Source of the DNA: Podarcis muralis
Taxonomy: Eukaryota
Assembly: GCF_964188315.1 (NCBI RefSeq)
Contig: NC_135657.1
Coordinates: forward strand, 310,001-374,000
Length of the DNA: 64,000 nucleotides
Direction: 5' to 3'
The notes under the pieces: model-generated
What the model was told of the DNA's origin: nothing
Database searches by the model: none
What the model saw: only the letters and a program-made list of their open reading frames with translations
Made by a program: the position numbers and the translations under genes
In this document: in pieces, positions 1 through 64,000 of the stretch
Layout: every line of letters begins with the position of its first letter
Position numbering within the stretch: position 1 is the first letter of the stretch

Positions 1-110
1 AAGGGTCATCTAGCCCAACCCCCTGCAATGCAGGAATCTCAGCTAAAGCATTCATGACAGGTGGCCAACCGACCTGTTTAAAAACCTCCAAGGAAGGAAA
101 CTCCACCACT
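1..110 (-). mobile_element. CR1 LINE 3' fragment
   Basis: Reverse complement of the squamate CR1 terminal motif GCAGGGGGTTGG(A/G)CTAGATGACC, which recurs many times in the window. Confidence 0.7.
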
Positions 111-239
111 GGAAGATCTCTCCAAGGCAGCAGATGTTTAGGATAAGAGTTTTCTTTCTCCTAGGTGGGCTGCCTTTCCAGGTGGACAAGCTCTTCTGCC
201 CAACCAGAGGCTACTCAGGAGCTAGCCACATGGAAGTTA

Positions 240-2050
240 GGGTCAATGTGGGCGGTCGGTGCCCCCTGGGACTGGTATGGCAGGAGGGAGACAAGCGGTA
301 GGGGGCGCCAGAGCCAAAGAGACTCCGCAGAACCAACTCAAACTAGTTTTGCCCTTCTCCGCTGAGTTCTCCGAGGGGGAAGGCAGACGCGGGCCGGCGG
401 GCTGGAGACTCAGCTCAGCGGCCCAAAGGACCTCCCGGGTTACAAGCCCCGCTCTTCCCCGCGGAGCCAGCCGCGCAGCAGCCGGCCGTCGGCGCCTGTC
501 GAACCGGAGCCCCGATCGGTCCCGAGCATCGTGCCTCCTGGACGGGCCCGCCCGCCCGACACTTTTCTTTGTGTCCCCCAGAGCCTCTTGGGCCCGTCGT
601 CTGGGGAGGCTCTCGGGCAGCTGGAAGGAGCCCCGCCTGCCTGCCCCGCCCCTGCCGGTCGCCAAGCGACCGACAACACATCGAGGGGCCTCTCCTCCGC
701 CTCCTGGCTCTACTTTTTCGTGCGCCACGAAGGACCCTCCAGCGCAGCCAGCAAGTAGAACCCCTTCTTGCCCGGGGACTGCCCCTTTCCGACTCTCCTG
801 CGCCCGGGAGAGCCCTCCTCCACCCCCATTCCACCGGGAGCGTGGCCAAGAGCCGCTCACACTTTCGGTTCCTAACTTAGCAGAGGAACATTTTCCTCTG
901 CCCTTGAAGGGGGGGCGTTGGCAGCTTCCCGGCCCCTCTTGATTCCTCTGAACGGCCAATGCTCCCCGCTTCAACTGCTCAACAGCGGGGGGCTCTGCGC
1001 ACGGAGGGCCCTGGGTTAGTCGGGCTCCGCGGGGCAGCCGCTCCGCTCTTGGACGACTTCCAGCGCCCTTCTTTTCCTTCCTCCTCCAGGGCTCAGGATG
1101 CCTCGCAAGCGCCGGGGGAAGACGCTGCCGCAGGCGCAGCCAGCTGGGACAGGACGCGCAGCCCCCGGGAGCGACGCCGAGGACTCCGGGGGTAGCCCGC
1201 CGCAGGAAGGCGCCTCGCCGCTGCAAGGGGAGCTGGAGCGCGTCTGCTGGGAGCTGGAGCGGCTGCGCGGGCGGCGGGCGCAGCTGCGGGCGCAGCACGA
1301 GCTCCTGGAGCGGGAGGCGCAGGGGCTGCGCGCCGAGAGCCGGGAGTTCCTGGACTACGTGGCCAAGCGGGCGCAGCGGCGGGAGGGGGCGGCCGTGTTG
1401 CTGGGCGACGAGAGCCGGCAGCTGCTGGCGCACATCCAGCACGAGCGCCGGGAGCTCCTGGCCCGCTCCGCGGAGCAGGAGGCAGTGCTGCGCGCGGAGC
1501 TGCTCCGCCAGGAGGCCGAGCTGGCGCGGCTAAGCGCCGAGCTGGAGGAGCTGCGCGGGGTGCGCGCGCTGCAGCAGGAGCAGGCCGGCCGAGTGCGGGA
1601 GCTGCAGCGCGCGCAGGCGGCGGCCCGCAAGGAGCACGTGCAGCGGCGGCAGGAGGCGGCGGCGCGCTTCGCGCAAGCCAAGGCGGCGCAGGAACGCGAG
1701 GCACGGGAGCGGGCGGCGCGCGTGGCCGGAGAAGCGCACCAGGTGGCCGCGCGGTGCCTGCTGGAGCACAGGCGGGAGGCGCAGCGGCAGAACCGGGAGC
1801 TGAGGCAGGAGCTGGCGCGGCTGGTGGCGAGGGCGCGGGCGCTGCAGGCGCACAAGGACCGGCTGGAGGATCGCGTGCAGCGCTTGCGGCGGCAGCAGGA
1901 CTCGCTGCGGGATTTGGCCCTCCTGCGCCGCGGCGGCCCCGAAGGAAGAGAGCGACCGGCAGCGGGGACGCGCGGAGACGCAGGAGGGCGGGCGCCCCTT
2001 CTCCGCAGCGCAGGGCAGACGAGCTGCCTCCAGCCACGCAACTGCTGAGA
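240..2050. promoter_or_regulatory. CpG island over promoter and body of the CCDC121/166-like gene
   Basis: Very high GC and CpG density relative to the flanks. Confidence 0.7.
1098..2048 (+). CDS. Coiled-coil DUF4515-family protein (CCDC121/CCDC166-like), single coding exon, 316 aa
   Basis: ATG-initiated ORF with long heptad runs; AESREFLDYVAKRAQRRE, LQQEQAGRVRELQ and NRELRQELARL align by eye with human CCDC166 and CCDC121; synteny favours CCDC121; AATAAA at 2557-2562. Confidence 0.85.
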   Translation: MPRKRRGKTLPQAQPAGTGRAAPGSDAEDSGGSPPQEGASPLQGELERVCWELERLRGRRAQLRAQHELLEREAQGLRAESREFLDYVAKRAQRREGAAVLLGDESRQLLAHIQHERRELLARSAEQEAVLRAELLRQEAELARLSAELEELRGVRALQQEQAGRVRELQRAQAAARKEHVQRRQEAAARFAQAKAAQEREARERAARVAGEAHQVAARCLLEHRREAQRQNRELRQELARLVARARALQAHKDRLEDRVQRLRRQQDSLRDLALLRRGGPEGRERPAAGTRGDAGGRAPLLRSAGQTSCLQPRNC

Positions 2051-2089
2051 CGCTGACCAGGGTCCTGGCGGAGAGAACCTTAAGACGAG

Positions 2090-2390
2090 CCTACGAGGAG
2101 CCTGGTGGATCGGGCCAGTGGCTCAGCTAGTCCAGCCTCCTGTTCTCACGGGGGCCGACCAGATGCCTGTGGAAAACCTGCAAGCAGGATCCGAGCGGAA
2201 GAGCGCTGTCTCCTGTGGCTGCCAGCATCTGGAATCCAGCAGCATGGACTGTGGCCACAGGGTATAGCCTCCAGGCTGACTAGTAGCCATCTCTAGCCCT
2301 CTCCATGAGTTTGTCGAGTCCTCTTTTGAAGTCATCCCATCTGGTGGCCATCGCTGCCTCCTGTGGGAGGGAGTTCCATAGTCCAACTAA
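2090..2390 (-). mobile_element. CR1-family LINE 3' fragment
   Basis: Same family as copies near 13960-14075, 24410, 33290 and 53130 (CCTGTTCTCAC...GCC(G/A)ACCAGATGCC core). Confidence 0.65.
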
Positions 2391-3864
2391 TGCACTGCAC
2401 TGAACCCATTTTAATCAGTTTTGCTTAACTGCTGTTGTTGTAATATTACTTAATGTGGTTTAATATCTTATGCTTTTCACAGTTTGCAATTTTATTAGGT
2501 TGCTGCTTTACAAATTGCTTTGTAGAGGTGTGGTGAGTTGAGATAGAAAAACTGTGAATAAAACAGGATGGGAGGCAAACTCTCATTCTGCAGGGACAGA
2601 TGAGGGAAGCCATCTCAGTGGCCCTACTTAAGGGAGCCTCACGACTCAGGCTAAGAAAACCAGGACGTATGTTGGGGGTGCGGGCAGATCTTTGGTTGTG
2701 GTTCAGCAATGGTAAGGATCAGGGTCATGGCTTAGCTGGGCCCAGATAGTGCCCAGGTGCAGGATCTCCCTACTTTCACTCCTACCTAGGCAATGTAGTA
2801 GGATTTCTACCTGGAGATATTTTTATTTCAGGAGGCCTCTGGCTGCAAAGCAGCTGCTCAGCCACTGTTATGGACCAAGGAGGGGCACCCAACCAACTCC
2901 TCAGAAGCATTGGCATGCTATGCGTAAGGACTTGACACATCAGAGTTCCAGGACACAGGAGCTTGCCCTGCTACTGAGCAATACATGCACACACGACCAC
3001 GGACTTATGCACGTTCCCAGTGTCATAATAAGGCAAGGAAACCCCATTTTCTGAAGCATAGAAATTAACTAAAATTAGTCAAATAGATGGTTTTATTTAG
3101 TTCAAAAAGGTGATAAAAATTGTGATCCCAGGATGGAGGGGAGGGGACCTGACTCATGGCATGTGTGGAACAGGGACTCCATAATTCTCAAGATGTGACA
3201 ACACATACCGTACTTAGGATACCCCTCCTAACTGCCAAACCAGGTGTTAACAGCCCTGACAAAGGGACCAGACTAGTAATGGTCAGAGGGAAATGAGACT
3301 CAGGACTAAATAAAAATGCCAAGGGATGCCTTCCTGACAAAGGGATATGTAAATACTTCCATTGACTTGTGGGGTGTGGGTACTTGAACTATGCAGGATA
3401 GACAGGGGCATGTGTGGTTCTCAAATTTCTATCTGACACCATGCCTTTTCTGTGACAAAAGAGGCCATTTGCCCTTTGTTCTGGACTTTGTTTTGTTAGG
3501 GAGTTGAAACCTTGCTGCAACAATAGACGATCAGGTTTCCTAGCTTCTGTTTTGCTTCAATTTGCCTGGCTGTGGTCTCTTGCTTGAACCTGACCGATTC
3601 TGAACCCGCAGGGCTAGACCCGACCGAAGCTGGGAAACAGTTAAGTACCGTACCCCAAAATTTTGTCTTTATCAGTCCTTAAGTGTCATCAACTAAAGGC
3701 AGCCCCCATTTCCTAGACACACAGCTTGTGACTGGGGAAGGTGCAGGATGGGCTGTGTTTTAAGTGACAAGCTGTGACTCGGACTCATTAACCCCCTGTG
3801 GTTTCCTGTCTAAATGACAAAGGTATGATGGCCAGACAGGCACATGAAGGGCTGTATGAGACTT

Positions 3865-4210
3865 AAAAATGGAAAGCATAATGCTGGTGGTCAACAAAAG
3901 AGGTTTAAAGAATGTAGCATAAACACTAACAACTGGGAAACACTGGCCTGCGAGCGCTCCAGTCATCACCAAAGGTGTCATGGGCTTTGAAGACACTCAA
4001 ACTCAGGATCCAAGGGAGAAACATGCTAAGAGGAAGGCACGCTTGGCAAATTCACACCATGATCAACTCCTGCCTGGAAACCAATGTCCCCACTGTGGAA
4101 GGACATGTGGATCCAGAATTGGCCTCCAAAGTCACTTACGGACTCATTGTTAAAACTGTGTTTATGGAAGACAATCTTACTCGGCTACGAGTGATCACCA
4201 AAGAAGAAGA
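3865..4210 (+). mobile_element. RTE-clade LINE 3' end (non-BovB type), degraded
   Basis: Broken translation KNGKHNAGGQQKRFK...NWETLACERS...CPHCGRTCGSRIGLQSHLRTHC* (RTE C-terminal zinc finger); (GAA)n tail. Confidence 0.75.
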
Positions 4211-4254
4211 TGCGGTCACTTCCTTAACGCTTTGACAGGAATGTCTAACAAAGG

Positions 4255-4338
4255 ATATAAAGTAAAGGTAAAGGGACCCCCTGACCATTAGGCCAAGTCG
4301 TGACCGACTCTGGGGTTGCGGCACTCATCTCGCTTTAT
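4255..4338 (-). mobile_element. Sauria SINE (Squam1) 3' fragment
   Basis: AAAGGTAAAGGGACCCCTGACCATTAGG...GGGGTTGCGGCACTCATCTCGCTTTA matches the reverse complement of the SINE 3' end seen at 18353-18650 and 41560-41942. Confidence 0.75.
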
Positions 4339-4405
4339 TATATAATTTCTTCCTGCCTGAGCTCTCTCACCCTCTCTTCTGTCAAGCCAGTGATGTGAGC
4401 AGACG

Positions 4406-6875
4406 ACTGAAAAGACTCAACTCAAGAACTACCGCCCAATATCACTACTTAATGTGGATTATAAAATCTTTGCAGACATTTTGGCAAAAAGATTTAAGAG
4501 AGTGTTGATGGAGATGATTCATAAGGACCAAGCAGGCTTTCTCCCAAAAAGGCATTTATCAGACAATGTAAGAAATATAATAGACATTTTGGAATTGCTA
4601 GAGGTGAATATAAACACCAAAGCAGTGTTGATTTTTGTGGACGCGGAGAAAGCATTTGACAATATTTCTTGGAGCTTTATGAAAAAGAATCTTCATGGGA
4701 TGGGGGTAGGCCAAGGATTTGAGAATGGTATGGGTGCGATATACTCTGAACAAAAAGCGAAGCTGATTGTAAATAATGTGATAACTGATGAACTTAAGAT
4801 AGAAAAAGGAACACGACAGGGGTGCCCAATTTCCCCATTGCTCTTTATTTCGGTTCTGGAGGTGTTGCTAAATATGATTAGAAATGACCAGCAGGTTGAA
4901 GGTGTACAGGTCGGAGATAAACAGTACAAGTTAAGAGCTTTTGCAGATGACTTAGTATTGACCTTACAGGAGCCAAACTCTAGTGCGAAAAGGGTGTTGG
5001 AGATAATTCAACAATTTGGCCAGGTAGCTGGATTCAAACTGAACAAACAAAAAACTAAAGTCATAGAAAAAAATTTAACAGTTAAGGAGAAGGAGGAATT
5101 TCAAGAAGAGACAGGTTTGACAGTGGTTAAGAAGGTGAAATACCTAGGGGTTCACTTGACATCCAAAAATTTGAACTTGTATAAGGACAATTATGAAAAA
5201 TGCTGGTCAGAAATTAAAAAAGACTTAGAAATATGGTCAAATTTGAAATTATCAATGTTAGGCCGAATTGCAGTTATCAAGATGAATGTATTGCCTAAAA
5301 TGTTATTTTTATTTCAAACTTTGCAAATCCTCGACAAGATGGATTGTTTTAAGAGGTGGCAGAAAGACATATCGAAATTTGTCTGGCAGGGCAAAAAGCC
5401 CAGAATTAAATTTAAAATCCTGACAGATGCTAAAGAAAGAGGGGGATTTGCCCTGCCGGACCTAAAACTGTATTATGAAGCAGCAGCGTTCTGCTGGCTG
5501 AAAGACTGGATGCTCCTCGAGAATACAGACATTTTGGACTTGGAGGGTTTCAATAATGCATTTGGTTGGCATGCATATCTATGGTATGACAAAATTAAGC
5601 TGCATAGGGCCTTTAAGAATCATATTGTCAGAAAAGCACTGTACAATGTTTGGTTAAGATATAAAGATTTGTTAGAAAATAAAACCCCTAGATGGTTGTC
5701 ACCCTTGGAGGCCAAGGCACTCAAAAAGCCCAATATGGAGGCCAAATGGCCAAAGTATTGGGAAATTTTGGAACAAGATGGAGACAAATTGAAATTACAG
5801 AGTCATGAGAAAATGAAACTTAAAGTACGTGATTGGCTCCATTATTATCAAATAATGGAGGTTTATAAACAAGATAGGAAAGTTGGCTTCCAGGTGGAGA
5901 AATCAAAATTAGAAACTGAATTGTTAGAACCCAATACTAAGAACTTGTCAAGAATGTACAATTTGCTGCTGAAATGGAATACGCAAGATGAAACAGTTAA
6001 ATCGGCTATGATTAAGTGGGCACAGGACATCGGTCATAACATAATGTTTGCTGACTGGGAATGGTTGTGGAATACAGGTATAAAATTTACGGCCTGTAAT
6101 GCTTTAAAGGAAAATATTATGAAAATGATCTATAGGTGGTATATGACCCCAGTCAAGCTAGCAAAAATTTATCATTTGCCTGACAATAAGTGTTGGAAAT
6201 GTAAAGAAACTGAAGGTACCTTCTACCACCTTTGGTGGACGTGCCCGAAGATTAAGGCTTTCTGGGATATGATATATAATGAAATGAAAAAGGTACTTAA
6301 ATGTACTTTTCCTAAAAAATCAGAGGCCTTTCTTTTGGGCATTGTCGGCCAATTGGTGTTAAAGAAAGATAGAATTTTCTTTATGTATGCTACGACAGCA
6401 GCAAGAATACTCATCGCAAAGTACTGGAAGACACAAGATCTACCCACCCTGGAAGAGTGGCAAATGAAAGTGATGGACTATATGACACTGGCTGAGATGA
6501 CCGGCAGAATCCGCGATCAGGGGAAGGAGACAGCGGAAGAAGAGTGGAAGAAATTTAAAATTTATCTTAAGGACTATTATAAACTTGATGAATGCTAGAA
6601 TGTTGAGGTTATGAGAAAGAAAGGGTGACAGTGATATAAGATTAGACTGAAGGAAAGATTAAAAGGACAGAGACTTGACAGAAATATTTAGAAGTTGCTA
6701 AAAAACTTTGGACATTGGGATGCAGAAAGGGGAGGTATGGGGGAGTCTGTGAAATAAGGTTTAGGAAAAAAAGGTTATGAAATTATACACGTTTGTATGT
6801 CTTTTTATATGTTTGTTTTGTTTTAAAAAATACTGTAAAACCAATAAAAAAAATTTATAAAAAAAAAAAAAAAAA
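4406..6875 (+). mobile_element. 5'-truncated L1 LINE, young insertion
   Basis: 17-bp TSD AGTGATGTGAGCAGACG at 4389-4405 and 6876-6892; AATAAA at 6843-6848 then poly(A); ORF2 open from the truncation point. Confidence 0.95.
4454..6598 (+). CDS. L1 ORF2 fragment (RT domain plus C-terminal CCHC finger); frame open back to 4406, endonuclease absent
   Basis: NYRPISLLNVDYKI, DAEKAFD, GTRQGCPISP, FADD, KYLG and CWKC...HLWWTC motifs; no internal stop. Confidence 0.9.
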   Translation: MDYKIFADILAKRFKRVLMEMIHKDQAGFLPKRHLSDNVRNIIDILELLEVNINTKAVLIFVDAEKAFDNISWSFMKKNLHGMGVGQGFENGMGAIYSEQKAKLIVNNVITDELKIEKGTRQGCPISPLLFISVLEVLLNMIRNDQQVEGVQVGDKQYKLRAFADDLVLTLQEPNSSAKRVLEIIQQFGQVAGFKLNKQKTKVIEKNLTVKEKEEFQEETGLTVVKKVKYLGVHLTSKNLNLYKDNYEKCWSEIKKDLEIWSNLKLSMLGRIAVIKMNVLPKMLFLFQTLQILDKMDCFKRWQKDISKFVWQGKKPRIKFKILTDAKERGGFALPDLKLYYEAAAFCWLKDWMLLENTDILDLEGFNNAFGWHAYLWYDKIKLHRAFKNHIVRKALYNVWLRYKDLLENKTPRWLSPLEAKALKKPNMEAKWPKYWEILEQDGDKLKLQSHEKMKLKVRDWLHYYQIMEVYKQDRKVGFQVEKSKLETELLEPNTKNLSRMYNLLLKWNTQDETVKSAMIKWAQDIGHNIMFADWEWLWNTGIKFTACNALKENIMKMIYRWYMTPVKLAKIYHLPDNKCWKCKETEGTFYHLWWTCPKIKAFWDMIYNEMKKVLKCTFPKKSEAFLLGIVGQLVLKKDRIFFMYATTAARILIAKYWKTQDLPTLEEWQMKVMDYMTLAEMTGRIRDQGKETAEEEWKKFKIYLKDYYKLDEC

Positions 6876-6897
6876 AGTGATGTGAGCAGACGTATAG

Positions 6898-7093
6898 TAG
6901 GGCTGCCATACAGCTGGGTTCCCCAGACATATCTGGGATTTGTCCATCGGAAATAGTGTCCAGGCAGAATTTCCAAAAATGTGCAGGAAAACCTGGACGT
7001 ATGACAACCCATGTCGGAAATGATGGGGGGGGGGGATTTTGCACAACAAAAAATTGTGTCCGGCTTTTTACTTGTTGAAATATGGCAACCCTA
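6898..7093. mobile_element. Non-autonomous hAT-like MITE (Blackjack-type termini)
   Basis: Terminal inverted repeats TAGGGCTGCCATA / TATGGCAACCCTA; similar flanks GTATAG / GTATAT. Confidence 0.6.
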
Positions 7094-7496
7094 GTATATT
7101 CCTAGGCTCTGCTCAGAGCTCAGACTCCGTTTTAGAAACTAACTTTGTATTTTGTAACAAAGGTTTTTTTACCAGCATATTACTTTGATATATTTGTTGC
7201 CTGCATTCAAATGTCAGTAAACCTTTTGTTTATCTTACTAAAACGTGTGGTTCATTCTTAGCAAAGGGGATGGAGAGAGGAAAGGTCAGCAGACCACAAA
7301 TAAACAGGGATAAAGAGACATAATTGCCTAATTCCTAGATTACAGTAAGCTGCCAAAGTGCCTAAGTATTTTTACTCTGCTAAAGGGGCTTCACAGCATG
7401 TTTGCTCTCATATTGCTCCCCCACATGTGGGATAGGAGGTTTTGATTTTAATTTATGGATTTAATCCTCAATTAAACTCCCATCAGAAACAATATA

Positions 7497-7502
7497 TTTA
7501 TT
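7497..7502 (-). terminator. Candidate polyadenylation signal of the SPATA31-like gene
   Basis: AATAAA on the minus strand about 280 nt past the stop codon. Confidence 0.5.
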
Positions 7503-7781
7503 TCCTGCTCAAAGTATCTGCACTCCAGTCCAAAGCAGTGGCGCTGAGGACTCATCCAAGCCCAGTATGATGAGCATGCCTGTCTTGCACTGCCATCTTC
7601 TAGCCAGGCTGCTCACACAACAGCTTGAGCTCCTCATCGGACTTCTGTGTCTCAGGGGTGAGGATGGGGTTCTGGACCTCTCCTTGCAGCATCGAGGAAC
7701 AGCGAAGCTCCTTGCAGCCAGCTGAGCTCCTGCATCTTGGCAGCGTCACATGGGGCAGGTCCGGGGGGGGGGGGGCGGGCC

Positions 7782-9227
7782 TCACCTGATGGTGCTTTGC
7801 AGGAGGGCTGACCTGGCCACAGACTCCTTCACCCTCCTGGGCACCCCCCACCGCTGATGCAGAAGCTTCTCGCGCAGGTGGAATTCGAAGTACTGCTTTT
7901 TGTCAGTCGTAAGAAATCTTTCACATCCTGGATTTGCTCTGGGACTGTTTGTGGAAAGGTCTGTTGCTCGTGGTGAACTAGTTTGCCCACCCAACCCCTC
8001 AGGGGTGTGAGGCATAGCTTTCCCCAGGAGGCTCGTGGGACAGGGCTTCAACGCAGCCCCCTGGTGGTGATGGTGGCAGCAGCAGCAGAATGGGGAGTGA
8101 GCACAACAAGGCCGCTCAGTCAGAGGGGGGCTCTCTTGGCGGCACTCCGAGGCCTGCTCCCCCCCACCTGTGATGGAAACCAAGGCTGGGGTCAGATCCC
8201 AAAGGACCAGATCCAGCCGGGTGGGATCCCGTTTGCTGGTTGGTGGAGGCAGCTCTCTTTGGGTATCTGTGATGGCCCAGGCAGTCCGAGGGGAATCCCC
8301 GGCCGGCTGAAGTGGGACCCAGACCCCTTCCTCAGGATTCATCTTCCCTTGGGCGGCTGCGGCAAGAGGACGCTTCTCTGCAGGAGGACATCCTTGGGCA
8401 AGGGGTGCCCGGCCCCAGCTTGGCTGCTGCCTCTTGCAGCGCTGGAGCTCCACGCTAGCACACGCCTCCCCAGGCAGGCTCCGAGCCCCGTCCGGGTGGG
8501 CTGTGGCTGAGGGCAGATGGACCTGGAGGAGCTCCAAGGTGGCCAGGCTGTTCCAGGGGCCATCCCCACCCAGCTCCCGTTTCTCAGTCCCTGGAAGACC
8601 TTCCCACTGCTTCCCAGGCAGGCGTGCCAGTCCCGAGGCCAGTGGCAAAGGCTCCTGTGTCGCTTCTGGGCTCCACCAGCTTCTGCCGCCTTTGGCTGCC
8701 ATGGTCGTGGCAGAACAAGCCAGTGCTGCCGAAACACTGTGTTGCTTTGGAGAGCTGCTCCCTTTCGAAGAGGGCCTCTCTTGCTGTGGGGCTGCCTGGG
8801 CCAGAGGTGTCCCGGGAGGGGGCAGCGGCCAGCAGAGGGCTTTGCAGACCCTCTTGGGGAGGCCCCACTTGCGATGCACCGCTCTCTCCCTCAGGTGGTG
8901 CTCCAGGCACTGCCGCCTCTCCACCTTGAAAAGGGGCCTCTGGTGGTCGGTGGCAGCCTGCGGGGCTGTGCATGCCAGGAAGCCCGGCAGGGCCGGCACA
9001 GACCTCTCCAGCGAGCTGTGCACCAGGCCAGGCAAACCCCACAGCAGCTGCAGCCGCTTCCGTTGGAGGTGAGCTGTCAGCTGCTCTCGCACCTCCTGGC
9101 TGAGCAGCAGAGGGTCCAGCAATGGGGACTCCACCACTGTCCCGCTGCCCCGGCTTAGAGGGGGTGGGCAGAGGTTGGCCAGCTCGCTGGCTTGCCAGTC
9201 CTCGGGACCAGCCTCCAGTGACTGCAT
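7782..9227 (-). CDS. SPATA31/FAM205(FAM75)-family-like protein, 481 aa ORF
   Basis: Three copies of a L-x-x-H-L-x(7)-WG(L/V)P-x-x-V motif (LTAHLQRKRLQLLWGLPGLVHSSL, LEHHLRERAVHRKWGLPKRVCKAL, FEFHLREKLLHQRWGVPRRVKESV) separated by low-complexity linkers; next to ZNF512 as human SPATA31H1/C2orf16 is; in-frame stop upstream at 9255-9257. Confidence 0.65.
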   Translation of the reverse strand: MQSLEAGPEDWQASELANLCPPPLSRGSGTVVESPLLDPLLLSQEVREQLTAHLQRKRLQLLWGLPGLVHSSLERSVPALPGFLACTAPQAATDHQRPLFKVERRQCLEHHLRERAVHRKWGLPKRVCKALCWPLPPPGTPLAQAAPQQERPSSKGSSSPKQHSVSAALACSATTMAAKGGRSWWSPEATQEPLPLASGLARLPGKQWEGLPGTEKRELGGDGPWNSLATLELLQVHLPSATAHPDGARSLPGEACASVELQRCKRQQPSWGRAPLAQGCPPAEKRPLAAAAQGKMNPEEGVWVPLQPAGDSPRTAWAITDTQRELPPPTSKRDPTRLDLVLWDLTPALVSITGGGEQASECRQESPPLTERPCCAHSPFCCCCHHHHQGAALKPCPTSLLGKAMPHTPEGLGGQTSSPRATDLSTNSPRANPGCERFLTTDKKQYFEFHLREKLLHQRWGVPRRVKESVARSALLQSTIR

Positions 9228-9958
9228 CCTAGCCCCCTCGCCCTGGCCGCGCTCTCAGGGCCACAGACCCCTGGCCAGGCCGGGGTCAGTCAAGATCAGC
9301 CAGCTCCACACAGCTGCCTTCAAGACAGGCAACGGAGGAAAGCAAAGGGTCAACACTTCTCTTGGTTTGGCACAGAAGATGCCTCTATTGCAGGGAGTTG
9401 CTGGTTTGGCTCCAGAGGCACTGAAAGGAGGCCTGCCCTATGGACCCCTTTCTACCCCTCTGAAAGGATGGTGCTCAGAGAGCCAGGCCAGCAGCGGTTG
9501 TCCCCAACACACCAGCTACTCTCCCAGGCAATCCAGCTTGGACCAAGTGACACCACCACCTCCTCCTCCTGCAGTTCCGTTTATCTTGTTGCTACAGCAA
9601 CACATTGTGAGGTCAGCCTGGCACCCGGTGGGTGAAGCCACCTTCCCAGGACTGCCTCTCCTGACTGAGGGTCCTCAGGAACAGCAGGGCAAAAGGGCAC
9701 CTCTCGTGGGAGACTCCAGGGGGCCTTGATGCGCCGGAAAACACGGGAGGGGCACCCACAGTTTTTTGAAAACTCAACACTCAGAAATGGGTACAGAAGA
9801 AAATCCATCCATCTTATCTACAAATCTATCTATAAGATGTGACATACAATCTGGAATTCATGTATTGTTACACCTGGGTGTAATACTACCCAGGAAAACC
9901 AGGAAACTTCATACAATTCAATATGCTGTTCTGATTTATGTTATTAAACAAATCCAGA

Positions 9959-10793
9959 TGTCAGGGGCTCAGGGACTGAGCCACAGGAGAAGGAGGAGAT
10001 GGAGAGCGAAGGGGTTAGGGTTATCCAGAGGATTATTGTCAGAGACTGCCTCCCGGTCCCAGCTCACAGAGAACCAACGCTAGCCAGTAGAACTGTACAA
10101 AAGTCTTTATTGAAGTTTAGTTTCCATTTTCAAGCCCTAGCGTGCGTCTCTACGTCTAGACCCTAGACCAGCGAAGCCTCGTCTGAGTCTCCGCCCCCTG
10201 TACACCAGTTTAAGACTCTAGCCTTACTCCACCTTCTTCGTTTCTCCTTCCGCCTCTGGGTCCTACTACCCCCCGGGGTGCCTTCCTTCCTGGACGCCTC
10301 GGAGGCGGACCCCTCGGACTCTTTCCCCTCTCTTCGGCGGGCTTTGGGACCTGGCTCCCTATCCGGGCTGCTCATTGCGCCACCCTCTTGCACATTTGAA
10401 CTTGGCGCGCGCGCGCTGCCTCTGACCTTCCTTTTGACCGTTTCCTCGCTCTCTGATGCAGGCGTGGCTAACCCTGACTCATGTCCTTCCGCTGACGGAA
10501 AGCTGCCTGCTGCCGATGCTTGGGACTCCTCCCCCCTTCTGCTCTCCGGTGGGGAAGCTGGTCCCGATTTCCAGCTGCTGCTCTCTGAGTCCCCTCTGGC
10601 CCCTCCTTCCTGAGGTGTTCCCTCTGGCAACCCCCTAGCTCTGACCACGGGAGCCCCTTTCTGTGAATCCTCTGATTCGCTGGAGAGACTTAGAGACCTC
10701 GGACGGCTATCATCGCTGACCTCTCCCTCGGATTCCTCTCCCTCGGTCTCTAATTCCTCCCTTTCCTGTCCCTCTGCTCCTGAACCCCTGACA
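9959..10793 (-). mobile_element. Solo LTR (Ty3/Gypsy-like), 835 bp
   Basis: TG...CA ends with 14/15 terminal inverted match TGTCAGGGG(C/T)TCAGG; minus-strand AATAAA at 10106-10111 and TATA-like CTTAAA near 10215; no TSD found. Confidence 0.7.
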
Positions 10794-10806
10794 ATTATAT
10801 AAAACT

Positions 10807-10812
10807 TTTATT
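10807..10812 (-). terminator. Candidate ZNF512 polyadenylation signal
   Basis: AATAAA on minus at the end of an AT-rich stretch, 410 nt past the stop codon. Confidence 0.6.
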
Positions 10813-11216
10813 CACAATTTCAGTAATCTCATGTAGCTAATTTTGGTTTTTTATAACTAATTTAATGTAAAAATTACCTTGGAATGTGTGAATGTTTGGC
10901 TATCGTAATATTTTCAGCGACGCTCTGTCTGCAGTGTCCAGTTTACTCCCGGGGGTTGGGACACAGCTCACCCCCTGCCCGGCGGAGGCCAGGAAAGAAG
11001 TCCCGCCTCTGGTGGCTCCTCACCTGGGGAGGACCAGAGTCCTTGATGTGCCTCCTCAGAAGTAAACCCTGCTGAGCATTGGAGGGAGGAGTGGGGCTCC
11101 TTCCCCAGTCAGTCCCTTGAGCAGCCAAGGCCGCCTGAGGGGGGCTGGAGGGCAGGGTGCAAGGAGGGGTGTGGCCAGAGGAATCCCCCTCACCCTGAGA
11201 GACCAGAGGGGGGCCG

Positions 11217-14200
11217 CTACTCCCTCCCTCTCCTGTGGCTGAGCTTCAGAGGGGGAGGGCCATCCTCCTCCTCCTCCTCCTCCTCCTCCTCCTTCTCACA
11301 GCTCCCACTGGCCTTGAGGGGCTGCTGCTGCCCCTGCTCCCCCACTGCCTCCTGCCTGGGTGTCGCCTTCTTGGGGGAGGCAGCAGTCTGTGGCCTCTTC
11401 TTGCGGCTCCCGCTGGGCGGAGGCTTCCTGGGCGCTCTCTTCTGCTCCGCCTCCTCCGGCTGCTGCTGCTTCAGCAGCTTCTTGAAGCTCTTGGCGGTGT
11501 GTGTGCCAACGGCAAACCAGTCCTGGGGGTGGGGAGAGGCAGGAGGTGGGAGCGAGAGGAAGGGGGAGCGCCAGCACAAGCTGAGCCAGGCCAATGGCCA
11601 CAGACCCCGGTGAGGGCGCGGGCACAGCGGAAAGGTCTGTGGCATTGGATTGGGTCCATGCGCACTCCTGCAGCCCCCTTGCTCCTCACCTGCGCATGCA
11701 CAGTGTTGATGTGGTACTTGACTCCGCTCTCAGACACAAACTCCTTCTCACACAGCAGGCACCGGTATCTCCCAGCCACAAACTCCCCCTGCAGTGAGAC
11801 GGAAATGTGGCCTAGAATCTCTGGCAGCAAGAACTTGAGGAAGACAGCGGGGAGGGGGAGGAGGAGGGGGAAAGGGGAAGGAAGAGCCCCCCCCCCCCGA
11901 TTTTAAGCGCAAGTGTCTCGTCCCTGTGAAGGGAGGGATCTGCCAGTTGGGGCGCAGAGACGGTGATGGTGAATCCATGTCTGCCTCCAGGGGTGGTTTG
12001 GCAATGGCAGGCAGCAGCAGAATCCCCCCAAGCACACACATCCTGGAGCCCTAAGGAGAGGCTGGCACATACCAAGGTGCAGCTGCCCAGGTGGGACTTG
12101 AGGCCCGAGATGCTGCTGTAGACACACTCACAGCCCTGTGGTGGAAGGCGAGAGTCAGGAAAGGGCGGTCAGTGGCCCTCCCCACCCAGGAACGCCCCAG
12201 AGATGCAGGAGGGGAAATCCAGAGGCTCCTGGCAGCAACAGCTCTTAGTCTCCTCTCAGATACTTGGGGGCTCTCCCCACTCTGCACCTCTGTGATGCAA
12301 AAGGGCAGAGGGAGGGGCCTCCAGATTATTCCATGGGAAGCTGAACACCAAGGAAGAGCCCCCCAAAGCCTCCGCTGCAAGTGTTTGGGGCAAGGAGAAA
12401 GGAGCTCTGCTGCCCTTGTCCAGTCAGGAGAGTTGGTGGCATCCCCCAAGCTTTGCCCAGCCGTCCCGTTACCTGGTTTGGGCAGCGGACCCGTCGGCAC
12501 GCCTTGATCTCTGCCCTCCACATGCTCAGAACCTCCTGGCTGACAGCAGGCAGTCCTGGGCGGGTGTATTTCAGCTGAGGAAGAGAAGAGAGCAGAGCCA
12601 GAAGGCAGAGTGAGGAGCAGGGGCTGCTGCCTTCAGCTACTCCCACAGCAGCGCCCCCCCCCCCGTGCCCTAGCCGACTGGGGCACCCAGCTAACCAGGG
12701 GCAAAGGACCCTGACTCCTGAGCCCCAGGGACACCCCCTTCCTTGAGAGCCCAGCCAGCCTCTTCTGCTTCTCGGGTTCCTGGCCCCTGGGGGAAGTGCA
12801 AGCATTTGCACCTGTACTTTGACAAGACTTCAACTCCATTCCAGTGTTAGACAAAACGTCAAGCCTTAAAATAGCTGTTACTACAAAATCTCAGCAAAAT
12901 CCCGTAGTAACAAGCCAAGCTACTGCTAAGCGCCTTGCTCTGCTTTCCTTTGGACCCCATCAGCGAGGCTGAGAGGGGGGGGGGGTCTTGTTGTCTGGGC
13001 AGCCCAGGACCTCCAGGCTTGAACCGAGGAGCTCACTTCACTGCTGCTAATGCAGTAGTTTGACTTCACCCCTGGAAGTGCACTCCATTGTCTCTCGAGA
13101 TGGATAGATGACAACAAGAGTAACCAAAAAAATCAACCTGACCAAGAGAGCAGGCTGGGTAGGCCTCCTGAGGCGGGGGCTTCTACAACGTGGGGCCCCC
13201 CATTGCAAAAGACCCTGCTCCTCGGGAGAAAGCGCTCCCTTGCTGCATCCTGGCCTCTGAGAAACCTTGAGGTCAACCAGGACTCTTCTTGCTCCCAGGG
13301 CCAAATGGATTCTGAGGAAACGGCCGCACCTTCCGGTCCTCGGGAACCAGGTCCTGCCAGACCTTCCGCCTGGGCCACTCCTTGGCCAGGGCCTCCTTGG
13401 CCAGGGCCTCCTGCAGGTGGTGGGCGGCTGCCTGGGCAGACTTCCTCAGAGCACGGCGGCCTCCACTGCTGGGCTCTGCGCTTGCCACCTCCTTCTGGGG
13501 GGCCGGCTGGATGTCCTGGCCCAGCAAGGAGATCTGACAGGAAGGACACAGGGAGTGATGCTCAGAAAGGGCCACCAAAATGAGCATGGGGAGGAGGAAA
13601 GGCTGCAGCAATTGGGACTTTTCAGTTTAGAGAAAAGGCGAGGAAGAGGGACATGGAACGAGTTCGTAAAATTATGCAAAGCCTAGAGAAAGTGGATAGA
13701 GAAATGTTTTTTTCTCCCTCTCTCACAACACTGGAGTTTGTGGACATTCCATGAAGCCGAAGACTAAAAGGACAGTAAAACTAAAAGTGCAAACTGTGGA
13801 ACTCCCTCCCACAGGAGGCAGCAATGGCCACCAACGTGGGTGGCTTTAAAAGAGGAACGGACAGATTTACGGAGGGCTGGGCTTTTGATGGCTCACCTCC
13901 AGTCAAGAGGCAGCAATGCTTCTGCAGGCCAGTGGCCAGAAAGCGCAGCAGGAGAGGCCCAGGGCTCAGATCCTGCTGGCTGGTTTCCCACAGGCATCTG
14001 GCTGGCCCCTGTGAGAACAGGATGCTGGACTGGGTGGGCCATCGGCCTGATCTAGAGGTTCCTCTTGGTTCTTAGGTTCTGGCCAACGCCTGCCACTGCC
14101 AGAAAGGGGTAGCAAAGGCTCTCTGCAGGTGACAATGCCCGGCCCCGTAAGAGGAGGAGGGGCCTGCAGTGGCTTCTCTGGGCGTTGCCCCGCCCCCTCT

Positions 14201-17200
14201 TCCACCTGCCTGTCAGTCAGGAACAGGGGCTTCCTCTGCAGAGATGGGGAGAGGTCCCGCCCCTCTTTGCTCCTCACTGGCAACTCACCGGGCCATGCTC
14301 CATCTTCAGGTGGTAAGCGAGGCCCGCCTTGGAGCGGTAGGCTTTGCCGCAGTGCTGGCACTTCAGAGCCATCTGCTCCAGCTCGGCAGCCTCCTTCCCG
14401 CACTTCCGCGTGTGGTAGAGGAAGCCCAGGACGCTGGTAAAGCTGCCTGTGCAGCCCTGGGGGAGGAGAGGGGGGCAGAGAGGAGCACAGGCTCCCAGGA
14501 AGGAGGGAAGCCAACTCGGGGGGGGGGGGGGAGCTTCTGCGTCTGCCCTCCACCACCAGCTGGAAGGTGGCGAGTCAGCCCTGCATTCACCGAGAGGAGC
14601 CTGAGGCGGTCCGAGGCCCCTGCCCCAGCCTGGCCCAGGCCGCTCTGGTTCCCCGGAAGGCCAGAGGCTGCTCCATCTCACCTGCCTTGGGCACTTGAGC
14701 TTCCCCATCCGCTTCAGCACCCTCCGCAAGCGCTCTCTCTCGCCCAGATCGCAGGCCGCCTCCTCTGTCCCCACCGGCTGCGTAAACGGGAAGGGAAAGG
14801 CTGGCCAGGGACGCTCCAAACCGAGCCATTCAGATTCCCACTAAAGCCCAGGAAGAACTTTCTGGAGGCAAGAGCCGTTTGAGAGTGAAACGGGCTCCCT
14901 GGGAAGGTGGTGGACTCTCCTTCCTTGGAGATTTTCCATCAGAGGTGGCCCCCTGTCCGGAATGATGCAGTTGTGATTCCTGTGTTGCAGGGGTTGGACT
15001 AGATGGCCCTTGGGTATCTCTTCCAACTCTATGATTCTGTGCTTGCAGGTGACCCAAGGCCAAAGGCCCAGGAAGACCTGCTGGGGCTGAACTGTCGCCG
15101 TGTCAGGAGTCAAGGCAGGCTGGGTCCGGCCAGAGGCTCCCCAGAGGGCCCTGAACAAGGATGTACAGGCAGGCAGCAGGCTGGGCTTCCAGGGACTGAA
15201 GCATCTGCCTGAGGCATCTGGGGAGCCAGACACGTTCTTGTGGGCGCGCAGCATCTACTTACCAGGCTGTTGTGGTCTGCCATGATGTGGTACTTCATTC
15301 CTGCCAGAGACCGCAGCTGCTTCCCACAGTGGTGGCATGTGAGCATCTCCTAGGAAGACCACGAGGCATTGCACATGTCAGCAGTAGCCACCAGCATCTG
15401 GGCAGCACGGGCTGTGGGAACATCTCCCATTAGTCCTTGCTCCTGGAGTTTGGGGCCTGAAGTGTCCGTCCGTCCGTCCGTTCCCCCCCCCCATCCCGGA
15501 AACTGGCTTGCTCTGCTCTATTCTACAGTGAGTTTAATGTCTGCATTTTAAAAATTGTGGTTCTAAATTTTTAGCGATAATTTTACTGTTCCTTTTTTTG
15601 TAAACTGCTTTGAGATTTGTCTTACAAGCAAGCCGTATATAAATTTTACAAAATAAATAAGTAATTTGGGGGCTCCCCCCTCATGCAGACATGCAGAGCA
15701 GAAGCTGCCTCACTGAACCCTCAGTCTCAATGGCCAAGAACAACGACTCTTGTTTGGGCAGCACCATGCAAGCAATGCCATGAGAGACCCCAAAGGGCTG
15801 CGGGGAGAAGAGGGGCTGGCAGGGTCCCCTTGAACTCCAGGGTGAAATGGTTCACCTCTGAGCCAGAGCTGCTGGCAGGCTGGGGGCTAGTGTGGGGGGA
15901 GCTGCTGCTGGGGGTTTTCCAGGAGTGACTGGCTGGCTGATGTGGGAGACAGGGAGCAGGACGAAGCGGGCCTCCCTTGGCCTGACACTGTTACGCCCCA
16001 TGACTTGAGAGGGAGTTGCAGGGTTGGATCCCCAGGGATTGCCTAGGAAAAGGATAGGGTCCCATCCCCCGTCTGCTCACATGCTGGCAGTTGCTCATGT
16101 GCTTCTTCAGCCCTTCCACCGTCTTCCTCACAACAGCCCTGCAGGTGGGACAAGTGACGCGGCCTCTGCTCAGGATCTCCAGCTGCCAGTGCTCTTCCAG
16201 GCTGCCTGGCGGAGCAGAAGAAGGTGCTGACTCAGCCTCTTAAGGTTCCTGGCTGGTCCTGAGTGGGGCAGCCCTCTCACCTGGCCTGTGGGCATCCCAC
16301 TGGGGCGTCTTGGGCTGGCCCACCTGCTGCAGGGCTCTTCTTTCTATGCTTAGGGACACAGTCACGCTTACTAGCTTTCTGCACCCCCCCCCCAGTAATG
16401 CACCCCAACAACCTCTTCTGCCTGCTTTTTCAGCTATGCGCCATTCCTGGCTGCACACAGGGAGGGCAGACAAGAGGCCCCACCCCTTTGCCAGAGGTCC
16501 CGGGGTCCAGAGGACGATGGCCCTGGTTTCTTGGCTTCTGTCCTCACCAAGGAGCTGCGATGTCGGGGTCCTGTTTTACCTGCTGCATATACCGGTGTGT
16601 CTCTTTTTCTATGGCCACTTTTGGGCTTGAGATTAGGCTGTCGCCCCATCTGCTGCCATTTCCCTGGGACAAGGAAAAACAGCAGCCAGGACCATCTACC
16701 CTCCACCACAACCCAGAACACCCCACCAAATACCTTGGGGAGAGATGGAGGCCAAGGGAAGTGACCGCCCCAACATGGGCTCAAGCTCCAACACAGGAAG
16801 ATGAATAGTTCATGAGGGGCTCCCATCACTTGGGAGCAGCAAAGCTCAAAGTGTAGAGTGCAAAGGGACAGGGATGGGCAGCCCCCTCACATCAGGAGGA
16901 ACTGAGCTGAGTAGGTGGGCAGGGGGTCTCCAGCCCCCCTCCTTGCAGGAGAGCCAGGAGCGTGCAGGGGCCCAGAGAAAGGAACCAAAGTAGAATCCAC
17001 TCACCAGACTTCTGCTTCTTTTTGGGGAGCTCCTTGTCATCGCCTGCATCTTTGTTTTCCTGCTTGTGCTTTGCCTTGGAAAGGGAATCCCCAGCTAAGA
17101 GGAGAAGAAAGACTGAGACAAGTGTGGGGGTTTTTTTTGGGGGGGGGGATTTATTACAGTGGTACCTCAGTCTATGAACTTAATTCATTCCGGAAGTCCG

Positions 17201-18987
17201 TTCTTAAGCCGAAAGCACTCTTGAACTGAGGTGTGCTTTCCCTACTGAGGCCTCCCACCACCGGTGCCCTTCCACCGTTCGGCTTCCGGGGCAAAGTTTG
17301 CTAACCGGAACACCTACTTCCAGTTTTGTGGAGTTCGTTGCTCGAATAGTTCATTAACAGGACTGTTCGTAGACTGTACGATAATAGGACTGTACGGGAC
17401 TGTATTATTATTTCATTCTATAGTGTATAGCAAGCACATACAACAAGTCGATTGCGATCTACTGGTCGATCTGTGAGCAGATCGCAGCCTCTTGGAAGTT
17501 GGACGTCCCTGTTGTATAGAATGCATAGACTTTTAGAAGACATCTGAAGGCAGACCTGTTTAGGGAAGTTTTTAATGTTTGATGCTTTATCGTGTTTTTA
17601 ATATTCTGTTGGGAGCCACCCAGAGTGGCTGGGGAAACCCAGCCAAATGGGGGGGTATAAATGTTATTGTTATTGAAACAAAATAAAAATATATCCTTCC
17701 AGTAGCACCTTAGAGACCAACTAAGTTAGTTATTGGTATGAGCTTTTGTGTGCATGCACACTTCTTTAGTTATTGTTATTGTAGAAGAGAGAGAACAATT
17801 ATAACAGTTGAAAATCAAAAGGTGAAAACAAAACTACAAAATAGGCACGTAGTAGGAGTAGTTCTGCTGTATATCTCATAAAGGAATGCCAAATCACATA
17901 AAAAGTGCCAGGAGAGTCTAGTTCTTGAGAGACCAGCACTGTTGAGGGCAGGAGTTCACAGGTTCAGTCCCCAGTGAGATCTCCAGGAAGAGGATCCCTG
18001 CCCCAAACCCTGGAGAAGCCACTGCAGTGCAGGCAGTGCTGCTAGAAGGACCTGATGGTTTGGCTCAGTGAAAGGCAGCTTCCTAGGCTCCCAAGAGGAT
18101 TTCAGGGTTATCATGAAAGGTTATCGGAAAAGGGTCATTAAGAGACTCAGCCAGCAGAAGCCTTTTTAACCAAACTTCCTATCTTTAGATGGGACCCAAT
18201 TCATTTGAAGTCAGCATTTCCCACGAGCAGCCTCTGAATGGACCTGACAGGCCTGGGATTGGCAGGGAGAAGCTGCATCCTGTGATTCCTTATGCTCTCT
18301 GCCTTTGTGTCCTGGAGTGACATGCAAATTAATAGCTCCTATCAAAGAATAAGGGACGCAAGTGGCGCTGTGATCTAAACCACTGAGCCTAGGGCTTGCC
18401 AATCAGGAGGTCGTTGGTTCGAATCCCCGTGAAGGGGTGCGCTCCCGTTGCTCTGTCCCATCTCCTGCCAACCTGGCAGTTCAAAAGCACGACAAAGTGC
18501 AAGTAGATGAATAGCAACCACTATTGGAAACAGCGTTTCCGTGCGCTGCTCTGGTTTCGCCAGAAGCGGCTTAGTCATGCTGGCCACATAACCTGGAAAA
18601 ACTGTCTGCGGACAAACGTTGGCTCCCTCGGCTAGTAAAGCAAGATGAGCTCCCCGTTAGAGGGAAGGGTGCTGGTTTAAGACGCTTTCCGGCTTATAGG
18701 TAAGGGGGCTGAGGTTGGACCTGAACGTCACCTGGTACACTCTGAGCTTATGGCAGGCTGATGTCTGCATGGCATGACCCTTGGCATCCCTTCCACCTCT
18801 TCCAGACTATGCCTGCCCCAGACCCCCCGGCTCTCTGGGCTTCTCCGGAGGAGGAAGGTGCCAGGCTCCAGAGTGCGGCCGCGAGAGAGGGGCAATCCCC
18901 AGGCGCCCCCTCCTCACCTTCCCTCGCCGCCTCCTCCTCCTCCTCCCGGGCAGGGGTCTTGGCGGCGGCGGGCTTCGCCCCCTTCAT
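11217..18987 (-). CDS. ZNF512: Zinc finger protein 512
   Basis: GT-AG exons with consistent phases: 17005-17094, 16580-16663, 16081-16205, 15263-15349, 14682-14777, 14289-14456, 13330-13533, 12473-12574, 12073-12135, 11690-11788, 11217-11522 (stop). Peptides [57 protein letters not shown] and [17 protein letters not shown] match human ZNF512. Start exon 18918-18987 is tentative (phase-compatible only). Confidence 0.93.
13555..14075 (+). mobile_element. CR1 LINE 3' fragment in a ZNF512 intron
   Basis: Degraded ORF2 end [18 protein letters not shown] followed by the CR1 3' UTR. Confidence 0.75.
14830..15040 (+). mobile_element. CR1 LINE 3' end
   Basis: GGGTTGGACTAGATGGCCCTTGGG...CCAACTCTATGATTCTGTG terminal octamer-repeat tail. 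Confidence 0.75.
17157..17375. mobile_element. Tigger/pogo-like MITE, right TIR partly deleted
   Basis: TA followed by CAGTGGTACCTCAGTCTATGAAC; remnant GTTCGTAGACTG at the right end; same TIR family as 53794-54030. Confidence 0.55.
17431..17511. mobile_element. Tiny hAT-like MITE (81 bp)
   Basis: 8-bp TSD GTGTATAG / TTGTATAG (7/8); imperfect TIR CAAGCACATACAAC vs GTTGGACGTCCCTG. Confidence 0.5.
17535..17675 (+). mobile_element. L2 LINE 3' tip
   Basis: Matches the 3' end of the large L2 at 35301-38620, including the GGCTGGGGAAACCCAGCC stem-loop. Confidence 0.8.
17680..17770 (-). mobile_element. Penelope-like pseudo-LTR fragment with a degenerate hammerhead core
   Basis: Close match to the repeats at 32410-33016; core reads CTAAAGA...CAAAAGCTC. 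Confidence 0.8.
18353..18650 (+). mobile_element. Sauria SINE (Squam1), near full length
   Basis: tRNA-like head (GTGGCGCTGTG... / GGTTCGAATCC box B) plus a body matching the copy at 41560-41942. Confidence 0.85.
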
Positions 18988-20140
18988 CTCCAGCCAGGGA
19001 ACGGGGCTGGGAATGGATCCATCCTAGGCGAGCTCCGGCGGGGAGGAGAAGGAAGGCGATCTCGGCTCGGGGCTCCTTCTTCGCCCAGGCGGCGGCGGCG
19101 GGGTCCCCGGGACGAGGCCTCGGCGCCTCCCCTCCCCCCCCCCTCCGAGACCGACCTTGCGAGGCTCCTGGCGCCGCCCCGAGGAGGGAGGAGGCCGCGC
19201 CGGCACGGGAAGGGTTAAGGAGGCTTCCGCGACCCCGGGGCCCCGCCCAACCCGACGGCCTCCGTCCTTCCGCCCCTCCCCTCCGGGAGTTCAGCGGGGG
19301 AGGAGCTGATGCTCCCGCCCCGCGTTGCCAAGGTTACGGAGGAGGCGGGGACCAGGCCCCTCCTCGCCGTCCCCTCGTGACGTCATGACCGCTGCCCGGG
19401 AGGACTCGCTCTATGACCGTGGAGCGGGGCGGTCGCTCTGCCTCTCTATGGCACCTCTATGGTCAAAACAGCAGAGGAAAAGAACGCAGAGAGACGAAAA
19501 GGGAAGAGGGGAGCAAACGCAGCCCCCTTGGAACGAGAGGTCCCGCTGTCCCGACCTGAAGGCTGCTCCACCTTTCCTAGCTCTGTGGCCAAGAGCGGCC
19601 CTATGGGGCCTCTTGCTCCGCCCCTGGCCGGAAGCGGAAGCGGGCTGGCGACCGCGAGGCGACATGGCGGCGGCGGCGGCGAGCTCGGCCGAGGGACCCC
19701 CGCCGGTCTGCGTGCTGGTGCTGGGCATGGCCGGCTCGGGCAAGACGGCGCTGGTGCAGGTGAGCGGCGCTGCGGGGAGCGAGCCCGCCGGGAGGGGGGG
19801 GCGGGGGGCGGGGCTCCCCTCGGGCTTGACGGCGCTTCTCTCCTCCCGCAGCGGCTGACGGCGCACCTGCACAGCCGGGGCTGCCCGCCCTACGTCATCA
19901 ACCTGGACCCCGCCGTGCACGAGCTGCCCTTTCCGGCCAACATCGGTGAGTGGCGGGGCCGGGGGGGGGGGCGGCGGGACTGGCCTCTGCCTGGTCGGGG
20001 GGCTTCATTTCTCTCCCTCTCCTTTTCCCCAAAGACATACGAGACACCGTGAAGTACAAGGAGGTCATGAAGCAGTATCCTTACCCGGGCAGGGGGCAAG
20101 CGGGGGAGGGGGGACCTCGGGGGGGGGGGGGCGGACTATA
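18840..20140. promoter_or_regulatory. CpG island / bidirectional promoter ZNF512-GPN1
   Basis: Head-to-head genes; full CRE TGACGTCA at 19378-19385; tandem ETS/GABP sites CCGGAAGCGGAAG at about 19628-19640. Confidence 0.8.
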
Positions 20141-23100
20141 TTTTGAAGGGGGGAAATGAATGAATTCCTATGCCCCACAAATAACCCAGAGAGACATTTC
20201 AAATAAAAGGACACATTCTACTCATGTAAAAACACGCTGATTCCTGGACCGTCTGTAGGCCAGATTGATAAGGCGACTGGGCCACATTTGGCCCCTGGGC
20301 CTTAGGTTGTCTACCCCTGAGCTAGAGGGTGATTGCTGGACTTTGCACACTGCAATGGGTGGAGAAAACCAATGTTGAAAGGATGTAGTAAGGCTGGGCA
20401 TGGTGTTTGTGCATCTGGTGAAATTGCCAGTGTGTCTCTTGAGCTGTTGCTGCTGACGTTGGCGATCTCTACAAATGTGGTTTTATGTGACACCTTTGCT
20501 TTAAATGGCCTGAGTCTCTATCTGGGGTAGAGGAAGGGGAAGGGAATACGCTGTTAGAGGTGACTTTCAGATTTCTACCAACCTTTCCTGAATGTGCACC
20601 AGGTATGGGCTGGGCCCCAACGGCGGTATTGTGACTTCTCTGAACCTTTTTGCGACAAGATTTGACCAGGTACATAATTTCTGGTGAATTTCACTGAATG
20701 GTACTGCGTTTAGCTTGAGTTTGTAGGTGCCAAATATCCTCTCTTGGAGAATTTGCCAGCAATGATGAGCATTTGACATTCTGGGCCACATCAGAGGGCC
20801 ACATATTATTATCAATACTAAGGCTCAGAGCAAATTTGTATCTTAACTAATTTTAAGGTGTATTTTAATTAATAGATTGCCTGTTCTTATGTTCTTTGTA
20901 TACTGTCTTAGTTTTATGATGTTAGCTGCTCGGCTCCAGCCGGGGAAGGCGGAGTACAAGTAAATTTGTTGTTGTTGTTGTTTATATCCCAGTTAACAAT
21001 TTAATCACATAATGGTAAATCTGTACTTCTGATGCTGATGATATCATGGTTTTTTGTGTATCATGAACTTAACTGCAAACTCTAATTCTCTGTTTCTACC
21101 TATAAATCATCTTTCCCTTTCTGACTAGGTGATGAAGTTCATTGAGAAACGACAGGCAGCATCTCAGTGAGTCAGTGGGAAGCCTGCTGTCACCTGGGGA
21201 GGGGGGTGATGGAAGTTCCTCTTGAAGGGAGGTGCGTATGTAGCCTCACCTTCAGTAGAACAAAGGGGTGAACTGTGTCACATTATTGTGCATGTATTCA
21301 CGATGATCATTCCACTTTTCTAACTTAGTGTGAGACATTCAAGGCAAACCATAATTAATCTTAGAATTGAAAATAATTCCAAAACAATTAAAGAAAAAAA
21401 TCGGGAGTTTAAAAGAGACCCCAATTTTGTGCTGACCTCACTCTGATCTTTAATCTCCATTCAGGAGCTGATGAGTGAAGATTAAATTTTGCTGCCTGGG
21501 CTGTGGGATCCTGTTCCCTGATGAGAACAGGATTGTGCAACCCGTGCATGATTAAACCCCATCTTCCAGGTGTTAGCTGATTAGTGGGTGAGCTTGTTTT
21601 GGAGAAAGTGATTTGAACGTGGCCTGTGTGTGAGAGAGAACAAATTCTTCCCCTTGCAGGTACGTCCTGATTGACACTCCTGGGCAGATTGAGGTCTTCA
21701 CCTGGTCTGCTTCCGGCACCATCATCACTGAAGCTCTGGTGAGGACCTGCTGCTCAGCTGGCCTCCTTTGCAGGAGGTGCCTGGGGGCAGGTTGCCCGGT
21801 TGGGCTAATGCTTCCCCCCTTTGATGTACCCATTTAGGCTTCCTCCTTCCCATCCGTGGTGGTTTATGTGATGGACACGTCACGCAGCACCAGCCCTGTC
21901 ACGTTCATGTCTAACATGCTTTACGCCTGCAGGTAAGAGGAGGATTCTCTCCATAGTGTTATTTACCTGTTATGCAATTAATAATGGCTTACCCATTATC
22001 AGAGAGCATCTCTCTGATTGTTCTTTGTTTGGGAACAGGGTTGTTCTCTCAGTAGCTGCTGAGAAGGCTCAGAGACGACTCCCTCATTCCCGGGAGGTGG
22101 AATTGATAGCCCCTCTTCTGGTGGCTTCTTGGCTTCTTCCTTGAACCTTGAGCAAGAAGCTGCCTCTGCTGCTCTCAGGCCTTCTCTAGGAAAGCACACA
22201 AACTGCCTGCTCTTTCAGTCATGAGTTTCTAAGTGAAATGTCTTTGTGGCAACCCCAGATCGAAAATGGCAATCTCTGCATCCCTGATCATGCTGTTGTT
22301 GTTTTCTTCTCCTCAGTATCCTGTACAAGACGAAGCTCCCATTTATCGTGGCCATGAACAAGGTGAGTGGAATGCCCTGATCTTGAACCAAGAAGACCAT
22401 CTGGATGATGCTTTCCTGAAACAAGTTACAAATGCTTCAGGGAAGCAGGAACTGGTAGTTTTGGGGAACTTCAGCACACCCTGGGATCTTTTGGGAGACG
22501 TACTCCACAGAGCATGGATTCCCCCACCCAATTCCTGGCCTGCCTTGTGGACAACTTGCATTTTCAAAAGGTGGAGGAAGAGATGAGGAGATTGACTGAC
22601 CTTGGCATTAGTCCAGCCTATAGGGAAAAATTGTTCAGTGGCTTTAAAGCAGTGGGAACTTGGGGCAAGAACGACGGCAGACAGTGGTCATGCAGGGTGT
22701 GCTGGAATTCAGGCCCCTACGGAAAGCTTAAGGGGGTGTAGCTAAAGAGATTTGCCGCATTTAAGGAAGTTGATTTTAATATGCTCAGAGAAATGCTAGT
22801 CAGGAGAATTCCATGGCCCAATACCCTGACAGGGAAAAGAGCTGAGTTGGGTGGGAGTTTCTGCAGGAAGCCTTACAAAAGGCAGGGTCGCAAACAATTC
22901 CAGTGCGAGAGAGAGAAGATCAGAGCACGGGTAGACAGTGGGATGTTGGAAGCTGGTCCCACAGATGTTATTTGCAGTGGTTTGGCTTCTTCAGCCATGG
23001 CCTACATGACAAAATGAAGGACTCCTGGTAGGAGATGGGCATTGTGTGCTGTTGTGGCCACTCCTGTCCTAAAGTGATCCGTCGAACAGAAATGCAGATA

Positions 23101-26100
23101 ATGCAAACAGCTGCACAGAAGTACTTGAATCTGAGAGCAGAAGCTGTTTTGGCAGTGTTTGGGTGAGGGCGGCAAAGAAGAGGGTGACGAAAGGAATGTT
23201 CAGCCAGCAGGAAGATGCTTTCTTGGAGCAGAGCCTGCCACTTCCAGAGAGGAAGGAAGGAAGCTTGACCCCCATAAAGAATGGAAGGTTGCTGGGCTCA
23301 GGGGTGGGCGAGCAGGCATGGAAGGCTCTTCAGGTGCCTTGAAGGGCTGCTGTCCCTTTTGCTGATGAAACTTTGCTGTTCAATTGCGTCTTTCCAGGGT
23401 GGAGCTTGCACTCTGGGTGTGACCACAGCCTTCACTTGTTTAGCTGGTCCTTGTCTCATGGTGGGGGGAGGGCAGGAGGAGCTGCCACTGCCTCTTGGCC
23501 TGGCCTGCCATGGCTGAAGAGAAGCAGCCGTCATGGTGTGGGGCCTGTGCTCCTTGCCCCAGAGGTGGCATTGCGGAGCAGCTGCTCACCTGTGCCCCCT
23601 GCCACCCTCACTCACTCTCTGCCTTCCTGACGCAGACAGACATCATCGACCACAGCTTTGCTGTGGAGTGGATGCAAGACTTTGAAGCCTTCCAGGACGC
23701 CCTCAGCCAGGAGACCACCTATGTCAGCAACTTGACTCGCTCCCTCAGCCTGGTGCTGGACGAGTTCTACCACTCGCTCAAGGTGGGCACGGTCCCCCAC
23801 CCCCACCCCCATCCAGGTGTGGCTGGTGAATGAGACCTCTTTGCAGGCACACTCCTGAAATTGCATGAAGTTGGCATTTGTTTCCCACCTTCACTCTGTC
23901 CAACTTTCAGGGAAGCAGCTCCAAGGAGGGAGGGGTACCTTCCTCTGCAACCCGCCCCCCAAACCCTGAGTATACCAGATACCCTGTGCTGTTTCATCTG
24001 GACAGACTATTGTGGATGCTTGAAGGACTTGGAGCAGGGAGGCCTGAGAGTTCAGGTGTCTCTCCCCCCCCCCCCCCCCCCGCTAGATGGCCTTGTGCCA
24101 CCTCTTCTGGAAAAGGAGCTTGTGCCCATCACTCCTGTCCCTCGGGGAGGGGGGCTAGGCAATGTTCTGGTGCTGATGCTCCACTGGAGCAGAGGAAGGT
24201 GTTTGCAAGCCCCTCTCCTGCACTCAATTCCCACGCTCCGCACAAACCCTGTTTGAAACGAAGGACTTTCTCTTGCAGGTGGTTGGTGTTTCTGCTGTCC
24301 AGGGGTCAGGGCTGGATGAATTTTTCGAACTCCTCTCCAAAGCTGTCGATGAGTATGAGAGGTGAGAGAGTCCCCTTGTGTAAGGGGGCCCACCTAGTCC
24401 TTGTCCATTTCTCACAGTGGCCAACCAGATGCCTGGAAGCAGATCCGGAGGCCAAAGGAGCCCTTGGCACACCTGCTTTCCTCAGCAACTGGTGTCTAGA
24501 GGCATCCTCCCTCTGCCTGTGGAAGGAGAAGATGCATTGTCCTAATTCTCTTCTAAAGCCATTCAAATTGGGGACCCATCACTGCCTCCTGCAGGAGGGA
24601 GTTCCAGAGTTGAACTGCAGGCTGTGTCAGGAAGTCCTTCCTTTTGTGTGCCCTGAGTCTTCTGACTTGCAGCTTCACTGGATGCAGCATTGCAAGAGAG
24701 GGAGGAAAGCCTTTCTCTCTCCCCTTCTCTGTGAGGCTTCTGCCATCCTGCTGCGCTGCATCCCAGAACAATGGCCCAGATGAGTTTGCATTAACTCCAA
24801 GGCTTCCTGCAAATCCATTTGGGTGACCAGAACAGGGGGCCTTTGAGGGGGCAAGATCCCCTCTGCTGCTCTATGGGGAGACATGAAGCCCCGGGGGAAG
24901 TCTCTTCCCCTGCCCGTTCCAGCCCTGCCCTTGGGTCAGTGACTGGAGGTCTGGGCTGTGGTCCTTGCAGTAAAGGGCCTCCTAGTCTCTACAATGGTTG
25001 TCTGGGAGTGAGGCTGTGGTGCCCAAGAATAAACAGCTGAAACCCATTTCTCTTCTCCCTCCAGAGAATACCGCCCAGAGTATGAGCGCCTAAGGAAGAA
25101 AATGGTGAGTCTGTCTCCAGATGCACTTGGCGTGTTGTTGCTCTGCCCTCTGCTGGTGCTTCCCCTGCCCCCAGTCAGTCACATGGGAAAGGCTCCCCAC
25201 GCATCATCATCATCATTTTATTATGTGTACCCCACCCATCTGACTGGGTTGCCCCAGCCTCTCTGGGCGGTTCCCATCAAAATATTAAAAACACAACAAA
25301 ACCTCAAACATTACAAACTTCCCAATACAGGGCTGCCTTTAGATGTCTTCTAAAGTTGTGTAGTCCTTCATCTCCTTGACATCTGACGGGAGGGCGTTCC
25401 ACAGGGTGGGCGCCACGACTGAGAAGGACCTCAGTGTCCAGGCTGGACAATGTGGGTGGAGAAGCTCCTTCTGCTTGTGTAAGTCCTCCTTTGGCCTCAA
25501 GGTGGGCACTTCCATCTTACCGGATGGAGGGAGGAGAGGAGGTCAGGGAGCACCTCCTGCCAGCATGTTGGGGGCTCCCAATTGCCTTCCCAAGTGGCGG
25601 CTTCTGCTCCCTTGCCAGAAGAACTCAAAGGAGCCATTGGCGCTCAGGGTTTAGTGTGCTGCCTTCTGTACATGTGTGCACATAAATGTACATCTTTGTA
25701 GATACTGGAGTCCTGAGTGGTTTCTCCTTCCACTCTCTCTCGGCTCTGAAGGACACACTCATTAGCCCTGTGGCGGCTATTGTCTCTGTTTATAGACAGC
25801 TTCCGACCTGAAGAACTCAGAGCTGCTGTTGGCCCTGCAGGGCTCTGACTTCTCACCAGCTTTGCTGCGGGTGGCGGCAGCAGTTGCTTTAGGAGCTGCA
25901 CAGGTGCGCTCTGGGCACCACCAGGGCATGGTGGGAGGCAGCCGGCTGGAGCCCCACAGGTGCCAACTGGAGCTCTGCTGGAGAAGGCAGGCAGGGACCC
26001 ACATGTGCTGGAGGACCAGCAGGAATTGCTTCCTTCCCTTTCCTTGCTTGCAGGAGCAGGTGGAGAGCCAGCGGCAGCAGGAGCAGCTGCAGCGTTTGCA

Positions 26101-27111
26101 GAGAGACCTGGGCCCCCTTGCGATGGAGAGCAGTGCGGCAGCCTCAAGTGAGTCAAGGCCAAGGGGGTGGGGCTGCGGAGGCCTAGAGAGGCTGCTTGGG
26201 GGTCACAACTGGTGGACACACTGGCTCTTGCCTTCAAGCAGGGAGGAGGCTGCTGGCAGTGCCAACCTTTCCGCCATCCCTTGAGCCATTGCTCTGGGGA
26301 GGCAGAGCGGGTGTGGGCAGGGTCTGTACCCTGGCTGACTGCTTTCCTCAGCTGGGGAGCCCCACGCTGCACCTGTTGGATTAGGCTGCTGCTGTCTCCT
26401 CCTCCCTGGATTCCCAGCCAGCCTCTCCCTGTTTATGCCTGTGACTTCTGCCATGGCTGCGCAGCCCCTCTTGAGCATGCAGGAGGGGAGTCTTCCTGGC
26501 ACAGAGCTTTGCCCATTGCCTTGTGGTGGGGGCAGGAGCGACAAGGTGGGCCCCTGGCAGGCGGGAGGGGGGCACAGTCTGGGGCCAGGACAGGCTTGGC
26601 AGCCACTTGGCCTTTGTCTCCAGGCTCCATAGCAGAATCCGCAGCGGGTCCCTCGGCACTGATTCTGACCCGAGGAACTTTGGAGGGGGAAGAGGAGCCG
26701 GAGGAAGGCCAAGAGAGTGACACTGATGACATTGACCATGAAGGTAAGGCGGGCTCTGGAGATTGGGAAAGGTCAGTGGTTTGGGGGGAGGAAAAGGCAA
26801 ATCAAGAGGCCGGTGGGGGGAGGGGGCATCCTCCAAAATGCCTGCATCCCGTTTCAGGGTGGCTGGTGTGTTGGTGCAGCATGAGCCCTGACCGTGATCT
26901 CAGAGGGACTTTGCGTAGCAAGCTCCACTGTGCTTGGCCGGGGATGTTCCCTCTGGGATGCTCTTCCCCCTTGGTGCTGTTCTGGGACCCACTTCACCCA
27001 GGGGCTTTTTTGTCCCTTGCCCTAGTGACGGAGGAGCGCTGCGAAGAACCCGCCTTCCGGAACTTCTTGCAGGAGGCGAAGCAGCGCTACGCGGCCAGAA
27101 GCGGCCACTAG
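19664..27111 (+). CDS. GPN1: GPN-loop GTPase 1
   Basis: 14 exons: 19664-19759, 19852-19945, 20035-20074, 20603-20669, 21129-21166, 21660-21738, 21838-21932, 22317-22362, 23636-23782, 24279-24361, 25065-25104, 26054-26147, 26624-26743, 27026-27111. Motifs GMAGSGKT (P-loop), GPNG, DTPGQ, NKTD; frame continuous. Confidence 0.97.
20075..20602 (+). other. U12-type (minor spliceosome) GT-AG intron 3 of GPN1
   Basis: 5' splice site GTATCCTT; branch-site-like TTCCTGAAT about 10 nt before AG; no polypyrimidine tract. Confidence 0.8.
22380..22900 (+). mobile_element. Degraded CR1 ORF2 endonuclease-region fragment
   Basis: [29 protein letters not shown]...[15 protein letters not shown]...[12 protein letters not shown] across frames. 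Confidence 0.7.
25205..25445 (-). mobile_element. L2 LINE 3' fragment
   Basis: Homologous to 35320-35620. Confidence 0.8.
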
Positions 27112-29749
27112 GGGAGGCGAGAGGAGAACCCAAGGGGGGCCTGGAGCTGGAGGAAGTTGGGCCCCTGGGAGAGGATTCTCAGGCTGCCCTTACGGTGCTG
27201 CCTTCTGGGCTGGTGGAGCTGAGCAGGGCTGGCTGCGGACTTCTGCCCGTTAACACAGAGTCCTTGGAATTGATGGCAGCGGCTGGGATCCCATTTTGTT
27301 TGGGGGTGAGGCTCCAGCAGAGACCGCCTAGGCCAGGGGAGGCAGGGTCAACCCATTGTGGAAGAGCATGCATTGAAGTGACCCATCTTCCCATTGTCAC
27401 CCAGCGAATTTCACTGTAATATTATATGTGTTCAGTTTGTAAGTTATCATGAGATAATGTATATTTTGTTATGAATTGCTGCTTCTGCCTCTTCCTGCGG
27501 GGCGTATGTGTGCTGGGTGCCCCCCCCCCCTTCCCTGGCCACCTATGCCAATGGGGAGGCAGGCGGGGCCTCTCACAATGGCATGGGAACCTTGGGTGGT
27601 GGACCAATTTCCCTGATCATCTTGAGAGGGTCGGAGAAGATGTGGCTGGGCTCCCTCAAAGGAGAAAGGGGAGGGGGCTCCCTGAGGATCTGCCTGGGTT
27701 GGGGCTGGTCCTCCTTTCACCTGTTCCAAGAAGGGAGCTGGAGTTGGGGGTGAAGCAGCAAGTTCTTCTGGCTGGCAGAAGCCCCAGAAGAGGGAAAGCA
27801 AGGGCTCCCAAGGAACCTCCGAAGCGAGGATGGGCAAGAAAGTGGTGCCCATGGTTTAGCGTACAGTGATGGGGGGGGGGAATTTCCTACCATTACATCT
27901 GTGCTGGTGGAGTCTGAGCTGGTGATGACTGACTGGGGAAGAGGTAACAGATTCCCCCCTTATGTGGCAGCTGTGAGAAGGCAGATCCCCCCTCCCAGGG
28001 GTCTTTAGGAAAGGGGTGGGAAATAAAAACTGCTTGGAAGAATCCTGCTCCTTAAGGCCTCCTTGCCTGAAATGCCTCCTGAGCATCTTCCCGTCATCTC
28101 CCTTGGCCTCAAGGGGAGAACCTTGTTCCCAGAGAGCCAGGAGGATGTTGCACTCAGCACAGACCCACCACTTCCGTCCAAGAGGCAGGCAGTCGACTTT
28201 GCAGGTGGTTGGATTGTCCCGGCACTCATCTCTTGGCTAACCATTGTTAATGCATTTACAGTAGAGAGGTTTGCCTGTCCTGTCTGCTTGCACGGCTGCT
28301 GTTGGAGCTCCCCTTGCACTGGTACCCAAGCTTGCTTTATTTTTGTACTCCTGGGGGGCTTGTGCTGCAGCCAGTTAGATTAAAAAGACTTGCTTTATGG
28401 GGCTGCATCAGACTGCTATGGAAACCTAACAGAGCTGTAGATTACACGAGGGGAACAGTGACTAGGATCAGACGGGCAGACTCAAGGGAGGCTTTCTACT
28501 CAGTCCTAATGTGCATTTTTCTAAACGTGCATTCCAGGTTGCAAAACCTAAGCTAAACGCACTCTGCCTATTAAACCACTTTTGTAAAGGCTTCTCCTTT
28601 GAAGCTTAAACTGAGCAGGACCTTTCCGGCAGAAAAGCTCACACACTTTGTTCAGAAACCACTTTACCCTGTGGCTCTTGGGAGGGCAGAGCCAGACACC
28701 CCGTTTGCTCACTTAAGCGAGGTGAATGCCTTCTCTCCTGCTGAAAATGGCTGGCCTGGCCACTGCTGACCAGAGCAGAGCACAAAGCAGCTCTTGGCCC
28801 ACCACTCCCCAAGTGACTTGCAACCAGGCATTGGTCTGCTGAAGACTGCGTCTGCTTTCCCAGGGGAGTGAGTGCCTCTTGAGGGTCTCTCCCCATCACA
28901 CAGGATTCCTGCCAGAGTCCCCCCCCCCCCTCTCTCCTAGGAGGTGCTTCTCAGTTCTTTGTTCCTGGCTCTGGGGGAGTTTAAAGAGAGGCAGTCCCTC
29001 CCTCTGCCACCTCTTCCATGGTGGACTGGCTCTTGCCTCTTTTTCTACTGGCAGGGAAGCGTCTTTCCCCACTTGTGGGCAACCACATGCAAATCAGCTT
29101 CCAAGTCCCACAGCAATGATGGTGCCAAAGTGGCTTTTACTAGTTCCTGTTTCCTTGCCTTCAAAGGGAGCTCTGTCCCTGAACCCCCAGAGGAGTGTTG
29201 GCCTCCCTGCTCCCTTTCACAGGACACTTCCCTTGTCAAGATGGGCAGTAGTTTCCCCAGTCAAAATTCATTCTTCTGCAAGCCAGATTGCAATCACAAG
29301 CAGGCAATTGGGTGGATGGTGCAAATTTTGCCATGGGGGGAAAAAAAGGTAAAGGACCCCTGCAGGGTTGGAAGGGATCCCAGGGATCATCTAGCCCACC
29401 CCCTGCAACGCTGGGACTGGAATGCTGGAACCCGTGGACATCCAGTGAAGCCCAATGTTGGGAGAGTCAGGACAGGTTGGGAGGTTCGTCCAACTTGCAT
29501 GGTTTAAAAGAGTCCACAAATTTCATTGGGGATCCGGTTCAATGGCTGCCAGCCGGATGGCTATGCTCTGCCCTCGGGGTCCGAGGCAAAAATGCTTCCG
29601 AGTACAACATGCTGCTGCTCTCAGGTCCTGCTGGGGGGCTTCTTCCCTTTCCGGAGCGCCTAGTGAGGAGACTGGAATAGTTGGGCCTGATCCAGACAAC
29701 GCGTAAGCTGTAATGACACAGTGGGGATTGGACGCTGTGATAAGAATAG

Positions 29750-30830
29750 GGTGCCCATACATAAGGGCACCCTGGAAATGCACGGATCAAAGGGCGCAGG
29801 GTGCCCGCTCGCGCAGGAGGGAGCCGACCAGCCGATGCAAAACCGGCGCACCCGCCGTTTCCCGGCCAGCGGTTCTTTCCTCTGCGCTCCTCCCGGCGGG
29901 TCATTCCTCCTCTGGTCGCCTGCTAGGGATGCACGACCTGTCTGCAAGGGATTCCCACATGGCGGGCTTGGTGTGGGCAGCCCTCATCTTTGCAATGCAG
30001 AGTTGGTCGGCCGCCAGGCCTGGTGCTGGAAAGCAGCTCCCGGTAGAGCCCGTCCCCGGGGATCCTGCCATCTTCCCTTCCGTGGACACGAGCAAGCCAG
30101 GCGGCGCTGAGGCAGGAGGGCGAAGATGCCGGGAATGGGGCTTCTAAGAGATGCTCTTTCCCCTTTGGAAACCTGACAGTGGGGGCAAAGACCGCCGCCC
30201 CTGCCCAGCGCAGCAACCCGGCTTGGAAAGGAAGCGGCGGCGGGGCGGCCTCGGGGGGCCCAAGCGCGTGGCCTCCGCTGGGGATGCATTGCCCCGCCCC
30301 CCGCTGCAGCTGGTGCCCGGAGCCGGCGATGCGGCGGCGGAGAAGGTGAGCGGCGGGGTCCCCCTCCGCTTGGGTAAGCCCAGCCCTCTGGCCCGCGCCC
30401 CGGGTGGGGGGTTGCAAGGGGGGGGGGGAGCCGCCCACCGCCCAGCCTCGCGGGCGGCGCAGCCTGGTTGTTGTTCCTGCCGCGCGTCTCTAGCCGGGAG
30501 GTCCCTAAGCTGGAGACCGGCGGCGCCAGGTGCGCAGCGGCGCGCAGAGGACAGGGCGACCCTGCCCGGGTCGGGCGCCTTCGGGGGCTTTTTCCTCCGG
30601 CTCCGCTCTGGCCCTCGGGCTCCCGCCTGTTCGCTTGCCTCCAGAGCCTTGGGCAGAGGAAGGGGTTGCCGGGACGCCAAGGTGGCAGCGGGGCCGCGGG
30701 CGTGGGGCTGCCCCACTTTCTTGCCCTTCCCCCCCGAAGCGGCTGCTGCAGAATCTCCCTTTGCAGAAGCCGCGCCGAGTCGGAGGCCTTAGCGGGCTCG
30801 AGGCGTTGTCCATTTTATAGATGGGAAATA
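29750..30830. promoter_or_regulatory. CpG island, promoter and first exon of the ST6GAL-like gene
   Basis: CpG-rich; contains ATG at 30329 and donor AG|GTGAGC at 30345/30346. Confidence 0.7.
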
Positions 30831-33800
30831 GAAAGGTCAGACCTCGCCCCCGGAAAAGGGCATCTTCGGAGATGAGGGCACCCCCCCCCCCCCAAGTCTC
30901 TGGAGCAGAAGCAAGCGAGGAAGGTCTGGTCGATGCTCCTCAGAAAGGAGCTGGAAAACGATCCAGGACCTCCCCTGCGAGGACAGCTTACACCGTTTAG
31001 GGCTCTTTGGGTTGGGGGGGAAATGGGATTTAAAATGCAGGGAGAAGTTCATAGAGTTGGAAGAGACCACAAGGGCCATCATTCATGAAATGATGGAGGG
31101 TGTCGAGAGAGAAAGAGAGGATCTCTTGGTCACCCAGGGAAATGTATTAGCCAGACATTCAGGCCAAATAAAATCAAATGTTCCTTTGCACAGTGTGTAC
31201 TTGTGGAACTCATTGCCACAAGAGAATGGTGGTAATGACAATTCTGGTAACTTTAAAAACAGTTTGACATGCCTGGAGGATGAAGAGGGCAGTTACATGG
31301 GACCTGCATTCTAGAGGCAGGAAACTGTTTGCTGGGGTGGGGTGAGGGGGGGTGCCAGTCTGCCTTGAGCTGCTCCAGCCAGGCTGCCCTTCGGACCTGA
31401 CAAGCACTTGGCTACTCCAGCCACGTAGCTGACCCTGTGGCCAAAGGACTGAACCCCCAGGTGTCTCACCTTGCTGTGCCCATCTCTCCACAGGCCCATG
31501 GACCCCTGGTGCTGCCTGCGCCCCCCCTGGCGGTGGGGATGGGGCTGTGCCTGGCTGAGCTTTGCTCTGCTGTGCCTGGCCACACTCTCCTTGCTCTGCC
31601 TGCAGTCTGGGCTCGTGCTGCGCTTGGCTCACCATGGGGCAGGAGGACCCCCAACCTCTGCAGCTGCTGCTTTCTCCCGGAGCCTCCAGCCGCACTCCAG
31701 AAGCAACCGGACTCTTCAGCGGCTCCTGGGTGCTGGGCCTGCCAGCCTTGCCTCTGCCCAGCAGGCTCCGTTGTGGCACTCCTTCCTCTCTGGCCTGTGG
31801 AGATTCTGGCATCGCCTTGCAGAGGGGCTGGGCAGGTCCTGGCAGGGCTCCAGGACGACTGTCCAGTTGCAGCCCCTGCCCTGGGCTGCCTGGCAGAAGC
31901 AGCTCTCTTCAGGGGTGCTGGGCCCCCGCCTTCAGCAAGTCTTCCAGAACTACCAAGCCATGAATAAGTACCGGGTGCCCCCGGGGGCTGTGCAACGCCG
32001 AGGGAACCCCCATGCCGCTGGGACAGAGCTCTTGTGCCAGCTCCAGAGCCGCGTGGCAGTGACCACGCTCCTGGGGGATGAGGGGCCCTTTGCAGACCCA
32101 GAGTGGAGGGGGCTGCTGCCCCGCAGGAGCCTGAGGCAGGAGCTGGGCCCCCTGGGGAAGTGTGCCGTCGTCAGCTCTGCTGGCTCCATGTTGGGCTCCG
32201 GACTAGGCAAGGAGATTGGTGAGTGCTGGTTGGGGGGGGGAGCATCCCAGCGGGTGGCTCTGGCACAGCCTCCAGGGGGTGAGGGGATGCCTTGCCCTTC
32301 AGGAGAGGGTGCCATGCGTCCTGGCACTCGGGAGCATGAAGCAACCTGCCTCTCCTGTTTATGGGAGTCACCCAGCTATAGTTGGGTTTCAGAGCAAAAG
32401 AAGAGTGTGCAGGATCAGGTCAAAACAAAAAAAATTCCTTCCAGTAGCACCTTAAAGACCAACTAAGTTAGTTCTTGGTATGAGCTTTCGTGTGCATGCA
32501 CACTTCTTCAGATCAAGAAGATATCAGTCTGTACCTGTGCAAGTTTCTTGGTGAGGTTGATGGACTTCCATTTCATGCGGCTCAATGTGGTGCCTTCCAT
32601 AGTTCCAGTTACAGATGGGTAGCCGTGTTGGTCTGCCATAGTCAAAACAAAAAAAATTCCTTCCAGTAGCACCTTAAAGACCAACTAAGTTAGTTCTTGG
32701 TATGAGCTTTCGTGTGCATGCACACTTCTTCAGATGAAGAAGTGTGAAGAAGTGTATCAGTACAGACTGATATCTTCTTGATCTGAAGAAGTGTGCATGC
32801 ACACGAAAGCTCATACCAAGAACTAACTTAGTTGGTCTTTAAGGTGCTACTGGAAGGAATTTTTTTTGTTTTGACCTGATCCTGCACATTCTGAAGAAGT
32901 GTGCATGCACACGAAAGCTCATACCAAGAACTAACTTAGTTGGTCTTTAAGGTGCTACTGGAAGGAATTTTTTTTGTTTTGACTATGGCAGACCAACACG
33001 GCTACCCATCTGTAACAGGATCAGGTCAGTGAGAGCCAGTGTGGTGTAGTGGTTAAGAGCGGTAGTCATGTAATCTGGGTAACCGGGTTCGCGTCTCTGC
33101 TCCTCCACATGCAGCTGCTGGGTGACCTTGGGCCAGTCACATTTCTTTGAAGTCTCTCAGCCTCACTCACCTCACAGAGTGTTTGTTGTGGGGGAGGAAG
33201 GGAAAGGAGATTGTTAGCCGCTTTGAGACTCCTGAAGGGGAGTGAAAGGCGGGATATCAAATCCAAACTCTTCTTCTTCTTCTTCAGTGGCCCATCTAGG
33301 CCTGCATCCTGTTCACAGTGGCCAACCAGGTGCCTGTTATGGGAAGCTCACAAACAGGATCTGAGAACAGGATCCCTGAATCTCTCTCCTCCTGAGTCCT
33401 GCTGGGATTCAAAGCATGGCTGCCTCAGACTGTGGAGGCAAAGCAGAGCCCTTGTGGCTACTAGCCATTGATAGGAGTTGTTGCCTTCATATCCCACCTC
33501 GTGTACCTGGCTCTCTCCTCTCCATTTCAAGTAGTTTAGCAGCAGAGTGGCAGCGGCAGCAGGAGGTTCTCAGCTCCCCTTGGGCCCTGCAGGGGAGTCC
33601 TGGTTGCACCTTTTGTGTAAAATTCCATCTGAGTTCTCACAGGAGGAGCTCATTTCACATCCTAGAAATGTTAGCAGAGCATTTCTGTTGGCAAAGTCTC
33701 AGGAGGAAACTCCTAACAATACTTTACAGTTACACAGTGATAAAATAATAACAATACTGAAATAATGGGTAATTATCTGGTCTTCATGGGCCATCTTGTT

Positions 33801-36800
33801 CCCTGATGATGCAGCTGCCCAGGGACAGGTCTTGAGCAGCCCCCCCCCCCCAGCATGGCTGGCTGCCCCTCTCCCCAGGAAGGGAGCTGCAGGTCTAAGA
33901 AGGGTCCTGGTTGGGTAGGGGTCTGCCTGCTCTCCCTTCCCCTGGCCCTCATATTCCTCCTCCTCTTCCTCCTCCTCTTAGACGCCCATGATGCTGTTCT
34001 TCGTTTCAACGGAGCCCCAACCACTGGCTATGAGCAGGACGTGGGCACCAAAACTACCATCCGCCTCGTGAATTCCCAGGTGGGCAATGAAGGGGGGGGC
34101 TGGGAGAGGACAGCAGGGTGTGGATATGGGTTTGGGCCAAATAAAGGGAAGAGCCAATTGGGGGCAGCCTCGTGGGGCTGCAGTGTGTGGGGTTATGAGC
34201 TTTGGGCTGCTCTGTAGCCACAATCCCTGCCCTCCAGCTCTAGGGTGTGCTGAAGCCCACTGCCATAAAGAGGCTTGAGGCACCTTCAAAACTAGCAAAT
34301 GTTATTAATTATGAGATGAACTTTTGTGAACTCAGGCCCGTGTCTTCAGGTGAGAGTTGAATGGCCGTGAGATGCAAAAATCACAGCCAGTGATCATCAG
34401 AGCTTCCATAAAAAGACACACCTTCAGCCGCTTACCAGCAGATTGGTGAATAATGCGCTCATCTCGGCAGTGAACACCTGCCCTGGGTCAGGGAACCGTT
34501 CGCAAGGAACAGTTGTTGACAGCACAGGATGCTGCTGGCACTGGTAACACAGTAGGATCAAGAGCTGTTGTCTCAATGTTACCCAAGAGTGATGGCGCTG
34601 AAGTTACTGCCTTCGCCAGCTCCAGTGTGAGTTTGTGCTCTGGCTGAGCGGCACCTGTGGACTGCTGGGGCTTTGGACGTGGCATCAAGGGGCCTTGCCC
34701 ACAGAAGTCACCCCCATGCTGCTCCTCTGCAGGTGGAAGGTGGGTGGGTGCGCACACACACTCGGGTGCAATATGAGCAGCAGTAGGTGCCAAGCAGCTC
34801 AGAGAAAAAAGGGATAATTTCTCTCAGGGGAGCAACAAGAGGGAAGGATGGCCTCTCTGAAAGTGCAGAGAAAGGTGGGGCTGCCCTCTGCCTGCCAGCC
34901 TGCCCTTCCCCGCTAGGCTTCAGGTGTTTATGGGCTCTGGGCAAGAAACCCACATGTCTAACAAAGCTGCACGTAAGGGCCAGCAACCCTGGGGGCCTCT
35001 CCCTGCCCTCCCCTCTCCGCCTCTTCTTGCATCTGAACAACTTTCTGGGATCCTGGAGTCAGGCCCGTTCTGACCCGATCCGCCCCCCTCTACCCCACAG
35101 CTGATGGCTTCTCCTGAGCAGCACTTTCTGGATGACCAACTCTATGCGCAGGGAGCCTTGGTTGCATGGGACCCAGCCCCTTTCCCAGGGGACCTGCAGG
35201 AGGTGAGACCCTCTCTCTGCCTTGTGCTTGGGGCAGGACAAGATCCGTGGGTGCCAGGGGAGGGCAGGGGCATCCTCTGTCAATTACATTCCCAGGACTT
35301 GATAATAATAATAATAATTTATTATTTGTACCCTGCCCATCTGGCTGGGTTTCCCCAGCCACTCTGGGCGGCTTCCATAGAAACCAAAAAACACTAAAAT
35401 ATCATACATTAAAAACTTCCCTGAACAGGGCTGCCTTCAGATGTCTTCTGAATGTCAGGTAGTTGTTTATCGCTTTGACATCTGATGGGAGGGCGTTCCA
35501 CAGGGCGGGCGCCACTACCGTGAAGGCCCTCTGCCTGGTTCCCTGTAGCTTTGCTTCTCGCACTGAGGGAACCGCCAGAAGGCCCTCGGCGCTGGACCTC
35601 AGCGTCCAGGCAGAACGATGGGGGTGGAGACGCTCCTTCAGGTATACTGGACCGAGGCCGTTTAGGGCTTTAAAGGTCAGCACCAACACTTTGAATTGTG
35701 CTCGGAAACATACTGGGAGCCAATGTAGGTCTTTCAAGACTGGTGTTATGTGGTCTCGGTGGCCGCCCCCAGTCACTAGTCTAGCTGCCGCATTCTGGAT
35801 TAGCTGTAGTTTCTGAGTCACCTTCAAAGGTAGCCCCACATAGAGCGCATTGCAGTAGTCCAAGCGGGAGATAACTAGAGCATGCACCACTCTGGCGAGA
35901 CAGTCCGCGGGCAGGTAGGGTCTCAGCCTGAGTACCAGGTGGAGTTGGTAGACAGCTGCCCTGGATACAGAATTGACCTGCACCTCCATGGACAGCTGTG
36001 AGTCCAAAATGACTCCCAGGCTACGCACCTGGTCCTTCAGGGGCACAGTTACCCTATTCAGGACCAGGGAGTCCTCCACACCAGCCCGCCCCCTGTCCCC
36101 CAAAAACAGTACTTCTGTCTTGTCAGGATTCAACTTCAATCCATTAGCCGCCATCCATCCTCCAACCGCCTCCAGGCACTCACACAGGACCTTCACCGCC
36201 TTCACTGGTTCTGATTTGAAAGAGAGGTAGAGCTGGGTATCATCTGCATACTGATGGACACCCAGTCCAAACCCCTTGATGATCTCTCCCAGCGGCTTCA
36301 TATAGATGTTAAAAAGCATGGGGGAGAGGACGGAACCCTGAGGCACCCCACAAGTGAGAGCCCAAGGGTCTGAACACTCACCCCCCACCACCACTTTCTG
36401 AACAAGGCCCAGGAGGAAGGAGCAAAACCACTGTATAACAGTGCCCCCAGCTCCCAACCCCTCTAGACGGTCCAGAAGGATGTTATGGTCGATTGTATCA
36501 AAGGCCGCTGAGAGATCCAGCAGAACTAGGAAACAGCTCTCACCTTTGTCCCTAGCCCGCCAGAGATCATCGACCAGCGCAACCAAGGCAGTTTCAGTCC
36601 CATGATGAGGCCTGAACCCCCATTGGAAGGGATCCAAATGGTCCGCATCCTCCAGGTGTGCCTGGAGTTGTTCAGCAACCACACGCTCAATCACCTTGCC
36701 CAAGAATGGAAGATTTGAGACTGGGCGATAGTTGGCCATACTGGCCGGGTCTAAAGATGGTTTTTTAAGAAGCGGTTTAATGACCGCCTCTTTCAGCGGA

Positions 36801-39800
36801 TCTGGGAATGTTCCCTCACAGAGGGAAGCATTCACCACCCCACGAAGCCCATCGCCCAGTCCTTCCCGGCTAGCTTTTATAAGCCAGGATGGGCAAGGAT
36901 CCAGGAGACAGGTGGTTGGTTTCACTCGTCCAAGCAGCCTGTCCACATCCTCGGAGGTAACAGATTGGAATTGATCCCACTCAACTTGACTAGACAGAAC
37001 TCTAGCACTCTCCCGCCCCGGCCCTGCTCCCACGGTGGAGTCTACTTCTTCCCGAATCTGAGCGATTTTATCTGCAAAAAACTTTGCAAAATCATTGCAG
37101 GAGAACATGTGGCCCGTACTGGGCCCCGATGTTGCAGGTGGTTCCGCTAAATTGTGAACCACCTGAAAAAGTCTCCTGCTGCTGTTTTCTGCAGATGCAA
37201 TAGAGGCGGTGAAGAAATTCTTCGCCGTCGCTATCGCCACTTGGTAGGCTCGACGTTGAGCTCTAACCTGTGTCCGGTCAGATTCGGAGTGAGTTTTCTG
37301 CCACCGACGCTCTAGCCGTCTCAGCGATTGTTTCATCATCCTCAGCTCTGAAGAAAACCACGGGGCTGTCCGGGCTCCATGCATTGGACAGGGCACTTCG
37401 GAGCCAGACAGTCGATAGCCCTGGTTAACTCCACATTCCAGCAGGCCACCAGGGAATCGGCTGAAAGGCCATCAACATGGGATAAAGCATCCCCTACCAC
37501 TCTCTGGAAACCATTTGGATCCATTAAGTGGCAGGGGCGGACCATCCGAATTGGTCCCACCTCCCTGCAGAGGGGAAGGGTTGCAGAGAAGTCCAGTTGC
37601 ACCAGGAAGTGATCTGACCATGGCACTTCTTTTGTTTCGCTTTTAGTTAATGTCAGATCACCAACATCCGTAGAGGTAAACACCAAGTCTAAGGCATGTC
37701 CGCGGCTATGGGTTGGGCCAAACTTATTCAGGGACAGCCCCATGGAGGCCATGCTTTCCACGAAGTCCCGAGCGGCCCCTTGTAAGGTCGTGTCGGCATG
37801 GATGTTAAAATCCCCTAGGACAACCAAACTAGGTGTGTCCAGGAGGACATCTGCCACGACCTGAAGCAGCTCGGGCAGGGAATCCTTGGTGCAGCGGGGA
37901 GGTCAGTACACCAAAGGAATCCTGTACTGCCCCTATTGCCCAACTTCCAGAACATGCACTCAGAAAACTGGGTCTTCCCAGTAGGACGCCTGATGCAAAC
38001 TAATGACTTCCTAAAAATCACTGCAACCCCCCCTCCCCGCCCACATGACCTGGGTTGCTGTGCAAAAGAGAAACCTGGTGGGCAAGCGGCAGCAAGGACA
38101 GGCCCATCTGCTTCCTCCAACCAGGTCTCTGTCACACATGCCAGGTCAAATCCTCCATCCACAATCAGGTCGTGGATGGCAGTGGTTTTATTCATCATTG
38201 ACCTGGCATTACACAGCAACACCTTCAGGTCATGTGGGTTTCCCCTGTTGATTCCAGTATCCATCCGGTCAAGGCCAGACCCGGAGGCAGGGATAGTCTT
38301 CAAACAACGACTAAACCTGCCTCCTCGGTAATGACATGGTCTGGTCTTAGCGTAACTCCGCCTCCTGCCCATGATCACGAGATCGGATGTCCCAGTGCTT
38401 CCCCCCCTGTGGAACTTGTCCCAGCCATCGTGTTGGCTGGGGCCCCACTCCCAGGCAGCCCTGATCCCGCCCCTTAAAAACAAAACACAAACTATACAGA
38501 ACCAATAAAACAACAAAAAACAAAAACAGAACAATTATACTAAAATTAATCCCCAACCAAATATCCATCCCACCCACCCACCCCCAACAAAGAAAAAAAG
38601 AAAAAAAAGAAATACAAATTTAAATTGCCACCGACTGCTTGAGGACATTTTAAAACACATTAACCACTTGGAACAGGGAAGCAATTGCAGAACACTTCCC
38701 AGCTTCCCCAAAAGTTTGTTCCAAATAAGGGCCTGGGCGCCGCCCCCTGGGCCAGTTGGAGCAGGCCCTGGAAGGGAGCAGGCCCTGCAGTCCTCACCCA
38801 GCCGATGGTCCGAGGCTTCCCTGCAGCAGGAGTCCCTTTATAGCTGGGAGAGAGGGCCAGGGCCACACCCCCTGGGCCAGTTGGAAGAGGCCCTGGAAGG
38901 GAGCAGGCCCTGCAATCCTCACCCAGCTACTCTGGCGCCTTCTGGCGGCTGTCAGGGGAACTCCCTGCAATTTCCCTCTGGCTTAAAGAATGAATTCCAC
39001 AGCTAGGAGGAAATCAACCTTTGCACCAGAGATGGTGGGGTGGGGTGGGGTGGGGTGAAGCTCTGCTCTGCTCCACACTCCCCTTTCTCCCTCTCCCGGC
39101 AGTGGTTCGAGGCCCCCGACTACCCCATCTTCAGACCCTTCCGTGCGATGCGCTCCCAGAGGCCCCAGCAGCTCTTCCACCTGCTGCACCCGCGAGTGCA
39201 GTGGCAGCTCTGGGGGCTGGTGCAGGAAGGGGCACCGGAGGCAGTACAGCGGAACCCCCCCTCCTCAGGGCTGCTTGGTAAGGAAGGCACTCCCCTCCCT
39301 TGTGTCTCCCAAGGGTGCTCCCTTCTGAGTGGCCAAGAGGCACCCTTCCTCTGCCTCCCTTTTTACTGAGAGCTCCTCTCAGCCCTGCTTTCCTTCCTCT
39401 CACTGGTTGAGGGTGCGGGCGGCTGATGTTACTCCAGGGCATGAGGTGCGAGACACTTTCCACATTCTCAGGGGGACTCATCAAGTGCCAACTTTCCAGC
39501 CCTGGTGAAAGAAGTTTCCTCCTGCCCCCCCCCCCCGCCGCCCTGCAGGTCCTTCTTTGCAGCGGCCCCACCTCCATCTCTCCCTCTTCCAGGGACAGTG
39601 CTGATGCTGTCGCTCTGTGACCTGGTCCATGTCTACGAGTTCCTGCCCTCACAGCGCCAGTCTTCACGGTGCCACTACTACCAGGACTTTGTGGATGAGG
39701 CCTGCACGCTGGGTGCCTACCACCCGCTGCTCTTCGAGAAGGACCTGGTTCGCCGCATGAACCAAGGCTCACCGGCTGACTTGGCCCGGCTGGGGCGGGT

Positions 39801-39846
39801 GACGCTGCCTGGCTTCCGGGCTCTGAATTGCACCCTGGAGGAGTAG
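30329..39846 (+). CDS. Beta-galactoside alpha-2,6-sialyltransferase (ST6GAL-family paralog), about 456 aa
   Basis: Exons 30329-30345 (MRRRR, in frame), 31494-32218, 33982-34079, 35101-35202, 39103-39277, 39593-39846. Type II TM segment; sialylmotif L (CAVVSSAGS...[13 protein letters not shown]...[14 protein letters not shown]), S (PPSSGLLG...[10 protein letters not shown]), motif 3 (CHYY), VS (HPLLFEK); exon layout as ST6GAL1/2. Confidence 0.93.
32482..32511 (-). ncRNA. Minimal type I hammerhead ribozyme core, copy A
   Basis: CTGAAGA-A-GTGTGCATGCACAC-GAAA-GCTC on minus; stem I possible as in copy C. Confidence 0.65.
32704..32733 (-). ncRNA. Minimal hammerhead core, copy B
   Basis: Identical core; only 2 bp of own stem I. 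Confidence 0.55.
32783..32812 (+). ncRNA. Minimal type I hammerhead ribozyme core, copy C
   Basis: CUGAAGA, extra A, stem II GUGUG/CACAC, GAAA, palindromic stem III AGCU, CUC cleavage triplet; stem I UUCUUG-AU pairs with AU-(AC bulge)-CAAGAA. Confidence 0.65.
32891..32920 (+). ncRNA. Minimal hammerhead core, copy D
   Basis: Identical core 108 nt after copy C; own stem I 5' strand truncated. Confidence 0.55.
33031..33285 (+). mobile_element. Squam3-type tRNA-derived SINE, full length
   Basis: GAGAGCCAGTGTGGTGTAGTGGTTAAG (box A), GGGTTCG (box B), GGGTGACCTTGGGCCAGTCAC core, (TTC)n tail. Confidence 0.85.
33290..33480 (-). mobile_element. CR1-family 3' fragment
   Basis: Same family as 2090-2390. 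Confidence 0.6.
35301..38620 (-). mobile_element. Near full-length L2-clade LINE with two frameshifts, in an ST6GAL-like intron
   Basis: APE domain split over ORFs 37815-38534 and 37342-37857 (LLCNARS, CVTETWL, LGDFNIH, SDH); RT ORF 35402-37396 ([37 protein letters not shown]); 3' stem-loop and (TTA)n tail. Confidence 0.93.
38744..38927. repeat. About 60-bp imperfect direct repeat x2 inside a possible MITE
   Basis: CCCCTGGGCCAGTTGGA...GGAAGGGAGCAGGCCCTGCA(G/A)TCCTCACCCAGC at about 38744 and 38869. Confidence 0.6.
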
Positions 39847-40440
39847 CAGCCTGGCCAGGGGAGGCATGCCATGAGGGGCCCGGGACACCCCTGCTCCTTA
39901 GCGGCCTGCAGCCCCTGGGGAGGGAGATGGGGGGGGGGAGAGAGAAGGAGACAGGACCTGGGGGCTGAAGGGCGCAGCCAGACCAAGCCATGGCCCAGGT
40001 GGGGGTGGCAGGGCTCCCTTTGTGCTCCCCACAGGCATCTCATGGGCCCCCACAGTGGGTGGAGGGCACAAAGGTCCCCCTTGCAGGGTGTAGACGGAGG
40101 CGGACCTTCCTTGAAAAATATGAAACTGAAGCTGAATCCCAGAGGAGCCCCAGAAGCGACTTTGGCTCACGTTGCTTTAAAAAACGGGGTCCAGTCAACC
40201 CCCTTTGAGTCCCATGACTCAAACTGATTAATTCTGGGTGGTCTTTCTTTCGACAATCCCAAAGTTGAAGAGTCAGGTGCTGCCATTCTGCTGTAGAGCA
40301 CTCCATCTTGTCTCCAGAAACAGCTTGGAAACTCTCAGGATGTGAATATGTTGCTTGAAAAACCAGAAAAAAAGAATCATAGAATCTTAGAATTGGAAGG
40401 GGCCACGAGGGTCATCTAGTCCAACCCCCTGCAAGACTGG

Positions 40441-40446
40441 AATAAA
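40441..40446 (+). terminator. Candidate polyadenylation signal of the ST6GAL-like gene
   Basis: AATAAA about 600 nt past the stop, followed by U-rich sequence. Confidence 0.5.
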
Positions 40447-41559
40447 GAGTATTTTATAAAACGTGCTTCATGTAGTATGTATTCTCATAGGTGTCTATGA
40501 TGGAATATTATATTAACTGTGGTCTTTTCTAGGTTTTATTTCATCGTTCAATGATGCTTCATGCATGTACGGTATAGAACATTTCTCTCCTTTTCACCCC
40601 CCTGCATAGACATATAGAATCATTAATTCATAGAATTGGAAGGAACCTGAGGGTCATCTAGTTCAACCCCTCCAAGGAAGGAATCTTTCACCCAATGTGG
40701 GGCTCAATAATTATAAGGCATCAGACATTTTTATTCACCTCAGTGACTTGGACAGGTGAGAAAATCCAGGACAGCCGTTTTAATCCATATCAGATTTTTT
40801 TTAAAAAAACAAAACTGTTGTGATCTGTTATGAATGACCCTCTTGAAGGTGGTCACAGGGGTCACCCAGAACTCATTGCTGATTGTCAAGGCCCCCCCCC
40901 CATTACAGTTCAAGTTTCAGGGTCCCATAATTATAGGTCTGTCACTGTCCTGCAGAACGGTTGCAGGTATGCAACAGACAAGCTTGGTGGAAGCTTCTGG
41001 AAGCGAGGTTTTTGCAAGGCATCCAGCCCCAAGCCTGAGACCAAAAAACCAAACTGCCCCCCAGGAGGAAAAAGACACCAAATTCACAGGGAGCACAAGT
41101 GAGCAGGGAGCCACCTCACATTCCCCCTCTGTCAAGACCCTTCTGACTGTTCCCTGAGAAGCTGAAATCCTTCTTTGTATAGACTTCTGTGCTGTTTCGT
41201 GGCACTTTTTGGCTGATCCATGGCTACCAGCCACAATGGCTGCCTTCTGCTTCCACAGCTGCAGGTGGGATTCCTCTGAATACGGCACAAGCAGGACCTG
41301 AGTGCAACAGCAACTCTCCACACTTGCAATCTGCAGCAACCTCTGAGACCGGAGATAATGCGGAGCCATCGTGGCTGGTAGCTCCTGGTCGCCTCGTCCT
41401 ATGTAAAGCCACAGAAGTTGGTGCCTGTGTGAAGAAATGCCTCTCTTTGTCCACCCTGAATCTTCCAGCATTCAGCTTCACTCAATTACTATGCACTCTA
41501 GTATTGTGAACCAGGAAGGGAAACTTGTCTCTGTTGAAGGAGCTGGGTATGTTTGGCCT

Positions 41560-41942
41560 GGGAAAGAGGAGACTGGACAGTTAAATCCCTGGACAGTTAA
41601 ATCCAGTCAAATTCGACTATGGGGTGCGGCACTCATGTCTGCTTTCAGGCCGAGGGAGCCGGCCTTTGTCCATAGACAGCTTTCCGGGTCATGTGGCCAG
41701 CAGGACCAAACCGCTTCTGGCGCAATGGGACACCGTGATGGAAACCAGAGCACACAGAAATGCCGTTTACCTTCCCGCCACAGCAGTACCTATTTATCTA
41801 CTCATGCTGGTATGCTTTCATACTGCTAGGTTGGCAGGAGCTGGGACAGAGCAAGGGGAGTTCACCCCATTGTGCAGATTCTAACTGCCAACCTTACAAT
41901 TGGCAAGCCCCAGAGGCTCAGTGGTTTAGACACCTGCGCCTC
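41560..41942 (-). mobile_element. Sauria SINE (Squam1)
   Basis: Reverse complement of the family seen at 18353-18650. Confidence 0.85.
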
Positions 41943-41944
41943 GT

Positions 41945-42240
41945 GGAGAGCCATCTTCCAGTATCTCAAGGGCTGTCACATGAAAGATGGAGCAAGCTTG
42001 TTTTCTCCTGCTTTGAAGGGCAGGACTCGAACCCATGGCTTCAAGTTACAAGAAACACCAGGAGGAAGACAATAAGAGCCCTTTGGCAGTGAAACGGTCT
42101 CTGCTTCCTGGGAGGTTTTTAAGCAGAGCCTGGGTGGCCATCTGTCATGGATGCTTTAATTGAGCTTCCTGCATTGTAGAGGATTGGACTAGATGACCCT
42201 TGGGGTCCCTTCCAACTCTACCATTCTATGATTCTCTGAC
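41945..42240 (+). mobile_element. CR1 LINE 3' end
   Basis: IFQYLKGCHMKDGASLFS... followed by the ATTCTATG tail. Confidence 0.8.
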
Positions 42241-44204
42241 ATTCTTGCCTGTGCTTCAGCTATTGATATTCCCCACCCTGAAGATTAGTTCAGGGTGTGA
42301 CCAAGTGTGACTGCAGGCAGCATGTTAACTCCTTACAACCCTGGACATGTATCTTGGCTGCCTCCCAAAGTTTCATCACGTCTGGACAGACAACCCAGGG
42401 TGGTGCATGCTGTTTATGGGGTGGGGCTGAGCAGATATGCTTCAAAGAAATAAAAGGGGACATCTTCATGCCACTATTTATTCAAATTTCTAGGGTGTTT
42501 ACCTGATAGTCTGTCTGCAAAGAGAGCCCACTTGACTATTTGGGCAGAAGGAAGGCATAGATGTGGCCACAAGTCACTCCCTGGCCAGTTTCTGGCAAGC
42601 AGATGTAACCATTCCAGTCTGGGAGCATCATTTCAGCTGCCAAGAGAGTCGGCTGTCCTCCCACAGAGGAGAAACCCTAAACTGAAATTCATATTCCCAG
42701 TTGCTGGCTTTGGGATTCTGTGTGGACACCCTTTCCTCTTTCACAGCAACTGTTGAATTTAATATTGAAACAATCCCATAGCATTTAAAGATAATATCCT
42801 GTCCCTGGTTCCTGCCCAAATTGTGTCAGCCATATGCGTTTTGAACGACAAGCCTCCTGTAGCCCCCACTGCTTGCATGTGGGGCTCTGACTTGTCCCGA
42901 GAGCTGGTCTTACGGCTGCCACAGGACCGCTTCCTTTGCGGTTCCATGAGTTCCTGAGTTCTTTGCAGTCTCTGCTCCCTCCCTGCTCACCCCCGGCACC
43001 CAGGCACAGCTAACGGAAAATGATCTGAAAGTGCTCCTCTGAGGCAACCGACTTCCCAGGGATGTGGTTTCTGCCCAGCGGGTGGCGGGGGGTGTGCATG
43101 TGCTTCAACCTTGACATTTTGAGAAGCAGGAAGCCAGAGGAGATCTGCTGAAGATGGGCAAGCAGGTGGTGGCTCTTGCTCCCGTGAAGCCGCTTCTCCC
43201 CTCTGCAACTGGCTCCTCTGAGATGTCAAGTAAGTTTTGTGGGAAATGGGGTAGGGGGAGGAAGAGCCCCTTCTCCTGTCTAGCAGGGAGGCTGCTGGTG
43301 TGAAGCCTTGAAGAGGAGGGAGGCGCCTCCTGGCCACCTGCTGTCCAGGCTCAGCAGGCAGAGGCAGGAGCCTGACTGCCTCTCAGCTCCCTCGCCCTCC
43401 CTCCCCACGGGAGAAGAGGCAGGCGCTGGCCGGCTGGCCCAAGGCAGGATCTGAGAGGATGGGGGGTGGGGCAGCCACACAAGCACAGCTCCCCCAGGCA
43501 GAAGAGAAGCTGGACAATGGCTGCTTCCTGAGGCTGCCCTGTCCTTCTCCTCCGGACAAAGGCCAGTGGTTCTCATGGCTGACCCTCTTTGTGTACATGT
43601 AGGGCCAGCTCATCGTTTTACTAAAAACAATGCAGAATTTAGAAATTGTTAGAAAGACATCACTGACTTATTTTAATAAAATATGCACGCCACTCGATTG
43701 TAGGGAAAAAACTCATAGCGGTTTACAAAAAAGATAAAATGATTAAAAATCACTAAAAAGAAACCTACAAACATGATATATAAAGTTAAAAAGCACAATA
43801 AAATAGACTAAAACAAAGTCCTGCAGACTTTCTAAACATCTGGGTAGCCTTGAAGAGTTCCAAAGTGTCGGTGCTGCTACACTAAACCATCAGGTTCTTA
43901 CTGACACAGCGCAGGTATGATGTGGCACATGAAAAAGGGCCATTTCCACCAACTGAATGGTAAGGCCATCTTGTAGGTAAACTGGTCCCAAGTTGTTTAA
44001 AGTCATTACATCCTAAGAGAGAGGCTGAAAACAGGAGTGTTCCAGCCCGAAAAAGAGGTACAATTTCTAGGTACCCTCAGGGACTGTGCCCTAGAACAGC
44101 TGGAGCCAAGCAGAGGCGGTGGCACCCAGGATCTGGTGTGAAATGTTAAGTGTTGTTGATCCAGTTTGGCTGGGTGTTCATCAGTATGTGGATGAAACCC
44201 AGCT

Positions 44205-44502
44205 CTACCTCTCTTTTAAATCAGAACCAGTGAAGGCAGTGAATGTCCTGTGTGTCTGAAGTGAAGTTACAGGGAACCAGGCAGAGGGCCTTCTTGGTAG
44301 TGGCACCCGCCCTGTGGAACAGCCTCCCATCAGATGTCAAGGAAATCAACAACTATCTGACTTATAGAAGACATCTGAAGGCAGCCCTGTTGAGGGAAGT
44401 TTTTAATGTTAAATGTTTTATTGTGTTTTTAATATTTTGTTGGGAGCCGCCCAGAGTGGCTGGAGAAGCCCAGCCAGATAGGCGGGGTATAAATAATGAA
44501 CT
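44205..44502 (+). mobile_element. L2 3' fragment with an internal deletion
   Basis: RT-region sequence joined directly to [10 protein letters not shown]...FNV and the 3' stem-loop. Confidence 0.75.
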
Positions 44503-44512
44503 GTTGTTGTTG

Positions 44513-44551
<39 letters not shown>
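44503..44551. repeat. Compound microsatellite (TGT)n(TGC)n at the L2 tail
   Basis: Seen directly. Confidence 0.9.
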
Positions 44552-44552
<1 letters not shown>

Positions 44553-45199
44553 AGGGACCCCTGTGCACCAAAGCAATATAGAGCTCAATGGAGACTTGGC
44601 AAGAGAGCCCAGCACAGTCATGTTAGGCTTCGAGAGAGGCACCCTGACGGGCAAAAAAGCAGCTGAGGGGCAAAGTCCAGAAGGTCAAGCTCCTCAAAGT
44701 TCTTGGAAATAAAAGAGGAGGAGGAGGAGGAAGAGAGGCTTGGGAGTTGAAAAAGCTCAGCAGGTCAGGCAAGATAGCACAAGCGCCCAGAGGATGCCTT
44801 TGTGGTTAGCAAGCGGAATCAGATAAGCCGTGAGAGGCAAGAAGACATTCTTAAGAAAACCAGAACGCCACCCACATCAAGGGAACCAAAAGCGACACAA
44901 AACTTGGGGGGGGGGGGGGAGACGCAAGCGGCCAATAAGGGATCCGAAAAATAATAATAATTAAAAAAAAGAATTTTGAGGCTCACATTGGTAAAACCAT
45001 AAAGACCAACAGCAACAAATTCTTTAAATGTGTTCGTAGAAGGAGATGGCCCTGGGAAGCAGGTGGACAGGTCCCTTTTGTTTTTCACTTTCATCCTTCC
45101 CTCGGGGAAAGGCTTCTTGTGAACACCACCCTCCACAAGTCCTATCAGCCACTCCCTGCAGCCCACCATCTGTTTAAAAGCAGCTCTGCCATCTTTCAG

Positions 45200-45640
45200 G
45201 TTTAATGTGCCAGTATTCCCATTTGTGTTGAAGAGGAACCCATCATTTGCACAGGCTCATCCCAAAATGCCCCCCAGCACCCAACAAATTGAACCCCCTG
45301 CTCCTGACAACACTGTCTCACCCCCACAATCAGACTACACAGCTGTGCCTGGCTGGCCGACCCTGCACATGGATCTGGTAGCATTTCAGAGAAAGCTACC
45401 TTGGAGATTTCTCGACAGCATACCTGGCAACCTGAAGTTTTCCTCCTAGGACTTCACAATTCAATTTCCCCATGTCCTTGGTGCCAACATGCACACCCCC
45501 AACACTACAGACCAGGCTAGCTAGATAACAGACGAGCAATGCCCAGACCATCATTCTCCATGATAGCAGGGGAGCCATCATTCTGAGAGCATGACACAGC
45601 TCTCTTGTCTCCAAAGGCGCCTTATCTACCAAGCTTCCTG
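45200..45640 (-). mobile_element. Degraded CR1 ORF1 (SGNH esterase-like) fragment
   Basis: HVGTKDMG and CCQEQGVQFVGCWGAFWD peptides. Confidence 0.55.
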
Positions 45641-45859
45641 CCTCTCTCAGTTACTCTAGGTCACAGAATCAATATAAATATTTCCAAGGACAAGGAGACA
45701 CCAAGTACTGAGTATGATTACTTTACTGATACACAGGAAGCTGGGCGGGGGGACGGGACAGGAATGAGTCATGGTACTTTAGTTGAGATTCCTATGAGGG
45801 AGGAGTTGGACTAGAGGACCCTTGAGGTCCCAACTCTACTGTTTCTCCAGCTTCACTTG

Positions 45860-46230
45860 TCTCTATACTAATACACAGAGCATGTGAAATAAACAAAAGG
45901 AACTTGAGCTCTTGATATGGGATGGAAAATATGATCTAATAGGCATTATTGAAAACTGGTAGGATGAGAATCATGAATGAAGTGTAGAAGTTGGACTTGG
46001 AGCATGGAAGGCAGGTTAAGAGTGTTTGGGTAAATGTTATAGGATAGGAAAACAGCAGTGACATCACTGTGGGAGTCTGCTATAGACCTCCAAGCCGGAC
46101 TGAAGACTTGGATGAGGCCTTCCCAGAGCAGATGACTAAATATTCACAAATAAAAGGGAGATCAGCTCCCCTGATATCTGTTGGAACTCAAACTCTGCCA
46201 GGAATGTAAGATACTCAAAAAATTATTTGA
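45860..46230 (+). mobile_element. Degraded CR1 ORF2 endonuclease start
   Basis: CLYTNTQS..NKQKELELL...KYDLIGI...VGVCYRPP across frames. Confidence 0.7.
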
Positions 46231-46279
46231 TTTTTGGAAGTAGCAGTCACCTTGGGTGGAAGTGACTACATCCTCTTAG

Positions 46280-46710
46280 AATCATAGAATTGGGAGCCCT
46301 TAAAGGCTTCTAATCCAACCCCCTGCCATGCAGGAATCACTACTAAAGAATCTCTGACAGGTGACCGTCTGACCTTTGTAGAAAAACTTCCAATTAAGGA
46401 GATTCCACCTGCAGAAAACAAGTTTGATCCATCTTCCAGGTGATGGCACTTCAAATATTTGAAGATTGTCATCATGTCACCTCTCGGCCTCCTCTTCTCC
46501 AGGTTCAACATTCCCAACTTCCTTAACTGTCTCTCATCAGACTTGGTTTCCATACCCTTTGCCATCTTGGCTACCCTTTTCTGCCCACCCTCCAGCTTGT
46601 CCATCTCCTCCTCCATCTGCCAGGGGTTCTTGAACTGAGATTCCTGCATTGCAGGGAGTGGACTAGCTGTCCCTTGGGGTCCCTTCCAACTCTACCATTC
46701 TATGATTCTG
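46280..46710 (-). mobile_element. CR1 3' fragment(s)
   Basis: KLEGGQKRVAKMAKG...LGMLNLEKRRPRGDMMTIFKYLK plus terminal repeats. Confidence 0.75.
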
Positions 46711-46892
46711 AATAAACCAGCAACAGACAGCCAGTACAAAGTTGGAGGGTCGCAACTTAGCAAAACACACAACTCCTTGTCTCCTTTCTCCAGGGAGCGG
46801 GTGCTAGAAGGCTGGTGCTGGTCAGCAGCTGCGGCCCTCAGGCTTCCTGCAGCCCTCCAGAGCGGGCCCCAGCCCACCCGAGACTGGCAGCG

Positions 46893-47963
46893 ATGAGCCC
46901 AAACTGCACCAACTGCACCCGTCCAACCGACCAGGCCTTTGCTGGCATGTACGCCCTTATCTTTGCGGTCGGCCTCCCTCTGAACATTGCAGCGCTCTGC
47001 ATCTTTGTTTTGGGCCGCGCCGGGCGCTCCATCACCATCACCTACATGAAGAACCTGGTGGCCTGCGACCTGCTGCTTCTGGCCTCGCTGCCGCTGAGGG
47101 TCCACTTCTACGGCTGGCGGCCTCGGCTGCCTCAGCTGCTGTGCGAAGGGGTGGGCACACTGCTCCTGGTCAACATGTACTGCAGCATCTTCCTGCTGAC
47201 CTGCCTCAGCTGGGACCGCTGCCTGGCCGTCTGCTTCCCGCTCAGTCCGAGGGCCCAAGCCGCGCGCCAGCAGGCCAGGTGCATCTGCGCAGGGGTGTGG
47301 GCCTTGAGCATCGCAGGGACCATCCCCACCTACGTCACACAGAGGAGGCAGGGGCAGCGCACGCTCTGCTTCGACGAACGCCCCCACTACATCTCGGCCC
47401 GCGGGGTCCCCACCGCCATGGCGCTCGCCTTCGCCCTGCCGCTGGCCATCATGGTGAGCTGCTCCTACCAGCTGCTGCGTACCGTGCACCACAGCGGGGC
47501 CGTTCAGATGGAGTTGGTCAACGGCACAAAGATCCGTCACATGGTGGTGACCAACGTGGGCATCTTCCTGGGCTGCTTCTTGCCCTACCACATGGCGGTT
47601 CTTCTGTACCAGGCACCGCAGCTGCAGGGGGAGTGCTTGGACATGGCCTACCAGTGTGCCCTGCTCCTGGCCTGCGCAAACGCCGCCCTGGACCCCCTGG
47701 CCTATTACTTTGCCACAGAGACCTTCCAGCACCTGGTGCCATTGGATTACCTGCTCAGAGGCTGGGGCTCCCACAGCAACCCACAGCAACAACACAGCTC
47801 CCACAGCAACAACGCCAGGGGCACGGGGAACCTTGCCCAGCCCCTGAGGGCCCAGGGTCTCCTTGGGCTGCCCTCAGGTGTGGAGATGCTACCCTTGGAA
47901 GGGGCAGAGGCCACCAGGGCAGAGGGAAACGGCAGCACAAGCATTTGTGAGGTTGCAGCTTGA
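46893..47963 (+). CDS. Class A GPCR of the LPAR6/P2Y5 (non-Edg) group, single coding exon, 356 aa
   Basis: Seven TM segments: GLPLN, TYMKNL..CDLL, LPLRVHFY, NMYCSIFLLTCLSWDRC, W4.50, CFLPYH, LDPLAYYF; N-terminal sequons NCT; splice acceptor upstream of the ATG near 46793; AATAAA at 48268-48273. Confidence 0.9.
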   Translation: MSPNCTNCTRPTDQAFAGMYALIFAVGLPLNIAALCIFVLGRAGRSITITYMKNLVACDLLLLASLPLRVHFYGWRPRLPQLLCEGVGTLLLVNMYCSIFLLTCLSWDRCLAVCFPLSPRAQAARQQARCICAGVWALSIAGTIPTYVTQRRQGQRTLCFDERPHYISARGVPTAMALAFALPLAIMVSCSYQLLRTVHHSGAVQMELVNGTKIRHMVVTNVGIFLGCFLPYHMAVLLYQAPQLQGECLDMAYQCALLLACANAALDPLAYYFATETFQHLVPLDYLLRGWGSHSNPQQQHSSHSNNARGTGNLAQPLRAQGLLGLPSGVEMLPLEGAEATRAEGNGSTSICEVAA

Positions 47964-48642
47964 CTGGCACAGTTGTGGGTGTCTGGTCCTGCCCTGCTGC
48001 TCAAGGAAGGTGGTGCCAGACGCATCGAGGCCGCTTATGCCAGGAGGAAAGGCTCCCCCAGGGGTTTGGGAAGGGTACAGAATCCTTGAGCTGTAGAGCT
48101 GGAAGGGCCCCAGGAGACATCTAGCCCAGCCCCCTGCAATGCAGGTAGCAGTGCACATTACCAGTAGCAGAGCTGGTCCCTTCAGTCTCCACCACGGGCA
48201 AGAATTGCCAGAGAAGAGTTGCTGCGCTCCTTAGCCCTGACGCTCCTGGGCGGACCCTGCTTTTTCTAATAAAGAGTTCACCACTTGCTTCCTGTGATTT
48301 GCTGCTGGTTCTCTCCTGTCAGGCACCAACCTCTCTCTGCCTTCCCAGCAACCAGGCCAGAGTGTGGCGCTGCCTGTCAGCTTCCTCCTCCTCCTCTGTC
48401 TGGGCTGTAGATCTCAGCTGGGGGGGGGGGGGCAGGAGGAGGTGGCTCTGCCTGCCATTGGCTCCGGCTCCACCTCCTGTTGGCCTCCTCCAGGGGGGTG
48501 AGGGAGGTCTTGATCCCACACCCTGAAAATCCTGACCTGGCTTGTCCCTCCCCAACCCAAAGAGCAGCCCATCTCTGCCCTAAACCACCTTGGGATTAAA
48601 AGAGAAATAAATTCAGTTGCAGGCAGAGCATGTGACAGTCCT

Positions 48643-48648
48643 TTTATT
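48643..48648 (-). terminator. Candidate polyadenylation signal of the FMO-like gene
   Basis: AATAAA on minus about 380 nt past the stop; tail-to-tail with the GPCR. Confidence 0.55.
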
Positions 48649-49026
48649 CTTCTGCTTCTTCAGAATTAACATGGCAAACAGCTTGTGATTCGTCTGCCTA
48701 AGGCACTGGCAGGCAGGGCTCCCCATTCACCCCCCAGAAAGGAGAAGGCAAGTGGGCGGCCACGACCCCCTCCCAGGATGCGCAAGGCTCCTGTGCTCTG
48801 GGCCCAGCCTCTCTTGCAAGGCTGCCACCACCCTCCTTGGCAAGCCCCCCCCCCCAAGAGGCTGCCCACCCGCCCATTGGCCAAGCAACATTTCCCTCCA
48901 TTTCCCCAAACACCCTAATTTGGGGGTGGGTCTCCCAGCGGAACTGGCCGGCAGCATATCTCTGGCTAATCTGTGGAACTCCCTGCCACAAGATGGTGGC
49001 GCTGATGGCCCCTGGCTGGTCGGCTT

Positions 49027-50184
49027 TCAAAGAAGAGGCCCTCCTTCTGCATCCCCGGCCTCTCCTTGCACGACTTCCCAGGCATCTGGGCCCAACAGCC
49101 GGTAGTTCCTTCCACGGTAGGTGCTCACATCCTGGGCACGGCTGGCACGCGTCGCTTCATAGATCTCTCGCACCGCCGGGGGGAGCGGGGGAAAGCCTGC
49201 GAGGCGGGCCAGCTCCTCCGCGTAGCTCCACTGCTGGGCCCGGAGGCGCAGGAAGTGCCGTGCCAGACCCCCCTCGCGCAGGTGCCGCTCCAGCTGCGCT
49301 TGGGCATCGGCCTCCATCTCGGCGGCGGAGGGCAGCGGGCAGCCGCCCTTCAGCACCGCCAGGGCAAAGAGCGCCTGGCAGTGGAAATGCGGGAAGGGGC
49401 AGATCTGCTGGCAGATGCCGACCAGGAACAGCGACGGGTGCCAGGGGGCCAGCAGGTGCTGGTACAGGGGCCCCACCCCATACTCCGTCTCCCGCAAGCC
49501 CAGCTGCGCCAGATCCAGGAAGGGGAAGCGGTATTGGTAGCCCGTGCAGAGGATCAAGGCGTCGGCTGGCAGCACAGAGCCGTCCCTGGGCACCACCGTC
49601 TCCGCCGACACCCGAGCCAGAGGGGGAACCTGCAGCACGTCCTGGGGCAGCCCGCGGACCGGCGGGCCCTGGTGGCTCAGCACCACCCGTGCCGCCAGAG
49701 GGGCCAGCTGCAGCGCCAGGTCGACTCCGGAGGGGCCGGCGCCCACCAGCACCACCCTCTGCCCGGCAAAGGGCTCCGGGCGCCGGTAGGAGTGGCTGTG
49801 CAGGAGGCGGCCTGGAGAGGAGAGCAAAAGGCAGGCAGGCAGGGGTGGGTGGGTGGGTGCTGCGGGAAGGGCATGGCTCCCCCTGCCCATGGGCAGCCGC
49901 CTTCTCTTGCCCGCAGGGAGCCGCTCCAGCCCCCCGCCCTCCCCTGGCCAGGTCTCCCCACCTGCTCCCCAACCCCAAATTAGTATATTCCACCGTTCAT
50001 GGACAGATCCCAGGGTGGAGTGCAACATTAAGAAAAGATTTTAGGAAGCATCACAAGAAGAAGAGAACAGAAGGCTAGTAATAGGCAGCACAACGATCAG
50101 ATAACCGCAATAAGAGTTCCCCCACCTTTAACAGGGGGAGGGGGACTATAGGGTTGCTTTTGCTTTTTGTTTTTATTGTGTATT

Positions 50185-50234
<50 letters not shown>

Positions 50235-51529
50235 TTATTATTTGTACCCCGCCCATCTGGCTGGGTTTCCCCAGCCACTCTGGGCGGCTTCCAACAAAGA
50301 TGAAAAATAAACTAAAATGTCACATATTAAAAACTTCCCTGAACAGGGCTGCCTTCAGATGTCTTCTGAATGTCAGGTAGTTGTTTATCGCTTTGACATC
50401 TGATGGGAGGGCGTTCCACAGGGCGGGCGCCACTACCGAGAAGGCCCTCTGCCTGGTTCCCTGTAACTTGGCCTCTCGCAGTGAGGGAACCGCCAGAAGG
50501 CCCTTGGAGCTGGACCTCAGTGTCCGGGCAGAACGATGGGGGAGGAGACCTCCTTCAGATATACTGGACCGAGGCCATTTAGGGCTTTAAAGGTCAGCAC
50601 CAACACTTTGAATTGTGCTCGGAAACGTACTGGGAGCCAATGTAGGTCTTTCAAGACCGGTGTTATGTGGTCTCGGCGGCCGCTCCCAGTCACCAGTCTG
50701 GCTGCCGCATTCTGGATTAGTTGTAGTTTCCGGGTCACCTTCAAAGGTAGCCCCACGTAGAGCGCATTGCAGTAGTCCAAGCGGGAGATAACCAGAGCAT
50801 GCACCACTCTGGCGAGACAGTCCGCAGGCAGATAGGGTCTCAGCCTACGTACCAGATGGAGCTGGTAAACAGCTGCCCTGGATACAGATTTGACCTGTGC
50901 CTCCATGGACAGCTGTGAGTCCAAAATGACTCCCAGGCTGCGCACCTGGTCCTTCAGGGGCACAGTTACCCCATTCAGGACCAGGGAATCCTCCACACCT
51001 GCCCGCCTCCTGTCCCCCCAAAATTTTGTGTTTTTATATTGCGATTTTATGTTGTAACCGCCCTGAGGAGCACAGGGGGGTATACAAATTTAATGAATAA
51101 GAATACGAATTCGAATAACAGCAACAGGCCCTAGATTATTCAATGGCTAAAGATCGGGATAAAGAGGAATGTTTTTGCCTGGCACCTTAAGGCATGTAAT
51201 GATGGTGCCAGGCAAGCCTCCCTGGGGAGAGGCACTTCACAATCGGGGAGCCACCACAGAAAAGGCCCTTTCTCTTGTTGTCACCCTCAGAACCTCTCTG
51301 GGAGGAGAGGAGGGCCTTCTCGGTAGTGGCGCCCGCCCTGTGGAACGCCCTCCCACCAGATGTCGAAGAGAAAAATAACTACCAAACTTTTAGAAGACAT
51401 CTTCTAAAAGGCAGCCCTGTTTAGTGAAGCTTTTAATGTTTAATAGGTTATTGTATTTCAGTGTTTTGTTGAAAGCTGCCCAGAGTGGCTGGGGAAACCC
51501 AGCCAGATGGGCGGGGTATAAATAATAAT

Positions 51530-51577
<48 letters not shown>

Positions 51578-54500
51578 TGACCACCAGAAGGAGACTCTGG
51601 ACAGACAAAAGGAATGGCTTATCCACACCAGGCAAACTTGCAGAACTGGCAACAAGAAGACCTGCCCTCAGCTTTAAAGAGGACCTTCCCACCACTGGCT
51701 CTTAGTTGGGTCAGCTGTACAGAGCCTTCAGCTTCCGCAGCAGTCTACCAGTGAAGGTCAGCTGCTGGGGAGAAAGGGGGGAGAGCTGGCCTTCAGGCCC
51801 TGCTTGGCCCTGGCTGGCCACTGGGGAAAAGGGGATGGGGGGTTACATCGGAAGAGCCCCCTTTAGCCTTTCCAGGCTGCTGCCTAGAGCTCCTCCTTGG
51901 TCCTCACCTTGAAAGCTGTCCAGGCCAGGAATGGGAGGGATGAATGGGTTGGCATAATGGCTGCAAAAACAGGATTGTCAGGACACATGACCAGCCAGGT
52001 CCCGCCCCTGCCCCCACCTCTGCCCTGATTGGTTCCCAGAGACTAAGAGAACATGATTGCCTCTTCCTGATAAAATGGGGAGGGGGGGATCCTGAAAATG
52101 GTCCCTGGCCCTCCCCCCAGCCCAGCCAGTTCAAGCCACCCTGGGCACTTGACATCAGCCAATGAGATTCCTGCATTGCATGGGGTTGGACTAGATGACC
52201 CTTGGGATCCCTTCCAACTTTACCATTCTGTGATTCTATGACTGCAACCCCCCCCCCCCCGCTCAGTGTTGAGAATCCAGAGGAAAGGAATCCCAAGGCT
52301 CTGCTTGAAAGACCTCCAGCGAGGGCACCCCCATCTCAGTAACTGGTTGTCCAGGGACTCAAGGACATCAAGGCGTTTTGCCATGCCCCCCCCCCTCCCA
52401 AAGCAACCCTCTAGCCCTTTTGTGTGATCATGTCACCTGCTTGGTCTTTTCCTTTCCAGGCAAAGCACACCCAACCCCTTTGACCTCCCCTCTCGGACCC
52501 TCTTTCTTGCCCCTTCTGACCCCATCCCAGCTTGTCTACACCCATAAAGGGCAGAGACCATAGGAGGCCTGACTGATGCAGGACACGGGTGAAGAGCGTT
52601 CTGTGAAGCCTCAGGGTGCAGCTAACTCACACTTTCCTTGCAATGATTTCTGTGGCTCCTGCTGCCAAGTCATGCTCCCCCCCCCCCCCCCCGGGCACTG
52701 GGCCAAAGGGATTTTGACTTCCATTGCTGAACTCACCCAGTGCAGACCATGACGGCATCAAAGTGCTTTGTGACTTTCTGGGTTGCCTCTGGCCCCTGCT
52801 GTGTGGCTGTGACCTCCCAGCCCCCTGGCTGGCCCTCGCTGCTGGACACAGGCCGGACGTGGCTCACCTCACTCCGGAACTGCAGGAGGGAGAAGAAGGC
52901 CCTCAGGCAGGGAGGGGGCCAGCGGAGACCCAGCAGTGGGCAGGGAAAGGCCTCTGGGGGGCAGAGAAGCCACAGCTCTGGAACCAGCTTGGAGAGGCTC
53001 CTGCTGAACACCCCTGGAGATGCCAGGCAGCCCTTCATTTCTGACACAAGATGGTGGGGCGTGGCCTTCCTGGGAGTCCCTGCCCCAGATGTATGGGGAC
53101 TGCCTATTCCAAGCTCTTGTGCTCGGATCCTGCTCAGGATGCTGGATGAGATGGGCCATTGGCCTGATCCTGCGGGCTCTTCTTAGGTTCTTAGTGGCCA
53201 GAGAAATGCCACATGCTCAGGGGTACTCTTTATGTTGGACCAAAAAGGGATCCTGAGTCCTTGCTGCTGTGGCCTCCCTCTGACCTACATCATCCAGACA
53301 TCATAGATATGTCACAGAAAAGGTGGCGTCTCAGGTAGCACCTGAGATCCAGGCCTGCCCCTGTCACTCAAATATAGTATTTCACACTTACTCCATCACA
53401 GTACAAAGGAAAGCATTGACAGTTCTCTGGCCCCTGAGTCAAGTCAAATACACCCCTTCATCCCATTATGGGGCAGGTAGGCATTATGATTGAGTCCGAC
53501 ACTCAGTCTGACACTCTTTGGGGTCACGACTCCTTGGGGATTATGGTGGGCTCTCTCACCCCTCCCCTTATACCTCACTTCCCTGGGTCCTATATGCCAC
53601 TGGAACGGAGAAGATTGATCCAACAAGTAATTTCCCAGCAAGCCAGTACATAGATACATTTTTCAGTGAATTGCGACATTTGGCTCTGGCACTTTCCCTG
53701 TTTTCCTTTGTTGGAGACCTGGGGCTCAGAGGGGAGTCACGGGCTCCTCCTGCAAATTGAGCAGAGCTTCCCTTCCAGATGCCTTTGCAGATACAGTGGT
53801 ACCTCAGTTTTCGAACGCAATCCATTCCGGAAAACCATTCAAGTTCTGAAACATTTGAAAACAGTAAACTCAAAACAGAATCCTCAAAACAGAAAACTCA
53901 AAACGGAAGCCATGTGGCACGTTTGACTTCCAAGGCATGTTCAAAAACCGAAGCATCTACTTCCAGGTTTACAGCATTCAAGAACCAAAATATTTGTCAA
54001 TGGAGACGTTTGAAAACCGAGGTACCACTGTTTGCTGCTCTTAATTTTCTAAGCATTAGGGGCTGCTATCAGGGATCTGGAGTTTATGATTAGACCGGCA
54101 CTTTGTGAATGGAGTTCTGAACCTAAATGAATGAGGTCTGGGTAATGTGCAGCGAAGACCCCCTGTCCTTGCCTTGTGGTGAGGCAAGGCTCATGATTTC
54201 CCAGTAACAGACTCAAGCGCCACCACCCCACCTGAGTCTCACCTGGATGTGGTCGTAGACCCCAAAATGCTCCGCGTAGCTTTCCAGGTAGGCCAGCACA
54301 TCCGAGTGGTGGAGGAAGGAAGGCAGCGCCGGGTCAAAGGGGAAGTCAGGAAAGGCCATCACCTCCTTGGGCAGGTTGGTCCTGGGAGGGGGAACAGGAC
54401 GCAGCCGCAGGATGAGCTCCCTTGCCCCCCAGGGACCCAAGACACACACACGGGGGTGAAAGAGGGGGGCCACATCCCCGGGTGGCTACCTGAGGTCCCG

Positions 54501-54692
54501 GTACATGCTGGAGTGCGTGGGCCGCCCCTTGGCTTCTTCCTCCAAGTAAACCCAGGTGCCTCCCAGGCAGCCAGAGGCTTCGAACACCACGGGAGGAGCA
54601 AACGTCTCGGGCGAGGCAAGGATGTGGCGGGCGACGCACAGACCAGCAGCCCCTGCCCCAACCACGGCCACCTGCAGCTTCTGTGACGCCAT
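49027..54692 (-). CDS. Flavin-containing monooxygenase, soluble non-mammalian type, 440 aa
   Basis: Exons 54490-54692, 54243-54381, 52737-52879, 51908-51960, 49027-49811 with consistent phases; GAGAAG (FAD), FQGRLLHSHSY (FMO fingerprint FxGxxxHxxxY), GAGPSG (NADPH), CTGY; probable non-coding first exon with donor at 56882-56883. Confidence 0.93.
50186..51010 (-). mobile_element. L2 3' fragment (about 0.8 kb) with (TTA)n tail
   Basis: ORF 50517-50996 nearly identical to the C-terminus of the L2 at 35402-37396. Confidence 0.9.
51275..51577 (+). mobile_element. L2 3' fragment with (AAT)n tail
   Basis: Same family; 3' stem-loop present. Confidence 0.8.
53794..54030. mobile_element. Tigger/pogo-like MITE
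   Basis: 19-bp TIR CAGTGGTACCTC(A/G)GTTTTC (18/19 match); TA on the left flank. Confidence 0.8.
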
Positions 54693-54966
54693 CTTGCTGG
54701 AGGAGGAGAGGGAGAGAAGGGGAGATGAAGCCTGCACTTGGTTGGCCCCACGGCAAGAAGGGGAGGGGGCCTCCTCTCCATTCACAAGAGTGTTCCCAGG
54801 GACAGACCCCCAAGAGAAGGCCGGGTGCCCCCTCAGGCCATCAACTGTAGCGTCTGAGGTTTGGTGGAGTATTTCATAGAGACCAAGCGCCACGAGAAAA
54901 GGGCCAGTGCTTTGCGTCCTGCACACTGCTGTGTCCAATGAGGACTAGAAGCTTGCCTGCATTTGA

Positions 54967-55208
54967 CTACACTTGTTGTTTAATGGTGAATTTTGGATAT
55001 AATGGAGATGTAAAAGATTTGGATTATTATAAAAGATGCAGGAGGAAATGATTAACAACTGTACCCACAAAGGGGAGGAGGGGAGCCCAGGAGATTCTCT
55101 GGGGTCTTGTCTGTATGTTGGATATCTGATTGTAAAACTGGAATTTGAAAAACCAAATAATTTTGTTTTAAAAAGTATGATGCTTTTAACTCAAGAAGAA
55201 GCAGAAGC
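54967..55208 (+). mobile_element. Short L1-like 3' UTR insertion
   Basis: 17-bp TSD AGCTTGCCTGCATTTGA at 54950-54966 and 55209-55225; composition resembles the L1 3' UTR at 6600-6860. Confidence 0.7.
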
Positions 55209-55319
55209 AGCTTGCCTGCATTTGATAAGAGAGCCAAGATACTAAGCAGCCGCTTGCTGCCCAACAGGCCCCATCCTGCGCTATGTGCTTGGCAGGGATC
55301 CAGTAGCCCAAGAGGGGGA

Positions 55320-55720
55320 AAGCCTGTTTTCTCCTGCTCTGGAGGACCTGATCCAATGACTTCAAGTTACAAGAAGGAGATTCCAACTAAACATCAGGAA
55401 GAATTTTCTGACAGTAAGAGCTGCTCAACAGTGGAACAGATTCTCACAAGAGGTTGTGGGCTCTCCTTCCTTGGAGGTTTCTAAGCAGAGGTTAGGTGAC
55501 CATCTGTCATGGATGCTTGCTTGCGTTATTTATTTATTTATTATTTTATTTACACCCCACCCATCTGGCTGGGTTTCCCCAGACACTCTGAGTAGCTTAC
55601 AGTACATATAAAACATAGTAAACCTCAAATGTTAAAAGCCTCCTGATACAGGGCTGCCTTCAGATGTCCTCTAACAGTCCGGTAGCTGTTCATTTCCTTG
55701 TCTTTGGATGGGAGGGTGTC
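55320..55720. mobile_element. Adjacent CR1 (+) and L2 (-) 3' fragments
   Basis: Homology to the other CR1 and L2 copies in the window. Confidence 0.7.
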
Positions 55721-56599
55721 AGCTAAGATTCCTTCCTTGCTGGGCTTGGACTAGATGGCCCTTGGGATCCCTTCCAACTCAACTCCATGTGTAGTTGGCA
55801 GGCAGCTGGGGAAGCGTGAGGGGAAAGCCAAGCAAGCGGGTCAGCTCCTTGTTTGTCTCCCCTGGCACAGAAGACTTGGTCAGGAGTAGATGGTCAAAGC
55901 CAAACTGAGAAAAAGGAAGGGGAACGCAATGACCTCTGCCAAGGCAACGCTGCCACTGCCTGGACTGGGTGCTGTCCAAGCTGCTTGGGAAGAAACAACG
56001 GAATGGAGACGATTCCAGGGACCGGGCAGAGATCTGCTTGAAAAGCCCAAGGGGCAAAAGTCCCCAGAAGCCGGATCTGGATGGCGGGGGGGGGGGCTGG
56101 CAGGGGCCAAACTGCGGCAGCTCCTTCCAGCCAATCCCACTCAGTCTCCAGAGGGCTGCAGGGTGCCAACAGCCGTGCCAAAGAGCAGACAGGGAGGAGG
56201 GTGCCAGGCTGGGCCTGCCAGGGCAAGAGGGGCCTGTGCTGGAGCTCCCTCCCCCTGTGCCCCCTCGCATGGGGGTGACCAAAGGGTAAACAAGTGGGCT
56301 GTGTCTGCCCCCCCCCCTTCCTGACACTGTCTGAGCTGCGCTGTGAAACCTGAAGCCAGAGAAACACCATTAGGCACCTGGTGGAAACGCCAGAGGTGGA
56401 CGGGACCCCCCCAGGGGCATCTAGCCACACCTTGCCAGGCGGGCCTTGGGCTGCCGAATAACCTCTGGTCTTTTAAATGTGCGGGGGGGGGGGTATTTAT
56501 TATTTTTATTACTACATTATACTATGTTGTGCTTGTATAGAATCTTAGAGCTGGAAGGGACCCCCCAGGGGCATCTAGGCCAACCCCCTGCAAACTGAC

Positions 56600-57720
56600 C
56601 GGTGATCTTCCGACCAAGGGCGCGATCGACATTTAATAAAGAATCGCAAGCAGTTGAAGGCGCCCCCTCCCCGTCAGCCGCTCTCGGGGGCGCTCGAGTC
56701 TCCCCGCCCCGTCGGCGCCCCCACCAGTCCGCGCTTCCCGAGCCCCGAGCCCAGGCCGCTTCTCTCCGCCGCTGCTCGGGCTGGGCTGCCCTGCTTAGGA
56801 GACCGCGCCAAGCCCGACGCCGGCGCCCATCTCGCCCGGCCGCCCGCCTCTGCCCCCGGAGCGGGTCTGGCTCGGTCCCCTACCTTCTCGGCGGGGCGGA
56901 GGGTGGCCGAAGCCCCTCGGAGGGCGGGCGGGCAGGGGGGCGCTCGCTCGCTCTCCGCCGCGGGGGCTGTTGTGCCGTCGGAAGTGGGCGAAGACGGCGC
57001 GGAGGCACCTTTGGTCAAGCCCAGGGAGGGACCGGGGGGGGGGGGCAGGCCGAGCAGCGGCGGCCCCGCCCCGTCCTCGACCAGCCGACTTCTTCCTCCA
57101 GGCCCCTCTTTCGTGTTCCTCCCGTTCCCCCCTAGTCTTGCCTCTAAAGGACAGGTTTCCTTGAGTGTGTCCAAAGGAGCATCCCGGGAGCCCGCCCCGT
57201 CCTCGCCTTCCTTGCCCTCCGCCCCCTCGGACCCTGCGGAGCTCCGCTCCAGCGAGGCAGCCCCCGTCGGCGCCCTGCTCACTTGGGCCGAGGAAGCAGC
57301 TTCACAAGCAGCGGCTTTGTATTTCCATTTTCCATTATCCTCGACGTTCCAGCTTAGTCTCTCTGGAGAGCCTCGCGGACTGAGGCAGGTCGGGCTGGGC
57401 AGGCGGCGGGGGTCTCCCGCTCCCCGGGGCTCCCGGGGCTGCTCGGCTGGGGGAGGAGGCGGAGGCGTCCCCGCCCCCTGGACGCCTCCCTCCCCACAGG
57501 CCGCGCCCCCGGGACAGGGCTAGAAATGGGAGGGCGAGGCGCCCTTTGACTCCAGGGCGGAGCGCGCGGCCGCTGGGCTGCTGGTTGGAAGCCGGTTGCC
57601 CTTAAAAAGGCATTTTTGTAAATGAGCTGTAATGTTGTTCGAGCTTTTTAAAGTTAATTGTTACATTCTTTTTAGGTGAGAGCAACGCGGGAGCAGGTTC
57701 CTCGCGCAGCAGCCAGACTC
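56600..57720. promoter_or_regulatory. CpG island, probable promoter of the FMO-like gene (possibly bidirectional)
   Basis: CpG-rich; ETS-like CGGAAGTG near 56979; minus-strand donor AG|GTAGGG at 56884/56883. Confidence 0.65.
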
Positions 57721-58699
57721 TCGAAACTGTTCTGAATTTGAAGGGCGCGGGGTGAGAATCTCCCCTGCCCTCATCCAAAGGCCCTGGTTGTCTGGGGAGA
57801 TTTATCCACAGACACTAGCAAATTCAGCTGCTTGAAAGAAACTGGCTGATATAAAATAGGAGAATTCTGTTGTTTAAAAGAAAATGAAAGGGCAGGCGGC
57901 ACGGGCAGCAAGTTGTGGGAGTTGGTAGTGAAGCCTTGCGTGTGACAAATGAGGGGGGAACTCCCCGATTCTTCTTCGGAGGGACCCTTTATCCCCAAGA
58001 GAGAGAGGCTGGACAACAGGCACGAGGGTGCGACTCTGTTTTACTAGAGCGGAGTCAACAGTGCATTGAGGGGCGTCTCCTCCGGGCTCAGGCTCCAAAG
58101 AGGCCGCCCCAAACAATAGAAAGTCTGCTGCTTTTATTCTCTTTTGCTCCATGTCGCTCCTTTCCCACGGTGCCCCCCCCCCCACCTCTTTGCCCTGCAT
58201 TGCCACTGAGCTGGCCTTCAAACCTGGTTCTGAGCAGCCTGGCAGAGCACTGCTTGGGCATTCTGCCTTCCTTATGCCTAATACGGAGGGCTTTTCGCTA
58301 AGTAAGCTTGCCAAAGGTTTCCTTGTCCTAATTATTCAAACTCCGCATTCATTACCCAGTCCTTCTCCTGTCTTCATCTCCTAGAGACACGGGTAACGTG
58401 GCCCAGGGCTCCTTCTTGACTGCATTTAAGGCCTGGCTGCCCCACACTTCCCCAACCGCAGGGAAAATCACCTAGACTGACTTAGGACAGCTGTATCTCT
58501 TTTGGTGGTGGTGTTCTGAAGAACTTTCTTCTCTGCCACTTTAGTTTATAGTGCATGCACCCTTGCTGAAAGGGATTAAGGCATCATTTCTCAGACCCCC
58601 CAAAGCACCTGTTGGGGTGGAATTGCATTTTTCCTAGCCAACAAGGGTCACTGCAATTTGGAGTGCTGCCCAGAATGTGATTGCACAGGAAAACAGGAA

Positions 58700-59434
58700 T
58701 TTGCCCTGTGCTGAGTCCACACACACACTCACACACTACATACGCCACATTTCCGTTATAAATTCATAGAAAATCAACCATACATCGGATTTGCACTGTT
58801 CCATTTTTATTTTACTCCATATGACAAGAACTAACAAAGGGGGGTGGCTTAGTCCTGGTCAGCCATAATCCCTTCACCATCTCAGCACATCTGCAGGAGC
58901 CCTGCCCAGTGGCTGTGCCGACCCTGATGATCCCAGACAGAAGACAATCAAGATCACAAAGAACTTGCATATGGGAGCGGATTCAGCATGGACTGAAACA
59001 AAGGACAATGATCGGATCTTCCCTCTGGGGGCAGGAAACTGCAAACTCCCCTTTGTCTCCTGGAAGGGACTCAAGGGGTAGGGGGGAAAGGAGGACCCAG
59101 CCAGGTGACAAGATACTCAGGTTACCACCAACTCCTCCCTCAACCCCTCCTTTCTGTAATGTATGCATGATGTTTCTGGGGGTGGGCTTGACCTAGAGGA
59201 GGGGAATTTTCAAAAGTTTTTATAAGACCTGGCACACTATTTTTCTTTGTCTTTCCTCTCACCTGCAAGTGAGGGGAGCACCCTGTCGCGACAGTCTTTC
59301 TTCAATAAAGACCAAGCCTACAGGCTGCTGATTTGCTTCAATTTACTCTGGTTGGTGTTGTTATGGCTAAATCTGGGTGCGGGGCTGTAGAATTGATTGA
59401 TTAGCGTGACCTGCTAATTGATTTACGATCCACA
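58700..59434 (+). mobile_element. Probable solo LTR (left boundary uncertain)
   Basis: TATA-like TTTTATAAG at 59218-59226, AATAAA at 59304-59309, ends ...CCACA; no TSD identified. Confidence 0.45.
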
Positions 59435-59445
59435 ATTAGCTCTTT

Positions 59446-62185
59446 ATTGCCGTCCGGCGCGCTTCCCTCAGCTGCGCGATCTCAGCTCCGTCCTCGTCCA
59501 GTCACGCCTCAGCAGAGTGAACACAGCGGTGAAAACTGTCACTTAGCTTCGAGCTTCAGACAAACACACAAAGCCCGGTTTGTCTATAAACAGTCCTTTA
59601 TTCTTCCGACATTCCCCAGAAAACTCCTGGACTCACCGCAGCCATGACAAACTGCGTCCTTCCCTCTCAAAAAACCGAGAGGAAGAGAAAACTCCTCCCA
59701 GCTTCTAAAGCTGACGTCAGAATGCTGAGACATCATGGGAACAACTTAACCTGTTAAGTTCCAAACCCCATACCCCCTCTTGCCGCACATTCTGACAAGA
59801 CCCTTTTGAGTTCAACACCTTTCCCATTGCCTTGTGCCCCTTCCCGGCATCTTTCCCAGGCACCTGTTGAACCCCTTCAACACTCCCAGAATCACACTGT
59901 ACGAACCTTTCCCACGCACCCGTGACCTGATCCCTCTCAGGTGGAACACCCTTTGTGGTCCAAGAAGACCGCCTGGGCACAAACTGAGGTGTTTCATCTG
60001 AACTTCCCTCTGACCCCCTGGGGCCAGCAAGTGTGTCTTCTCCGTCAGATTCTTCCCCCTCTGACTTGACCACCCGTCTGTGAGCTTTCTCCATTACACT
60101 AACCGGAGATGAAGCTTCACACCTGGACACTCCTTTCACAACCCTTGGAGATGCCCAAACCTGCCCTGAACCCTGATCCTGGACTTGGTCCCCATCACCG
60201 GGTTCTGAACCCTGATCCTGGACTTGGTCCCCATCACCGGGATCAGCCTCTGCCTTCTTTTCCTCCCTTTCCTCCTCAGAATCAGACAGACATTCTGAGA
60301 GAAAAACAGGACCATCCCCAGGCCGTGACCAACCACCCTGCTCACAGAACTCAGCATGCTTGCTGACCAGCAGCTTGGTTTGATCACCCTCTGGGTATGC
60401 AAACTTCCACCCATTGGTTGCAGGATCATATCCACAGAAGATCATTTCCTGAACCTTTGGACCACCTGCCTTCCGCTGAGCTGTTGGTACCGGCACGAAA
60501 GCCTTGGACCCAAACATGCGGAAGAAATGCACCTGTGGCTTTTCCCGGTGCAACAGGAAAAACGGTGTTTCCCCTATAACGTGGTTATAGGACCTGTTAA
60601 AAACAAAGTTGGCAGTTTTCCAAGCTTCACTCCAAAAGCTCTGAGGCAGCCCAGAGTCACATAGCAAAACCCTGACAGCTTCAGCCAGTGTTTCACTCCT
60701 GTGCTCTGCCACGCCTCTCCCTTGAGGAGACTTTGCACCCGTCACCTGGTGACGTATTCCCTTTTCCTTGAAAAACTCCTTCAGAGCAGACCCAGTAAAC
60801 TGTGACCCTCGGTCGCTCTTGAACCCTTGCACCCTGGTGGAGAACCTTAGTTCCACCTCCGCAACCCAATCCTGGATCAGTTGCGCCGCCTCCCCCTGTG
60901 ATTTGAGAGAGAAACACCAGCCAACCTGGCTGTGGTCATCTGTCAGCGACAGCACATACCTGGCTCCACCCAGACTCTCACACCTCATGGGTCCTGACAG
61001 ATCTGTGTGAACAAGCTCAAAGGCTTCTTTGGCTACCCTCCCAAACCCGGGAAAACCATGTACCTTTGCACCTTTGCATGCCCTGCACCCTAGGGACCTC
61101 CTCCCACATTTCCGGAGTTTACACCCTTTTGTGCACCTGGGCAACTTCTGCACATCTTCTACACTGGTGTGCAACATTCTCTTGTGCCATAAATGAACAC
61201 ATGAATCATGACTGGGAACCTTAGCACACTGCGCCTGTGCTTTTCCAGCATTCCCACCACCCTCCAGAGGTGTCTCCAGAACAAAGAAATTGTTCTTGCT
61301 TTCCACGTTGACAAGTTGTCTCCCCCCTCTGGAAATGGAACAGGTGTCATTTTCAAAGGAAATTTTGTACCCCTGCTTCAAAAGATCTGGTACAGATAAC
61401 AAACAACAATTCAGTCCCGGCACAACGTAGACCTCTAGCTCCTCCTGTAAAGGAGAAAAAAAATGTTAGCCACATCAGAAACTGATTTTCTTGTTCCGTC
61501 TGCGAACATAACAGTCATTCCAGTTGAAACAGCCCTGCAGTTCCGCATTTCGCCAGCAGGCTTGCTTATCAGGTGACGACTGACAGTAGTATCTAAAACC
61601 CAGCGCGTCACCGTGTCCTGGCTGGAGTTGTTCTTCACAGTTGCCATAGAAGCAGTGATAAGAAAACAACCCTCCCCAGTGTCTGAGCCACGTCCTTCCC
61701 TTGCGTTCCCACGCTGGCCTCCTCTCCGAGACTGATTCCCATGGGAACTCAGCTGGTTGACCTTGGCAAACTTTGCAACATCCTGCCTTGCCTCTCTGCT
61801 CTGGTGGGGGCAATCTCGACGCAAGTGTCCCGTTGAATTACAAACGTAGCAACGGCTACCAGTGGAAAAACACTGCCCGGGGCTCCTTCCAGCTGGCCTG
61901 GCCCTCCTTCTTCCGGAAAAGCACTCCTTGCCAGCTCCGCCCCCTCTGAACCGCCATTCCATTCCAGCACGTACAGTGGAAGACCTTTTTGTTCAGTTTC
62001 TGTTAATTGGTTCTCGTGGGAAACTTGCAGATTCTAGCTTCGCACAATTAACTCAGGCTGGTGTCAATTTACTCTTGGCAGAAAGCCCAGGTCTGCTTGA
62101 CCTAGAAACTACTTACTCTGATTGGTTAACGACCAGCACTCAACTCTGTTATCAAGGGTTTGCTAGCTCAGTTTGAAGTGAGGTG
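59446..62185 (-). mobile_element. Ty1/copia element lacking RT-RNaseH, interrupted in gag by the next element
   Basis: Degraded gag; zinc knuckle CYVCNSTGHLRRDC; degenerate protease WVLDTTVSRH; integrase ORF; PPT AAGAGGGGG at about 59773-59781; 3' LTR about 59446-59770 with AATAAA. Confidence 0.88.
59717..61423 (-). pseudogene. Copia integrase reading frame (568 codons, no ATG start)
   Basis: HHCC (HKRMLH...CRAC); D-D-E (TDLSG, SDRG, VAEH); SH3-like tail; 39-bp tandem duplication at 60166-60241; frameshifted from the upstream gag/PR ORF 61435-61962. Confidence 0.8.
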
Positions 62186-64000
62186 TGTTAGGAGTAGAAG
62201 TGCTGTGTATGGTTTTGAGAGAGAGAAAGAGAGGATTTATTTTGCTTTTATTTGTATGCAGAAACTCTGCTGGTTTTATTTTTCCTTTTAATAAATCCTG
62301 TAAATAGTTATTCTGAGTCTAGCTGACTAGTCATTACCGCCGCAACTAGCTTCTTCGCTGTGCAGGAAAACTCTGCTACGTTTGGGCTAAAGCCAATAGG
62401 GCTATGCCTGACACTTCAAAGTTCCATGAGGTTATGGGCATTGTGCTGCCAGCCTGAGTTGCGGTGGTGTCAGCATCAACAGCGTTGGTTCCAGTAGTTC
62501 CAGAGGTTGTTGTTCCTGGCTGGTTCCTGACCGTGGTGAGCTGGTGACGCAGTGGACTCAAGGACAACAGCTGCAGCGTGTGAGTGCTGGGTGCTGTGGT
62601 TCCTGTTCTCTCTCTCGGTGGTCGTGAGTAGCTGGTTCTGGGTTCCAGGGACATCGCTCTCAAGATGGCCTCACAACCAGTTCAGATGGCTTTTGAGCAT
62701 CTGAATGACTCCAATTACTTGCTGTGGTCGGAACGCATGCAGGCAGTGCTGCAGAGGGATCGTCTCTGGCAAGTGGTGAGTAAGTTTCCTGCGAAGCCTG
62801 ATGATGAAGACCTCGATAAAGACCAAAGAGCAAGGGCCACAATTGTCTTGGGGCTGGAAGATTCCCAGTTGCCGTATGTGAGGGGAATCAAGACAGCTAG
62901 AGGTGTGTGGCAAGCACTTAAAGAACTCCATGTGCGTGAGACAGCAGTTTCCAAGCTGTTCATTCGCAAGGCATTGTACAAGGCAATGTTACAGCCTGGG
63001 GTTACAATGCAGGAACACCTACACAGTTTACAGTTAAAGTTTGCAGCGCTACAGGAAAGAGACTGTGCGTTAGACCAGCAGGAGAAGGTGGCTATTATTT
63101 TGAGTTCTCTCCTGGAAAGCTGGGATAATTTAGTTTTGTCTCTAGAAGGCATGCAGGAGCATGATTTATCAGTCAGTTACGTTACTGGGCGTTTGATTGA
63201 AGAATGGCAGAAGAGGCAAGAAAGGTCGTTTGCTGCAGAGGCTTCTACAGGCGGGCGGTTTGGAAGGAGTTCTCATGCCGTGCCAGAGGTGAAGCAAGAG
63301 CAGCGTACCGGTGAGGAGTCAGCGTTTGCTGTTAGGCGTTGTTTCCGATGTGGGTCCTCAGCGCATCTAAAACGACAATGTCCGGAGTTGGTCAAGTCTC
63401 AGTTGCCGGTGCAGGAGCAGAGACGAGATCAGCAGCAGCAGCAGCATAAAAAGAAATTCTTCAAACGAAAACAGTCGGCTCAGCTGGTGACCGGCGAGGT
63501 CAAGATTGCTGATGAGAAACAAGTGGTCTGGGTGGTCGATTCGGGAGCATCTCGCCACATCGTAAATTCAGATGAATTGTTTGTTTCCAAGAACTCAGCA
63601 CAGCGCAGCCAGGTGGCTCTAGCAGACGGAAGTACTTCCGAAGTGATTTCGGGGGGTGCAGTTTTTGTTCCTTGTCTTCGTGAATGCCTGCAAAATGTAC
63701 TTTGTGTGCCGTCATTAAGGAGCAATCTGATGTCTGTAGATTGTTTGTTAAAAGCTGGGTTTAAAGTGTATTTTGAAGGAGACAGTTGCATTATTAAGAA
63801 GGCTGGTGAGATTTTAGGCACTGCTAAGTCAGAGGGAGGCTTGTTTTGGCTTAAAGCAGGATCTCAAGTTGCAGCAGTAGTCAGTAAATCTCAGCCTGCA
63901 GTGAATAACAAAGCTATACATGACAACTGTGTGCACTTATTGCATAGGAAAATGGGGCATGCTTGCTGGAAAAGTGTACTAAAAATGTCTGAATTGGCTG
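62186..64000 (+). mobile_element. Intact-looking Ty1/copia element: 5' LTR plus gag-pol, continues past the window
   Basis: LTR 62186-62413 (TGTTAGG...CCTGACA, AATAAA near 62290); PBS-like GGTTATGGGC at 62430-62439. Confidence 0.9.
62665..64000 (+). CDS. Copia Gag-Pol polyprotein, N-terminal 445 codons (open to the window end)
   Basis: Translated by hand with no stop: UBN2-type gag (LNDSNYLLWSERM...), CFRCGSSAHLKRQC knuckle, WVVDSGASRHI protease, HLLHRKMGH pre-integrase. Absent from the ORF track, presumably because it has no stop in the window. Confidence 0.92.
   Translation, partial: MASQPVQMAFEHLNDSNYLLWSERMQAVLQRDRLWQVVSKFPAKPDDEDLDKDQRARATIVLGLEDSQLPYVRGIKTARGVWQALKELHVRETAVSKLFIRKALYKAMLQPGVTMQEHLHSLQLKFAALQERDCALDQQEKVAIILSSLLESWDNLVLSLEGMQEHDLSVSYVTGRLIEEWQKRQERSFAAEASTGGRFGRSSHAVPEVKQEQRTGEESAFAVRRCFRCGSSAHLKRQCPELVKSQLPVQEQRRDQQQQQHKKKFFKRKQSAQLVTGEVKIADEKQVVWVVDSGASRHIVNSDELFVSKNSAQRSQVALADGSTSEVISGGAVFVPCLRECLQNVLCVPSLRSNLMSVDCLLKAGFKVYFEGDSCIIKKAGEILGTAKSEGGLFWLKAGSQVAAVVSKSQPAVNNKAIHDNCVHLLHRKMGHACWKSVLKMSELA

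Follow-up and report, generated by a model that had tools for sequence, protein, structure and literature searches.

The Podarcis muralis window analysed here (the whole stretch of 64,000 nucleotides, contig NC_135657.1) holds a single-exon open reading frame (ORF) next to the zinc-finger gene ZNF512, and this raises the question of whether a SPATA31 gene sits at this locus in a lizard and how it would relate to the genes of other vertebrates. To our knowledge, hardly any SPATA31 genes have been described outside mammals. A first-pass annotation had described a 481-amino acid frame adjoining ZNF512 and had likened it to the SPATA31/FAM205 family. The frame is present exactly as claimed, from an ATG start to a stop codon in the program-made ORF list, and the neighbourhood was recognized correctly: the ORF adjoins the ZNF512 exons (11.2-16.2 kb), and CCDC121 lies on its other side (Table 1). 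The ZNF512 gene was identified by zinc-finger Pfam matches specific to it in the upstream exons, which were scanned piecewise, and by joints with CT..AC ends at 11521/11689, 11787/12072, and 12134/12472, spliced in the runs X1, X3, and X23. The gene order is thus CCDC121(+) - ORF(-) - ZNF512(-), with the short gene in tandem 3' of ZNF512, in a lizard region that is syntenic to human 2p23.3.

Table 1. Coordinates of the short SPATA31-family gene, its protein segments, and its neighbours (window positions)
Feature	Positions	Strand	Remarks
CCDC121 (DUF4515) coding ORF	1098-2048	+	Pfam DUF4515, E 5.3e-16; convergent with the short gene
3' UTR of the short gene	7482-7781	-	AATAAA at 7497-7502; RNA contig ends at 7482
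Single-exon CDS, short SPATA31-family gene	7782-9227	-	481 codons + TGA stop; RefSeq LOC114595054-like
C-block, aa 436-481	7785-7922	-	FAM75 profile positions 200-236
Motif 3, aa 450-463	7839-7880	-	in the C-block
Variable disordered linker, aa 136-435	7923-8822	-	contains a lacertid-specific Cys/His-rich patch
N-block, family core, aa 20-135	8823-9170	-	FAM75 profile positions 112-236; motifs 1 and 2
Motif 2, aa 111-124	8856-8897	-	in the N-block
Motif 1, aa 53-66	9030-9071	-	in the N-block
Transcribed leader	9228-10036	-	X1 contig; likely main transcription start ~9540-9640
Dispersed-repeat insertion	10037-10793	.	separates the short gene from the ZNF512 poly(A) site; a 5-bp ATTAT duplication on its flanks
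ZNF512 last exon	10794-11521	-	coding end ~11220, then 3' UTR; AATAAA at 10807-10812

The family assignment was borne out by a profile search, in which Pfam FAM75/SPATA31 (PF14650, curated gathering cut-off of 24 bits) matched the ORF protein at profile positions 112-256 with 50.1 bits (E 3.8e-13), and the N-terminal block by itself still reached 37.4 bits. Because the full score stands so far above the cut-off and intact orthologs exist in 13 sauropsid species, the match is far beyond chance. A language-model look-alike search (ESM Atlas) with the ORF protein returned FAM75 clusters again and nothing further; no match was obtained in an NCBIfam scan of the protein or in a PDB sequence search using the ortholog profile. 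The protein differs by 2 residues from the Podarcis muralis RefSeq entry "uncharacterized protein LOC114595054". The ORF is a real protein-coding gene, already annotated, and an ordinary member of the SPATA31/FAM75 family. It represents a new, short, anchor-less subfamily within that known family, which is a modest advance since both the annotation and the Pfam assignment existed already. We hold with good confidence that its identity as a single-exon SPATA31/FAM75 gene, its position 3' of ZNF512, and its expression are, taken together, correct.

The protein carries three WG[LV]P motifs (W63, W121, and W460, at nucleotides 9041, 8867, and 7850), each with a conserved histidine ahead of the tryptophan (H53..W63, H111..W121, and H450..W460). 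The three copies reported earlier therefore do exist, but the spacing given for them, H-x(7)-WG(L/V)P, fits none (0/3 for the literal pattern H-x(7)-WG in the ORF protein), the correct form being H-x9-WG[LV]P. Their placement in disordered linkers has to be revised as well, as the motifs sit in two conserved, helix-prone blocks that flank a single linker. AlphaFold2 predicts a helix-WGxP-helix arrangement at each of the three motifs, with helices at residues 44-62, 67-76, 102-117, and 125-130 of the N-block and 441-459 and 464-480 of the C-block, and disorder in the remainder, at low confidence throughout (mean pLDDT 36, about 30 in the linker, maximum of 56 in the blocks). In the group consensus of 123 proteins, a core pair LE.H...K..Q..WGLP ... 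LE.HL.K....H.WGLP is common to the family, and this pair is present in the ORF. Since the C-block maps to profile positions 200-236, motif 3 is a repeat of motif 2. Judging by these alignments, the protein has one canonical family core pair, the second element of which recurs once more at the C-terminus. The first-pass annotation had suggested a family reduced to a three-repeat module; the protein is rather a derived short version in a family of mostly giant multi-copy members, and it need not be the ancestral minimum. FAM75 profile positions 1-111 have no match in the short protein, a hydrophobic segment is likewise missing from it (Kyte-Doolittle 19-residue mean ≤1.09), and no upstream coding exon is spliced onto the ORF in the RNA contigs. 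The N-terminal part (FAM75 1-111/DUF4599) occurs in many members but is not universal in the family, and its absence marks the subfamily and is compatible with membership.

Intact orthologs were found in 13 squamate and turtle species (12 proteins of 393-568 amino acids and a gecko copy), so the frame is whole in the relatives, as a functional gene of the kind proposed in the first-pass annotation would demand. The 12 proteins are all alike in start, end, and both blocks. Between lizards and turtles, the N-block is 60-63% identical with zero gaps and the C-block 54-59%, and the linker is about 20% identical with >125 gap columns; within lacertids, the blocks are 97-100% and the linker 85-87% identical, and the linker of organism B contains in-frame indels. 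Among the sister-species differences listed (n = 20), 15 are nonsynonymous and 5 synonymous over 1079 and 364 sites, respectively, and the two rates are thus about equal, which suggests that most of the length is without visible constraint. The N-block also delimits the group, with scores of 100-217 bits inside the short clade versus ≤77 bits for all other proteins, and the clade is recovered with an aLRT of 100 in IQ-TREE (-fast) and an SH-like value of 0.998 in FastTree. So far, the short subfamily has been found only in squamates and turtles.

The family itself reaches much further. Profile matches revealed members in shark, sturgeon, gar, whitefish (a teleost), coelacanth, caecilian, and salamander, and the origin in the amniote ancestor that had been suggested is thereby contradicted; on these sequence matches, the SPATA31 family is at least gnathostome-wide and specific to neither mammals nor amniotes. 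The giant SPATA31F1-like proteins of squamates, turtles, salamander, coelacanth, and sturgeon belong to the same family and share the same core motif pair; however, each of them strings together 5-37 core copies over 2,000-5,100 amino acids, compared with one pair and one element in the short protein. They also sit elsewhere in the genome than the short gene, and the genome of P. muralis carries such a giant as well ('SPATA31F1', 4,173 aa). In the N-block, they resemble the short clade no more closely than other family members do. The classical mammalian proteins (mouse Spata31, SPATA31A-E, and SPATA31F1/FAM205A) resemble the lizard protein in the FAM75 core with paired LE-H-x3-K-x5-WGLP elements, in having one to three core copies, and in their fast-evolving flanks. 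In contrast to it, they measure 1,000-1,500 amino acids, and some family clusters include DUF4599 (PF15371), whereas the lizard protein covers only FAM75 positions 112-256, lacks a hydrophobic segment, and has its own conserved N-terminal lead-in, PPLSRGSG..VESPLLDP.

RNA assemblies of two Podarcis species contain an unspliced transcript of the gene. The runs X1 and X3 represent RNA, since the introns of ZNF512 are removed in them; in X1, a contig covers 7482-10036 without a splice and colinear with the genome, and in a second Podarcis species (X13) an RNA assembly likewise includes the short gene. Relative to the last exon of ZNF512, the depth of the short gene is 0.56 in X1, 0.06 in X3, and ~0.03 among the raw reads of X23, and owing to this variation of about 20-fold the level of the short gene is not a fixed fraction of that of ZNF512. 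In organism B, the contig depth steps up from 7.7 (9642-9916) to 26.5 (9095-9540), ~350 nt ahead of the ATG. The proximal leader of 377 nt (9228-9604) is free of ATG triplets, of which ~5 would be expected, and an A stands at -3 of the start codon. The mRNA is unspliced and ends at the AATAAA near 7482. We infer its transcription start, like its tissue, its partners, and the adaptor role discussed below: the start would probably lie 300-400 nt ahead of the ATG, and some transcripts would read through from ZNF512. A splice donor at the stop codon (CAG/GTGAGG) that could lead to a further exon was considered and rejected, as no run contains such a joint, the RNA contigs continue to the poly(A) site, and all orthologs share the last residue.

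Three other explanations of the locus were weighed. According to one of them, the ORF is no gene of its own and rides on an extended 3' UTR or on read-through isoforms of ZNF512, poorly or never translated, its separate annotation being an artefact. Leaving the repeat out of account, only ~0.8 kb separates the ATG from the ZNF512 poly(A) site. The X1 contig starts exactly at the repeat border by that site, so that the RNA could be partly or wholly ZNF512 read-through, and the copies of Pogona and Pelodiscus bear the RefSeq label 'zinc finger protein 512 isoform X1', which implies overlapping transcript models. However, the same start and stop frame and two blocks of 54-63% identity have been kept from lizards to turtles, which is inexplicable without translation, and the variable ratio to ZNF512, the depth step in organism B, and the ATG-free leader likewise speak against it. 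We consider a mere read-through frame very improbable; the short gene seems to be independently regulated, and RefSeq has misnamed the Pogona and Pelodiscus copies. Another explanation accepts the gene and makes it the sauropsid co-ortholog of the whole mammalian SPATA31A-F group, belonging neither to SPATA31H1 nor to the giants. Trees were built from the best N-block of each of 123 proteins (116 columns), with one module per giant protein, and the short clade came out as sister to a set of 34 representatives. All four of the named mammalian sequences (bat, bat, monkey, and hare) fall into this set, and the 26 named non-mammals all lie outside it; in both groups there are only one to three core copies. 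Yet this sister grouping is weak (aLRT 72, SH-like 0.80) for its 116 columns, both groups have long branches that may attract each other, and the giants entered the tree by a single module. Moreover, NCBI calls the giant squamate genes SPATA31F1/FAM205A, and some of them have DUF4599 as in mammals, which suggests the giants as the orthologs of the mammalian genes. On balance, co-orthology with the mammalian group is rather unlikely.

The remaining explanation is the one that the first-pass annotation had suggested, in which mammalian SPATA31H1 (C2orf16) has its sauropsid ortholog in this gene, kept at the ancestral ZNF512-linked locus, and the three-motif protein shows the family's original state in the amniote ancestor. 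Both genes are assigned to the SPATA31 family, both lie immediately beside ZNF512 on its strand, and both belong to an IFT172-GCKR-ZNF512-CCDC121 region. The human gene, however, lies 5' of ZNF512, in the GCKR-ZNF512 slot of the order GCKR - C2orf16 - ZNF512 - CCDC121 (PMC2570409, PMC3064107), whereas the lizard gene occupies the ZNF512-CCDC121 slot 3' of it, and no FAM75-like sequence was found 5' of ZNF512 across 45 kb of the window. A tandem duplication of ZNF512 with its neighbour, followed by reciprocal loss, could have swapped the flank while keeping the strand. The proteins differ too: SPATA31H1 is a giant, reported with 5 exons and with a variant at residue 4789, and the lizard protein has 481 residues from one exon. 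According to the HGNC, C2orf16 owes its place in the family solely to a deep-learning match by Pfam-N (PMC12807706), whereas the score of the lizard protein exceeds the Pfam HMM threshold. Among the nameable ones of the 127 profile matches no protein is named SPATA31H1, the named mammalian matches being SPATA31D1-like and SPATA31F1-like only, and a search with a gecko giant protein named no SPATA31H1/C2orf16 relative and returned SPATA31F1, FAM205A, and uncharacterized proteins only. These searches thus revealed no connection between the lizard protein and SPATA31H1 at the sequence level. In addition, the family predates the amniotes by far. Adjacency to ZNF512 alone does not establish orthology to SPATA31H1, and we regard this descent as quite improbable. 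We give a similarly slim chance to a combined scenario, in which the short gene and SPATA31H1 come from one ZNF512-linked ancestor through duplication of the ZNF512 unit and reciprocal loss, and the short clade is also the nearest sauropsid kin of SPATA31A-F. If it were true, the ZNF512 neighbourhood would have given rise to the SPATA31 genes of amniotes, which later exploded in primates.

We are aware of no species in which a function or a binding partner has been assigned to the FAM75 core. As a member of a short subfamily of its own, the lizard protein is the smallest natural carrier of the FAM75 core found here. It is soluble, has 481 residues and three copies, and leaves the rest free to vary, which makes it well suited to a search for the partner that the motif binds. 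Selection preserves the three motif elements, and the 300-residue spacer is almost free to evolve. The short protein might serve as an adaptor, soluble and multivalent, that would dock the same kind of partner as other SPATA31 proteins through its three conserved elements. Its action would be confined to a restricted tissue, with the male germ line as the likeliest one. Both the adaptor role and the germ-line site of action are tentative proposals by analogy with mammalian relatives: mouse Spata31 is expressed in the testis and binds beta-actin and syntaxin 1 in spermatids (PMC5338094), and FAM205A is reported to be acrosomal (PMC13423385).

The dispersed repeat next to the leader is, in the explanation that we favour, a young insertion. 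It is missing from one X1 RNA contig, which joins 10031 to 10794 with 5 letters common to both sides and thereby skips 762 bp, including one copy of the ATTAT duplication. Within the repeat, the RNA depth rises to hundreds to thousands, many contigs are 90-95% alike, and loose ends occur at both borders. An S/E-rich frame of 214 codons (10166-10807), considered as an upstream exon of the short gene, was rejected, since it lies inside the repeat, whose RNA depth is thousands-fold and whose flanks are foreign.

The 481-codon frame beside ZNF512 is a conserved, transcribed, single-exon gene; its product is a disordered protein that carries three basic helix-WGxP-helix elements, all of them conserved. 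In the ORF listing of the window, the ATG-to-TGA frame has exactly the coordinates proposed by the first-pass annotation (table), and all three expected WG[LV]P motifs are present, their tryptophans encoded at nt 9041, 8867, and 7850. The proposed H-x(7)-WG spacing fits none of the three motifs; the histidine is found nine residues ahead of the tryptophan (H53/W63, H111/W121, and H450/W460). Rather than residing in disordered linkers, as had been suggested, the motifs are located in two conserved blocks, the N-block (residues 20-135, motifs 1 and 2) and the C-block (residues 436-481, motif 3), with a linker of ~300 residues between them.

Features in and around the short SPATA31-family gene
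Feature	Position	Strand	Remark
CCDC121	1098-2048	+	DUF4515, E 5e-16
Open frame between CCDC121 and the short gene	4454-6598	+	714 aa; translation resembles LINE reverse transcriptase
AATAAA signal of the short gene	7497-7502	-	
Short gene	7782-9227	-	ATG to TGA, 481 codons
Cys/His-rich patch of the linker	8061-8092		residues 379-389; four Cys, then four His
CRE-like octamer	9608-9615	-	
Dispersed repeat between ZNF512 poly(A) site and short gene	10037-10793		5-bp ATTAT duplication at flanks
Open frame in the repeat	10166-10807	-	214 codons, Ser/Glu-rich
ZNF512 poly(A) signal	10807-10812	-	
ZNF512 coding end	about 11220	-	
ZNF512 exon, ZNF512_zf-C2H2	15113-15349	-	Pfam E 1.3e-14
ZNF512 exon, ZNF512_C2HC	15994-16239	-	Pfam E 1.4e-22
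Retroelement frame	35402-37396	-	664 aa; RVT_1, E 6e-37
Rhodopsin-type GPCR, 5' side of ZNF512	46815-47963		7tm_1, E 6e-38
Retroelement frame	59717-61423	-	568 aa; retroviral integrase core and SH3-like domain

The suspected membership in the SPATA31/FAM205 family was confirmed by a profile search: Pfam FAM75 (PF14650, SPATA31 domain), whose gathering score is 24, matches the protein at 50.1 bits (E 3.8e-13), and the alignment spans positions 112-256 of the 382 in the profile. Scanned by itself, the N-block aligns to positions 112-236 and the C-terminal motif to positions 200-236. The protein thus consists of one family core pair and an additional copy of the second element, and the three repeats of the supposed module are not equivalent. 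A word search retrieved a 481-aa RefSeq entry from Podarcis muralis, "uncharacterized protein LOC114595054," which differs at two residues (S360P and P379A); the source of the window is accordingly a wall lizard, either P. muralis or a very close relative. An annotation with a precomputed Pfam domain already exists for the gene, which RefSeq and UniProt list as an uncharacterized SPATA31-domain protein; it constitutes a new, short, anchor-less subfamily within a known family. Among natural carriers of the unexplained FAM75 core it is the smallest, which is its main value. At the two differing sites (window 8150 and 8093), run X13 from a sister Podarcis species (organism B) has the RefSeq state, and RNA runs of organism A have the window state; the window and the RefSeq protein may stem from different lineages or assemblies.

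AlphaFold2, supplied with the ortholog alignment, places each motif in a predicted helix-WGxP-helix arrangement (44-62/67-76, 102-117/125-130, and 441-459/464-480) and shows no structure outside these elements, with a mean pLDDT of 36 for the protein. No hydrophobic segment is found in its sequence. The three elements could serve as docking sites, and the protein would then be a soluble multivalent adaptor, as suggested for other SPATA31 proteins. PMC13423385 describes FAM205A as acrosomal.

Orthologs of 393-568 aa, which share start, end, and both blocks with the window protein, were identified in lacertids (Zootoca and Lacerta), other squamates (Pogona, Phrynocephalus, Sceloporus, the gecko Paroedura, and two squamate transcript assemblies), and four turtles (Lepidochelys, Chelonoidis, Chelydra, and Pelodiscus). 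Between lizard and turtle, identity to the window protein is 60-63% without gaps in the N-block (116 aa) and 54-59% in the C-block, versus about 20% with >125 gap columns in the linker; within lacertids, the corresponding values are 97-98%, 98-100%, and 85-87%. The reading frame is intact in the sister species despite indels of 3 nt and 2+13 nt, whose net effect is in-frame. Among the differences listed, 15 nonsynonymous versus 5 synonymous changes (over 1079 versus 364 sites) are almost all confined to the linker. Together, the block and linker identities and the concentration of substitutions in the linker indicate that selection keeps the motif blocks, while the spacer is left to drift or diversify. 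The Cys/His-rich patch of the linker varies among lacertids, and the sister species has C382R, C383R, and a 3-nt deletion there, which makes a conserved metal site unlikely.

The adjacency to ZNF512 holds, as ZNF512-specific Pfam matches occur in the neighboring exons. Discounting the dispersed repeat, the ATG of the short gene follows the ZNF512 poly(A) site by about 0.8 kb. In one contig of RNA run X1, position 10031 is followed directly by 10794, so that the repeat (762 bp, one ATTAT copy counted) is left out as if it were missing from one allele; together with the ATTAT duplication, this indicates a young, probably polymorphic insertion. RNA depth on the repeat reaches hundreds to thousands, with many copies 90-95% alike. 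Two of the orthologs, P0005 from Pogona vitticeps and P0011 from Pelodiscus sinensis, bear the RefSeq name "zinc finger protein 512 isoform X1." Both can be aligned over their full length with the short SPATA31-family protein, and neither has any ZNF512 sequence; the tight tandem layout probably led to transcript models overlapping ZNF512 and thereby to this misnomer.

Given this proximity, the RNA over the frame might be a constant by-product of ZNF512 transcription. Runs X1 and X3 are RNA since the last ZNF512 introns have been removed (joints 11521/11689, 11787/12072, and 12134/12472, the last only in X3 and X23; the CT..AC ends equal GT..AG on the minus strand), and X23 raw reads carry the same joints. 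A single X1 contig of 2,551 nt spans 10036 to 7482 unspliced. An apparent splice donor overlapping the stop codon of the short gene is unused in the RNA runs. The depths over the frame and the last ZNF512 exon are 27.6/48.9 in X1, 9/140 in X3, and about 0.5/20 in X23, and these run-to-run differences show that the short-gene RNA is not a constant by-product of ZNF512. Such run-dependent expression is consistent with a tissue-restricted role. In organism B, the frame is covered by a contig with a depth of 33.5, and depth rises from 7.7 (9642-9916) to 26.5 (9095-9540), which suggests a main transcription start about 320-420 nt ahead of the ATG. The start codon has an A at -3 and is preceded by 377 nt devoid of ATG, where about five would be expected. 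Just upstream of the putative start is the octamer TGACCTCA, one mismatch from the cAMP-response element, which is used by spermatid promoters. It would fit such a promoter, although a single 8-mer carries little weight.

A profile built from the orthologs gave only 127 matches among 1.84 billion representative proteins. Beyond squamates, turtles, and mammals, the named matches came from a shark (Heptranchias), sturgeons, a gar, whitefish (Coregonus), coelacanth, a caecilian, and Pleurodeles. This spread makes the SPATA31 family at least gnathostome-wide, and the proposed origin in the amniote ancestor is not supported. The non-mammalian members are mostly giants, with 5-37 core copies in 2,000-5,100 aa. 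Within the squamate and turtle clade of short proteins, the N-block scores 100-217 bits, versus 77 bits or less beyond it, and two trees support this clade (aLRT 100, SH-like 0.998). The protein libraries yielded no bird, crocodilian, mammalian, or amphibian members of the clade. The sister of the clade in both trees is a group of 34 representatives including all four named mammalian sequences (aLRT 72, SH-like 0.80), a weakly supported grouping that may be taken as a lead, not a result.

The short gene had also been proposed as the sauropsid ortholog of human SPATA31H1 (C2orf16) at the ancestral locus. The published human order is IFT172, FNDC4, GCKR, C2orf16, ZNF512, CCDC121, with GCKR at 27.596, C2orf16 at 27.655, ZNF512 at 27.669, and CCDC121 at 27.705 Mb (PMC2570409, PMC3064107), which places C2orf16 on the 5' side of ZNF512; the short gene of the lizard is on the 3' side. 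A six-frame HMM scan of the window detected no second FAM75-like sequence, and the long ORFs scanned in 19000-64000, 5' of ZNF512 where GCKR and FNDC4 are found in human, gave no Pfam match to either. The mammalian sequences among the named profile matches are SPATA31D1-like and SPATA31F1-like; SPATA31H1 is absent from them. Since the flank is opposite and the named matches lack SPATA31H1, orthology is unsupported by position and by sequence, and so is the ancestral locus. SPATA31H1 is a giant protein, given a variant reported at residue 4789, and HGNC based the renaming of C2orf16 solely on a deep-learning match by Pfam-N, one that had not been called by the Pfam HMM (PMC12807706).

For a SPATA31-family protein of Pelodiscus sinensis (P0093, 1,582 aa), the annotation reads "proline-rich protein 30 isoform X2." Human PRR30, too, lies in 2p23.3, and turtles may thus have a second family member in the same chromosomal region, a candidate counterpart of SPATA31H1.

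Follow-up and report, generated by a model that had tools for sequence, protein, structure and literature searches.

Penelope-like elements (PLEs) carry minimal hammerhead ribozymes whose genuine marks are a base between positions 9 and 10.1, a G10.1-C11.1 pair, palindromic positions 15.2-16.2 and the absence of a helix III loop. These minimal PLE hammerheads must act as dimers, the activity of which is low in vitro, and close hammerhead pairs on opposite strands have already been noted (Cervera & de la Pena 2014, PMC4209133). Typical PLE insertions show 5'-truncation, partial tandems, an adjacent inverted copy and a 30-40-bp tail that is often found at one end only, and their tandem and inverted structures cause problems in WGS assembly (Craig et al. 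2021, PMC8557442). In the case of Poseidon_Ac (PAc) from Anolis carolinensis, RT starts internally at two sites that bound an optional tail of ~34 nt (~+85 to +119, with C3 at -6), and the Poseidon_Ac protein cuts and extends both DNA strands. The Anolis PLE hammerhead cleaves only with the PLE protein, and no cleaved ends were seen in lizard RNA-seq (Frangieh et al. 2024, PMC11167929).

Here we describe a cluster of hammerhead motifs in a stretch of 64,000 nt from Podarcis muralis (GCF_964188315.1, NC_135657.1:310001-374000), which we refer to as the window and in which all positions are counted from the first letter. We consider it very probable that the cluster is one recent composite PLE insertion of a hammerhead-bearing leader, and that its hammerheads are locked into hairpins in the pre-mRNA, where they form an inert intronic inverted repeat.

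By sequence reading and pattern search, we located four exact copies of the 30-nt core CTGAAGAAGTGTGCATGCACACGAAAGCTC, two on the minus strand (32482-32511 in unit A and 32704-32733 in unit B) and two on the plus strand (32783-32812 in unit C and 32891-32920 in unit D), exactly as an earlier note on this DNA had reported. The chance expectation for this core in shuffles was 0, and as copies of one repeat the four cores count as one independent motif. Each is laid out as C3 U4 G5 A6 A7 G8 A9, an unpaired A, helix II, G12 A13 A14, A15.1-G-C-U16.1 and C17, with the conserved catalytic core CUGAAGA / GAAA / A-GC-U-C present in all four. Helix II reads GUGUG-CAUG-CACAC, with a G10.1-C11.1 closing pair and one unpaired A after A9. 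A helix III loop is absent, AGCU is palindromic, and the helix III pairs of an enforced C:D structure are all canonical. Helix I could form in A and C, where UUCUUGAU can pair with AU-ac-CAAGAA over 2+6 bp with a 2-nt bulge; B has one mismatch in this helix, and D and E, the latter a fifth copy described below, lack the helix altogether.

The motif carries every sequence hallmark of the minimal PLE hammerhead as described in PMC4209133, which supports the earlier reading of a minimal type I hammerhead of PLE origin. The dimer requirement that had been attributed to the palindromic AGCU also finds support in silico, a helix III loop being absent. As for the extra A after A9, which had been taken for a tolerated variant, it is indeed a natural feature but is more than tolerated, being a conserved mark of the minimal PLE class (PMC4209133). 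None of the Rfam models Hammerhead_1, Hammerhead_3, HH9, HH10 and Hammerhead_II gave a match at the gathering score or at E<=10, even with a 71-nt slice. This miss is expected because the Rfam hammerhead models include a helix III hairpin. Sub-threshold miRNA-like Rfam matches (MIR1222, MIR821, mir-466 and others) were set aside as artefacts of the inverted repeat.

The cluster consists of a 593-bp block (32423-33015) between 13-bp target-site duplications (TSDs). The left TSD, CAGGATCAGGTCA (32410-32422), has its exact second copy at the opposite edge of the cluster (right TSD, 33016-33028), and overlaps the GAC end of unit A by its final 4 nt. The basic unit is a mini-element of 93 nt that runs from the hammerhead C3 to a first 3' end, GTTTTGAC, where A, C and E stop. 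B and D carry 33 nt more (TATGGCAGACC...CTGTAAC), equivalent to the optional tail, so that the distance from C3 is 93 nt for one 3' end and 126 nt for the other, a difference of 33 nt. Units A, D and E all begin at C3.

On the minus strand, unit A (32419-32511) lacks the tail and has its C3 at 32511 and a predicted cleavage site after 32482. Next to it lies native PLE coding sequence of the same strand (32512-32607, ORF codons ~12-43), which extends unit B past its tail and meets the 5' end of unit A at the fusion point TTCTTGA|TCTGAAG; hammerhead A takes the 5' strand of its stem I from bases 32512-32521. The AC-rich tail of unit B (32608-32640, minus strand, 33 nt) holds the ORF ATG at 32639-32637 and is identical to the tail of unit D, and unit B itself occupies 32641-32733 on the minus strand, with cleavage predicted after 32704. 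Direct sequence reading and the inverted repeat resolve the central junction (32734-32759) into short snap-back or slipped pieces, namely AT-GAAGAAGTGTG, AAGAAGTGT and ATCAGT.

On the plus strand, 23 nt copied from the ORF segment that precedes unit A (32760-32782) give hammerhead C its stem I 5' strand and are followed by unit C (32783-32875, C17 at 32812), which is without a tail. Positions 32872-32892 (plus strand) hold an inverted copy of the left TSD together with 8 nt of left flank, copied from 32402-32422 with one mismatch (32889 versus 32405) and ending in TCT, a microhomology shared with the beginning of unit D. Unit D (32891-32983, plus strand, C17 at 32920) starts at C3 without a stem I 5' strand, and its 33-nt tail (32984-33016, plus strand) runs to the second canonical 3' end (GTAAC), where it meets the right TSD. 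An element 3' end is therefore found at both outer edges of the 593-bp block, and the tail at the right edge only.

In the repeat map, direct repeats are spaced by 222 nt for A/B and by 108 nt for C/D, the latter matching the distance given in the earlier note. The inverted arms A':C (32402-32534 versus 32760-32892, which include the 23-nt ORF copy) and B':D (32604-32734 versus 32890-33020) measure 133 nt and 131 nt, with 1 mismatch each, and there are further complementary arms between B' and C (102 nt) and between A' and D (94 nt, perfect). Antisense duplexes of 126-128 bp had been proposed for the cluster; the complementary arms exist, but they are longer than this. Units A, B, C and D and both tails are 100% identical, and mismatches are confined to the junctions.

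A BLAST search of the window with the unit recovered no copies besides A-D and the fifth copy E. Copy E (~17676-17769, minus strand) is an older solo mini-element, 91-93% identical, which begins at C3, lacks the tail and lies between copies of the direct repeat CAATAACAATAAC. Its core (17740-17769, minus strand) fails to preserve the catalytic sequence, G5 and G12 both being mutated to A and the G12 change falling at a CpG. The decay of the core in this older copy reflects an absence of constraint after insertion. Copy E, the TSD of the cluster and the internal inverted copy of the left flank are additions to what the earlier note had described.

The origin of the element can be traced through a minus-strand ORF of 43 codons (32639 to 32508) that begins at the start of the B tail and terminates at the UGA of core A; this stop codon falls within the hammerhead as the result of a junction. 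When the full library was searched with phmmer, the 43-aa ORF matched N-terminal PLE-type ORFs in seven proteins (P0002-P0008, E 7e-10 to 8e-4), in which the matched segment is N-terminal and continues ...QTDIIFLSKCKQMDIIPKGLK. The top match, P0001, was discarded as an unrelated repetitive protein without an aligned stretch. P0006 is encoded in a green turtle contig (locus L001, ORF 6001-6393), where it is preceded by a homologous leader and tail. A GIY-YIG endonuclease ORF (8209-8565; 25.7 bits, Pfam) lies 2.2 kb downstream on the same strand, followed by a non-coding stretch with a TATAAAAA box ~40 nt before C3, and then by a hammerhead (CTGAAGAAGTGGG...CCCAC), a leader and a tail that ends at ~8897 against unrelated DNA. 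In a DNA alignment, the lizard unit was homologous over its whole length to its turtle counterpart, comprising the hammerhead, the leader, the tail and the start of the ORF. The 3' end of the turtle copy and the end of the D tail fall in the same alignment column, and turtle helix II (GUGGG...CCCAC) differs from that of the lizard by one compensatory pair change.

The assignment of 32512-32607 as coding sequence is based on the ORF from 32639 to 32508, on the matches to P0002-P0008 (continuing ...QTDIIFLSKCKQ...) and on the turtle PLE alignment. We rejected the possibility that the minus-strand ORF represents the C-terminus of a PLE protein, as phmmer and the turtle alignment both show an N-terminus. 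GTAAC|TGGAAC was likewise rejected as a junction, since the turtle alignment shows the sequence to be contiguous through the tail, with the break at TTCTTGA|TCTGAAG. From core B the native sequence continues unbroken across the tail and a further 96 nt of coding sequence as far as ...GATATCTTCTTGA, where it is fused to the 5' end of unit A; the stem I strand of A and C therefore sits at a junction. A junction had indeed been proposed for the stem I strand of C, and it proves to be one at which PLE ORF codons (...D-I-F-L) are fused to the unit 5' end. The accompanying claim that C is alone in having a stem I 5' strand holds on the plus strand, where D starts directly at C3. TTCTTGAT may also be the native stem I strand of the lizard family, and the 222-nt B-A repeat may represent a recurrent deletion derivative.

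Pfam found nothing on a 58-aa ORF, nor on three turtle ORFs in the expected RT region of the degraded turtle copy, and no reverse-transcriptase ORF of the cluster's PLE family lies within the window. Locus L003, which encodes P0004, was uninformative, with no hammerhead nearby. As judged from sequence, the cluster element is Penelope-derived, in agreement with the origin proposed earlier; the link rests on the 43-aa match and on one turtle locus, which combines a GIY-YIG ORF with the same succession of hammerhead, leader and tail.

The junctions suggest how the cluster could have been assembled. The PLE protein would have cut both DNA strands and primed cDNA from both ends, giving rise to A from the left and D from the right. 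The left cDNA would have jumped from the template 5' end onto a second RNA, producing B, and the same left cDNA would have snapped back, copying A, the TSD and ~8 nt of flank to produce C. The snapped-back cDNA would finally have joined D through the TCT microhomology. We infer the order of template jumps and snap-back from the junction sequences only. The inverted copy of the TSD and left flank marks C and its flank as an apparent DNA-level snap-back copy of A and its flank.

The cluster lies in a host intron. Glyco_transf_29 segments were identified with Pfam on the plus strand at 33855-34070 and 39505-39846, with an exon at 33981-34079 preceded by an acceptor AG at 33979-33980. The upstream exon ends at 32218 and is followed by a GT donor at 32219, giving an intron of ~1.76 kb, of which the cluster occupies one third, 200 nt from the 5' splice site. 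These plus-strand exons of the sialyltransferase gene bear out the earlier view that the plus strand is the pre-mRNA strand.

When the plus-strand cluster was folded with ViennaRNA, the MFE structure (-406.9 kcal/mol) contained two nested perfect helices, 32418-32512/32890-32984 and 32641-32735/32781-32875, and these 95-bp helices buried 4 of 4 cores. In transcripts beginning at the intron start, all 30 nt of core C were paired to an antisense copy at 8 of 8 transcript ends between 32800 and 33200. The folding thus agrees with the earlier suggestion that C and D are sequestered by their antisense copies. In the pre-mRNA, antisense A and B would be transcribed first and would form perfect duplexes of 95 bp or more with C and D; the hammerheads would therefore be expected neither to fold nor to cut.

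We also folded a construct containing C and D only. The enforced cis double hammerhead was nested, with all pairs canonical, and had an energy of -47.5 kcal/mol versus -65.5 kcal/mol for the MFE structure. In this construct the stem II palindromes paired together, and hammerhead pair probabilities were below 1e-4. A trans cofold of two units yielded a stem-II/stem-II duplex and no double hammerhead. The C+D cis dimer envisaged in the earlier note is thus sound in its canonical nested pairs and in the stem I strand of C, which in a double hammerhead would direct the cut to the predicted site after 32920, but even in the absence of A and B its energy exceeds the MFE by 18 kcal/mol. The thermodynamic model leaves out tertiary contacts, helicases, proteins and ADAR editing, each of which might open the hairpins; on this model, the locus is most likely an inert inverted repeat within the intron and at most a source of generic dsRNA.

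These results bear on the proposal that the locus is a cleave-or-hairpin regulatory switch, in which a C/D cis double hammerhead cleaves the sialyltransferase pre-mRNA after 32920, in competition with the A/B hairpins, and so sets host expression. The cores are intact and AGCU is palindromic, as dimerisation requires (PMC4209133), the 8-bp stem I strand of C can pair with the sequence after C17 of D in a nested fold, and the insertion is on the pre-mRNA strand close to the 5' splice site. The nearest-neighbour model nevertheless favoured the hairpin state for all transcript lengths examined: as long as A and B are present, C is already completely paired when transcription has yet to reach D, and the double hammerhead is disfavoured even when they are removed. 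The reading is further weakened by the low in vitro activity of PLE minimal hammerheads as dimers (PMC4209133), by the Anolis hammerhead, which cut only with PLE protein and left no cleaved RNA-seq ends (PMC11167929), by a layout that is the by-product of insertion, and by the decay of copy E at its catalytic bases. We regard such a switch as extremely unlikely. Only barely conceivable, in our view, is a related outcome in which the accidental fusion of PLE codons 40-43 to the mini-element 5' end has created a strong helix I and made C/D (or antisense A/B) an unusually competent cis double hammerhead, which would cut the pre-mRNA or release a 108- or 222-nt RNA once the hairpins were opened. 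If true, the locus would be young and possibly polymorphic and would modify host gene output through its ribozymes, once the hairpins had been opened, for example by ADAR editing or helicases.

Two further explanations concern the repeat structure itself. A non-LTR retrozyme, a non-autonomous element of tandem hammerheads in which the 222-nt (minus strand) or 108-nt (plus strand) interval separating the cleavage sites is excised, circularised and spread as a small circRNA, would fit the head-to-tail hammerhead pairs on each strand and the good stem I of A and C; reptile retrozyme consensus sequences average 176 bp, and retrozymes derive from PLE pLTRs (bioRxiv 10.64898/2026.07.22.740005). Each strand, however, holds only two units, the periods of the two strands differ (222 versus 108 nt) and are built on different junctions, one of them with copied flanking DNA, and D lacks stem I, and we consider this origin very unlikely. 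It is also highly improbable that the cluster is partly an assembly artefact, produced by an assembler that expanded or mis-joined a simpler pair of mini-elements lying head to head. The complete identity of the four units would fit such an error, and PLE tandem and inverted structures are a known assembly problem (PMC8557442), but each junction occurs once and can be explained, whether as the TSD, as flank copied with one mismatch, as an extension into the ORF or as slipped pieces in the centre, and the region contains no N runs.

Under the preferred reading of a single composite PLE insertion, the locus is a clean and very young example of what Anolis PLE biochemistry predicts, namely two-end priming, two fixed internal RT starts and a common 5' end at C3, and it also bears the visible trace of a snap-back by which the target site was copied. 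Intact hammerhead clusters in squamate introns can be regarded as routine PLE debris, and reading one as a host regulator needs RNA evidence. If the insertion is polymorphic, it would provide a convenient natural test of whether splicing or editing is altered by an intronic inverted repeat that is long, perfect and 200 nt away from a splice donor.

Finally, the cluster can be set against the known systems. It shares with the minimal class of PMC4209133 the core (C3-A9, G12-A14 and A15.1...U16.1-C17), the unpaired base between A9 and G10.1, the G10.1-C11.1 pair and the palindromic 15.2-16.2 (GC), as well as the occurrence of both dispersed copies and close pairs on opposite strands, in a class that has been reported from reptiles. 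It differs in its helix II, of 5 bp with a CAUG loop and itself a 14-nt palindrome, in the longer helix I of A and C, which comes from the junction with coding sequence, and in being scored by no Rfam hammerhead model. Like animal non-LTR retrozymes (PMC7229834; Li et al. 2026 preprint), it contains short head-to-tail repeats and a type-I hammerhead that needs a dimer neighbour and derives from PLE pLTRs, but its periods are unequal and junction-built, and there are two units only, one of them without stem I.

With Poseidon_Ac, the cluster element shares two 3' ends at the RT-start distances from the hammerhead, corresponding to both internal RT start sites, the optional tail, and a hammerhead at the pLTR/ORF boundary, and the cutting and extension of both strands by the PAc protein explains the 3' end at each edge of the insertion. 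The two belong to different families: PAc has the core CUGAGGA, a different stem II and an ORF that starts inside stem II, whereas in the cluster element the ATG of the ORF is found 95 nt past C3, at the tail start, and no frame of the leader is open. General PLE architecture (PMC8557442; Evgen'ev & Arkhipova 2005 as cited there) is recognisable in the strong 5'-truncation, the partial tandems, the adjacent inverted 5'-truncated copy that gives rise to inverted repeats, the tail at one end and the pLTR hammerhead, and PLE derivation in the ORF homology and the turtle GIY-YIG locus. In contrast to that architecture, the cluster has no full-length body, consisting of leader units and 43 codons only, and includes an inverted copy of the target site and flank. 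Taken together, these comparisons identify the cluster as a well-preserved case of an already known kind rather than a new mechanism.

The sialyltransferase-like gene has a large first coding exon (31471-32218, plus strand), whose 3' end encodes the beginning of the sialyl-L motif (...CAVVSSAGS...GKEI). A Pfam search of this exon returned no match at E<=0.1, and the N-terminal stem region of the protein appears to be both exceptionally long and strongly divergent. At the right edge of the Penelope-like element (PLE) cluster in the adjoining intron, a SINE-like repeat (GAGAGCCAGTGTGGTGTAGTGG..., 33029-33280, plus strand) starts immediately past the right target-site duplication and is closed by a CTT microsatellite. 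Judged by eye, it looks like a tRNA-derived squamate SINE; no tRNA match was found for it in Rfam at E<=1. A downstream intron of the gene harbors a non-LTR (LINE) retrotransposon on the minus strand (35402-37857), with a 664-aa ORF carrying an RVT_1 domain (127.8 bits) and a neighboring ORF carrying an Exo_endo_phos_2 endonuclease domain. This LINE is unrelated to the Penelope units.

Within the cluster, an Rfam search of both strands of 32679-32837 in E-value mode yielded matches to MIR1222, MIR821, mir-466, mir-1 and other precursors, with E-values down to 2e-13. All of these miRNA-precursor matches score below the Rfam gathering score. They arise from the perfect inverted repeat, which resembles hairpins in general, and do not represent miRNA genes.

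Outside the cluster, an older solo copy of the 93-nt mini-element, copy E (17676-17769, minus strand), is 91-93% identical to the cluster mini-elements. Its 5' start is exactly hammerhead C3, and the direct repeat CAATAACAATAAC lies on both sides of it in AT-rich DNA. Both catalytic G5 and G12, the latter within a CpG, have changed to A.

In the homologous PLE of the green turtle (locus L001, contig KB530911.1), a TATAAAAA box within the stretch 8725-8780 lies ~40 nt upstream of hammerhead C3, a position that would place transcription start near C3. Such a start could explain why C3 is the 5' start of copy E and of cluster mini-elements A and D, in which the cDNA, initiated at the internal reverse-transcription site, would extend as far as the 5' end of the RNA. 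The same turtle locus contains an inverted, hammerhead-bearing leader copy (5636-5728, minus strand) directly upstream of a 5'-truncated forward PLE (5915-6393, plus strand), a head-to-head leader arrangement common to the turtle and lizard PLE insertions.
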